Part shown: one piece after another, positions 1-64,000 of the stretch | How the letters are laid out: every line of letters begins with the position of its first letter | Position numbering within the stretch: the first letter of the stretch is position 1 | Assembly (NCBI GenBank): GCA_010909165.1 | Contig: MU008212.1 | Span: forward strand, 1 to 64,000 | Direction of reading: 5' to 3' | Source of the DNA: Anthoceros angustus | Lineage: Eukaryota; Plantae; Anthocerotophyta | DNA: 64,000 bases | The notes under the pieces: model-generated | What the model saw: only the letters and a program-made list of their open reading frames with translations | What the model was told of the DNA's origin: nothing | The model's database searches: none | Translations under genes and position numbers: made by a program

Positions 1-231
1 CTCGGCATCCTCCCATACCGCCATAAGTGCGTCCTCAACATGCATGGCGGACCGGACTTGGGTTTGGCCGATCAACTCCTGCTACGGTGGTCGCTGATCC
101 TCACGTCTTCGGGGCTTTGGCGAGCACACTTCGCCAAATGCCCTGCTTCTACAATCTTGACATAGTTTATCAAAATCTCCATTGCCTTGACGAGGTTGGA
201 TAAGGGCACGCATAGTGTCCAAGGTTGCTTG
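1..231 (-). pseudogene. Probable continuation of the Gypsy gag interrupted by Copia-1
   Basis: Minus-strand translation gives a frameshifted CCHC-like stretch (CQDCRS..GHLAKC). It abuts the Copia-1 LTR on the side opposite the gag at 7865-9360. Confidence 0.45.
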
Positions 232-484
232 TGATGAGAATCAATAGCTCTTAGATAGAAGAGAAACAATGGAATGAATTGATTAATGAGTAAAGTACAA
301 GCCTTTAAATAGGGTGGTTGGGTGGTTACAACAATATGTTGTTGTAACCATAAGTGGTTGCAACCATAAGTTGTTGCAACTATAAGTTGTTGTAACAACT
401 AACTACCCAAAGCCCTAGCTCTAAATTAATGTTTGAGTAATGAGGCCCTAATGAATAGTGCCCTAAGCTAGACCTATTTCATCA
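232..484 (-). repeat. Copia-1 3' LTR
   Basis: About 98% identical to 7608-7864 (about 5 substitutions and one 4-bp indel, counted by eye). Adjacent CTCCCACTC reads GAGTGGGAG on the minus strand, a PPT. Confidence 0.92.
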
Positions 485-2499
485 CTCCCACTCACTATGA
501 ATGTAGGGGTGAATTCTAGCTTCAAAATGAGGTCTAAATCATAGATAGACTCCCACTTAATCAAAAGTTATAAGCCTAAGAAAAATGCTAAAAACTTAAG
601 CTTTTGATGAACAATAAGCAAAATAGAAAACTAATATGTCCACCAAAATAATTCACCAGAATAAGGTTGAAAATAATAGCCTAAATAGCTAAATAGGCTT
701 AAAAGAGCCTAAAATAAAATAAAATAAAAGGCCTGAAAATAAAAGGCCCTTAAAAGCTTTAAATGGATAAGCAACGCTTATCCTAAATCGCCGCCCCCGG
801 CCACCGATGGCATGGGCGGTGACGGCCGAAGGCCTTCGACCGGCCACAGACACGAGGCGGGTGTCGGAGGATAGCCGCCATTGTCGGCCTCCTCCTCCCC
901 GCGCATCGCGCCATCGCAGCGCGCCACCGCTGCCCATCGGCCATCGCGCCGCCACGCCCGCGCTCCGCCCGCCTGCCCCGGCTCGTGGAGATCGCTTCGC
1001 CGCCTCGAGTCGCTCCGTGGCGCGCCGCGGCTCGCGTGCTGCTCCGCCCTTTTGCATCGCTGGTTTGTCCACATCTAAGCTTGCCATAGCACAAATGGTG
1101 ATGAACGCCGGTGATGCTCACGCTAGTGTCCTCATTGGTGGAAAGTCTGAAAATTGCGGCTTATTATATGTCCATAGTGTTGCAGCCAAAGTTGGAGTGG
1201 AGACTATCTCGTGTTAATATGGCACGCTTGATAGTAGGTGAGTTCCTGAATTTTGCATATTCTTCCATTTTCAATGCCTGTTTTCCATTTTCCATTTTCC
1301 ATTTTCCATATCTCTTCCATTTTCCATGTCTTGGTCTCTAAGAAATAAAAGGCCTAATGTGGTGGCAGGTCCTTGTCGGCGTGGAGGAAGGCTCTGCCCC
1401 CATGCTCCAAAGGACGAGGCCATAAAGAAAATGAAGAGAGCAAACCGAGTAGCAAGAAGGAGAAGAAAACTTGCCGCATGTGAGAAAAGGATATATTGAG
1501 CGGAAGCCGCCTGCTGATCTTGTGGTATAGAGATGCACGCGGGTGAAGAGATCCCGATGTCGGACCCGGCCGTAATATAGGAAATGATATGGAAGATCCT
1601 AATTTCTCTGTGAATTCGCAAGCATGTGCCGAGGTGGCTAAAACAGTGGAGAAAGCCGATGGAGAAGATGACGCCTTGGTGGTACAAGCACCGGAAAAAC
1701 CGATGTTGTCATCAAAGAAGTCGAGGGCTGGTAAGCCAAAAATGCAAAATAAATTGCAATAAATAATTTGATTGCATAAAAATACTAATGATTGTTGATG
1801 TAGATAATCCAACTACCGAGGGCCTGGAGCTCATCCTGAGTGTCCCGGGTATGACGACTTCAACATAGAAGAAGAGTGAGGAGTGGGACTAAAAGCAGAG
1901 AGGCCCCAGCAGTCAGATGTGAGGGCAGCCCAAGCTGGAGAGCATATAAGCATAGGAGAAGTAGGGGCTAGGGAAAAGAAAAGTGAGTAGGTGTAAAACC
2001 TATAGTTAGGGGCTAGTAACTAGTGTAACCTATGCTAATAATAAGCTAATCTACATCTATTTTGCGATGTGGAGAAAGGGTAGGCACAAGCCATGTGAGG
2101 TTTGCCCTACCTCTACAACCTATAACAAAACAAAAGGAAAATACCAAACTCCTATTTTGCCACCGAAACCTATGCAGCAACATACATGGTGCTTCCGGAG
2201 GAAAGGACCAGAAGTCCCCATGGAATATGTATGTGAGAAAAGGGATAAAAATGATGTGGTTAGGTGCATATCCATGTGAAGAGTACGAAGGACACACCAA
2301 GCACTTGTATAGTAAGTGACCTAACTTCAATGACTAACTCAACACCATTTTTCTTCCTGTAACCCATGGAGTGTTTTGTAGGGTCCTTTTGGGCATTAGA
2401 GAGAAGAGAAGGAGTACAGTGATGATTACTTGGAAATAGAAGAGGAAATAAACATGCTAGATAAACTTTGTGGATTGTAAAAATTGGAAAATACCTACT

Positions 2500-5400
2500 A
2501 TCTAGCTGGCTTAACCTCTTGTACTCCTAACATTTTCATGTGTTTTAAATGCAAATCTCTTCCTAATGACTTGGTTAAAAGGTCAGCTGGGTTGCTTTGA
2601 GTTGGTATATAATTGATATCTATTGTTTTATTTTCTAACATTTCCCGTATGTAATGATACTCATCGCTATATGTTTAGTTCGAGTGGAAAGTGGTTCCTA
2701 GCTAAGGCAATAGCCCCTGTCACATCAGAGAGGTGTAGGTCCATCTTGGGGATAATTCAACTCTCTCAATGCTAACCTACTCCGACTATATCCTTGGAGA
2801 CGAGGTGAGGACCCTATACTCGACCTGTCGACAAAGCAATGGTTGGTTGTTTCTTACTTGACCATGAAATGGGTGCACCTCCTAGCGAATGCATAGCCGG
2901 ATCTGATTTGCGGCTATCGGGATCTCCAAGATAGTCGTGATCAAAGATAAGTCGTTAATTGTAACTTAGATATGCCGAACATGTTTATACATCAATCCTG
3001 TGCATAGTCCCTTTTAAATACCTGAATATTCTCTTGACACATTGCCAATGTTGTCGCCCGTGATTCTCAAAATTGTGAGAGCACTAACTTCAAAAGATAT
3101 ATCGGGTCTTGTGAAGTTACTTAAATATATTAAGGTGCCAACAGATGTCCGTATGGTACTGACATTCGCTTTCTCGCATCTGTTTTAGGGCTCATATCGC
3201 TGTAAGCCTTGTGCCACTTGGAAATGGTGTGGCCGGCTTAGCATCTTCTAGTCCAAACTTATTTAAGCTTTCTTTTATATATTTTGTTTGAACCAAGGAA
3301 ATGGATTTATTACCTCTATTTCTTATAATGTTAACGCCAAGGGCATAACTAAGGTCTCCTGTGTCCGTCATTTCATAATGACTTCTCAACCATGCTTTAA
3401 TTTCAGCTAGATGGGAGAGTGAAGATGAAGCTAAAAATAAGTCATCCACATATAGTAAGAGGTAAATTGTGTAATCGTTTAGTCTTCGGGATATACATGC
3501 TAGCATCTTGCTTTGAACAAAACCATATTTTGTAAGCTTGTCATGTATATCATTATTCCATTCCTTGCGATTGCTTAAGGCCATAAATGCCTTTAATGAG
3601 CCTGCATACATGGTCTTCTTTACCTTTGACTTCATAGCCTTGTTGTCTCATGTATATTTCTTCTTGGATTCGCCATGAGATAGGCGCTTTGACGTCCATC
3701 ATGTGAAGATGTAAGTCATGTTGAGCGGACAAGGCTATTATAATTCGAGGAGGCAAACTTTGCTAGTGCATAGGTAGGTGGTATGTAATCTAAACCCGAT
3801 TCGGTAAACCCTCTGGCTACCAGCCTTGCCTTATATCGCTCAATAGAACCATCACCCTTACGTTTGATTTTAAAGACCCATTTACTTCCCACTATTTTTC
3901 TCCCTTTGGGTGGTTTAACTAATTCCCATGTGGAGTTTTCTACTAAAGAGTTGTACTCTGAATCTACTGCTACCTTCCACAGGTCTTTCTCAGGAGAGGA
4001 AAATGCTTGTTTCAAGGTTAGCGGTTCCTCTGGATCAACTGTGGCTTTGTAAACAGCTTGATAATAAGGTGTGAGAGGAGAAATGGGGTCATCAGAAGTG
4101 ACAAGATATCCCAAAGGTGGTTCCTTCCATCCAGCAGTCCTGCAGGGGTCTAGTCCTAAGATTGTACCTTGGTGCGGTTGTTGAATGTGTTCTTCAATGT
4201 CGACCACTTGTTGAGCGGTCGCGGTGTAACGCAGGCTCTTGTTCGGCTCGTCGAATTCATCCACTTGCTCGCCGACGGCTCATCCTCAAAAGGAATACGA
4301 TCCTCCTCACGAATTTCAACATCATAGTCGATTTCATCATCGCTTAAATGAGGTTCTTCTAAATCGGATCCGGAGTAGTTGGTCGCCTTGGAATATATTC
4401 TAACTCCTCCTCCTCCAATGAGGTTCATCCATAGGAGCTTGCGGAGGAGTGAATGAATGATGACAAAATCATCGTCATCAAAAGTGGAAGGCTCGGATGC
4501 GCAGAGGAAGGAGCATCGGGAGTAATGGGAGCAGATGCCCCAATAGGAGAAAGAATATGAGATTCATGAAAGGTCACGCCCTAGCATAAATGAGCTTTCG
4601 GGTAGATGGGTCAAATAACTTGTAACCCTTAATGCCTTCTGTAGCCAATAAAGGTATATTTGGCTGCCTTGGGATCGACTTCTGCGTTGTACTTTGGGGA
4701 TGAACACATAAGCGGGGATCCAAGATTCGTAAATGATCAATGAAGGTTTTCTCCAAGAAAAGCTTCATATGGAGTCATGCCTTGACGGAAGTTGGCGTCT
4801 ATTAAGGAGATATGTTGTCAATATAGCTTCACCAATAACTTTTAGATAATGTAGCTTGGGTGAGCAAACATGTGATCTCGGAGGCGTAAATTTTGTTTTC
4901 TCGCCATTTTTGAGGTGTGTGTACCACACTAAGTTGTTGCGCTATACCTTCAAGCAAAATTCAGCAAAATTTTGAAGTGAACTCTCCTCCATTATCGGAG
5001 CGAAGAGTTTTAAGCTTCTGTCAGAAGTCTCTCGCCCACATCATATATTCTTTGAAGAAAGAAAAGGCGACTCTTATGGCGGAGGATGTAGGTGAGGACG
5101 AACCGGAATAATCATCATGAAGGTTAAAAATATCTACAACCACTAAATGAAGGTGCGTATAGGACCACAAATGTATGTGAACCAACTCTAAGGGTGCCTA
5201 GCCCTCCGAGGATGGATTGTGGAATGGAGCTTGATGTTTTGGTTATGACGCAAGCTTCACACCGTGAGAGGTTCAAGTTTAGGAACAGGAGTTCTATACA
5301 GTTTCCTTAGACATTTGGATAAGCTTTTGGCTATTCGGATGACCTAATCGAGCTGCCAAAGCATGGTGCTTGAAGAGTGGAATGGGAGGCTACATTGATG

Positions 5401-6650
5401 AGGTGTAACGGACCCACTTGGGCGAGTTTATAGAGTCCATCTTCTAGTGTTCCGAGCATTGTGTGATACTTATTAGTATGATAGTAAAGGAGACACAAAT
5501 CGGCTTCAAGGATAATTTGCATGTTATGTTCTTGACATAAACTAGCGGTGACACTAGATTCTTGCACATGGAGGGTACATAAAGGACATGGAGAGAGTAA
5601 GAACGCGGTGGAGCACTTTAATGCCACGGAACCTACACCAAATATGGTGAGGTTATGGCCGAGCACTGTTTGTTGTCCTTTTGATGGCGAATACGACTCA
5701 AAAAGTTAAGGTCGTGACATATATGAGATGTTGCACCATCTAAATACCAATTTTGGTTTGATGGCTTGGAACTTGCCAAGGCATGAAAGTGCTGATGGAG
5801 TTGCCGTGGAGGGCTTCTTCTTAACGGCAACATGTGCTCGTGGTGACCTCCTTCTTTGGCTCACCATTTTTCTTCTTCCAACAATCCTTCTCCATATGGT
5901 TGGTCATCTTGCACCAATTGCGGTAACTCCAGCCTTCTTCATGCCTTTGAAGGTTTAAATGAAGAAGTGGATGTTCCTTGAAAATTTTGAGTAGGAGTCG
6001 GTCTAGGAGTGAAGTTTCCGCGCCTCGGCCACGTCCTCTTCCTCTCGCGTACATGTACATTACTTGGCGGGCTGATCGGGATTTTCATTTCGGCGACGCG
6101 TCCTCAATAAGTGCTCCAATTAATTCACTTACGATATCCAGTTATGGAGCCCGTTAATTTCTTCTGTTTTGTGCGCTCTAAGGACCGCATTTTGCGTTGT
6201 CACAAAGGGCCTATAGGAGGCGGCAAGTTGAGGAGAGCAATAAAAGTTTGTTTCTCTGTAAGTTTTCTTGAGGATGCATTGAAATTATTCTTTTCTGAAG
6301 TTGCTCAAGTGTTGTTGTAAGGAATCGCCTCCTTCATCCTTATAGTATATAAGTGACGTGTGGCGATCAATAAGCTCATTCCATCTTTGGAGGCATAAGT
6401 CGAGCTAACTTCTCCCACATCTCTGCGGTGTTTGCGTCGCAACTTGGAGTACCATCGCTTGTAAGTCCGTTCATTAAAACGCTCTCCGATCTTTGGCTTC
6501 CCATTCATCTATAGCATCGAGTCCCAAGTGGAACATTCTTCCGTCGCTTGACAATATTCCATAAGTCGGCAGCGGACACCTTGGCATGTTGCCATACGTC
6601 GTACTTGCCGTTGAATCTATCTTTGTCTTTAAAGTTGTCACCTTGAATCA
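2500..6650 (-). pseudogene. Copia-1 gag-pol, frameshifted
   Basis: gag zinc knuckle CKMTNHMEKDCW, protease WYLDGATSHIC, RT motifs WELVKPPKGRKIVGSKWVFKIK, YKARLVARGFT and LLLYVDDL, and RNase H remnants at ~2550-2760. Ends approximate. Confidence 0.9.
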
Positions 6651-7595
6651 CTTGAGGCTTGGATTCATTACGCTTTTAGCTTTCTCCTTTTCTTCCTTTT
6701 AAATTGCTCCCATTCATCTCGCCATATAGATTGTTGTTCTTCAAGCCATTTGGTCTTTTGGGCGTAAAATTTTGCTCTGCGCCAAGTCATCAATATCCAC
6801 GTCGAGATCGTCCGACCCCACCATTGCAAGTAATTTTAATGATGCAGGTTATGCCGTGGTTGACACGCCGTCTTCTTGCATTGTTTTGCGGGAAAGAGGC
6901 GGCGGTACAACATTCTTCAAATTATGAATTTCGCATCATAATCGAATCTGCAGACTTACAATCAAGTGAGAAGAGACCTTGTGAAAGGTCTCGGTCAACA
7001 AGTCTATCGAGATAATATTGATTTGTTGTGTATTGTAAGTCAATTTCTCATTGATAGCAGTGATTTATTCTAAGTTACGCTCTAATGGAATCAAGAGATT
7101 GCTGCGATGATCCGGATTAGGAGCGAAGATACTAGCCTTATTTTTATGTACTTAGAGATGGCGGACTCTATGGCACTATATTGATAAAGGCTAAATGTAG
7201 AAAGGAGAGCTTTACGAGCATAAATGATATCTTGTACTCTATCTCGACTTAGACAAAGGGCTTCAATGAGACAACATACTTGTGCCTCTAAAACATCAAT
7301 GAGGAGAATTGAGGTCAAACTCCTCCCATGTAAGAAGATTTGATTTGATGTTGTTCTTCTTCTTTGAAGCCTTGATCTTCCTCCTAAATTCTTGCTTGGA
7401 TTAAAGGAATCCATGGAGGCGGACAAGAAATTGATGCACAATGTGTGCATCATTGTGCGCTGGTCACCAGATGATTGCTGCTGAAGGCGAAATCTCCACG
7501 CTGCATTATCTTCATTTGAAGTACTACAAACGCAAAAGCATTGGAGAAAATTGCCTAGAGCATAAGGAAGAGGTGCTCAAGCACAAAGAGCTAAA

Positions 7596-7607
7596 TGCTC
7601 GATACCA
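7596..7607 (-). promoter_or_regulatory. Primer binding site (tRNA-iMet) of Copia-1
   Basis: Minus strand TGGTATCGAGCA directly after the LTR; canonical form is TGGTATCAGAGC. Confidence 0.85.
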
Positions 7608-7864
7608 TGATGAGAATCAATAGCTCTTAGATAGAAGAGAAACAATGGAATGAATTGATTAATGAGTAAAGTACAAGCCTTTAAATAGGCTGGGTGGTTG
7701 GGTAGTTACAACAATATGTTGTTGTAACCATAAGTGGTTACAACCATAAGATGTTGCAACTATAAGTTGTTGTAACAACTAACTACCTAAAGCCCTAGCT
7801 CTAAATTAATGTTTGAGTAATTAGGCCCTAATGAATAGTGCCCTAAGCTAGACCTATTTCATCA
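7608..7864 (-). repeat. Copia-1 5' LTR
   Basis: Direct repeat of 232-484 with TG..CA termini, followed by the PBS. Confidence 0.92.
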
Positions 7865-9360
7865 AGTTGTAGCACAAGACGGTGCCCATTGGATTGTTAC
7901 CCCGCCCCAGCTGGTTACGAACGCCTACCCCCGTGGAGTTACGTAGGTTGGCCGGGTACATGGTTTTTGGGTACACTTGGGTTGTTGAACCTCACGGATC
8001 GGTATGTATCTTCCCGGACCCTCTTCCTCCTCTTCCTCATATCCCGGTGTACCCTTGTCGTCGGACAATTAGCTTTGGAGTGTCCTGCTGCCCACACGTT
8101 GAGCGAAGAGGTTGGCTCGTGGGTTCGTGACGACTCTCCGCCTCTCATGTTCCTTGACCGCATTAAGATGGAATTTCGAATTTTGCCATCATCTCCTCCA
8201 TCTTGTTCCCTGTTGTTCTACTTTCTTGGGCTGCCACCTCGGCCTCCCTCCTCGCTTATTCGCGTCCTTTTTGCGTACATCGCCTCTGTTTTGCCCTTGC
8301 CCGGCTCCTTGTTGTCCGTGCGACCCTTCATTTCTTTTTCCATTTGGCGCTCCTCATCGATGGCCTTCCTCGCCGTCACTCGTTTCCTCCTCAGGAACTT
8401 TCATGGAATCTTCATGGAGCTCTCTTCACGATGAACTTTCTTAGGAGGATGAGGATCCCTTCTTTTTCCGATCCAGGCTTCTTCTTCTCCTTCTTAGCCT
8501 TCCTCCTCCCTTGCGGGTTGGATTCCTCATAGTTTAGCGCCTTGATAGCCTTGCCCAAATTCTTCTCCGCTTGTAACCTTCGTGTCTCCCCATCTTAGAA
8601 CCCGGGCCTTTAGCGAACCACCGTGCACCGCAACTCAGTGAGGCCGCCCGATCGCGTGGTGTGAAACCTCTCCACATACGCTGCGGTTTCCTTCTTTCCT
8701 CTGCAGCTTTTCAAGCTTGGACAACACGTATCCCTCCACGTCAAGCCCCCTGAACCTCTCACAGAAGGCGGTTTTTAACTCTTCATAGGTTACTGGAGGT
8801 GTGGCTGACTTGAGGTATTCGCGCCTATACCACTTCGCTGGACCCCCCCGAAGAACTCCATAGAACAGCTGAATACGCTGTGCATCTCCCGCTTCCTGGT
8901 TTGCAAATGTCAGCTGCTCAAAACGCTCAACAAATTCATCAGGGTCTTCATACCCCTTCCCCTCTCCATACAGCGGGTAAGGTTGCTTGGTGGTGACCAC
9001 CACCGGCACGGTGGTGGTCATGACTATCGTTGCTGATTCGGCCGTGGTTGGTCAACAAGTTCTGCGGAGTCGATTGATCTCCAGCGATGCACACTTTTGG
9101 AAGAGGTCGATGGATGGAATTGGTCAGGTTCCTTGGCGGTGGTACCTCGTCCAAGTCCGAGGTTGGGGATCTTGCTCCAACAAGATCGGACCCCGTCCCT
9201 GGTTGCTTCCTTACCTCCTTCTCCTTCCCAGTCGTCTTCTGGACCCTCCTCAACTCGCGGTTTGCAACCCTTTTAACCTTTCCGATTGCTTGGCGTTGTC
9301 GCTTCTCTTGTGGCCTTCCGTCCGACTCGAACCCTCGACTCAACCGTGGCATCCATCTAC
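7865..9360 (-). pseudogene. Ty3/Gypsy (Athila/Tat-like) gag, frameshifted
   Basis: ORF 8635-9021 has retrotransposon gag features (EDPDEFVERFE...LRGGPAKWYR...TYEELKTAFCERF). A zinc knuckle (GHSKANCP) lies near 8060-8110. Confidence 0.8.
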
Positions 9361-9431
9361 CTAACTAGATACACTCCAAAACTAGACACCTAAGCTATGG
9401 TTAGTCCCCTATAACCTTGTGACGGTTTCAT

Positions 9432-9449
9432 TCCCGACAGCAGCGCCAA
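9432..9449 (-). promoter_or_regulatory. Athila/Tat-type primer binding site
   Basis: Minus strand ...ACA TTT TGGCGCTGCTGTCGGGA resembles the TGGCGCCGTTG(C/T)CGGGGA PBS of Athila/Tat elements. Confidence 0.75.
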
Positions 9450-9451
9450 AA

Positions 9452-10292
9452 TGTGGAATGGGTTTTGCATCGAAGGCAAAGAGGCCACATTTACCCTCTA
9501 TGTCGTTATAGTCCTAGGATTCGATCCCAAGGGAATGGTGTTGTGTCAGGTGTGCTAAATCTATGGATTCTAGACCTACGTCGCTCACTACCCCACCTTC
9601 TCCCACCTGCCCAAACCCACCACCGTGGTAGACTCGGCCACCCCGGTGGCAGTTCGACCATGGCGGGTCCCACCACAGCGCCTTTCGAGTCTATTCGTCA
9701 CGGCTTCTCACGGACCTAGGGCTATGGGCATCGGACACCTATATACACCTCACTTTACTTAGAATTTCGATTCCACGCTTCCACTCCTCTCGCATTTATT
9801 TTCCCTCACACTCTCACAATCCCTCCCAGTAGCACTCATCTACCCCCCGGAACCTCCCTTCCAATGAACTCTCCCTCGTCTCACGGGCCACAGACCCCTC
9901 CTCCTTGGGCCACAGACCCCTCCTCCTTGGGCCACCAGACCCCTCCTTGGGCCACCACAGACCCCTCTCTCATGGAATGAACACACAGTGGCGGTTGGAA
10001 GAGGATCGGGAAGAAAACCCGGTCGGTGCTTGGGCGATTCGCCTTCCGGATTCCACCTCGGCCTTCGGCAATTCCTACCTCTTTTCGGCTACCTTCCGTT
10101 ACCGCGTGGAGCTTGGCCACTCCGCTCTCGACCATCCAGATCTTCCGGCCTTCTTGTGACGAGAAGGCGGTGCGCGAACCCCGTTTGATGCGACGTCTCC
10201 AATCAACCCCTCGGCGGTTCGATACGGAAGTTCACACGAAATCGCGCTTGAGACACCCAAAGGGTCTCTTATACATCGGGCGTGGTCCAACA
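9452..10292 (-). repeat. Probable Gypsy LTR (~840 bp)
   Basis: Starts TGTGGA next to the PBS. Putative far end TCCAACA is a near-inverted terminus followed by the pyrimidine tract CTCACTTCTCTTT (PPT on minus). The right boundary is inferred from one copy only. Confidence 0.55.
9885..9968. repeat. ~20-22 bp tandem repeat, about 4 copies (GGGCCACAGACCCCTCCTCCTT) inside the LTR
   Basis: Read directly from the sequence. Confidence 0.85.
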
Positions 10293-10399
10293 CTCACTTC
10301 TCTTTAGTGTCTAAAATTGTAGCTCCTACCACGGCGCCCTTGCAATCTAAGCAACAGACTCTACGGTGATGGAACTCCCTATCCCTCGAAAAACCCGGT

Positions 10400-13300
10400 C
10401 CTAGGCTATCGCGACTCCCCTAAAATCAGCTGCCGCCTCCGCGATTCTTTGCCTCGCCCTCGGCCCATGGGGACCCCTCTCGCTCTTGACCTCGATCCGG
10501 ATTTTCCCCACAACCTCCACCTCACTCTCACTTTGCAATTTCCCTCGCGCCTTCCAGCGGACGTTGCGCGTGACCTCTATGTCCATTGTCCGCTCCTCCT
10601 CATTTGGACAACCATACTGTGCTCCTCCCTCCATGCTCGCTGCGCCTCGCTCATCTCTTCCGGCACCACTTGCGGAGGATAGGCGCCCGCTCCTACTCGA
10701 AGGAACCAGCGTAGCGCTGTGGCGGTCAAGATGTCTGACCGGTGGTTTACGCCCCTCCTGTCCCAACAACCACATACACGTTTAGAGTGAGCACCCGCTC
10801 ACCATGCGGAAGCCGAGGACATGAGCATCCTCATCCGGGCCGTCGCCCTTCGATCTGAGGTCCTTACCCTCTCCTCCGTGGACAATCACAGGCCGGTGCT
10901 GTTGATTCTCCGGATCATCCCTCCATCTGCGACACTCCTGCCGGTGACTTCCCCACCTCGGTTCCCGTTCCACGGCGGTGGCTGGTTTAGCCACCGTGGT
11001 GGTTCTTCCCACGGTGGTTGCTTGGCTCTGCGGTGGGCTGTTGCTCGGCCTTCTTGGTTTGGCCACCTCTCTCTTGACTCGGCCCTAGCCGTCTCTTTCC
11101 GCTTGTACCTCTCATGACTTCTTGAATTTCTCCAAGGCGCCATATTCCACGCTCCACGGACTCGCGAGACCTCATCTTGAAGCTCTTCAATTGTAGCATG
11201 CCGCCTTGACTGATTTACTAAAGCTTCTGCGAGTGGACATGTCCCGCCGCTCCTGTGCCTTGCATAAGGCCGCCCGCACTCCGTCTGCGCTCCTCGGCGC
11301 CTTGCTCTCGCCTTCGGGCTTCCAACTTCTCCTTGAGCAACTTCTCCTGTTGGCCTTGCACTCGGCGGTAGAGCCATGGGCTGCTTGATCGAGGAGATCA
11401 CTGCGTCATGCCATGGCGAAGTCAAACCACCAAATCCCCAAATTGGGCTGTCCCTTTGCCCATCCGCCTCCACAACAATTCTCGGCGGTGTCTCCTATCC
11501 CCACCTCGGCCAGACGGTTCGGTGAAATGTCGCCAAAATGTCCGGAGCTCGTTGCGGTCTCGGCTGCTGAAGTTAACCCCTCCTCTCCTAGGGGTTGGTG
11601 CCTTGCCTCTTCCCCGCTTCATTCTCTAGCGGCGATTCATCCCCACACAGGAGGAGCAACTTGCCATTTCCCTTTATTTTCTCCTCCTTTACCCGCGTTC
11701 TCTGTCTTGACACAGTGACCACAGGTGTGTGTGGGTTCCTCCTCTGCGGTTTCTCCTCCTTCTTTCGGCCGTTGCCGCCCTTCGCTTCTTACCCTTGGAA
11801 ACTTCCCCACCCTCTTCCGAACCTTCGAGGCGCATTCCCAAGCTGGAATCCTTGCAGAATCCTCCTTCAATTCCTCCTCTTCTACCTTGAGTTCCTGGCC
11901 GGCTTCCAACCATGCGGGCGGACCGACTTCAACTCGTTAAACACCGAATGCGCAAATACATGAATCGGAAAAGGCGAAATCAAGGAGGGCCGAGGGGAAG
12001 GAGAGAGTAAATTCGCCCTCTCCTCACGGGCTCTTTCGAAAATCATCCTTCCCCAATCAATTTGTGTACCCTTGACCACCTCGTGAAGAAAAACCAAGAA
12101 GTGATCCGCCATATGATCCGACTTAGGTTACAGGAAACACAAAATCCATTTGGCCAATCCCACCGGTGCAGAACACGAGTTGGCGAGTCACCCGACCATT
12201 GTTCACTCTCACTTCCCAGGCTTCATGGCGCGGCTGCGGCTTTCAAGGTCTTCTTTTGGGGTCAATCACCAAGCTCCCATCTTGATGCTTCTCGCCCATA
12301 CCTTTCGAAGAGGGCCAAATCCCGATTCTGCGGCCTTTTCCTCGCGTCACCCTCTTGCGACTTGGTCCTTAATTGCCGCACTCTTGCACCAATGCACGGT
12401 ATCGTAGCACCATTTCTTCTCCATGAACTTCAGCCCGGCTCACGCACGGTGCCGGCTCTCACTTTCCGATGGTCCATGTTGGGCCCGCTGCGTCATGCCA
12501 TGGCAGTCAAACCCAAATCCCCAAATTGGGCTGTCCCTTTGCCCATCCGCCTCCACAACAATTCTCGGCGGTGTCTCCTATCCCCACCTCACCGGACGGT
12601 TCGGTGAAATGTCGCCAAAATGTCCGGAGCTCGTTGCGGTCTCGGCCTGAAGTTAACCCCTCCTCTCCTAGGGGTTGATGCCTTGCCTCTTCCTTCATTC
12701 TCCCCTAGCGGCGATTCATCCCCACACAGGAGGAGCAACTTGCCATTTCCCTTTATTTTCTCCTCCTTTACCGTTCTCTGTCGTCTTGACACGTGACCAC
12801 AGGTGTGGCGTGGGTTCCTCCTCTCTGCTGCTCCCTTTTTCGCCGACCCCGTTCGTGCCGTTCGCTTCTTACCCTTGGAAACTTCCCCACCCTCTTCCGA
12901 ACCTTCGAGCGCACTCCCAAGCTTCTGGAATCCTTGCGAATCCTCCTTCAATTCCTCCTCTTCTACCTTGAGTTCCACGGCTTCCAACCATGCGGGCGGA
13001 CCGACTTCAACTCAGTTAAACACGGAATGCAAATACATGAATCGAAAAGGCGAAATCAAGGAGGGCCGAGGGAAGGAGAGAGTAAATTCGCCTTCTCCTC
13101 ACAGGCTCTTTCGAAAATCATCCTCCCCAATCAATTTGTGTACCCTTGACCACCTCGTGAAGAAAAACCAAGAAGTGATCCGCCATATGATCCGACTTAG
13201 GTTACATGGAAACACAAAATCCATTTGGCCAATCCCACCATGCGACACGAGTTGGCGAGTCACCCATTGTTCACTCTCACTTCCCGGGCTTCATGGCCGC

Positions 13301-13760
13301 TGCGGCTTTCAAGGTCTTCTTTCGGCTGAGTCAATCACCAAGCTCCCATCTTGATGCTTCTCGCCCGCCACGCTCGAAGAGGCCAAATCCCGATTCTGCG
13401 GCCTTTTCCTCGCGTCACCCTCTTGCGACTTGGTCCTTAATTGCGGGCGCACTCTTGCACCAATGCGGTACATGTAGCACCATTTCTTCTCCATGAACTT
13501 GAGCCCGGCTCACGCACGGTCCGGCTCTCACTTTCCATGGTCCATGTTGGGCCCTGCGTGAGTGAGATTTGACGCGGCTCGGGCGCCATCTCCTTCTCTC
13601 GTTGTTTCCCAAAACAAAACCTCGACTACCCGGATTACGGTCGAGAGAAAAAAATCGAGCCGCCCTCGCGCTCCTTCCACGCCTCCTCGCGAACTTGCGG
13701 CGCCCGATTTCTCTCCTCCGCCGCCGCTGTCTGATCGTCGCGCCCTTCCTCACCTGCAGT
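10400..13760 (-). pseudogene. Decayed accessory ORF region of an Athila/Tat-like element
   Basis: Fragments such as FLVFLHEVVKGTQIDWGRMIFERAREE resemble plant retrotransposon accessory-ORF domains. R/E-rich coiled-coil-like ORFs occupy 10400-11470. No pol motifs seen. Confidence 0.45.
11401..13553. repeat. Tandem duplication, 2 x ~1075 bp (11401-12487, 12488-13553)
   Basis: Near-identical units. CTGCGT occurs at all three boundaries (11401, 12488, 13554). Confidence 0.9.
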
Positions 13761-14137
13761 GAGGATTTGGCTGGCGTGGTGTGCGCCCCTCTTCTTGCTG
13801 CGGCTCTCGCTCCCCCTCACGGAAAGTCGCGACCTCGCCAGTCTTGGGTGTGCCCTTCTCGATTCGCTCCGGTAGTAGTCGCTCCGCCACTAGGGTTGTA
13901 AATTCCCCAGTGCATCGTCCGTTTCTCGGCCACCGTGGTGGAACTAGCCACCACCCACTTGACTACTCAGCTGGCATATTGTGAGCATCCTAGCATATAT
14001 AGACACCTTTTATTCTAAAATTCCCAATACCCAAGGACTCTATTTCTACCCACCCTCGGGTCAAACCTAAGGGTCGAAAAATTATTATTATCTCCAAGGG
14101 CCAAGGACCATTCCGTATAAAAGACTCGGATGATTCT

Positions 14138-15914
14138 CAAAGCACCTTGCTATTCTAACACATCCAAAACAAAAAATCGTTCATCCGACACTTGGGAGCG
14201 GGGTTAGTGCACATGTGGTCTTCCACACATACTCTAGTCAAGAACAAGGTGAGTCAAATATTTGAACACGTGCTCGGACAAGGCGGGCTACTTGATCCGT
14301 TCCCAAGATCCAAGAGACTCTCTCGTTCCCTTGCGCTCCTCGTGCTGTGGGTGCCCATCTCGTGGGATGCCTTATATTAACTACCTTTCTAGAATGGATA
14401 AGCCCTAATGCTATGACAAGGCTTGCTCCGTTCACGCCCTAAGCCCTAACGACTCCTCGATCGTTGGTAAGCTCCCATATCTCCTTCTTTTGATCCACTC
14501 CGGTGCATTGAGATCTTCAAGAAACATCGGTGCTGGATCGATGGATAGGCTTTGATACCATATATGGCGACATGGCGAGGGCCTCGTGCGAGGCGAGGCG
14601 AGGGGCATGAAGAAGAGAGTCTTCTTGATCTTGGCGCGTGTGACTTGTAGCCCTGCGGCTTGGTCCGTGTCCATGTCCAATTTGTGTAACCCGAGGTTCT
14701 TGACTACGGTTTGCTAACTATGCTCTAGTGAGTTAACCTAGGCTATACGACTATGGTTAGTCGCAAGCCGACTCCTTCTGCGATCCACCATCTCGTGCGG
14801 TGCTCGTCAGCGATTAGGTGCTTAGCTCATCGAGACTATGCTCGTCCTTGGATCACGGTCCGTAGTTGGTAGGCTACTCAACAAATCGATCAAAAATTCC
14901 AAGAATAGAAAAGGGCAAAGACCAAAAAGTAATCATCGTGATTGGCCAAGTAATAGAATAATCACATGGCGCATTGGAGGCTCATAAAACTGTCTCACGA
15001 GGAGTGGGATCAAGAAGCCAAAGCACCTTGCTATTCTAACACATCCAAAACAAAAAATCGTTCATCGACACTTGGGAGGCGGGGTTAGTGCACATGTGGT
15101 CTTCCACACATACTCTAGTCAAGAACAAGGTGAGTCAAATATTTGAACACGTGCTCGGACAAGGCGCGGGCTACTTGATCCGTTCCCAAGATCCAAGAGA
15201 CTCTCTCGTTGCCGCTCCTCGTGCTGTGGGTGCCCATCTCGTAGGATGCCGCTTATATTAACTACCTTTCTAGAAGCTGGATAAGCCCTAATGCTATGAC
15301 AAGGCCTGCTCCGTTCCTGCCCTAAGCCCTAACAGCTCCTCGATCGTTGGCTGCAAGCTCCCATATCTCCTTCTTTTGATCCACTCCAGTGCATTGAGAT
15401 CTTCAAGAAACATCGGTCGCAACAGATCGATGGATAGGCTTTGATACCATATATGAGCGCACATGACGAGGGCCTCGACCGCGGGCGAGGCGAGGGGGCA
15501 TGAAGAAGAGAGTCTTCTTGATCTTGGCGCGTGTGACTTGTAGCCCCTGCGGCTTGGTCCGTGTCCATGTCCAATTTGTGTAACCCGAGGTTCTTGACTA
15601 CGGTTTGCTAACTATGCTCTAGTGAGTTAACCTAGGCTAGCACGACTATGGTTAGTCGCAAGCCGACTCCTTCTGCGATCCACCATCTCGTGCGGTGCTC
15701 GTCAGCGATTAGGTGCTTAGCTCATCGAGACTATGCTCGTCCTTGGATCACGGTCCGGTGGTTGGTAGGCTACTCAACAAATCGATCAAAAATTCCAAGA
15801 ATAGAAAAGGGCAAAGACCAAAAAGTAATCATCGTGATTGGCCAAGTAATAGAATAATCACATGGCGCATTGGAGGCTCATAAAACTGTCTCACGAGGAG
15901 TGGGATCAAGAAGC
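14138..15914. repeat. Tandem duplication, 2 x ~885 bp, each with an iMet PBS-like motif and LTR-like sequence
   Basis: Units start CAAAGCACC at 14138 and 15019, with CAAAG again at 15915. Each contains minus-strand TGGTATCAAAGC (first copy 14549-14560). Confidence 0.85.
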
Positions 15915-17007
15915 CAAAGAAGCACCTAATGACATGTAGTGCAAGGACTTGCATGCCAAGATCAAACTCGCCCCACATGTCACGAAGACACACAATTAGG
16001 CTCATTGTATGCTAATTTCGAGGACGATGTAAATAATGTAGGTTTTGGAGCTTTATTTAGAACTAGCAATGAAGTTGGCAAAAATATTGTTGGTGTTTAT
16101 TGTCCATCGATTGGATACATTCTTGCAATTGATGGATTTGTTGATACCATCATGTACCTAGATAGATAAATAGAAGAAGAATAACAATACCCCATCTTGA
16201 GTATGAAACACCAAAACTTTGAAAACCTATTCAAAAGTGCAAAGAAACGCGATATGGATTAGGCGAGGTCCATGCCAAACTAGTAGTTCAATGATAGTTC
16301 AAGCTTAGTCTTAGTCTACATCACCTTAGTAGACATCGATTAGGCACGCTTAGGCTATGAATATCGATCTCAAATATTTTTCACAGGCGTAGGCACGACC
16401 CTGATTCTTCTTGTTCAAGGTACAATACACTATTTCAAGATCGCAAAGTGGACATTTGAAAGGTCCTTTAGATAGCTTTGTACGACTTTTGTGATTTTGG
16501 TTTTGCCCGACTCTTACGCTTGCCCATGTTTCTCAATGTCTTGTTCGTGAGTTAGGCTCTTTATTTTCTTGGGATCTAAAAAAGCGAAAGGAGTTACTAA
16601 GTTCAATCGTATTTGTTCACACGATGGAACATATATAGTCTTTCTTCGGTGAAATTTCTCAGTATTTATTCAAAGATATTTTGACTCACTCAAAAAACCC
16701 TATTGTGGCTATCATGATGTGCAAGCTTGATCACATGTTGCTCACCTAATAAACCCCCACGGTCCTAGTTCATGTAGTTCAAATCCGCCACTTGGCCAAC
16801 TACTAGTTGAACTACATTGCCGATCTTGAGGAGGTCTTTACTATGTAGAAAAGGTTTTTTTTTTTTTTGGTTGGAAGTTTCATGCCAAAGCTGGTTAAAA
16901 AGTAACGTTTGGGTCGGACCGTTCGATGATAGTTCATACATGCCACATAAGCAATCATGCTTTAGTAGAGAAATTAATCCAAAATAGAATGGGTGTAGTT
17001 TCTCTTT

Positions 17008-18172
17008 GATCTGCCATACTAGCAGTCCTCCACTCTACCAACTGAGCTAAGATCGGTTCCATTGAGTATATCCGATCTGCCATACTACAATCCTACACTC
17101 TACCAGCTGAGCTAAGATTGGTTCCATTGAGTATATCCGATTTGCCATACTACAATCCTCCACTCTACCAACTGAGTTAAGATCGGTTCCATTGAGTATA
17201 TCCGATATCTGCCATACTACAATCCTCCACTCTACCAACTGAGCTAAGATCGGTTCCATTGACTATATCCGATCTGCCATACTACAATCCTCCACTCTAC
17301 CAACTGAGTTAAGATCGGTTCCATTGAGTATATCCGATATCTGCCATACTACAATCCTCCACTCTATCAACTGAGCTAAGTAAGATCGGTTCCATTGAGT
17401 ATATCCGATATCTGCCATACTACAATCCTCCACTCTACCAACTGAGCGATCGGTTCCATTGAGTATATCCGATATCTGCCATACTACATCCGATATCTGC
17501 CATACTACAATCCTCCACTCTACCAACTGAGTTAAGATCGGTTCCATTGAGTATATCCGATATTTGCCATACTACAATCCTCCACTCTACCAACTGAGCT
17601 AAGTAAGATCGGTTCCATTGAGTATACCCGATATCTGCCATACTACAATCCTCCACTCTACCAACTGAGCTAAGATCGGTTCCATTGAGTATATTCGATA
17701 TCTGCCATACTACATCCGATATCTGCCATACTACAATCCTCCACTCTACCAACTGAGCGATCGGTTCCATTGAGTATATCCGATATCTGCCATACTACAT
17801 CCGATATCTGCTATACTACAATCCACCACTCTACCAACTGAGCGATCGGTTCCATTGAGTATATCCGATATCTGCCATACTACAATCCTCCACTCTACCA
17901 ACTGAGCTAAGATCGGTTCCATTGAGTATATCCGGATCGGTTCCATTGAGTATATCCGATCTGCCATACTAGCAGTCCTCCACTCTACCAACTGACCTCC
18001 ACTCTACCAACTGAGCTAAGATCGGTTCCATTGAGTATATCCGGATCGGTTCCATTGAGTATATCCGATTTGCCATACTAGCAGTCCTCCACTCTACCAA
18101 CTGAGCTAAGATCAGTTCCATTGAGTATAGCCTCCACTCTACCAACTGAGCTAAGATCGGTTCCATTGAGTT
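17008..18172 (-). repeat. Tandem array of ~16 tRNA-Tyr 5' halves (unit ~64-71 bp)
   Basis: Minus-strand unit: GGATATACTCAATGGAA leader + CCGATCTTAGCTCAGTTGGTAGAGTGGAGGATTGTAG + intron-like TATGGCAGAT. This matches the plant tRNA-Tyr(GTA) 5' exon CCGACCTTAGCTCAGTTGGTAGAGCGGAGGACTGTAG. Partial sub-units of 21-24 bp are interspersed. Confidence 0.92.
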
Positions 18173-18178
18173 ATCTGC

Positions 18179-18261
18179 TAGTATCTGCCAGAATCGAACC
18201 AGCAACCTAAGGATATCTACTATACTAGAGTCCTCTGCTCTATTGGCTGAGCTAAGATCGG
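18179..18261 (-). pseudogene. Full-length degenerate intron-containing tRNA-Tyr with CTA at the anticodon position
   Basis: Minus strand CCGATCTTAGCTCAGCCAATAGAGCAGAGGACT-CTA-G, intron, ATCCTTAGGTTGCTGGTTCGATTCTGGCAGATACTA. B-box intact; A-box and acceptor stem damaged. Confidence 0.85.
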
Positions 18262-18683
18262 TTGATGAAATTATGTGTTTTGTTTAGAGTAGCGCTATGT
18301 TTTAATGGTAAAATCTAGCTTTTAAACCTTAAAACAATTCAGTTCAGCTGGAAGCGGTTCAGTTTCAGTTTTAAGCAGGCCAGTTCAGCTTTCACGAGTT
18401 CAGTTTCACTTTACACAATTGGAGTCAAGCTCTTGAGAATCAATCAAGTTAAAACGATTTCATTTAAGCTTGAAAGAATAATGTATACAAGCCGAATAAT
18501 TCCTCTACGCGGCACAATTACCAATACTCAGTCAGCGTGTCCACATCCTGTCCAAGGATATTTCATATCTCGAGTCCCAAGGTTATAGGCAGTCACTTCT
18601 TCCGAGAGCAAGCACGAAATCGGTGCCGACCAGAGCACAACTGGAGGAGCTCGCCCTTCTCCCCCGCTGAATTCATGCGGTCT

Positions 18684-20366
18684 TCAATCGAGCTTCAGGC
18701 GGGAGATAACGCTCTGGACATCCTTGTCACCACGGCCGCTTAAGTTTATCACCAAGCGCGTTCCATCCTTCAAAGTAGGGCACAGTTTTTCCAGGTATGC
18801 CAGAGCATGAGAGGTCTCCAAAGCCGGGATGATGCCTTCCAACTTGGATATTCTCTGAAACGCTGCAGCCGTAGGTGAACCATTTAGATGATAATAGCAC
18901 AAGGGAGGAGACACTGGAGATGAAAGAAATGTGCGCAGAGTAGGTTACCTTCAAGCGCCTCGGCGTCAGTGATACTGTAGTACTCGGCCCGGCCCATGTC
19001 CTTGAAGAAACTGTGCTCAGGGCCCACCCCAGGGTAGTCTAACCTGCAGGCCAAAGTGCACAGCGAGTTAGAAAGCTGGAGGAGAAGGCTCATGCTCAAT
19101 CCCTCCAAAAGATTGACAGATTGAAGTCCGGTGGCAAGGATACCCTGCGCTGATGGAATATGGCTCGATGACCTGCCCATCGGAATCTTGCAGCAAGTAA
19201 CTCATAGCTCCATGGAGCACACCAACTTCTCCTATCGATAACGTTGCAGCATGCTGTTTTGTGTCCACTCCCAGACCGGCTGCCTCTACGCCAATCAGTC
19301 TCACATCCTCGTCGTTGACGAATTCATGGAACAGCCCAATAGCGTTGGAGCCCCCTCCGACGCATGCCAGCAGCACATTAGGTTTCCCACCCCACTTCTC
19401 CAAAGCCTGCTGCCTAGTTTCCTTGCCAATGACGGCATGGAAGTCCCTGACCAGCATGGGGTAAGGGTGAGGACCACAAACAGACCCCAGGATGTAGTGA
19501 GTGCTCTCTACGTTGGTCACCCAGTCCCTGATAGCCTGTGACGTTGCGTCCTTCAAGGTGGCCGTGCCAGAGTGCACAGGCCGAACCTCGGCTCCCAGAA
19601 GACGCATGCGGAACACATTCAGAGCCTGCCTCTCCATGTCCCTTGCTCCCATGTAAACCACACACTCCAAACCAAAACGCGCACACACCGTCGCTGTAGC
19701 AACTCCATGCTGCCCTGCACCCGTCTCCGCAATGATCCGCTTCTTCCCGATCTTCTTCGCAAGCAGAGCTTGCCCCACCGCGTTGTTGATCTTGTGAGCC
19801 CCGGTATGATTCAAATCCTCCCTTTTCAGATAAATGAGAGGGCCTCCATCAGCACGTCGGTAATACTCCGTCAGCCGCTCAGCGAAATACAAAGGCGACT
19901 CCCTCCCAACGTAATCCTTCAAAATCCCAGCCACCTCTTTCTGAAAGCCACACCAAAACCACAATCAAATCTCCATTCTCCTGCAAAAAACCCCTCCAAA
20001 CCCCCCAGTTCCACCCACCTGAAAAGCTTCATCCATCGACACCTCCAGATAAGCAACCTCCAGCTCCGACAGAGCAGTCATGAGCGTCTCCGGCACATAC
20101 TTCCCGCCAAACTTGCCAAACCGGCCAGAAGCATCCGGCCGCTGGTAGTCACGGAACACGCGCTTCTGCTCCCCATCCACCGGCTTTTCGAGGGCCACAC
20201 CGCACTGGACTCCTGCGACTCCAGCCCGGCTCTTGTTTCCTCTGCTGATAACGGGAATGCGGATGGGATTCACAGCATAGCTGTAGTTCCAGGCCGAGAG
20301 CGCCTGCTCATCGGAAACAGCTAGGCGGCACGCCACGCCGCCAGACACCGCCGCAGCCGCCGCCAT
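18684..20366 (-). CDS. TSB1: Tryptophan synthase beta chain, type 1, with plastid transit peptide; 4 exons, ~472 aa
   Basis: Exons 20366-20019, 19940-19144, 19043-18949, 18862-18684 join in frame across GT-AG introns. Motifs [28 protein letters not shown] (PLP lysine), [18 protein letters not shown] and NLSGRGDKD. Confidence 0.97.
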
Positions 20367-20942
20367 CGCAGTAGCTCGGGAGCTTCCTCTACGCCTCAAT
20401 GTCAGCCTCAGTGATTGAGCACAACGTCCTTTCCCGGCTGGTCAGCTTCACAGATCCGGCTCGGAAGCTGATCCAATCAACTTCAGCAAACCTCTCCCAT
20501 CAGCTCAAACTATAAAAACCCCGCTCACCTAATCCACCTCGGAGATGACGCAATCCAATTCTTCAGCAAACCAAACCTCGCAGCACTAGTTGCTGATCGA
20601 AAAGCAATTCGCAAACGTCTCCCGGCAATGCGAGGAATGAGATGCAGTGAAAGGCTTACCTTACAGCGTCCGCTTGCCGCGAATTCCAATTCCACCGCCA
20701 ATGTCACAGCACAGCAGAGCGCAACACAGACTCCTGCCAAATTGCAGCGTTCACAACCAGAATTCCCCCCGTCGAAGATGAGTCATCAAACACAACCCTA
20801 ATTCCGTACACCATTTCCAACCGAGGCCGTTCTCCGTTATACGGTCGACCTCGGGTCCACGATATCCCTGCTGTCCGATGCTGTAATGAGACTGCGCGGA
20901 GCTTTCAAACAGCTCAAGGCTGGTGCTGCAGAGTGAGGGGCT
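20367..20942. promoter_or_regulatory. Divergent intergenic region, candidate bidirectional promoter
   Basis: The TSB and phosphatase start codons point away from each other, 576 bp apart. Confidence 0.5.
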
Positions 20943-22895
20943 ATGGCATGGAAGGCATTTAATGCATTTCTAGCAGACCCCAAGCTGCTGGTGCTTGACT
21001 CAAGGTCTGCACGGTCGTATGCTGACCGCCACATCCGGGGCTCCATCAATGTGGAGTTGAAGGGGAGAACTTTGGAGAAGGTTGCTGGACCTGATAGGCC
21101 CAGCTGGAAACGGGACTGCTGGTGGGACAGGAATGTTTTTGTGATACCGGCTGTTGCCTCGAAAGTGACTGGGAGTGGGAGCAAGAAGCGGAAAAGTCAT
21201 GTGCTGGATGACAGGGGCACGAGTAGGTGCAGATGGACCGAGGAGGAAGCAGTACCCGAGGAAGAAGACCCGGTGGTTGCATTTTTGCGGAGGGACAAAA
21301 ATGTTAGGTCTGTGAGGGTTTTGGAGAGTGATGGTGAGTGTGTGTGTGTTGGGTGTTGCTCGTTTGTTAAGTCTCAGGTGTGCAATGTTTTACATGGTCT
21401 GTACTGGTGGCACGGCCCTTGCCTTGTCTGTAATGGTTTTGGTTGGTTTTGCTGCTGCAGATCATGGTGTGGACCCCTTTCGATCGTTTGCAAAGAGGTA
21501 TCCTTTCTTGGTAACCAAATCAACGAAGTCTGCGAGCATTGCTGGGTATCCGGCAGAGGTATAGTTGCCCTGTCTTGGCCGAAGGTTTGGATAAGTTTGT
21601 TGTGTTCATTCGACTCGTTCGGTCTACTCGTTTGACTGTTTTCGTTCCCCGCCAGATTGTGCCAGGTTTACTCTACTTGGGTGACCAGGAGCATGCAATG
21701 GCGGAAAAGAAGCTGGAGGAACTAGAGATTACTCATGTGCTTACCATCCACACCGATCGGCTGAAGATAGGGAGGCAGTTTTTGCAGCTATACTGTAACT
21801 TGGCTGGTAAGTAGGATTGAATTATGCAAGGTAGGTAGGGTGGGTGCAGGAGAGATGTCTTGGATGTGATCAATTTTCCTCTCTATCAGATGACCCAAAG
21901 GCGGATATTGCACAGTTCTTTGACCAAGCATTTGAGTTTGTTGAGAGCGCAAAAGAGAAGGGTGAGCGCGTCTTGATACACTGTGGGGCTGGAGCAAGCC
22001 GTTCGGCCACCTTAGTCGCCGCTTACTTGATGAGAGTGAGGAATTGGAGACTTGACCGTACACTTGAGTAAGTTTCAAAGTTGTTGCTTTGCAAGATCTT
22101 GAGCTCTGACTGGGATGACCTTGGAACCGGGCCGGCCAAATGCACTTAAGGATTACGGATTTGTTCCTCAGGTTCTTGCGGGAGCAGAGAAAGCAGGTTC
22201 TGCCGAATCCAGGATTTGTAGATGCGTTGGAGAGATATGAGAAAGAACTTGGTGGTCGGAGAGCCTTGAAGCTCTCAGAAAACCCTACTGCCTCGGACCG
22301 GTACAGTGAATCACCGTCACACAGTCGAGGTCTGCACCTTGAGATTGTAAAGGTAAGAGCTTTCTTCCGCTATGGGAGTTACATTGTGTAGGGTTCTAGT
22401 ACCTGCAGAACCTATGGGTTCAGTGACTCTGGGCTACCACAGGTATTGCAAAATGCAGGCGTGGTTTTTGGTTTCGTCTATTCTGTAATGTATTTATCTG
22501 CTGTGACAGAATGGGGAGCTCTGTGGGACTGTTCTGCTATCAGACAGGAATATGTTCTTGATTGGCCGTGCCAAAACATGCCACATTGTCCTGGATCATG
22601 CATCTATATCACGTCAGGTTGATGTCATATGTTGTAAATTTGTCGTGTTCTTCTTGATTGCACTTAGTCGAATCACAAAATTCGCCATGACTAACTTACT
22701 GGCTCTGTTCTTTGCTATCAGCATGCAAAGATAGAGATAATGGAAGGTCAGACGGTTATGCTGACAGATATGGATTCTGTCCACGGAATTTCCGTGGATG
22801 GGAAGCAGATTTCAAAGGGTACCACTGTTGAGTTAAGCTTAGGGCAAATAATACGGTTCGGTGCCAGCACCCGGAGTTATGTGATGAGGGACTAG
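20943..22895 (+). CDS. Dual-specificity phosphatase with N-terminal rhodanese-like and C-terminal FHA domains; 7 exons, ~426 aa
   Basis: Exons 20943-21333, 21461-21558, 21656-21806, 21890-22067, 22172-22352, 22510-22617, 22722-22895 join in frame with GT-AG introns. Rhodanese-like LVLDSRSARSYADRHIRGSINV; DSP motifs IVPGLLYLGD, IHCGAGASRSAT (CX5R) and PNPGF; FHA motifs FLIGR..CHIVLDHASISRQHA, DMDSVHG and IRFGASTRSY. Confidence 0.9.
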
Positions 22896-23858
22896 CCCAT
22901 TTCCAGGAATTTCAGAGTGTTGGACTACGTGGTCTCCAGGATGGAAGTTCTGAGCGCACTACGGAGGAACAGGAACTTGCGTTCTATTCCATTTGGGTAG
23001 CACAATACATTTGTTGTCGGTGCCTTCGCTGCCTCTTTTCGAGGAGACGCAGAACTTTGCTAGATCTGAAATTTTTCCTTTAGTACCTCTCATCTATCGC
23101 GCCTCTTCCAATTGGTAGGCACCGATCGACTGTTAGACAGGATCTCATTGGCTCATGTGTGACTGACTATGTATAGAATTCCCGCCCACTTACCTTCCAC
23201 CATTGTGATGGCAGTCATTGATTGTGGAAGTTCAGCCAGCAGCACGAGGTGAAGACTGTCAACAGTATGTCCCAAACAGGCTACGACACCCTGGAAGTTG
23301 GGTGTGAAAAGATGGGGGTCGGTAGCCACTATGGTCTCGAGCAGCAGCATGCATCCAAAACTGCCTTTCCTACTGCGGAAGTATCATCTTTTTCCACCTG
23401 TTCCGCTGAGAGTTTGTATTACATGGAGGCCGTAGTCCCTTGCCGGAAAGTAAAGAGACCTGGTGAACGTGGAATGGTTTTTAGACTCGTGTACTTCGGG
23501 AGACGGGTGTAACGTACAGCTCTTATGTCGTATGTGGGCTGCCCAAGCCCTGTGCCGCCTTCTTGCCTGCACATCATACCAAAATTGTCAAGACGGCAGT
23601 TGCTATGCGGGGAGCCTTCCGCTACAAGGTCTAAATAACTTGAGGATATGCTGTCAATCAACATCCTGCGAGGATATGCTGCCCCTTGCTGTCAAGCGAT
23701 GTGACAAGTTTTTTGCCGGCAGCGTCTCCAGAATATGTGCAGCATAATCATGGATACTAGTCTATGAAGATCAGAGTGCCTGTTGCTGCCCACTTATCTG
23801 GGTGCCCTACATAGCTTCTGGTGGTTAGAATGTCCTACGCTTCCACTGCAGCATCCTA

Positions 23859-25821
23859 ATGGCTCACAGGCACAGTTTCAGGAATCCAAGCCCTGCACTC
23901 TCAAACGAATATGACGCAGTGGATCTGCTGTTCAGGGACTGCGCATCCAGCTCTCGCCAGCGAACATCCCGACTGGAGGATAACTATGATCCGACATTCC
24001 CCGACCACCCCGTGATGAGCGGGTATCTATGCACCTGGGCCAACTTCATCGCCTTCGCAGACAAGCCCGCCTTCAAATGGGTGGACGCGAGCTGCAGGAG
24101 ACGGACTCCATCACCTACAGAGAGCTGAACTCTGCCGCATCCGCCATCGCATCACACCTTCTGCACCGGACTCCCGCACCCTTCTTCAAAGGAGATCGAG
24201 TTCTGGTGATGTACCCGTCGGGCCTGGACTTCATCAAGGTACAAGCAGTGGCAGAAAATGCTTCTCCTTATCGTGCCATGCCTGTTTCCCGAACTTGGAA
24301 TTGACCCATAATGCGCGCAGATCCTGTTCGCCTGCAAACGGGCTGGCCTCACTATAATCCCGATCTCGCCCCAGATCCCGGCACATGCGGCCGCAGGACG
24401 TGGAGCGGTTGGCTGCCGTCTGCAGGAAACTTCCCCACGGGCAATCCTCGCCCCGGCCGAATACGCCGCGTCCATCAAGCGGAGGGCGGGGGACTGGGTA
24501 CAGCAGCGGCTTCAGCTACATCCGTTTTGGCAGCGCTGGGTGGGTGGACGCGGTCCGGGAATCGTCATCCTCTCCTCCCTTACCCTCCAACCAGTCTACT
24601 TCTCCTGCTCCCCGGACGACATCTTCCTGCTTCAGTACACCTCCGGTACCACCGGCAGGCCAAGCCGACACTGATCTCTGCGGGCTCCGCAGCGCACAAC
24701 GCTAGGGCAGCGCGCCGAGCCTACGACCTAGGCCCCGCCACCGTCATCGCGTCATGGCTCCCGCAGTTTCACGACTGCGGCCTCATGTTCACAATGCTGA
24801 CGGTGGCGTCCGGGGCGACGGCCGTGCTTTCTTCCCGACGGATTTCGCCGCCCGGCCCTGCCTGTGGCTGGAGATGGTCTCCGCCTTCAAGGCCTCCTGT
24901 ACCGTGGTCCCGGGCTTCGCTCTCCCGCTCTGCGCGCGACGCCATGAGCAGGAGGCCGGCACCCGCTCACCCTGGCCTCCCTCCGCCACCTCATCCTCAT
25001 CAACGAGCCCCTCTTCGCGCAGGACGTGGCCGCCTTCCTCCGCGCCTTCTCCCCTGGGCCTCCAGAGCTCGGCCATCGCCCCGTCGTACGGCCTGGCGGA
25101 GAACTGCACCTTCGTGAGCACTGCCTGGCCGGGGCCCTCCTGCCCTGCACACCAGGGCCTGCTTCCGGTGGCCAGGATCCCTTCCTCCCCAGACATGGAC
25201 ATCCGGGTCGTGAATCCGGCAACAGAACGGGAATCAGCACCAGGCAGCGAAGGGGAAATCTGGGTGAGCTCGCCGAGCAACGCATCCGGCTACGTCTCCG
25301 ACCCGGATCTCTCCCGCCGCGCCTTCCACGCCAGGCTCAGATTCTGCTCCTTGCCCCAGCCCGCCTCCTTCCTCCGCACCGGGGACCTGGGCAGGATCGT
25401 GGGCGGCTTCCTCTACGTCACCGGGCGGCTGCAGGACGTGATGCTGGTGGAGGGCAGAACCCAGCATCCGCACGTCCTGGAGAGGAGCGTGTTCCAGAGT
25501 AGCCCCGGCTTCCGCGCAGGCTGCTGCGTCGCCTTCTCCGTCTCCGCCTGCCTGGTGCTTGTGGCCGAGCTGGTGCACCAGGAGCACGCCACCGCACAGT
25601 GCTTGCCTGCCATGGCCCGCCTGGCCCAGCACGCTCTCAGTAAGAACCACGGCATCCACGACTGCACCATCGCCCTGGTGGCTGCCCGCTCCATCCCTAA
25701 AACAACTTCCGGGAAACTTCGCCGCTCGCTAACTCGCCACCTTTACCTCAACCACCACCTCCCAATCCTGCACTGCATATCCTTCTATCAGACTTTCTCA
25801 ACCTCCCGCTGCAGGTTGTAA
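23859..25821 (+). CDS. Fatty acyl-AMP ligase (FAAL / FadD-like) copy A; 2 exons; frameshifts possibly sequencing errors
   Basis: Plant FAAL-like N-terminus (NYDPTFPDHPV...WA...DKPAFKWV), intron 24239-24320, and adenylation motifs LLQYTSGTTGRPK, SWLPQFHDCGL, SYGLAENCTFVS, EGEIWVSSPSNASGY, FLRTGDLG and IPKTTSGKLRR. Confidence 0.85.
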
Positions 25822-27289
25822 ATTCCACACTTTCGTCTGGTCGTACAAATAACTGTGACATGGAAATCTGGTACCTATCGAATCTGGAGATAATTATTAT
25901 TATCTAAGCTACCAGGTATATATTCTTGGTACGTTTTGTAATTAAATAATCCTTGTTGCTCCAAGGGCTATTAGGGATTGATAGTTGATACAGAATCTTT
26001 AAAAAGCTTACGTAGGACTTTTATCATGGAATCTTAATTGGTACCATCTTGGAAATGTCAAACAAGAATATGAACAACCCGAAAAACACAAATAACTTTC
26101 TTCACCACTTAATGTAATCAAGAATGATAAAAATAACTATATATAACTTAAAACTAGTATTATAATACTGGGTAAAGTTTATAACCATAATCTTCAAGAA
26201 CACTAGTATTTTATCATGAACTGTTGTAGCTTTGTTTGTATTTTATTACTTGTAACTATTCCCACTATAGATTCTCAATTTTATGATCTTGGGTGCAATC
26301 CAAAAATATTTAGCCCTATAGATCACAGCAAAGTTTTTAAAATTCATGTAGATCGATGTTGAATGATTTCGTAACCAAGCTTGAAGGATTTGATCTGATT
26401 ACGGATCACGAAGAGTTGATCTCATTCATTACTTTGCCTGATTTTAAAGGCAATATCAAATGTACTTATAACTTATTGGCATGTTTGTGGTGTGTTGATT
26501 GTGGGCAATTTGATGTTGGAAGAAAATGTAGGGACCATGTTGGCGGATATTGTGCGCATAGTGCATGTACATTTGAATATTTGTACATTCATCAACAAGA
26601 CATTTGTCCAGCGCCATAGGAAATTGAATTTTATTATAAACATGAACCATGTTATTGTTTCATGTATATAATTTATTTATCTCAAAATTTTATTTTTTAC
26701 ATAAGATCAAAATATATTTAAAGGATTTATGTTTTCTATGAAAACAATGGTTTAGCTCCCAAAAAGCATCCAAGGCGTGAATAAACCACTAAGGTTAGAA
26801 AGATGCAACATTTGGGTAAGATGTATCAAGACATGAAATCTTCAACTCACAAATTTCATCTCTAAAATATCTCATGAGTGAGAAATAGGAGTTTTAATTA
26901 AATAAATAGATGAATTTTAAGTAGATTATGACTTTGGTTAAGGGTAGTCAACAGAAGCCTAAATCTTAGACCTACCTAATTTAGCCCCTCAAGCCCTCAT
27001 GGTTAATGCTTGTGTATATGCTGTTTGATTACAAAGATTACCATAGATTAGAAAATATATGACTTTTATTGGTTTAGAATAAGGTATTTAAATATTCATT
27101 TAAAAGCTCAAAATATTTAGACTAGATCTTGTTGATTCTACAATGGTCACCCGAGAGTTTTACCTAGATGACAATCTAAAGCTTCTTTCATATATGTTGA
27201 TTTTTAATAACTAAATAAGAAAAAATATAGAATGGTCGCTTATAACGAGCTACGTGTTCGTATAATAATTACATAAATTACTACAAGAA

Positions 27290-28080
27290 TTCAAAGTGAA
27301 ATGGCCAATCAAAAATGGTTTGAGGTTTTGCTTGGGTCCATCTTCAATCAAGCATAATACAAAACCAAGGTAGCTAACTTTCTCCATGAGAAACTCACAT
27401 TTCTTTTATAAACAAAACATTTCTTCGATGTTCGCGAAAACATATTTCTTTTGATGTTCATAAAAACACATTTCTTTTGATGTTCCGTGCCCAGTTAGAA
27501 GAAGGGCTAAGTGTGGTTTGTGCTCTTGTGCATCCTTAAAAAATCACATTTTGTTATGAAATGAGGTTTTGGCAAAAATATTGTGATTTTTAAAATTTAA
27601 ATCATTTGAATCCACATTTTGCTTCTTTTGAGCAGGCTCCTCTTTCTCACGGTCCCGTCAAGTGCCTCTTTTCAGCATACTCCTCTTTCCTACCCTAGCC
27701 CGTCAAGTTAACGTTCGATGCAATTTTCTCCCGCAACATGGAATCTACAATTCTCCCATTTGAGCATCCATGAAATTCTCCGCCCGGCATTCATGGGATT
27801 ATTTCCTTCCGAACCACGGCATTCCATTCGTCAGGAGAAGAGTCTCTTCTCCATGAAGACCCAGACTTCTTTGTTCTTAATTGAGCGAGGACCATGATGA
27901 CTCCCCACCTCCGACTCCCTCTCCTCCTCTCGTCTCCCTCATTAATATCTACAAAGCGTTTATCCCTTGCGGATACAACATAGAATCTTTCTCCTCCTTG
28001 GACTTAGCCCCATAGCCCCTGTACAAGTGAATGAGGAGAGGGTGAGAAGAAGAGACTTCACCCTTGTCCAAGAACTTGAG
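27290..28080 (-). mobile_element. Degraded Ty3/Gypsy remnant (RT/RH connector, possible chromodomain), copy A
   Basis: KCEFLMEKVSYLGFV...MDPSK...IFDWP is a Gypsy RT-type motif (clearest in copy B ORF 46143-46355). A weak chromodomain-like AENFMDAQ lies at 27700-27900. Confidence 0.6.
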
Positions 28081-29940
28081 CCTCTCTTATGCTAAGGAGA
28101 GTAAACCGTTTTTTATAAGACCTTTTTCGTGTGTAATTGCTTACATCTTTCGATCCCAACTTGCTCTTGCCTCTCTTGCTTACATCTTGCATGATCATCA
28201 CACATTGCACACATGCGATCGTAGGCTACCAAATTCTTTACACTCTTGCACATGCACACAAAAGAGTAGCTCACGTCCACACATCGCCAACCTACACACT
28301 CGCATACACTTGTAGCCATACATGCGGAGCGGACCTACCCCAAACTAGACGCAATCCGCACACCAGACATTCATAGACACTACACATTGCTACACAGACA
28401 TACTAGCCACTTTAGCTGCTGCAAGAGGCAAAGGAGATGGCTCTTATTCCCACAGCGCAATTAGAGGCATGCAATTTGCACGCCTGCAGACAGAATAGTA
28501 GCTCATGAGCTGCACATCGCCACACAGCAGAGCAATACTGAGTGGAGCAGCTTTCATGCTCGCGCACACTTGCAGGCACACATGCCAAGCTTGACCGCCA
28601 CAAAGTTGTAGCTCATCCTGCGCATCGGATGCCACCTATTCCGGATACCTTGAACCAAACCACACAAGCCTGGCAGCGTCGGGCGTCAAGTTGAAATTGA
28701 AACCTAGACACTAGGCGGATGCTCCTTTCTTTGCTCCCCTTGCGGTCAGTAGGAGCCCAATGTTTGGGAGGTGTTCCCACCTTCCACGACATTGATGGGA
28801 CCGCTTCCTACAAAACAAGCTGGCGGCAAGGGACACCGCCGGAGCATTGAGAGAGGCCAAAAAATACACACCTTCTGGGTTGCTTCCGACTCGCGCCTTC
28901 CCTCCCTTTTCCGCTCTAGTCGGTGACCGCATTGTCTCGAGTAGGCATGCAAACGGAGAAATTGTTGTGCTTGGGCGCTCGCAGTAAATGGAGGCACTTT
29001 GGTGACGAGTGCTTCACTCCGCCGGGCATGAAGATGATGGCGTGGCACTGGCCGACTTGCGGTGAGCAGGTGCAAGTTCGAAATGTATTTGCCTTGTATA
29101 AGACTTAACCATAAAATGATTTTAGAATATCACTTAAATTTTGGCCAATTGTATCACAGTGCCGCTTGGTCGCTTGTTTTTAATACATAACGTGGTACAC
29201 CAAAATGGACATACATCCAAACACCTTGCCTCGTGGTGAAGGGGTTGCTAACAAAGTGATTGCACAAGATATTAACCACAAGTGGTTGAATGCCTTGCAC
29301 GTGAACTTGCGGTGGCGATTTGGATGAGCATCTCCACATTGATGCTATATTGGGGTCCATATTGATATTCCGCAGCATGTTTGGATGTGTCCTGACTTGA
29401 AGGAACAAGCGGAGGGTCCAAAAGCGAGAGGATTTTTGACTTGGAGCATGAGGTTCTTGTCCACGAGGCGTGAGACATTTCTTCGTTCGTTCGTCCACCG
29501 TATGTTCATTTAAACTTATGCCACTCGATGTGGACCCACTACCACCGGCATGCGGCGTCAGTTGCCCTATTGCATCGGGAAGCGATCCACTTCTGCATTA
29601 AGATGTAGAAAACACAAGCATCATGTCCATGTGGCAAGTCCATCGACTTTTGAGCCATGTGGGCACTCGGACCGTGATTATTACTTGTGCTGTATATTTT
29701 ATTTTATTTTAATTATGTACCTCTAGAACTAGTGATGGGGCATGGGCATCAAAATGACATAAACATAGATGGTTGTCAAATTATGGACCCTTATGGCGGA
29801 TACCTCGGCTCTAGTCAATTACAGCCCTAATTTTCGAGGATTTTTACAAGTGTGCTCGAAATGCCATGTTCAAGTCATAAGAAACCCCACATATAATAGA
29901 CCCAAAAGCCCGTCATGTATATTCAGCCCTTTAAATATTA

Positions 29941-29990
29941 TTGTATTATGATAAATATCCTTAGGTCGGTAGTTTGATTCCGGAGATCGA
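29941..29990 (+). pseudogene. tRNA-Tyr 3'-half relic, copy A
   Basis: TTGTA, AT-rich intron-like spacer, then ATCCTTAGGTCGGTAGTTTGATTCCGGAGATCGA, compared with canonical ATCCTTAGGTCGCTGGTTCGAATCCGGCAG. Confidence 0.65.
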
Positions 29991-30314
29991 ATTGGTCATT
30001 GGTAGTTAAAGAGGGTTTCTATGGGATTGCTTCCACGCTCGAGTCCGATGGGGAGTTTTACATTTTCACAGCCTTGAGCTTTTGCCAAAAAGGAAGCATT
30101 CGGCTGGTATAAGTTATTCTTTCAAGCTTAAATGAAGCTGAACTTGATTCTTAAGATTAAGAGTTGAACTACAATGGTTAAAGCTCAAATTTATTGTTGA
30201 AAGCTAGATTAAAATTTTAAAGCTGAGTTGAATTGTTATGAACTGAATGTGGAAAGGTGAAGATGCGCTCTGAACTCGTTTTCCATGTTGATAAATCCTT
30301 ACCCACTGGTTCAG

Positions 30315-30383
30315 TCCATCTCCGCGCAGAACTGTAGTTTTGCAGATATCCTTAGGTCGCTGGTTCGATTCCGGCAGATGGGA
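30315..30383 (+). pseudogene. tRNA-Tyr(GTA)-like gene lacking the D-arm, copy A
   Basis: TCCATCT pairs with AGATGGG (7-bp acceptor stem, then discriminator A). ACT-GTA-G, intron TTTTGCAGAT and an intact 3' exon with B-box GGTTCGATTCC are present. D-arm/A-box are absent and the anticodon stem is mismatched. Confidence 0.8.
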
Positions 30384-30450
30384 TGCGTAAGTTGGAAGTG
30401 GTTAAAGTTGATTCTTTTCCCATCTAAATCAATCTCTATGTACCCTCCCT

Positions 30451-30545
30451 CGATGAGGGCGGCTGCAAGGTGAGAAATCTGCAGGCGAGATGCAGTCTTT
30501 CGATGAGGGCGGCTGCAAGAAGAGAAAGCTGCAGGCGAGATGCTT
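30451..30545. repeat. ~50-bp direct repeat, 2 copies (TCGATGAGGGCGGCTGCAAG...CTGCAGGCGAGATGC)
   Basis: Read directly; also present at ~49361-49455. Confidence 0.75.
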
Positions 30546-30774
30546 CTGACAAGTACTGGACGACGAGGTTTCTCCTTTTCGTGGATAGGTCGGTGCATGG
30601 CAGTGTGACATGCTTGCTTGGGGAACGTGTACTTGAGCGCGACCTTCCCCAACTGCGAAGATGCCATCAACTTATGCCATCGATCTCAGCAGCAGAGCGA
30701 AGTCTCGAATGCCTGCCTATATGCAACCCTACATCTACGATTCCTTGCAATTAATTCCAGTCTGAGACCCAGAG

Positions 30775-31443
30775 ATGGCCTCCTGCATCCATCCACGCGT
30801 ACGCTGGTGCTGTTCTTCTCCTTGGCAGTGATACTAGCCCTGGCAGGGGCGTACGACGAGGACGCCATGGTCGACTTCTGCGTGGCGGACCTGAGCTCGC
30901 GGACCCGATCCAACGCGTACGACTGCAAGCCGGAGTCGGAGGTGACGGGAGAGGACTTCCGATTCAGCCTGGCGCCGACCGCGCCCGGGCCCGGCTTCCC
31001 GCGGGCCAAGCTGGGCCTCACCTCCGCCTTCGTGCAGCAGTTCCCGGCGCTGAACCTGCAGGGGCTGGCGGCGGGGCTGCTGAGCTGGGAGCAAGGTGGG
31101 CAGACGCCGCCGCACACGCACAACCGGGCCTCCGAGCTCATCTACCTCCTGCAGGGCAGCGTCAAGGTGGGCTTCGTCTCCAACGCCAACTTGCTGTACC
31201 AGACGGTGCTCAAGCCCGGCGACCTCTTCCTCTTCCCCAAAGGCCTGCTGCACTTCCAGCAGAACGTGGGCGCCGGCCCTGCCTCCGCCCTCGCCGTGCT
31301 CAACAGCCAGGACCCCGGCGTGCAGCTCGTGCTCAACGCGCTCCTGGCGTCCAGCCCCTGCACATCGACGACGCCACCGTCTCGCAGAGCTTGGCGTTCC
31401 TCTCAAGACCGTCAGGAGCCTCCGGAAGGGTTTCCTCGCTTGA
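30775..31443 (+). CDS. Germin-like (cupin) protein, copy A; frameshifted near start and C-terminus (pseudogene or consensus error)
   Basis: Signal-peptide-like LVLFFSLAVILALAG, box A MVDFCVAD, TPPHTHNRASE and PKGLLHFQQN with His/His/Glu/His ligands intact, and C-terminal LGVPLKTVRSLRKGF* in another frame. ATG 30775 is out of frame with the main ORF. Confidence 0.85.
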
Positions 31444-31562
31444 TCCTCGCGAGATTCAGATCTCTTCTTCCCCCGCTTACTTGTTGTTTCCAAGTTTTAA
31501 GTTTATTGAACGTGAGGTCTCCTGCTCAGGAACTTTTCCCAATACTTACATGGGCCTTCAGC

Positions 31563-31672
31563 TTCAGCCCCAGACTCTCATTGAAGCAACATTCTCTCCA
31601 CAATGGCCTCCCACAATGCAGCCCCAGACTCTCATGGAAGAAACATTCTCTCCACAACGGCCTCCCACAATG
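31563..31672. repeat. 54-bp tandem repeat, 2 copies, downstream of germin
   Basis: CAGCCCCAGACTCTCAT(T/G)GAAG(C/A)AACATTCTCTCCACAA(T/C)GGCCTCCCACAATG x2; also at ~50470-50580. Confidence 0.8.
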
Positions 31673-31707
31673 CAGTAACCCTAGAACGTCCAAAGGGGTT
31701 TGCGCAT

Positions 31708-31740
31708 TTGAGCACCGTCTGGTACAGCAAGTTGGCGTTG
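31708..31740 (-). repeat. 33-bp exact inverted copy of germin coding sequence 31181-31213
   Basis: TTGAGCACCGTCTGGTACAGCAAGTTGGCGTTG is the reverse complement of CAACGCCAACTTGCTGTACCAGACGGTGCTCAA. Also present at 50615-50647 versus 50089-50121. Confidence 0.93.
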
Positions 31741-32029
31741 AATCTGCTGGATGTCTACGTTGCCTATCTTAGGGATATTGTCCTGTCCGGTTTCGTGACA
31801 GACCATGGATGAATGTCATGGTTTCGGGGTAGACGGCACAAGATACTTCTTCACTTGTCCTCATGGCTTTGGTGCCATGCTGCATCCCGACAAAGTGAAG
31901 GTGCCTTTCTGCTGGGGCTGATACATCAATGTACAGCAGCCTTAGGTGCTGTAATCCAATCCCAGTATGAGCAGCAGACTTGATGACCGTGTATGAGGCC
32001 AAGTGTTTTGACTATATAAGAAAAGGTTG

Positions 32030-35000
32030 TGCTGGAGTAGAAACTCTGGCGCCACGGATTAGGCTTTAGCACCCAAGAGTTATTAGGGCACGTTTCGTGC
32101 ATAGGTAGATAAATGTTTTAGTTGGTGAAGAGCAGTTCTATTGGTTACGCTAGCACTCGACATTAGTGCGGTTACAACCGCATCTAAGACACTATATGTA
32201 CAGCATTCTCGCTTAAGCAGTTCAATCATCATAGCTCAATCTAGCATCTTGCTCTGCTTTATGGTATCAGAGCCAAAGGGCCAACTGTCGTTCGGCATCG
32301 CTCACGCGCCACGCGCCTGGTGTCGCAAGTTCACCGATGGCGGCGATGGATGGCGGCAATCCGGCATCACGATCCACGAGATCGGCAAGATGCCTAGAAG
32401 GCGCACCCCGGCCTCTTACTCTCCCTTGGGAGGCGCCTCGATGCTGCAAGTTATTTGCGGGGTATCAAAGATGAGCGGAACTTGGCCTCAAGTCTCGTCC
32501 GACATCGGTCCCCTCGACCAACCAGCCACACGGGATCCTCTCTTCCATCACGCGCCTCCGAATTCATAGCGTTTTGCTAACCGCATGTGCAGATTCCAAC
32601 CGCCTCGAGATCACGTCCACCAACTGTTTGTTTCGAGCCGTTATCACCCCTCGACAGCAAATCACGAGTTGGATCACAAATCCCATCACTCCACTTTGCA
32701 TTAGAAGATTTATCTTAGCATTAGGTACTAGAGTCGTTAGTACATGCTTGCCTTGATCCACTTAAATCGCACTTGAAAATTGAAACTAGAGGCAATGGTG
32801 CGGTTATCAACACAACGAAGATCGAGTTCCACGACGCGATCGCTTCACGAACCGACTTTGGCGTGTGGAAATGCATAATGCGCTTCTCGAGACCAAGATC
32901 TCATGGACATAACCGATGGGACACTCCCTATTACCTGCTACAACACTGGGGACTCCCGACTGATAGCGACTGGCGGAAGAAGATAAGAAGGCCATAAATT
33001 TGCTTATCTCGACTTTAGATAAAACCATGCTTGACATACGAGCAGACCACGACCCATCGGATTTGGAAGGCTTTTAAAGACATGTTCCAATCGGGCCGTT
33101 ATCACCCCTCGACAGCAAATCACGAGTTGGATCACAAATCCCATCACTCCACTTTGCATTAGAAGATTTATCTTAGCATTAGGTACTAGAGTCGTTAGTA
33201 CATGCTTGCCTTGATCCACTTAAATCGCACTTGAAAATTGAAACTAGAGGCAATGGTGCGGTTATCAACACAACGAAGATCGAGTTCCACGACGCGATCG
33301 CTTCACGAACCGACTTTGGCGTGTGGAAATGCATAATGCGCTTCTCGAGACCAAGATCTCATGGACATAACCGATGGGACACTCCCTATTACCTGCTACA
33401 ACACTGGGGACTCCCGACTGATAGCGACTGGCGGAAGAAGATAAGAATTTGCTTATCTCGACTTTAGATAAAACCATGCTTGACATACGAGCAGACCACG
33501 ACCCATCGGATTTGGAAGGCTTTTAAAGACATGTTCCAATCGGGCCGTTATCACCCCTCGACAGCAAATCACGAGTTGGATCACAAATCCCATCACTCCA
33601 CTTTGCATTAGAAGATTTATCTTAGCATTAGGTACTAGAGTCGTTAGTACATGCTTGCCTTGATCCACTTAAATCGCGCCCGGAAAATTCGGAAACTAGA
33701 GGCAATGGATGCGGTTATCAACACAAGTCGAGTTCCTGACGCGATCGCTTCACGGGACTTTGGCGTGTGAAATGCGCATAAACTGCGCTTCTCGAGACCA
33801 AGATCTCATGGACATAACCAATGGGACACTCCCTATTACCTGCCTGACAACCACATGAGACTCGACTGATAGCGACTGGCGGAAGAAGATAAAGGCCATA
33901 AATTTGCTTATCTCGACTTTAGATAAAACCATGCTTGACATACGAGCGCGAACCCATTGCGGATTTGGAAGGCTTTTAAAGACATGTTCCAATCCCGAGT
34001 TCCATGTCCCTTATACATGCAACAAGACATTTCTACGCTGAAAATGAAGGAGAATGTATGACAAGGGAGATGTTAGCAATGTTACGGCGACTGGAGCTCG
34101 GTGGCAGTTGTGCCACAAGGCAAGCACAGCCCGTGAGGACTTGAAGTTGTGATGCGTCTTGTTCTACACTCTCAACACACTTTCTCGAGTCGTTGGCGCA
34201 CTCTTGGGCGAAGAATCCGGCCGCTCACAATCAGTCAAGGTGCAAATCATGCCCTCTTTACTTCGAGGCCGAGGAGGAAGGCGAGGCGGGAGGAGCTTCT
34301 CGTGAAGATCTTGAGACCGGTCATCACCTGAGGATTCAACAACTCCAGCCAGCCTCATAAGAAGAGCAGGAAGGACCCATGACGGTGCCGCATTCCCGAG
34401 CACTCTGAGCACCAGTCGAGGAAAAGCAGTCGGAGAACCCCGAGACTCACCCGAGCAGGTCCAACGTGACTACATCAATCAAGTCACCCCCGCAAGCTCA
34501 ATTCTAGCCGTTTGCTTGACACGATTGACATGCAGATGGTTTTAGATTGAGCGACAACCCACATCTGCGGCGGTAGGATATGTTCACATCCTACCATACG
34601 TCAACCGACCACGTCCTCCTCGAAGATGCGGTTATCAACAGCGAAGATCGAGTTCCACGACGCGATCGCTTCACGAACCGACTTTGGCGTGTGAAATGCG
34701 CATAGCTGCGCTTCTCGAGGACCAAGATCTCATGGACATAACCGATGGGACACTCCCTATTACCTGCTACAACAACACAGAGACTCCACGACGATAGCAA
34801 CTGGCGGAAGAAGATAAAGGCCATAAATTTGCTTATCTCGACTTTAGATAAAACCATGCATACAGGAGCGAGACCACGGCCCATCGGATTTGGAAGGCTT
34901 TTAAAGACATGTTCCAATCCCGAGTTCCATGTCCCTTATACATGCAACAAGACATTTCTACGCTGAAAATGAAGGAGAATGTATGACAAGGGAGATGTTA

Positions 35001-38000
35001 GCAATGTTACGGCGACTGGAGCTCGGTGGCAGTTGCCACGGCTGCAAGCGGCGTGAGGACTTGAAGTTGTGTCGTCTTTGTTCTACACTCTCAACTTACA
35101 CTTTCTCGAAGTCGTTGGCGCACTCTTGGAGAAGAATCCGGCCGCTCCGGCAATCACGCCCGAGTCAAGGTGCAAATCATGCCCTCTTTACTTCTCGAGG
35201 CCGAGGAGGAAGGCGAGGCGGGCGGAGCTTCTCGTGAGAAGATCTTGAGACCGGCGTCATCACCTGAGGATTCAACAACTCCAGCCCGGCCTCATAAGAA
35301 GAGCAGGAAGGACCCATGCGCGGTGCCGCATTCCCGAGCACTCTGAGCACGTCACGGGAAAAGCGATCGGAGAACCCCGAGACTCACCGAGCAGGTCCAA
35401 CGTGACTACATCAATCAAGTCACCCACAAGCTCAATTCTAGCCGTTTGCTTGACGCGACCGATTGAACTGCGGATGGTTTTAGATTCGGTGACAACCCAC
35501 ATCTGCGGCGGTAGATATGTTCACATCCTACCATACGGTCAACCGACCACGTCCTCCTCGAAGATGACGGTTCCCTACCGATCGAAAACCTTTGGTGAGA
35601 ATCATGCGGTGTCTAATGGAGAAACTCTCACCATCAATGGTGCCCTCACGTTCACCGCAATGACGAAGAATTTACTATCGATCGCAAGCTAGCAACGGAG
35701 CACAATCTCATCATTACCTTCCAAGGCAACCATTGCTCCATCTATCATTCGGATGACAAGACTCAAGCGCTATAGCACATGGACTTCCTTCAACAACTGT
35801 ACCTACTCAATATTGATCGTCTTGACCTTGGCGTGGCCGCTCCTCATTAAACCTTGACACGGACTACGCATCGGCGGGGCATATCAATCCCGGTACCTCG
35901 GCACATTTTCCAACGAACATGTATAAGGATCCTGTCGACATTGTACCCAAGGACTTCTTCGAGATATGCAAGTACTCAAAGTTACATCAACTCCCATTCA
36001 ACGACCCTCACCTACTCGAGCCCGGCGTCTCACGGAGGTCGTACACTCGATATTTGCGGACCAATGAGCACCTCCGGTTTGGTGGCCACATCTACTTCTT
36101 GACATTCTTGGGCCAGTGGGCGATCGCCATATCTTTTCCTTAGGCACAGGGCGAAGCACTCACATGTTTCCAAGAATTTGTCCTAGCGAGAAAGGCAAGC
36201 GGTTTCAGTCGGCACACTCCTGACAACGGAGGAGAGTACACAAGTCGGCCTTCCATGACTTACGCAAATCCAAAGGATTCTCCGCCAACTCACGATTATC
36301 ACACACCGGCCCGAACCCATTTCTTGGCGATTGAATCGCTCCTTCTTGAGATGTCGGATCCATACTCAAGCTTTACGGGCTCACTCGAGGCTCTTGGGCG
36401 AGGCCGTAGCAACATCCAATTATCGAAGAATAGATTACCCACAAAGAGCTGCCCAACATCACACCCTTTGGCTGGGCGGGCACAAGCCCCGGATCTCCCA
36501 TATCGAGAATCTTGGCGGTCAACATTTGCTCACATCCGATGTTAGCGAGGCAAAGGGCGACAAGGCGGAAAACTCCTCTTTGCCGGGTATTGGATCGAGC
36601 CAAGGCATATCGCCTTTTGACCTTTCCACCCGTGAGGTAATACTCTCTAAGTGTCCACTTCCATGAATTCCTATTTGCTCAACTCCTATGTAGCCTCTCT
36701 GTCGTCCCCCTCCACTCCTAGCATGTCAGGTTTTCTCCACATGGATTCCCCTCTTTCTCTTGAGGGGGCCACACTCTACGACGACGACCAAGTCCAAGAG
36801 GAGAACCAGCAGCTCGTTTACCCTGCTCCAGTAGCCCAAGCACCACCACATGTTTCGCTGCCAGTCGGCCGGTACTACCTCCTCCATAACTACACCTGAT
36901 TCTAGATCAGCCACACCATCATGTGATAGATAACCAAGACTTAGACATGAACCATATCCCGATGGTCGAGGTACGTGCCAAAACCTTACCCCCTCCTCTA
37001 AGGCGTTCCACGTGCAATAGACCGCTAAGCCATCTATGGAAAAATCCACCCTCCGTCCCTAGAGATTCTTTTTCTCGTCAAGCAACCGTTCCACCTATAG
37101 AAGCACGTTCACGCTCAAGCCCCGGCTGACAACGCAGACCAGTCCGACTTGCTGCATCAAGCTCTTTCGGCAATTGAAATGCAAGATGTACCGCAAGCAT
37201 AGAAGAAGCCCTTAAATGCGAGTGGAAGGCATCATCCAATCTGAATCGACTCCTTAATTGCCGATAATACGGAAGCTCACCGACACACTGCTGGACACAA
37301 ACCAATCTCTTGTAAATGGACCTTGGAAGAAAACTCAACCCGATGGGGATTGTTTGAGGTACAAGTCATTTTGGTATGGCTTCACCCGGTACTAGGCTTT
37401 GATTATGAGGAGAGAGCGTATTCACCATGGTGAAGGCAACCTCAATCGAGGATCTTGCTAGCCTTCGCAGCCCATTATCACTGCACATCCACGGTAGATG
37501 TAAAAGCGACATTCTTGTATGGCACACTACATGAAGATATCTATATGCTTCAACCACGGCTTCATCAAGGGGCCGAGAAAAGTGTGCAAACTACTCAAGT
37601 CTATTACGGACTTAAGCAATTTGCACAAGTATGGAGCAAGCTGTGGACACATACGAAGAAGTGCGGTTTCATTCCCTCATCTCGACACGGCGTCTACATT
37701 AGAACAAAGGACAAGTTCGCAATGGTCACCTTATGCGTTGACGACAACTTCATTTTGGAGGCAGGTCCGAGATTATCCAGTTGTGAAAGACCTCTGTCAA
37801 AGGAGTATGACGTTGTAGACATGGGACCCCTACGGTATGCACTAGTGATTCGAACACAACAAGGAGGACCACTCTTTCTTCATCCATCAAGAACATTATG
37901 TAAATCAATTGCTCGAGAGATTCAACATGAAGGACGGGAAGCCGGTATCAACTCGATTGGCATCGGGATAGAAGGTATCTGCGACCAAAGCGCGACACTG

Positions 38001-39061
38001 AAGAATCAATGGAGATGTCGGCCATCCCGTAGCGAGGCGATGGCAGCCTACTTTACCTCTCAATCGGACAAGACCCGGCGTTGCACAAGCGTGAGCGTGG
38101 TATCCGGTTGTCGAACCGGGAAGGCTCACGGACTGCGTCAGCGCATCGCCGCTACCTAAAGAAGACCAAGTCCATTGGACTCATCTACGGTGACCGCTCT
38201 ACCAAGCTCACTCTAATCTCCTTCTCGGGCCTTGAGCGGGAGATCCGGATGCAGAAGATCTGACTGACCTCTTGACCATCAACGATTATGCAGTGTCATG
38301 GGCATGCAAGAAGATGCAAACAATGCATGCCTCATCAGCAGGCGGGTATGCGGCAACAACGTTGGCCAAGGAGATTACGTGGGTGAGGCAATTCTACGCG
38401 ATATAGGCGAGGACGGGATCGGCCCACCACGGCTATTACTGCGACAATCTATCGGCCATAGCCATGACACTCAACCTGTCTTTGCGCAGGACCAAGCACG
38501 TGGAGATCCGCACCACTTCATTCGGCAAGTGGTGGCCAACAAGCAAGTCGCCTTAAGCTACATCAACACGAATGACCGCCGATCTGGCGGCGAAGGCCTA
38601 CCAAGCCACTTCACGACAAGCATCACGAAGGCATCGGATGGTGATCAAAGAATCTTATCGAGCATCCCGCCGCTGCTGTGCGAAAGGGAACTCCTTAGCT
38701 CCGTCGGACGACTGCTCCACCGCGCAGCATCATACGCAACTTCAACCTTCCACCTCTGCACTGGAAGATCGAGGGCGAGGTTGAGACATGTATGGGAGAT
38801 CGCGCCATCACGGCAGGAATCCAGCGAGGGAGTGTTGGAGTAGAAACTTCTGGCGCCCGCAGTTGGGCTTTGCACCCAAGAGTTATTAGGGCGTTTCGTG
38901 CATAGGTAGATAAATGTTTTAGTTCTTTGAAGAAGCGATTACGGATTACGCTAGCACTCGGCAGTGCGGTTACAACCGCATCTCGGACACTATATGTATA
39001 CGGCATTCTCGCTTTTAGAGTTCAATCATCATAGCTCAATCTAGCATCTTGCTCCGCTTTA
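32030..39061 (+). mobile_element. Copia-2A LTR retrotransposon, decayed, with internal tandem duplications
   Basis: LTRs 32030-32261 and 38833-39061, perfect TSD GGTTG (32025-32029, 39062-39066), PBS TGGTATCAGAGC at 32262, PPT before the 3' LTR, and RT/RH remnants (DVKATFLYG, TLCVDD). Confidence 0.93.
32632..35565 (+). repeat. Nested tandem duplications in Copia-2A gag (3 x ~450 bp, then 2 x ~920 bp)
   Basis: CCGTTATCACCCCTCGACAGC recurs at ~32638, ~33095 and ~33544. 33710-34625 repeats at 34626-35565. Both are absent from Copia-2B. Confidence 0.85.
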
Positions 39062-39066
39062 GGTTG

Positions 39067-39420
39067 ATGGGTTTTCACAAATTGGCGGTGAAGCAAGTTG
39101 TAAGTTGGAATGCCATTCGACGATGGCGGTGACATTCACAAAGGACTCTAGACTAGAGTGTTTTCTAAAGCTCACGATCGGAAAAGCGAGCTAACATGCT
39201 TGAGCTTGTAAACCTTGCTCAAGCGTTACATCTAACCGTGAAATGATGGTAACACCTCATATGGCAAAAGCCTTATGGTAGGTGACGTGACATCAATGCC
39301 GGCTCTAATCCACCTTCACTGCATGTGCAACTTGGACTCTGAAGTTTAAATCAAGCCGGTGAGAAGGCGAATCACTTTCAAACTATCTATGCTTGAGGAA
39401 AGATTCTAGCCAAAGGTGTT
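39067..39420 (+). pseudogene. Possible decayed PLS-type PPR fragment split by Copia-2 (5' part ~31745-32029)
   Basis: Scattered PPR-like motifs in several frames: ALNLLDVYV, LSGFVTDHG, LHPDKV and VYEAKCFD before the insertion; KQVVSWNAI after it. Weak. Confidence 0.3.
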
Positions 39421-40754
39421 GCAAGCTTGTGACCACATACCTCGGAAATATGTAGTCTTGTTAACTTTGTTAGTTGTGATTGTGAGCAGCTCGATTTATA
39501 GGTTCACCAATTTTGATAATACCCTCCCGGGAACACCTCAATTTATCTCGGGCCTTTAGCGAGAACATTCTCTTGGTCCCAAATGTTTGGAGAAGAGCAG
39601 GAACATTTCTTTTTGTCCGAATATGCGCTCTTCATCAAAACAATAATTATTCATAAAACATAAAACCTTGACCCTAAGGGCTAACCACACCACCAACTTG
39701 ACTTCCTTTGGAGCTTCTACCCCATGAGGACTTGTTCTCGTCCCAAGAGGAAGGTGTAAGACTTACTACGGTAGTGTGTGGTCAAGTTACACTGTTAGGG
39801 TAGAATTCTCCAATGCGGGTCTCGTACATATCATACCATTAGCACCGCCCGGGAGGAACATCTGAATCAGTTGGTCTTTTGGAAAATCGAGATCATATCC
39901 TAATAGACTAGAGTATAACCTCGATTTTCCAAAGACCAGCAGATAACTATATAGTCGATATGAGCTGAATACCTACATATCATCTGGACATATTTTTTTG
40001 GCGGATGTAATAGTCCATTTTAATCCCATAAGTGTCATCCATCCGTCTTGGTAGACTAGAGATAATTTCTTCTTCTTCTTGGAAAAGAAGACTTTATCAT
40101 GAAAAAGATGGAAATTTCTTCTTCTTTTTCTACCACTAGGGTTGTAATCAAATAATGATATAGATATTATTATATATATTCTATTAATTATTTCACAGTA
40201 AAACTCGACGACCACTATTGGGTAGAAGTTTGCAATTCATAGTCCCAACTTGGGAGTATGGTGCATAACAATACGTGGTAGATACATATTTGACTACAAG
40301 CTCTTTGACTCGGTGGACAGATTGCGGGATGATTCGCTGCCAAAGGCGGACGAGAGTTCGCCGACATATCTGGATTTCATCACGGCGCGCTCATAGCAGA
40401 ACTGCCTCCGAATCCGGGCAGCTTGTATGCAGCTTGTATAGCTCCAGACTAAACTATAGGAAATCCAGCTACTTGCGCTCAGGTGCTTGGTTATCTGCTG
40501 GTGTTGGTGGGTGCTTCCTGTTCACGTTTTCCCAATCTCAGGCCTTTGGGCGGCTCTCTCAGGTGAGGTGGGGAATGAAGGCCTGATGAAATGGGGACTC
40601 TTGCATTCTTGTTTTCGGTGAAATTCGACTCATGTTTGGCTCTTGCAGTGGGGGTGAGCAGGAGCGCTCCATCTGAGGGTGTTTTCACCGAGGACGTGCA
40701 CTGGTTGGGATTCAGGGTTTTTCAGGGATCCTGGTTGTGTGGATTTGGAGGAAT

Positions 40755-42827
40755 ATGGAGGCCGAAAGGAATTCTTTGACTAGAAGATTAGGCGTGTTGC
40801 GGAGGCATCTGCGGGAGGATGCTGGAGGTCCGACAGGCTTGTGGAGGAGTGTGTGTCTCAGTACGCTCCTCCGAAGGTGTTTCAGGTATGTGCTGTTTAA
40901 TTACTCGAATTCGGTTCGGCTGGGGCTCTTGCCGGTGACGGATGGGAGTATGGATTTTCCTGTATGTGTGAATCTGAATCAACAACAGATCTGAACCTCG
41001 AGCTGAATGGAGAAAGAGGCTTGATTGGTGGTTGTTTGTTCTCTGATCTCTTTGCAGTGTTTGATATCTCGAAGATGAGGCAGTTGATGGACGGCCACAA
41101 TCTGGAGGAACGTGATCGTGTGTTTGAACTTATGGCTAGTAGTGAGCTCTTTCAGTTGAAAAGATAGCAGATACTGTATACGTTTTCCCGGACCACAATG
41201 AGCCCATGGAAGTGCAGAGGAGAAAACGTTGAAGAGAATCTTTTTAAGGGATAGAGGACTTTTCAGGAACTGGACGAGGGGTACTCAGAGGACAGCGCAC
41301 GCAGGCAGGCCCAGCATGAGTGCTTGTCCATCTACGACCATTCCCTTGCCATCAAGCTGGGAGTTCACTTTCACCTCTGGTATGCGATCCAAAGGGTCGT
41401 CTGTTGGGGCTTTCAAGGAGAAGATGTGTGTTCAGCTGTGCTGCTGGACGAGGTGTTTCAGAGGAGAATGGTGCAGGATGTTGCAGTTTTGCTAACAGTT
41501 TTGGGCATGTGCTGCGATGTAGGGGAGGAGCTGTTCAGTTTCTCGGTACCAAAAGGCACCATGACAAATGGCTGGAGCTCACTGAGAACTTTGGTGTCGT
41601 GGGATCCTTCTCAATGAGTGAGCTTGGGCACAGGAGTAATGTAAGTCTCGCTGTTGTTGCATGTCCCGATTTGATTTTGCTTGTACTTCCTATGTATTCT
41701 GACTCTGCAGCTGCACAGGTACGTGGGATCGAGACAGTTACAACCTATGACTCGTCAACACAAGAGTTTATAATCAACACTCCTTGTGAGTCCGCCCAGA
41801 AGTACTGGATTGGTGGTGCAGCTCTGGTAGGTACCGAGTCAGAAGCACATGGCTTTGTGAATGAAAGCAGTCTCTACTTGCGATTTATGATCTTGTGTGT
41901 CCGGATCCTGGTTTTAAGATCCCTTTCTGTCTCTGCACAGCACTCTACACACACAATCGTCTTTTCCCAGCTCGAAATTAATGGGAGGAACGAAGGTGTG
42001 CATGCATTCATTGCACAAATCAGGGACGGAAGTGGCAATGTGCTGCCCGGGGTCCGTATTGCCGACTGTGGACACAAGATTGGTCTCAACGGAGTAGACA
42101 ATGGGCGTGTCTGGTAACTTTCATCAGCATTCAAATTCATCCACCCTATGTTTTTGCTGTAGCAAGGAAGTGTAGTAATCTCTCATTCTGTTGGGCAGGT
42201 TTGACCGTAAGAGGGTTCCAAGGAGAATCTTCTGAACTCAGTGGCCGATGTAACGCCTGATGGACAGTACGTGAGTGCCATCAAGGATCCGGACCAGGTG
42301 AGACTAGAAGCTCATGATGGGTGACTAGAAAAAGTTTTCTGTGATAGCATTCCTTGGTTTTATATCTTATGTTCATAGGTGCCTTAGGTGGGGAAGTGGC
42401 ACTGACCATACTATCAATCTTTGGTTTCCAGAGGTTTGGTGCGTTTATGGCTCCCTTAACTTCTGGACGTGTTATCATTGCAGCAAATGCTATCCATGTG
42501 GCTAAGGTGTGCAAGTCTTCATCTATTTACATAGGACCTACGGTTTTTACCTGGCTCTGTTGTTTTGGTGCTGATCTCTGGATCTGGCTGTTCAGATTGG
42601 TGTAGTTACTGCCATTCGATATGGATTGACTCAGAGCATTTTCCTTGGCACCTAATGCTGATGAAACGCTGCTCCTGGACTATCCCAGCCATCAACGTCG
42701 CTTGCTGCCCTTGTTAGCCAAAACGTGAGACCAGTTTCGTTTTCGCCTTCGCTCTTTCTGTTGCTAGCAGCTCTTACCTCGATCCTCCTACTCGGTGCTT
42801 ACTGGCATGCACAGATACGTCATGGGC
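40755..42827 (+). pseudogene. ACX3: Acyl-CoA oxidase 3, 3'-truncated copy ending at the duplication junction
   Basis: Same 5' exons as the copy at 57864. It ends inside the exon TYVMG and reaches a stop about 15 codons into out-of-frame FAAL sequence. Confidence 0.85.
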
Positions 42828-42830
42828 ATA

Positions 42831-44708
42831 CGCATCCAGCTCTCGCCAGCGAACATCCCGACTGGAGGATAACTATGATCCGACATTCCCCGACCACCCC
42901 GTGATGAGCGGGTATCTATGCACCTGGGCCAACTTCATCGCCTTCGCAGACAAGCCCGCCTTCAAATGGGTGGACGCGAGCTGCAGGAGACGGACTCCAT
43001 CACCTACAGAGCTGAACTCTGCCGCATCCGCCATCGCATCACACCTTCTGCACCGGACTCCGCACCCTTCTTCAAAGGAGATCGAGTTCTGGTGATGTAC
43101 CCGTCGGGCCTGGACTTCATCAAGGTACAAGCAGTGGCAGAAAATGCTTCTCCTTATCGTGCCATGCCTGTTTCCCGAACTTGGAATTGACCCATAATGC
43201 GCGCAGATCCTGTTCGCCTGCAAACGGGCTGGCCTCACTATAATCGATCTCGCCCCGAATCCCGGCACATGCGGCCGCAGGGACGTGGAGCGGTTGGCTG
43301 CCGTCTGCAGGGAAACTTCCCCACGGGCAATCCTCGCCCCGGCCGAATACGCCGCGTCCATCAAGCGGAGGGCGGGGGGACTGGGTACAGCAGCGGCTTC
43401 AGCTACATCCGTTTTGGCAGCGCTGGAGTGGGTGGACGCGGTCCGGGAATCGTCATCCTCTCCTCCCCTTACCCTCCAACCAGTCTACTTCTCCTGCTCC
43501 CCGGACGACATCTTCCTGCTTCAGTACACCTCCGGTACCACCGGCAGGCCGAAGCCGACACTGATCTCTGCGGGCTCCGCAGCGCACAACGCTAGGGCAG
43601 CGCGCCGAGCCTACGACCTAGGCCCCGCCACCGTCATCGCGTCATGGCTCCCGCAGTTTCACGACTGCGGCCTCATGTTCACAATGCTGACGGTGGCGTC
43701 CGGGGCGACGGCCGTGCTTTCTTCCCCGACGGATTTCGCCGCCCGGCCCTGCCTGTGGCTGGAGATGGTCTCCGCCTTCAAGGCCTCCTGTACCGTGGTC
43801 CCGGGCTTCGCTCTCCCGCTCTGCGCGCGACGCCATGAGCAGGAGGCCGGCACCCCGCTCACCCTGGCCTCCCTCCGCCACCTCATCCTCATCAACGAGC
43901 CCCTCTTCGCGCAGGACGTGGCCGCCTTCCTCCGCGCCTTCTCCCCCCTGGGCCTCCAGAGCTCGGCCATCGCCCCGTCGTACGGCCTGGCGGAGAACTG
44001 CACCTTCGTGAGCACTGCCTGGCCGGGGCCCTCCTGCCCTGCACACCAGGGCCTGCTTCCAGTGGCCAGGATCCCTTCCTCCCCAGACATGGACATCCGG
44101 GTCGTGAATCCGGCAACAGAACGGGAATCAGCACCAGGCAGCGAAGGGAAATCTGGGTGAGCTCGCCGAGCAACGCATCCGGCTACGTCTCCGACCCGGA
44201 TCTCTCCGCCGCGCCTTCACGCCAGGCTCAGATTCTGCTCCTTGCCCCAGCCCGCCTCCTTCCTCCGCACCGGGGACCTGGGCAGGATCGTGGGCGGCTT
44301 CCTCTACGTCACCGGGCGGCTGCAGGACGTGATGCTGGTGGAGGCAGAACCCAGCATCCGCACGTCCTGGAGAGGAGCGTGTTCCAGAGTAGCCCGGCTT
44401 CCGCGCAGGCTGCTGCGTCGCCTTCTCCGTCTCCGCCTGCCTGGTGCTTGTGGCCGAGCTGGTGCACCAGGAGCACGCCACCGCACAGTGCTTGCCTGCC
44501 ATGGCCGCCTGGCCCAGCACGCTCTCAGTAAGAACCACGGCATCCACGACTGCACCATCGCCCTGGTGGCTGCCCGCTCCATCCCTAAAACAACTTCCGG
44601 GAAACTTCGCCGCTCGCTAACTCGCCACCTTTACCTCAACCACCACCTCCCAATCCTGCACTGCATATCCTTCTATCAGACTTTCTCAACCTCCGCTGCA
44701 GGTTGTAA
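42831..44708 (+). pseudogene. Fatty acyl-AMP ligase copy B, lacking the first ~27 codons and its promoter
   Basis: Near-identical to copy A from 23942 onward (ORF 43285-44160 carries YTSGTTGRPK and SYGLAEN). An internal ATG at 42904 lies downstream of the conserved NYDP motif. Confidence 0.8.
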
Positions 44709-46189
44709 ATTCCACGCACTTTCGTCTGGTCGTACAAATAACTGTGACATGGAAATCTGGTACCTATCGAATCTGGAGATAATTATTATTATCTAAGCTA
44801 CCAGGTATATATTCTTGGTACGTTTTGTAATTAAATAATCCTTGTTGCTCCAAGGGCTATTAGGGATTGATAGTTGATACAGAATCTTTAAAAAGCTTAC
44901 GTAGGACTTTTATCATGGAATCTTAATTGGTACCATCTTGGAAATGTCAAACAAGAATATGAACAACCCGAAAAACACAAATAACTTTCTTCACCACTTA
45001 ATGTAATCAAGAATGATAAAAATAACTATATATAACTTAAAACTAGTATTATAATACTGGGTAAAGTTTATAACCATAATCTTCAAGAACACTAGTATTT
45101 TATCATGAACTGTTGTAGCTTTGTTTGTATTTTATTACTTGTAACTATTCCCACTATAGATTCTCAATTTTATGATCTTGGGTGCAATCCAAAAATATTT
45201 AGCCCTATAGATCTGGCAAAGTTTTTAAAATTCATGTAGATCGATGTTGAATGATTTCGTAACCAAGCTTGAAGGATTGATACTGATTACGGATCCTCAA
45301 GAGTTGATCTCATTCATTACTTTGCACGATTTTAAAGGCAATATCAAATGTACTTATAACTTATTGGCATGTTTGTGGTGTGTTCGGATTGTGGGCAATT
45401 TGATGTTGGAAGAAAAATGTAGGGACCATGTTGGCGGATATTATGCGCATAGTGCATGTACATTTGAATATTTGTACATTCATCAACAAGACATTTGTCC
45501 AGCCATAGGAAATTGAATTTTATTATAAACATGAACCATGTTATTGTTTCATGTATATAATTTATTTATCTCAAAATTTTATTTTTTACATAAGATCAAA
45601 ATATATTTAAAGGATTTATGTTTTCTATGAAAAACAATGGTTTAGCTCCCAAAAAGCATCCAAGACGTGAATAAACCACTAAGGTTAGAAAGATGCAACA
45701 TTTGGGTAAGATGTATCAAGACATGAAATCTTCAACTCACAAATTTCATCTCTAAAATATCTCATGAGTGAGAAATAGGAGTTTTAATTAAATAAATAGA
45801 TGAATTTTAAGTAGATTATGACTTTGGTTAAGGGGTAGTCAACTGTAAGCCTAAATCTTAGACCTACCTAATTTAGCCCTCAAGCCCTCATGGTTAATGC
45901 TTGTGTATATCTTGTTTGGTACAAAGATTACCATAGATTAGAAAATATATGACTTTTATTGGTTTAGAATAAGGTATTTAAATATTCATTTAAAAGCTCA
46001 AAATATTTAGACTAGATCTTGTTGATTCTACAATGGTCACCCGGAGAGTTTTACCTAGATGACAATCTAAAGCTTCTTTCATATATGTTGATTTTTAATA
46101 ACTAAATAAGAAAAAATATAGAATGGTCGCGCTTATAACGAGCTACGTGTTAGTATAATAATTACATAAATTACTACAAGAATTCAAAG

Positions 46190-46975
46190 TGAAATGGCCA
46201 ATCAAAAATGGTTTGAGGTTTTGCTTGGGTCCATCTTCAATCAAGCATAATACAAAACCAAGGTAGCTAACTTTCTCCATGAGAAACTCACATTTTTCTT
46301 TTATAAACAAAACATTTCTTGATGTTCGCGAAAACATATTTCTTTTGATGTTCATAAAAACACATTTCTTTTGATGTTCCGTGAGTTAGAAGAAGGGCTA
46401 AGTGTGGTTTGTGCTCTTGTGCATCCTTAAAAAATCACATTTTGTTATGAAATGAGGTTTTGGCAAAAAATATTGTGATTTTTAAAATTTAAATCATTTG
46501 AATCCACATTTTGCTTCTTTTGAGGCTCCTCTTTCTCACGGTCCCGTCAAGTGCCTCTTTTCAGCATACTCCTCTTTCCTACCCTAGCCCGTCAAGTTAA
46601 CGTTCGGTGCAATTTTCTCCCGCAACATGGAATCTGAATTCTCCCATTTGAGCATCCATGAAATTCTCCGCCTCCGGGGCATTCATGGGATTATTTCCTT
46701 CCGAGCAACCACGATTCCATTCGTCAGGAAGAGTCTCTTCTCCATGAAGACCAGCCGGCGACTTCTTTGTTCTTAATTGAGCGGAGGACCATGATGACTC
46801 CCCACCTCCGGCTCCCTCTCCTCCTCTCGTCTCCCTCATTAATATCTACAAAGCGTTTATCCCCTTGCGGATACAACATAGAATCTTTCTCCTCCTTGGA
46901 CTTAGCCCCATAGCCCTGTACAAGTGAATGAGGAGAGGGTGAGAAAGAAGAGACTTCACCCTTGTCCAAGAACTT
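46190..46975 (-). mobile_element. Degraded Ty3/Gypsy remnant, copy B
   Basis: ORF 46143-46355 contains KCEFLMEKVSYLGFV; duplicate of 27290-28080. Confidence 0.6.
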
Positions 46976-48841
46976 GAGCCTCTCTTATGCTAAGGAGAGT
47001 AAACCGTTTTGTATAAGACCTTTTTACTGTGTAATTGCTTACATCTTTCGATCCCAACTTGCTCTTGCCTCTCTTGCTTACATCTTGCATGATCATCACA
47101 CATTGCACACATGCGATCGTAGGCTACCAAATTCTTTACACTCTTGCACATGCACACAAAAGAGTAGCTCACGTCCACGCCGCTAACCTACACACTCGCA
47201 TACACTTGTAGCCATACATGCAGGCGGACCTACCCCAAACTAGGCGCAATCCGCACACGGACATTCATAGACACTACACATTGCTACACGGACATACTAG
47301 CCACTTTAGCTGCTGCAGAGGCAAAGGAGATGGCTCTTATTCCCAGGCGCAATTAGAGGCATGCAATTTGCTGCCAGACGAATAGTAGCTCATGAGCGCA
47401 CACACAAGGCAATCTGAGTGGGCGGCTTTCATGCTCGCGCACACTTGCGAGCACACATGCCAAGCTTGACACCACAAAGTTGTAGCTCATCACCGCATCG
47501 GATGCCACACCTATTCCAGATACCCTGGACCAAACCACACAAGCCACAGCAGCGTGGCGTCAAGTTGGAAATTGGAACCTGGAGACTAGGCCGGATGCTC
47601 CTTTGCTGCTCCCCCTTGCAGTCGAGCAGGAGCCCAATGTTTGGGAGGTGTTCCCACCTTCCACGACATTGACGGGGAGCCGCTTCCTGCAAAAACAACT
47701 GCCGGCTTAGGGACCTGCCTCAGAGCATTGAGAGAGGCCAGCAAAAAATACACACCTTGCTGGGTTGCTTCCAGCTCTAGCGCCTTCCCTCCCCTTTTGC
47801 CGCTGCTCTAGTCGGTGACCGCATTATGCAGTAGGCATGCAAGCGCCGGAGAAATTGTTGTGCTTGGGCGCTCAGTAAATGGAGGCACTTTGGTGTGAGT
47901 GCTTCACTCCGCGGGGCATGAAGATGATGGCGTGGCGACACTGCTCGACTTCACGTAAAAAGGTGATTCAAAATGATTATTTGCCTTGTATAAGACTTAA
48001 CCATAAAATGATTTTAGAATATCACTTAAATTTTGGCCAATTGTATCACGAGTGCCGCTTGGTCGCTTGTTTTTAATACATAACGTGGTACACCAAAATG
48101 GACATACATCACACCTTTGCCTACAGTGGTGAAGGGGTTGCTAACAAGAGAGTGATTGCACAAGATATTAACCACAAGTGGTTGAATGCCTTGCACGTGA
48201 ACTTGCGGTGGCGATTTGGATGAGCATCTCCACATTGATGCTATATTGGGGTCCATATTGATATTCCGCAGCATGTTTGGATGTGTCCGGACTTGGAAGG
48301 AACAAGCGGAGGGTCCAAAAGCAGAGGATTTTTGACTTGGAGCATGAGGTTCTTGTCCACGAGGCGTGAGACATTTCTTCGTTCGTTTAGATCCACGTAT
48401 GTTCATTTAAACATGCGCCACTCGATGTGGACCCACTACCACCGGCATGCGGCGTCCGATTGCCCTATTGCATCGGGAAGCGATCCACTTCTCTGTTAAG
48501 ATGTAGAAAACACAAGCATCATGTCCATGTGGCAAGTCCATCGACTTTTGAGCCATGTGGGCACTCGGACCGTGATTATTACTTGTGCTGTATATTTTAT
48601 TTTATTTTAATTATGTACCTCTAGAACTAGTGATGGGGCATGGGCATCAAAATGACATAAACATAGATGGTTGTCAAATTATGGACCCTTATAAGCGGAT
48701 ACCTCGGCTCTAGTCAATTACAGCCCTAATTTTCGAGGGATTTTTACAAGTGTGCTCGAAATGCCATGTTCGTGCCCATAAGAAACCCCACATATAATAG
48801 ACCCAAAAGCCCGTCATGTATATTCAGCCCTTTAAATATTA

Positions 48842-48892
48842 TTGTATTATGATAAATATCCTTAGGTCGGTAGTTTGATTCCGGGAGATCGA
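48842..48892 (+). pseudogene. tRNA-Tyr 3'-half relic, copy B
   Basis: Duplicate of 29941-29990. Confidence 0.65.
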
Positions 48893-49224
48893 ATTGGTCA
48901 TTGGTAGTTAAAGAGGGTTTCTATGCGGATTGCTTCCACGCTCAGTCCGATGGGGAGTTTTTACATTTTCACAGCTTGAGGCTTGCACGCCAACCCAAAG
49001 GAAGCATTCGGCTGGTATAAGTTATTCTTTCAAGCTTAAATGAAGCTGAACTTGATTCTTAAGATTAAGAGTTGAACTACAATGGTTAAAGCTCAAATTT
49101 ATTGTTGAAAGCTAGATTAAAATTTTTAAAGCTGAGTTGAATTGTTATGAACTGAATGTGGAAAGGTGAAGATGCGCTCTGAACTCGTTTTTCCATGTTG
49201 ATAAATCCTTACCCACTGGTTCAG

Positions 49225-49293
49225 TCCATCTCCGCGCAGAACTGTAGTTTTGCAGATATCCTTAGGTCGCTGGTTCGATTCCGGCAGATGGGA
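49225..49293 (+). pseudogene. D-armless tRNA-Tyr(GTA)-like gene, copy B
   Basis: Identical to 30315-30383. Confidence 0.8.
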
Positions 49294-49683
49294 TGCGTAA
49301 GTTGGAAGTGGTTAAAGTTGATTCTTTTCCCATCTAAATCAATCTCTATGTACCCTCCCTCGATGAGGGCGGCTGCAAGGTGAGAAATCTGCAGGCGAGA
49401 TGCAGTCTTTCGATGAGGGCGGCTGCAAGAAGAGAAAGCTGCAGGCGAGATGCTTCTGACAAGTACTGGACGACGAGGTTTCTCCTTTTCGTGGATAGGT
49501 CGGTGCATGGCAGTGTGACATGCTTGCTTGGGGAACGTGTACTTGAGCGCGACCTTCCCAACTGCGAAGATGCCATCAACTTATGCCATCGATCTCAGCA
49601 GCAGAGCGAAGTCTCGAATGCCTGCCTATATGCAACCCTACATCTACGATTCCTTGCAATTAATTCCAGTCTGAGACCCAGAG

Positions 49684-50350
49684 ATGGCCTCCTGCATCCA
49701 TCCACGCGTACGCTGGTGCTGTTCTTCTCCTTGGCAGTGATACTGGCCCTGGCAGGGCGTACGACGAGGACGCCATGGTCGACTTCTGCGTGGCGGACCT
49801 GAGCTCGCGGACCCGATCCAACGCGTACGACTGCAAGCCGGAGTCGGAGGTGACGGGAGAGGACTTCCGATTCAGCCTGGCGCCGACCGCGCCCGGGCCC
49901 GGCTTCCCCGCGGGCCAAGCTGGGCCTCACCTCCGCCTTCGTGCAGCAGTTCCGGCGCTGAACCTGCAGGGGCTGGCGGCGGGGCTGCTGAGCTGGGAGC
50001 AAGGTGGGCAGACGCCGCCGCACACGCACAACCGGGCCTCCGAGCTCATCTACCTCCTGCAGGGCAGCGTCAAGGTGGGCTTCGTCTCCAACGCCAACTT
50101 GCTGTACCAGACGGTGCTCAAGCCCGGCGACCTCTTCCTCTTCCCCAAAGGCCTGCTGCACTTCCAGCAGAACGTGGGCGCCGGCCTGCCTCCGCCCTCG
50201 CCGTGCTCAACAGCCAGGACCCCGGCGTGCAGCTCGTGCTCAACGCGCTCCTGGCGTCCAGCCCCTGCACATCGACGACGCCACCGTCTCGCAGAGCTTG
50301 GCGTTCCTCTCAAGACCGTCAGGAGCCTCCGGAAGGGTTTCCTCGCTTGA
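49684..50350 (+). CDS. Germin-like protein, copy B (frameshifted)
   Basis: Duplicate of copy A with PPHTHNRASE and PKGLLHFQQN. It shares the start and C-terminal frameshifts and has extra private indels. Confidence 0.82.
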
Positions 50351-50937
50351 TCCTCGCGAGATTCAGATCTCTTCTTCCCCGCTTACTTGTTGTTTCCAAG
50401 TTTTAAGTTTATTGAACGCGAGGTCTCCTGCTCAGGAACTTTTCCCAATACTTACATGGGCCTTCAGCTTCAGCCCCCAGACTCTCATTGAAGCAACATT
50501 CTCTCACAATGGCCTCCCACAATGCAGCCCCCAGACTCTCATGGAAGAAACATTCTCTCCACAACGGCCTCCCACAATGCAGTAACCCTAGAACGTCCAA
50601 AGGGGTTTGCGCATTTGAGCACCGTCTGGTACAGCAAGTTGGCGTTGAATCTGCTGGATGTCTACGTTGCCTATCTTAGGGATATTGTCCTGTCCCGGTT
50701 TCGTGACAGACCATGGATGAATGTCATGGTTTCGGGGTAGACGGCACAAGATACTTCTTCACTTGTCCTCATGGCTTTGGTGCCATGCTGCATCCCGACA
50801 AAGTGAAGGTGCCTTTCTGCTGGGGCTGATACATCAATGTACAGCAGCCTTAGGTGCTGTAATCCAATCCCGGTATGAGCAGCAGACTTGATGACCGTGT
50901 ATGAGGCCAAGTGTTTTGACTATATAAGAAAAGGTTG

Positions 50938-53900
50938 TGCTGGAGTAGAAACTCTGGCGCCACGGATTGGGCTTTAGCACCCAAGAGTTATTAGGGCACG
51001 TTTCGTGCATAGGTAGATAAATGTTTTAGTTGCTGAAGAGCAGTTCTGTTGGTTACGCTAGCACTCGACAGTAGTGCGGTTACAACCGCATCTCAGACAC
51101 TATATGTACAGCATTCTCGCTTAAGCAGTTCAATCATCATAGCTCAATCTAGCATCTTGCTCTGCTTTATGATAACAGAGCCAAAGGGCCAACTGTTGTT
51201 CGGCTCACGCGCCACGCGCCACGCGTGTCGCAAGTTCACCGATGGCGCGGCGATGGATGGCGGCAATCCGCATGCATCCCGAGATCGAGATCGGCAAGAT
51301 GCCTAGAAGGCGCACCCCGGCCTCTTACTCTCCCTTGGGAGGCGCCTCGATGCTGCAAGTTATTTGCGGGGGCGTATCAAAGAGATGAGCGGAACTTGGC
51401 CTCAAGTCTCGTCGGCCTCGGTCCCTTCGTGTACCACGGGATCCCACTCTCTTCCATCACGCCCTCCGGCTTCACAGCGTTTTGCTAACCGCATGTCTGT
51501 AGATTCCGACCGCCTCCGGATCTAGTACCGGCCGCTTTGTTTCCAATCGAGCCGTTATCACCCCTCGAACCAAATCACGAGTTGGATCACAAATCCCATC
51601 ACTCCACTTTGCATTAGAGAAGATTTATCTTAGCATTAGGTACTAGAGTCGTTAGTACATGCTTGCCTTGATCCACTTAAATCGCAGAGAAAATTCGAAA
51701 CTAGAGGCAATGGGTGCGGTTATCAACACAACGAAGATCGAGTTCCACGACCGCGATCGCTTCACGAGGAACCGACTTTGGCGTGTGAAATGCGCTGCGC
51801 TTCTCGAGGACCAAGATCTCATGGACATAACCGATGGGACACTCCCTATTACCTGCTACAACAACCTGGGGACTCGACGATAGCGACTGGCGGAAGAAAG
51901 ATAAGAAGGCCATAAATTTGCTTATCTCGACTTTAGATAAAACCATGCTTGACGCCGAATCAGGCCCATGATTTGGAAGGCTTTTAAAGACATGTTCCAA
52001 TCCCAGTTCCATGTCCCTTATACATGCAACAAGACATTTCTACAGCTGAAAATGAAGGAGAAGGCGTATGACAAGGGAGATGTTAGCAATGTTACGGCGA
52101 CACGGAGCTCGGTGACGTTACTGACGCAAGCCCTGGCCGTGAGGACTTGAAGTTGTGTCGCTTCTACACTCTCCAACTTACACTTTCTCGGAAGTCGTTG
52201 GCGCACTCTTGGACGAAGAATCCGGCCGCTCCGACAATCCACGCCGCAGTCAAGGTGCAAATCATGCCCTCTTTACTTCTCGAGGCCGAGGAGGAAGGCG
52301 AGGCGGGCGGAGGAGCTTCTCGTAAGATCTTGAACCGGTCATCACCTAGAGGATTCAACAACTCCGGCCCGGCCTCATAAGAAGAACGGAAGGACCCATG
52401 GCGGTGCCGCATTCCCGAGCACTACGAGCACGAATGCGGGAAAAGCGGTCGGAGAACCCCGACGAGACTCACCCAGAAGCAGGTCCAACGTGACTACATC
52501 AATCAAGTCACCCAAGCTCAATTCTAGCCGTTTGCTTGCCACCGATTGGACGTGCGGATGGTTTTAGATTCGGTAGCGACAACCCACATCTGCGGCGATG
52601 AGATATGTTCACATCCTACCATACGATCAACTTGACCAGCCCGTCCTCCTCGAAGATGGCGGTTCCCTACCGATCGAAAACCTTGGTGAGCAGGTGGTAT
52701 CTAATGGAGAAACTCTCACCATCAATGGTGCCCTCCACGTTCCTGCAATGACGAAGAATTTACTATCAGTCTGCAAGCTAGCAACGGAGAACAATCTCAT
52801 CATTACCTTCCAAGGCAACCATTGCTCCATCTATCATTCAGATGACAAGACTCAAGCGCTATAGCACATGGACTTCCTTCAACAACTGTACCTACTCAAT
52901 ATTGATCGTCTTGACGCGTGGCGGCTCCTCATTAAACCTTGACGGCGCGGACACTGCAGTCGGCATATCAATCCCGGTACCTCGGCATTTTCCAACCCGA
53001 ACATGTATAAGGATCCACGTCAAGCATTAAAACCCAAGGACTTCTTCGAGATATGCAAGTACTCAAAGTTACATCAACTCCCATTCAACGACCCTCACCT
53101 ACTCGAAGCGTCTCACGGAGGTCGTACACTCGAATATTTGCGGACCAATGAGCACCTCCGGTTTGGTGGCCACATCTACTTCTTGACATTCTTGGGAGTG
53201 GGCGAATGCCATATCTTTTCCTTAGGCACGGGGCAAGCACTCACATGTTTCCAAGAATTTGTCCTAGCAGAAAGGCAAGCGGTTTCAGTCGGCCTCCCGC
53301 GACAGCGGAGGAGAGTACACAAGTCGGCCTTCCATGACTTCGCAAATCAAAGGATTCTCCGCCAACTCACGATTATCTCACACGGCCCGAACCCATTTCT
53401 TGGCGGTGAATCGCTCCTTCTTGAGATGTCCGGATCCATACTCAAGCTTTCAGGCTCACTCGAGGCTCTTGGGCGAGGCCGTAGCAACATCCAATTATCG
53501 AAGAATAGATTACCCACAAAAGAGCTGCCCAACATCACACCCTTTGGCTGGGCACAAGCCCCGGATCTCCCATATCGGAATCTTGGCGGTCCAACATTTG
53601 CTCACATCCCGATGTTAGCGGGGCGCAAAGGGGCGACAAGGCGGAAAACTCCTCTTTGTCGGGTCGGATCGAGCCAAGGCATATCGCCTTTTGACCTTTC
53701 CACCCGTGAGGTACTCTCTAGAAGTGTCCACTTCCATGAATTCCTATTTGCTCAACTCCTATGTAGCCTCTCTGTCGTCCCCCTCCCTCGCTCCTAGCAT
53801 GTCGTTTCCTCCACATGGATTCCCCTCTTGCTCTTGAGGGGCCACACTCTGACGACCAAGTCCAAGAGGAGAACCCGGCTCGTTTACCTGCTCCGGTGGC

Positions 53901-56156
53901 CCAAGCACCACCACATGTTTCAGTGCTGACCCTTACTCTACCTCCTCCATAACTACACCACAGTTCTAGATCGACCACACCATCATGTGATAGATAACCA
54001 AGACTTAGACATGAACCATATCCCGATGGTGAGTACGGGTGCAAAACCTTACCCCTCCTCTAAGGCGTTCCACGTGCAATAGACCGCTAAGCCATCTATG
54101 GAAAATCCACCCTCCGTCCCTAGAGATTCTTTTTCGTCAAGCAACCATTCCACCTATAGAAGCACCGGTTCACGCTCAAGCCCGGCTGACAACGCAGACC
54201 AGTCCGACTTGCTGCATCAAGCTCTTTCGACAATTGAAATGCAAGATGTACCGCAAGCATAGAAGAAGCCCTTAGTACGCCCGAGTGGAAGGCATCATCC
54301 AATCGAATCGACTCCTTAATTGCCGATAATACCGGAAGCTCACCGACACACTGCTGGACACAAACCAATCTCTTGTAAATGGACCTTGAAGAAAACTCAA
54401 CCAAATTTGTTTGAGGTACAAGTCCAGACTGGTAGCCCATGGCTTCACCCAGGTACCAGGCTTTGATTATGAGGAGAAGTGTGACCACATGGTGAAGGCA
54501 ACCTCAATCAGGATACTGCTAGCCTTCGCAGCCCATCATCACCTGCACATCCACCAGGTAGATGTAAAAACGGCATTCTTGTATGGCACACTACACGAAG
54601 ATATCTATATGCTTCAACCACCAGGCTTCATCAAGGACAGCAGAAAAGTGTGCAAACTACTCAAGTCTATTTACGGACTTAAGCAATCTGCACAAGTATG
54701 GAACAAGCTGTGGACACATACGAAGAAGTGCGGTTTCATTCCCTCATCTCCGACACCGTCTACATTAGGAACAAAGGACAAGTTCGCAATGGTCACCTTT
54801 GTCGTTGACGACAACTTCGATTTTGGAGACAGTCCCGAGATTATCCAGTATGTGAAAGACCTCCTGTCAAAGGAGTATGGCGTTATGAACATGGGACCCC
54901 TACGGTATGCACTAGTACAGTTCGAACACAACAAGGAGGACCACTCTTTCTTCATCCATCAAGAACATTACGTAAATCAGTTGCTGGAGAGATTCAACAT
55001 GAAAGACGCGAAGCCAGTATCAACTCCGGTGGCATCGGGATAGAAGGTATACGCGACCGCCCGGTACACTGAAGAATCAATGGAGATGTCACCATCCGTC
55101 TGGCGAGGCGATGGGCAGCCTACTTTACCTCTCAATGGACAAGACCCGGCGTTGCACAAGCGTGAGCGTGGTATCCGATATTTGTCGAACCGGGAAGGCT
55201 CACGGACTGCGTCAAGCGCATCCTTCGCTACCTAAAGAAGACCAAGTCCATTGGACTCATCTGGTGACGCTCTACCAAGCTCACTCTAATCTCCTTCTCG
55301 ACGCAGATTGGGCGGGAGATCCGAGATCACGAGAAGATCTGACGACCCTCGCATGACCATCAACGATTATGCGATGTCATGGGCATGCAAGAAGATGCAA
55401 ACAATCATGCCTCATCAGCAGGCGGGTATGCGGCAACAACGTTGGCGGCCAAGGAGATTCTGTGGGTGAGGCAATTCCTGCACGACATAGGCGAGGACCA
55501 GGATCAGCCTACACAGCTATTCTGCGACAATCAATCGGCCATCGCCATAACACTCAACCCTGTGCTGCACGCAAGGACCAAGCACGTGGAGATCCAGCAC
55601 CACTTCATTCGGCAAGTGGTGGCCAACAAGCAAGTCGCCTTAAGCTACATCAACACGAATGACAACACCACCGATCTGCTGACGAAGGGCCTACCCAAGC
55701 CACTTCACGACAAGCATCAAGGCATCGGATGTGATCAAAGAATCTTATCGAGCATCCCTTCGCGTTGCGTGCACGAAGGGAACTCCTTAGCTCCGTCGAC
55801 GACTGCTCCACCGCGCCAAGCATCCTTACGCAACTTCAACCTTCCACCTGCACTGGAAGATCGAGGACGAGGTTGAGACATGTATGGGAGATCGGCGCCA
55901 TCACGCAAAAGGAATCCAGCGGGGGAGTGTTGGAGTAGAAACTCTGGCGCCACGGATTGGACTTTAGCACCCAAGAGTTATTAGGGCACGTTTCGTGCAT
56001 AGGTAGATAAATGTTTTAGTTCTTTGAAGAAGCGATTACATTGGATTACGCTAGCACTTTCGGATGCGGTTACAACCGCATCTCGGACACTATATGTACA
56101 TTCTCGCTTTTAGAGTTCAATCATCATAGCTCAATCTAGCATCTTGCTCCGCTTTA
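50938..56156 (+). mobile_element. Copia-2B LTR retrotransposon (~5.2 kb), same insertion as 2A
   Basis: LTRs 50938-51169 and 55928-56156, TSD GGTTG (50933-50937, 56157-56161), RT motifs YKSRLVAHGFTQ, HQVDVKTAFLYG and FVVDD, and RNase H motif LFCDNQSAIAITLNPVLHARTKHVEIQHHFIRQ. Confidence 0.94.
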
Positions 56157-57863
56157 GGTTGATGGGTTTTCACAAATTGGCGGTGAAGCAAGTTGTAAGT
56201 TGGAATGCCATTCGATCGATGACGACATTCACAAAGGACTCTAGACTAGAGTGTTTTCTAAAGCTCACGATCGGAAAACGAGCTAACATGCTTGAGCTTG
56301 TAAACCTTGCTCAAGCGTTACATCTAACCGTGAAATGACTGGTAACACCTCATATGGCAAAAGCCTTATGGTAGGTGACGTGACATCAATGCCGGCTCTA
56401 ATCCACCTTCCGCATGTGCAACTTGGACTCACGAAGTTTAAATCAAGCCGGTGAGAAGGCGTAAATCACTTTCAAACTATCTATGCTTGAGGGAAAGATT
56501 CTAGCCAAAGGTGTTGCAAGCTTGTGCGACCACATACCTCAAATATGTAGTCTTGTTAACTTTGTTAGTTGTGATTGTGAACGCTCGATTTATAGGTTCA
56601 CCAATTTTGATAATGCCTCCCAGAACACCTCAATTTATCTCGGCCTTTAGGCAGGAACATTCTCTTGGTCCCAAATGTTTGGAGAAGAGCCCGAGGAACA
56701 TTTCTTTTTGTCCCGAATGTCCGCTCTTCATCAAAAACAATAATTATTCATAAAACATAAAACCTTGACCCTAAGGGCTAACCACCGCCACCAACTTGAC
56801 TTCCTTTGGAGCTTCTACCCCATGAGGACTTGTTCTCGTCCCAAGAGGAAGGTGTAAGACTTACTACGGTAGTGTGTGGTCAAGTTTACACTGTTTAGGG
56901 TAGAATTCTCCAATGCGGGTCTCATATATCATACCATTAGCACCGCCGGAGGAACATCTGATCCGTTGGTCTTTTGGAAAATCGAGATCATATCCTAATA
57001 GACTAGAGTATAACCTCGATTTTCCAAAGACCAGCGGATCTATATGGTATTCGATGTGAGCGAATACCTACATATCATCTGACATGTTTTTTTTTTTTTT
57101 GGCGGATGTAATAGTCCATTTTAATCCCATAAGTGTCATCCATCCGTCTTGGTAGACTAGAGATAATTTCTTCTTCTTCTTGGGAAAAGAAGACTTTATC
57201 ATGAAAAAAAGATGGAAATTTCTTCTTCTTTTCTACCACTAGGGTTGTAATCAAATAATGATATAGATATTATTATATATATTCTATTAATTATTTCACA
57301 GTAAAACTCGACGACCACTATTGGTAGAAGTTTGCAATTCATAGTCCCAACTTGGGAGTATGGAATTGCATAACCAATACGTGGTAGATACATATTTGAC
57401 TACAAGCTCTTTGACTCGGTGGACAGATTGCGGGATGATTCGCTGCCAAAGGCGGACGAGAGTTCGCCGACATATCTGGATTTCATCACGGCGCGCTCAT
57501 AGCAGAACTGCCTCCGAATCCGGGCAGCTTGTATGCAGCTTGTATAGCTCCAGACTAAACTATAGGAAATCCAGCTACTTGCGCTCGGAGGTGCTTGGTT
57601 ATCTGCTGGTGTTGGTGGGTGCTTCCTGTTCACGTTTCCCAATCTCAGGCCTTTGGAGCGGCTCTCTCAGGTGAGGGTGGGGAATGAAGGCCTGATGAAA
57701 TGGGGACTCTTGCATTCTTGTTTTCGGTGAAATTCGACTCATGTTTGGCTCTTGCAGTGGGGTGAGCGGGAGCGCTCCATCTGAGGGTGTTTTCACCGAG
57801 GGACGTGCACTGGTTGGGATTCAGGGTTTTCAGGGATCCTGGTTGTGTGGATTTGGAGGGAAT

Positions 57864-60800
57864 ATGGAGGCCGAAAGGAATTCTTTGACTAGAAGATTAG
57901 GCGTGTTGCGGAGGCATCTGCGGGAGGATGCTGGAGGTCCGACAGGCTTGTGGAGGAGTGTGTGTCTCCAGTACGCTCCTCCGAAGGGTGTTTCAGGTAT
58001 GTGCTGTTTAATTACTCGAATTCGGTTCGGCTGGGGCTCTTGCCGGTGACGGATGGGAGTATGGATTTTCCTGTATGTGTGAATCTGAATCAACAACAGA
58101 TCTGAACCTCGAGCTGAATGGAGAAAGAGAGGCTTGATTGGTGGTTGTTTGTTCTCTGATCTCTTTGCAGTGTTTGATATCTCGAAGATGAGGCAGTTGA
58201 TGGACGGCCACAATCTGGAGGAACGTGATCGTGTGTTTGAACTTATGGCTAGTAGTGAGCTCTTTCAGTTGAAAAGATAGCAGATACTGTATACGTTTTC
58301 CCGGACCACAATGAGCCCATGGAAGTGCAGAGGAGAAAACGTTGAAGAGAATCTTTTTAAGGGATAGAGGACTTTTCAGGAACTGGACGAGGGGTACTCA
58401 GAGGACAGCGCACGCAGGCAGGCCCAGCATGAGTGCTTGTCCATCTACGACCATTCCCTTGCCATCAAGCTGGGAGTTCACTTTCACCTCTGGTATGCGA
58501 TCCAAAGGGGTCGTCTGTTGGGGCTTTCAAGGAGAAGATGTGTGTTCAGCTGTGCTGCTGGACGGGGTGTTTCAGAGGAGAATGGTGCAGGATGTTGCAG
58601 TTTTGCTAACAGTTTTGGGCATGTGCTGCGATGTAGGGGAGGAGCTGTTCAGTTTCTCGGTACCAAAAGGCACCATGACAAATGGCTGGAGCTCACTGAG
58701 AACTTTGGTGTCGTGGGATCCTTCTCAATGAGTGAGCTTGGGCACGGGAGTAATGTAAGTCTCGCTGTTGTTGCATGTCCCGATTTGATTTTGCTTGTAC
58801 TTCCTATGTATTCTGACTCTGCAGCTGCACGGTACGTGGGATCGAGACAGTTACAACCTATGACTCGTCAACACAAGAGTTTATAATCAACACTCCTTGT
58901 GAGTCCGCCCAGAAGTACTGGATTGGTGGTGCAGCTCTGGTAGGTACCGAGTCAGAAGCACATGGCTTTGTGAATGAAAGCAGTCTCTACTTGCGATTTA
59001 TGATCTTGTGTGTCCGGATCCTGGTTTTAAGATCCCTTTCTGTCTCTGCACAGCACTCTACACACACAATCGTCTTTTCCCAGCTCGAAATTAATGGAGG
59101 AACGAAGGTGTGCATGCATTCATTGCACAAATCAGGGACAGAAGTGGCAATGTGCTGCCTGGGGTCCGTATTGCCGACTGTGGACACAAGATTGGTCTCA
59201 ACAGGAGTAGACAATGGGCGTGTCTGGTAACTTTCATCAGCATTCAAATTCATCCACCCTATGTTTTTGCTGTAGCAAGGAAGTGTAGTAATCTCTCATT
59301 CTGTTGGGCAGGTTTGACCGTAAGAGGGTTCCAAGGAGAATCTTCTGAACTCAGTGGCCGATGTAACGCCTGATGGACAGTACGTGAGTGCCATCAAGGA
59401 TCCGGACCAGGTGAGACTAGAAGCTCATGATGGGTGACTAGAAAAAGTTTTCTGTGATAGCATTCCTTGGTTTTATATCTTATGTTCATAGGTGCCTTAG
59501 GTAGGGAAGTGGCACTGACCATACTATCAATCTTTGGTTTCCAGAGGTTTGGTGCGTTTATGGCTCCCTTAACTTCTGGACGTGTTATCATTGCAGCAAA
59601 TGCTATCCATGTGGCTAAGGTGTGCAAGTCTTCATCTATTTACATAGGACCTACGGTTTTTACCTGGCTCTGTTGTTTTGGTGCTGATCTCTGGATCTGG
59701 CTGTTCAGATTGGTGTAGTTACTGCCATTCGATATGGATTGACTCGCAGAGCATTTTCCTTGGCACCTAATGCTGATGAAACGCTGCTCCTGGACTATCC
59801 CAGCCATCAACGTCGCTTGCTGCCCTTGTTAGCCAAAACGTGAGACCAGTTTCGTTTTCGCCTTCGCTCTTTCTGTTGCTAGCAGCTCTTACCTCGATCC
59901 TCCTACTCGGTGCTTACTGGCATGCACAGATACGTCATGGGCTTCGCTGCCAATGATCTTAAGCAGATGTATATACGTAGACGCCCATCTGATGCCAAAA
60001 GCATCCATGTCGTGTCAAGTGGATACAAAGCCATGTTCTCCTGGCACAACATTCGAAGTCTCCAGGTACGTGTCTCACTTTTCCTCAGATCTGTCCGTGC
60101 CCTGAACCAACCAGTTTTGCCTGTTTGCATCCTCTTGATTTCACGTTCCTGCTACAGGAGTGTCGTGAAGCTTGTGGTGGTCAGGGGCTGAAGACCGATA
60201 ACAGGATCGGACAGCTGAAAGCTGAATACGATGTTCAGCTGACATTCGAAGGGGACAACAATGTCTTGATGCAGCAGGTACCAGTAGTAGACCTCACGGT
60301 GTCCCTGCATCTGTCTTCGTGTCCTGACGGCTCTTTGTTTCTTCATATCAGGTGAGCAAGGCTTTATTGGGTGATTACCTCACAGCCAAAAAGAAGCAGA
60401 TTCCCCTCGAGGGTCTGGGCATGGAGCACATGAACGGCCCCAAGCCAGTGGTTCCAGCTACTTTCACCAGGGAACTTTTACGGGACAAGAATTTCCAAGT
60501 AAGCCGTTTCTGTCACAATTTTGGTACCTTACTGCTGGGCTCTCAGCGTGACTTGCCAGCTAATCCTGGAAACGCCCACCCACCTTCCCTTCCTTTTCTC
60601 CACAGGTTGCCTTATTCCAACTGCGGGAACGTGATCTCCTGGAGCGGTTGGCCTCAGAAGTCAACAGCTTAGTTATGGCAGGGAGACCTTTTGCATATGC
60701 CGCAATCGATGTAAGCACACCTACGTCTCTCTCCTTTCATGTTACGTCTAGAGTTGTTTCCTTAACGTTTCCTTTCTGTGATCGACCAGACCTACCAACT

Positions 60801-61316
60801 GGCTGAGGCTCTAGGTCGAGCCTACTCAGAAAGGTCTGTACTCCTCTGCGGCATCGCCGCTGAAGAGGCCCAATCGGGTTCAATAAAGGTGAGATCACCA
60901 GTCCCTCTCCAGACGTGACCCACAAATCTCATTTCACGGAATCAACACCTCCAACGCAATCTCGTAATGTACGCAGGATGTTCTCGGTCTGTTGAGGACT
61001 CTCTACGTGGTGTCCATCATGGATGAAGACCCCGTCTTCCTCAGGTACCCACAACAACTACTCCCTCCCCCCCAGCCTTCACTCCCTCGGTTCCTCACTC
61101 TTACCTTGCCCTCGCAGATACGGGTATGTCACACCCTCCCAGTCCCAAGCCACTCTCAAGGAGATCACGGAGCTGTGCAAGGAAGTCCGGCCTCACGCGC
61201 TTTCCCTTGTGGACTCCTTGGGGATACCTATGGGCTTCCTCGGCCCCATTGCCCACGACTGGCTGGAAGCCAACAAGTGGGAACACGCGGAGGGCAAGAA
61301 ATATTCCCGTGTATAA
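57864..61316 (+). CDS. ACX3: Peroxisomal acyl-CoA oxidase, ACX3 type (medium-chain), complete multi-exon gene
   Basis: PTS2 RLGVLRRHL (RLx5HL). ACX3-family motifs [89 protein letters not shown] and ELRP-like EVRPHAL. Stop at 61314-61316. Indels seen only in the duplicated 5' part. Confidence 0.95.
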
Positions 61317-63061
61317 CTCCGTGCTGCTAATCTTTCACCGTCATTGGCCCTAGCATTCCAGCTTCCGTGCAGGGAACGTGTTCTCCGAGTACGGATTTCA
61401 CGTTGGGCTGCTGTGTTTTTCGTTCCATCCTTGAAGGTGTGCCATGGACCATCCTGCCGCTGCGTCTCTTCAAGCTTTGGTCATGGATCCAAACAAAATC
61501 TCCATACACTGCTGGAAATACCTTTGAGGCAACACATGTACACAAGAGGGGACAGGCTGGCTGTGGCATTCTGTAGCCTGAATAGGACTACCTAGTGAAA
61601 GGAAACAGCAGAAACAGGTCCCTTCAGACCTCCTTGATAGAGGAGCCAAACCGTCTTAAAGCACGGTTTCTAGGGCCTGCACAAACGCTCAGGTGTGAAG
61701 ACGATCTGCGAGATATCTGCGATCTCTGCCCAGTGAGTCTGCATACTGTTTACAGACTGGAAACTACACAGAAGAGACAAGGTCGGACCGGAACACCGGA
61801 GTAAACCGTTTTTCACTAAAATGTACCGCCCCCGTGCGGATAAGAACGCGCCTGCCCACGTTGTCCCGTTTGTGGCCCCGCTTTCCCCTCCTTCCGCCAG
61901 CCGGTCCGATGCGCTCCGGCCGCCACTTGTGGCCGTGCCAATTAAAGCGCAATTACTGGATATTATAAGAAGCATCCCAGAAAAAGCTGTCCAACTCCTC
62001 CTACGATGTTGCTTGCAGTCCGGTGGGATTTGGGCAGGTCTCATTCCCTCGCCGTATCAATAATCGAATCGTCCAGAAGCCAGCGTACAGAACCACTATG
62101 AAAAAAAAAAAGCCATCGTCAAGGACTTTAAAACCTGGATCCTTGATCCATTATGACAGGTAGTGTATGTATATTCGTAGCTGACAGCATTGGAGTAGGG
62201 ACCTGGGGAGGGCGGTGTTCGGGATAGGCACGCCGGACTCCCTTGTGCGACTTCTTGAGCGTAGGACGTATAAACTTTGATAGATGTAGTGGATTATATT
62301 AAATTTAATATATTAAATGGTAGGTTTGGGAGTCGATGTTAGATGGGAGCGGGGCGGTGGGAGAGAGTGGAATATCTGAATACACCTGAGAGAGAATGAA
62401 GGCGGAGGCGAACGGGGGGAATGGATGGGAGGAGTCGGGTCCGGGATGAATGCGCGTACATTGTGCTATTTATGGAATGGTTTAACCTGGAGGCCGGGCT
62501 GGAGATGATATCGGCGCTGAGTGGCCAGGTTGACCCATCCCCGTTTTCCATCGCACTTGCTGTTGCTGCCAGTGCCGAGCCGACGACGAGGCTGGCTAGG
62601 GCCGAAGGTGTCGACTCGGGCCCGTCCCTTCGTACCACCTTCCGCCTGCTGGCCGCTGCTTCGTGCGCCTGCCCGCCTGTGTGTGTTGTGTGTGTCTTTG
62701 GGAGAGACTGCCTCGTCTGCAGATCCTGCAGGGCATTATTCACATCGAGACGGGACCGGACGACCCCACCCTCTTCGTGTCGCAGATCACATCGAACTGT
62801 GCCATCACCGTCTCGTCCACTCCGAGCTGTGTGAGAGCGGAGATGAGATGAGGTGAGGTTTTGTGGGCGATAGAGAGGTTTGTGGGCGGTAAGAGATAGC
62901 CTTCCCGTATGCTGCTGGCAGGCCCGGTTGAGCGGCAGGAGGCGGAGGAGTACCTGGGCAAATGCGGTGCCTCGGCTCCTGCTGCTGCTGCTGCCGTGCG
63001 GGAGGAGGAGGGGCGGGAAGACAAGCAGGTGGGGTGGCGAAGATGACAAAGTTGGGTCGCC

Positions 63062-63155
63062 ATGGGGAATACATGCTTGGGTTCTAGTGCGACCCCGAAG
63101 GGCGGCTTCTTCGCCGGGTTCTCCTTCTCCCAACAAGGAGATTCACAGCACTGGG

Positions 63156-63186
<31 letters not shown>

Positions 63187-64000
63187 GGTGCAAGGGCTAC
63201 ATCAACAACAGCAGCAGCAGCAGCAGCATCAACAGCCGCCGCAGCAGACTCCGTCGGCCCACTCCCCGGCCTCTACCTTGTCCCCATCCCCCAAGTTCCA
63301 GTCCTGCGAGAATCTGGACTTCGAAAATTTCCCTCTCCCCACCCAGCAGCAGCAGTTCCAGCTGCAGCCGGTCCATCACCACCGGCGGGGTTCTGGGTCC
63401 GCGGCCAGGGAACGGGATCGAGATCGAGATCGGGAAGGCCAGGCATCCAATCTGGGGAACGGACTGGGACTCGGGGAGTACATCACGCAGCAGACGGCGC
63501 CGGCAGCGAAGCACATTCCGCCTGTTGCTGGCCACCAGAAGCAGAAGCAAAAGGAGGCACAGAACAGTGGTGGGGTATCTGTACCAGCGGCCTTGCCTCA
63601 GGTGCTGATTCCGGCGCCGGCTCAGCCCTCGGATCTGGGGCTCGTGCCAGTGCAGCAGCCTCGGCAGCTGCAGCAGGTGGCGGGGATGAGGAGGACGGAG
63701 TCTCCGCGGAGCCTGACGTCGAGCGTGCTGCAGAGGCGGACGGAGGACCTGCGGGATCTCTATGCCTTGGGCCGGAAGTTGGGGCAGGGGCAGTTCGGGA
63801 CCACGTACCTGTGCATCGAGAAGGCCACGGGGCGGGAGTACGCGTGCAAGAGCATCGCCAAGCGGAAGCTCATCTCGCAGGAGGATGTGGATGACGTGCG
63901 GCGGGAGATCCAGATCATGCACCACCTGTCCGGCCACCCCAACGTGGTGACAATCAAGGGCGCTTACGAGGACTCGCAGTCCGTGCACCTGGTGATGGAG
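63062..64000 (+). CDS. CPK: Calcium-dependent protein kinase, group I (CPK1/2-like); partial, runs off the window end
   Basis: Open frame from ATG 63062 (MGNTCLGS; G2 myristoylation and C5 palmitoylation pattern) through [27 protein letters not shown] and [16 protein letters not shown] to HLVME. Absent from the ORF track because no stop falls in the window. Confidence 0.96.
63160..63240 (+). repeat. CAG/CAA repeats encoding polyglutamine in the CDPK N-terminus
   Basis: (CAG)9 followed by a second Gln run of 8. Confidence 0.9.

Follow-up and report, generated by a model that had tools for sequence, protein, structure and literature searches.

Transfer RNA genes of plants can occur in clusters, the repeated units of which reach an upper size of about 1.5 kb. 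These plant clusters repeat whole genes, each with a promoter and a terminator of its own (PMC13437025, PMC13578239, PMC7544208, PMC10701932), as was also stated in the original prediction on the locus described below. The Ser-Tyr-Tyr, Pro and Cys clusters of Arabidopsis (PMC7544208, PMC13437025, PMC10701932) have grown head to tail from a tRNA gene, tRNA-Tyr included, and show duplication of whole blocks, with units that start at about 0.4 kb and carry upstream elements, A and B boxes, and poly-T terminators. The clusters are methylated and largely silent. A second, looser class, which has been known for a long time, is that of the small tandem repeats with a tRNA gene as their ancestor, and such satellites are regarded as non-coding. 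A tRNA-derived satellite DNA of higher plants was reportedly described by Benslimane et al. in 1986 (Nucleic Acids Res 14:8111), and these satellites are said to be high-copy repeats of about 180 bp with a remote tRNA similarity only.

Here we analyse a stretch of 64,000 nt from the genome of Anthoceros angustus (contig MU008212.1, positions 1 to 64,000; hereafter, the window), with a G+C content of 49%, in line with the value of about 0.5 published for this species (PMC7027989). Its minus strand bears an array of about 1.25 kb (17008-18261), where a degenerate full-length copy of a tRNA-Tyr gene, which we call U00, stands first and is followed by 18 head-to-tail units that end at position 17008. 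The array resembles the Arabidopsis clusters in its head-to-tail growth from a tRNA gene for tyrosine and in its block duplications, and judging from the sequence it would also share their methylated and largely silent state. In contrast with those clusters, the array unit spans only 65-67 nt, keeps just the 5′ exon and the intron along with 4 terminal nt of the 3′ exon, lacks a B box and a terminator of its own, and is separated from the next copy by 14 nt. The array consequently fails the definition of a whole-gene cluster, and it fits the looser class of tRNA-gene-derived tandem repeats, from which it differs in detail and not in kind. Unlike the tRNA-derived satellites of plants, it is a single locus of 1.25 kb, and its tRNA-Tyr origin, its intron and its deletion junction can still be read base by base. 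We regard it as quite probable that this array is an inert tRNA-derived minisatellite, that is, the wreck of one nuclear tRNA-Tyr gene in a decaying tRNA-Tyr cluster.

Among other mobile or repeated sequences derived from tRNAs, the tRNA-derived SINEs also have a tRNA-related head, and some 140 nt beyond the downstream end of the array the sense strand has a run of 15 A (16854-16868, minus strand). In contrast to SINEs, the copies described here are in tandem instead of dispersed, and the units are devoid of a B box. A reading of the locus as a SINE, from a tRNA head to an A15 tail, was rejected after blastn comparisons, where the homology to the other copy in the window was found upstream of the tRNA and not downstream. 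A limited search of the literature on arrays of internally deleted tRNA genes, or on minisatellites of truncated tRNAs, found no paper. Exact-match scans of metagenome contigs for the inter-unit junction and for the deletion junction gave no match either, which says little, as the collection is not a plant one.

Organization of the array and its surroundings

Tandem Repeats Finder reported periods of 65-67 nt along positions 17008-18171, with scores of up to 1061. A 20-nt probe corresponding to the D arm and anticodon stem of tRNA-Tyr gave 17 matches in the window, all of them on the minus strand and inside 17026-18149, versus none expected in shuffled sequences. These matches, together with the presence of a canonical tRNA-Tyr core and the homology to U00 and to two further tRNA-Tyr-like copies of the window (copyA and copyB, see below), indicate that the tandem units come from a tRNA gene. 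Individual units were delimited by cutting the minus strand at an invariant spacer, which resulted in U00 (18261-18161, including its trailer) and 18 units (17008-18160, minus strand). Their consensus of 65-67 nt is made of a 37-nt tRNA-Tyr 5′ exon, a 10-nt intron, the motif (AT)CGGA and a 14-nt spacer. According to this parsing, the 5′ exon is complete (through G37) in 15 of the 18 units; 12 of these 15 carry the GTA anticodon in the form TTGTAG, and the form CTGCTAG is found in the remaining three, which are the edge units U02, U04 and U18. The head-to-tail array of tRNA-Tyr halves that had been predicted, with about 16 units, a majority of GTA anticodons, and one full-length degenerate tRNA-Tyr with a B box ahead of them, is therefore real.

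The unit alignment revealed a rather diverse inventory around a common theme. U06 (17850-17916, minus strand) is equal to the 67-nt consensus, whereas other units depart from it. U04 (17941-18025, minus strand) is of the edge type, with CTGCTAG; 19 nt are duplicated within it, and its 7-nt complement of the acceptor strand is perfect. Of U03 (18026-18049, minus strand) only a stub of 24 nt is left, with the 5′ acceptor strand fused straight to CGGA and the spacer, and it has a 24-nt twin in U05 (17917-17940, minus strand), the two being part of a 109-nt block duplication with 99% identity. U01 is shortened to 45 nt, and a 21-nt internal duplication is present in U07, U08 and U11. The terminal unit, U18 (17008-17056, minus strand), also of the edge type, is cut after GATC and adjoins unique sequence. 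Above the basic period, Tandem Repeats Finder detected a higher order of repetition, with one period of 109 nt, present in 2 copies of 99% identity, and further ones of 132 nt and 223 nt (98%), so that the array combines a head-to-tail order with block duplications, as plant clustered tDNA arrays do. Short tandem repeats are error-prone in genome assemblies, and it could be argued that long-read assembly or polishing had produced a wrong number or order of units. However, the unit-specific indels and substitutions fall into consistent higher-order blocks, and both ends of the array pass cleanly into unique sequence, which makes an artefact of this kind extremely improbable.

The closest neighbour is a gene for the tryptophan synthase beta subunit (TSB), whose last two coding blocks lie at 18684-19964 on the minus strand (NCBIfam trpB, E 1.8e-130). 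Its last exon encodes the motifs GIIPALE and SGRGDKD, followed by a stop codon at 18686-18684, and U00 begins 423 nt downstream of this stop on the same strand. In a protein word search with the TSB exon, all matches were land-plant proteins of 82-88% identity, with no near-identical protein among them; the identity to TSB proteins of ferns, mosses, liverworts and seed plants was 85-88%, which places the window in a land plant. On the opposite strand, at some 0.5-1 kb from the TSB coding region on its upstream side, there is an open reading frame (20943-21635, plus strand) with a weak match to the rhodanese domain.

The rest of the window shows several other features of its own. Two direct segmental duplications were found, one between ~24300-33000 and ~43200-51900 (spacing of ~18.9 kb) and the other between ~40270-42830 and ~57375-59940 (~17.1 kb), both of them with 92-100% identity and containing pieces of genes for an AMP-binding enzyme and a cupin. 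A tandem repeat with units of about 450 nt occupies 32633-33839 (plus strand) in 3 copies, 2 of which are identical over 300 nt. Remnants of retrotransposons are visible as fragments of Copia-type reverse transcriptase (RVT_2) at 3716-4264 (minus strand), 37455-38159 (plus strand) and 54411-55043 (plus strand). Finally, positions 8000-14000 form a block rich in G+C (53-57%), the plus strand of which has a strong negative GC and AT skew, and where a weak match to MTBP_C (10886-11473, minus strand) is the sole one.

Anatomy of the repeat unit and its paralogues

Nucleotides 1-37 of the unit correspond to the 5′ exon of tRNA-Tyr, and when the segment from G18 to G37 is compared with the eukaryote-wide tRNA-Tyr(GUA) core, as taken from the literature, only two differences are observed, both from C to T. 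The 10 nt that follow are assigned to the intron, since each of their bases is matched in at least one of the three 10-nt intron alleles of U00, copyA and copyB. The same 10 nt could also be taken for the 3′ strand of the T-stem and acceptor instead of an intron, and the unit tail was indeed aligned onto the 3′ end of U00 in a global alignment. This possibility was dropped as an either/or choice, because the introns of the two paralogous tRNA-Tyr-like copies match the 10-mer. The double reading of the 10-mer, as an intron and as a 3′ end, is due to a direct repeat common to both: the last bases of the intron are GCAGAT, and GGCAGAT stands in the 3′ exon directly before its final CGGA. The 4 nt found after the unit intron, CGGA, are those that terminate the tRNA 3′ exon, and positions 38-69, which make up almost the entire 3′ exon, are missing.

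With its 65-67 nt and the deletion of positions 38-69, the unit does not amount to a complete tRNA gene accompanied by its own cis-elements, and although 12 units combine the GTA anticodon with a 10-nt intron, CGGA is all that they have of the 3′ exon. The original prediction had correctly recognised the 5′ exon and the intron in each unit; the 3′ acceptor strand, which it considered lacking, is not wholly absent, as its last 4 nt are kept, and the 17-nt leader it proposed is really the 14-nt spacer together with a GGA that belongs to the 3′ end of the tRNA itself. Moreover, the combination of an intron ending in AGAT with the retained CGGA recreates 7 nt that are complementary to the 5′ acceptor strand. 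Such a complement arises in 0.2% of shuffled sequences; it is perfect in two units only (U04 and U14), and in the majority 67-nt unit it is disrupted by the extra AT.

Two more tRNA-Tyr-like copies, both decayed, are present in the window beyond the array. The first of them, copyB (30293-30385, plus strand), is a pseudogene with a scrambled 5′ half, which keeps the anticodon loop intact (CTGTAG), contains a 10-nt intron and the full 3′ exon, and has a B box that is perfect. The 3′ strand of its acceptor reads AGATGGG, versus AGATCGG in the array, and a cupin open reading frame is located about 230 nt downstream. The second one, copyA (29910-29995, plus strand), is a strongly decayed pseudogene 391 nt upstream of copyB, and the similarity between the two is limited to the tRNA part (42 nt, 79% identity). 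The segmental duplication provides both copies with a counterpart 18.9 kb further along, copyA at 48811-48896 and copyB at 49203-49295 (plus strand in both cases). In addition, a 46-nt box in the 5′ flank of U00 (18459-18504, minus strand) is 89% identical by blastn to the flank of copyB (30091-30136 and 48999-49044). Beside this box, a loose tandem repeat of about 20 nt (AAAGCTGAACTG-like) occurs upstream of both U00 (18338-18412, minus strand) and copyB (30132-30237, plus strand). The shared box and repeat indicate that the tRNA-Tyr copies of the window are paralogues of one decaying cluster.

U00 itself (18183-18261, minus strand) is a degenerate, full-length and intron-bearing tRNA-Tyr-like pseudogene. 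It matches the tRNA model of Rfam with 31.4 bits, which is borderline for a gathering score of 29, the match having 13 extra nt inserted at the anticodon loop, and ARAGORN, run with and without introns, called zero tRNAs across the window, U00 included. The sole B-box-like site of the array region is found in this copy, where a pattern search located it at 18190-18200 (minus strand) with 10 of the 11 consensus positions. Its D loop has lost the GG (CCAA for TTGG, that is, G18/G19 of the A box), AGCGG has changed to AGCAG, and the 3′ acceptor strand is broken, the final bases being unpaired. The anticodon is CTA and not GTA, which, given the other defects, is almost certainly a mutation of decay rather than the mark of a working amber suppressor. 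Upstream, the flank (18262-18335, minus strand) is rich in A+T and shows CAA motifs up to position -1, as is typical of plant tRNA genes according to the cis-element scheme in PMC7544208, and no match to a plant U6-type upstream element was found near the array. Downstream, the terminal 11 nt of the U00 trailer (18161-18182, minus strand) match those of the spacer between units. The D loop of U00 also contains TCAGCC in common with copyA, whereas the array units retain the canonical TCAGTTGG, so U00 is not simply the parent of the units; either gene conversion or a separate genealogy for U00 and the units is possible.

Polymerase III signals and putative transcripts

The 1254 nt of the sense strand between 17008 and 18261 are free of TTT, and the first T4 occurs at 16981-16984 (minus strand), 24 nt beyond the array. 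Both observations, already made at the outset, are correct, and the lack of T-runs turns out to be trivial. The lack of TTT in the array results from the repetition of one short TTT-free unit; TTT is also missing from 28% of shuffled units, and stretches of 1.4-1.8 kb without TTTT exist elsewhere in the window on both strands. The missing T-runs carry no weight as an argument for function. A poly-T tract at no more than ~25 nt downstream is found after the last unit only, and none exists behind U00 or the inner units. The position of the T4 is roughly that of the terminator in a plant tRNA gene, and transcription of the ancestral single gene probably ended there.

As for the internal promoter, a pattern search of the array region detected no B box in the units, even when one mismatch was allowed, so the units would not recruit TFIIIC by themselves. 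The exact A-box stretch is retained in 8 of the 18 units, and a pair of intact A and B boxes is found nowhere in the array, as the units have no B box and the A box of U00 is devoid of its GG. The covariance model for tRNA of Rfam did not match the units even at an E value of 10. Weak Rfam matches to YrlA, U6 and others were discarded as noise, far under their gathering scores. The idea of the array as a landing pad for TFIIIC is contradicted by the absence of any B-box-like site in the units. The only possible entry point for Pol III would be U00, a damaged one in view of its A-box G18/G19, its 3′ acceptor strand and its CpG decay.

A read-through transcript made by Pol III from U00 would be physically possible. 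TFIIIC would bind to the B box of U00, which conserves 10 of 11 positions and is preceded by an AT-rich upstream region with CAA motifs, Pol III would initiate a short distance ahead of U00, and all 18 units would be transcribed along 1254 nt without a single TTT until the T4 at 16984-16981 is reached, 24 nt beyond the last unit, giving a precursor of about 1.3 kb to be cut into small RNAs similar to 5′ halves. Several observations, however, clash with this scenario, which we consider very unlikely. U00 has lost the A-box GG and its 3′ acceptor strand, suffers from CpG decay and barely passes the tRNA model, and the absence of T-runs is what a TTT-free unit of 65 nt would give anyway, as in 28% of the shuffles. 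The units drift in an unconstrained manner, and folding gives no support. Moreover, tRNA-processing enzymes make use of the T arm and the elbow, and from units without these elements the release of clean 5′ halves is unlikely. The proposal of a single Pol III transcript as a source of 5′ halves, built upon the uninformative lack of T-runs, is thus left unsupported.

Transcription by Pol II offers a different route, in which the array would travel as a passenger in an extended 3′ UTR or in the read-through of the TSB gene, and would feed siRNAs and RNA-directed DNA methylation, possibly damping TSB. The TSB stop codon at 18686-18684, only 423 nt upstream of U00 and on the same strand, speaks for it, and tandem repeats are common sources of siRNAs in plants. 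The pathway of siRNAs and RNA-directed DNA methylation is summarised in PMC7544208. On the other hand, the poly(A) site of TSB may sit upstream of the array, and nothing in the sequence demands such a transcript, which even if real would be a side effect rather than a built device; on balance, this route seems unlikely. From either promoter, Pol III at the B box of U00 or TSB read-through, sense-strand RNA of the array could constitute a multi-copy source of small RNAs similar to tRNA-Tyr 5′ halves and carrying the AGTGGAGGATT variant, an outcome that we deem highly improbable. If true, the array would be a dedicated tRF locus, and to our knowledge a locus of this kind has not been described in plants.

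Drift, homogenization and origin of the array

The array units have diverged freely within their tRNA part, as the A-box region shows the loss of TTA at positions 7-9 in 3 units, the gain of CTTA in 2 and the change G10A in 3, and further substitutions occur in the D loop and the anticodon stem. By hand count on the unit alignment, the number of distinct substitutions per site is about 0.22 in the 5′ exon, 0.25 in the intron plus CGGA, and 0.07 in the spacer, with the proviso that an automatic tally, which has alignment artefacts, gives other figures. Only 1 of 238 spacer positions differs, and the spacer is the best-conserved segment, which argues that the tRNA-like part is not what is being conserved. 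The fold stability of the units and U00 was no better than that of shuffled sequences (z from -1.8 to +0.4). The changes that indels and substitutions have made to the A box and D arm, the better conservation of the spacer and the shuffle-like folding all indicate that there is no constraint on tRNA function, with the reservation that units 90-99% alike may be too young for a lack of constraint to show clearly.

The distribution of variants along the array is also informative. The 12 central units are uniform for TTGTAG, and the edge units U02, U04 and U18 keep CTGCTAG, which is the older form. Relic edges, a homogenised centre and re-duplicated blocks of several units (98-99% identity) together read as the usual pattern of unequal crossing-over. 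Regarding cytosine methylation, the same CpG has been hit twice independently, since AGCGG, the canonical sequence, is found as AGTGG in the units and as AGCAG in U00. Hand counting on the unit alignment gave about 13 distinct substitutions among units, of which 10 are transitions, 8 go from GC to AT, and 3 fall at the two CpGs of the unit. The ratio of observed to expected CpG is 0.74 in the array versus 0.80 in the window, that is, no strong depletion. These values are suggestive of a methylation decay of the array, weakly visible at present. The alternative to a functional array that had initially been put forward was a satellite, silenced or inert, subject to C-to-T decay, and it is this alternative that our reading of the sequence favours, on account of the lack of a B box in the units, the drift of their tRNA part and the hits at CpGs, the methylation component being suggestive.

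The origin of such an inert minisatellite could be envisaged as follows. In one copy of the gene, a deletion between direct repeats of 6-7 nt (GCAGAT at the end of the intron and GGCAGAT in the 3′ exon) would have removed positions 38-69. The remnant of about 65 nt, composed of the 5′ exon, the intron, CGGA and the 14-nt spacer, would then have been amplified by replication slippage and unequal crossing-over, within the limits of the original transcription unit. An expansion confined in this way would explain why the AT-rich flank with CAA motifs still lies beside U00, and why the T4 is still found just past the last unit. It would also explain the absence of a terminator inside the array, as the duplicated segment would never have reached it. 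From then on, the units would have drifted freely, and they probably share the cytosine methylation and the silence reported for the clustered tRNA genes of Arabidopsis (PMC7544208). If the array gives rise to any RNA, this would stem incidentally from read-through, without having been selected for.

This locus calls for caution in the interpretation of similar sequences, since a tidy array of tRNA halves without an internal terminator does not need a function to be explained. Should small RNAs spanning the junctions exist, the array would be a rare genomic source of tRFs. With a deletion junction that is legible to the base, the array of A. angustus illustrates a possible start of tRNA-derived satellites.
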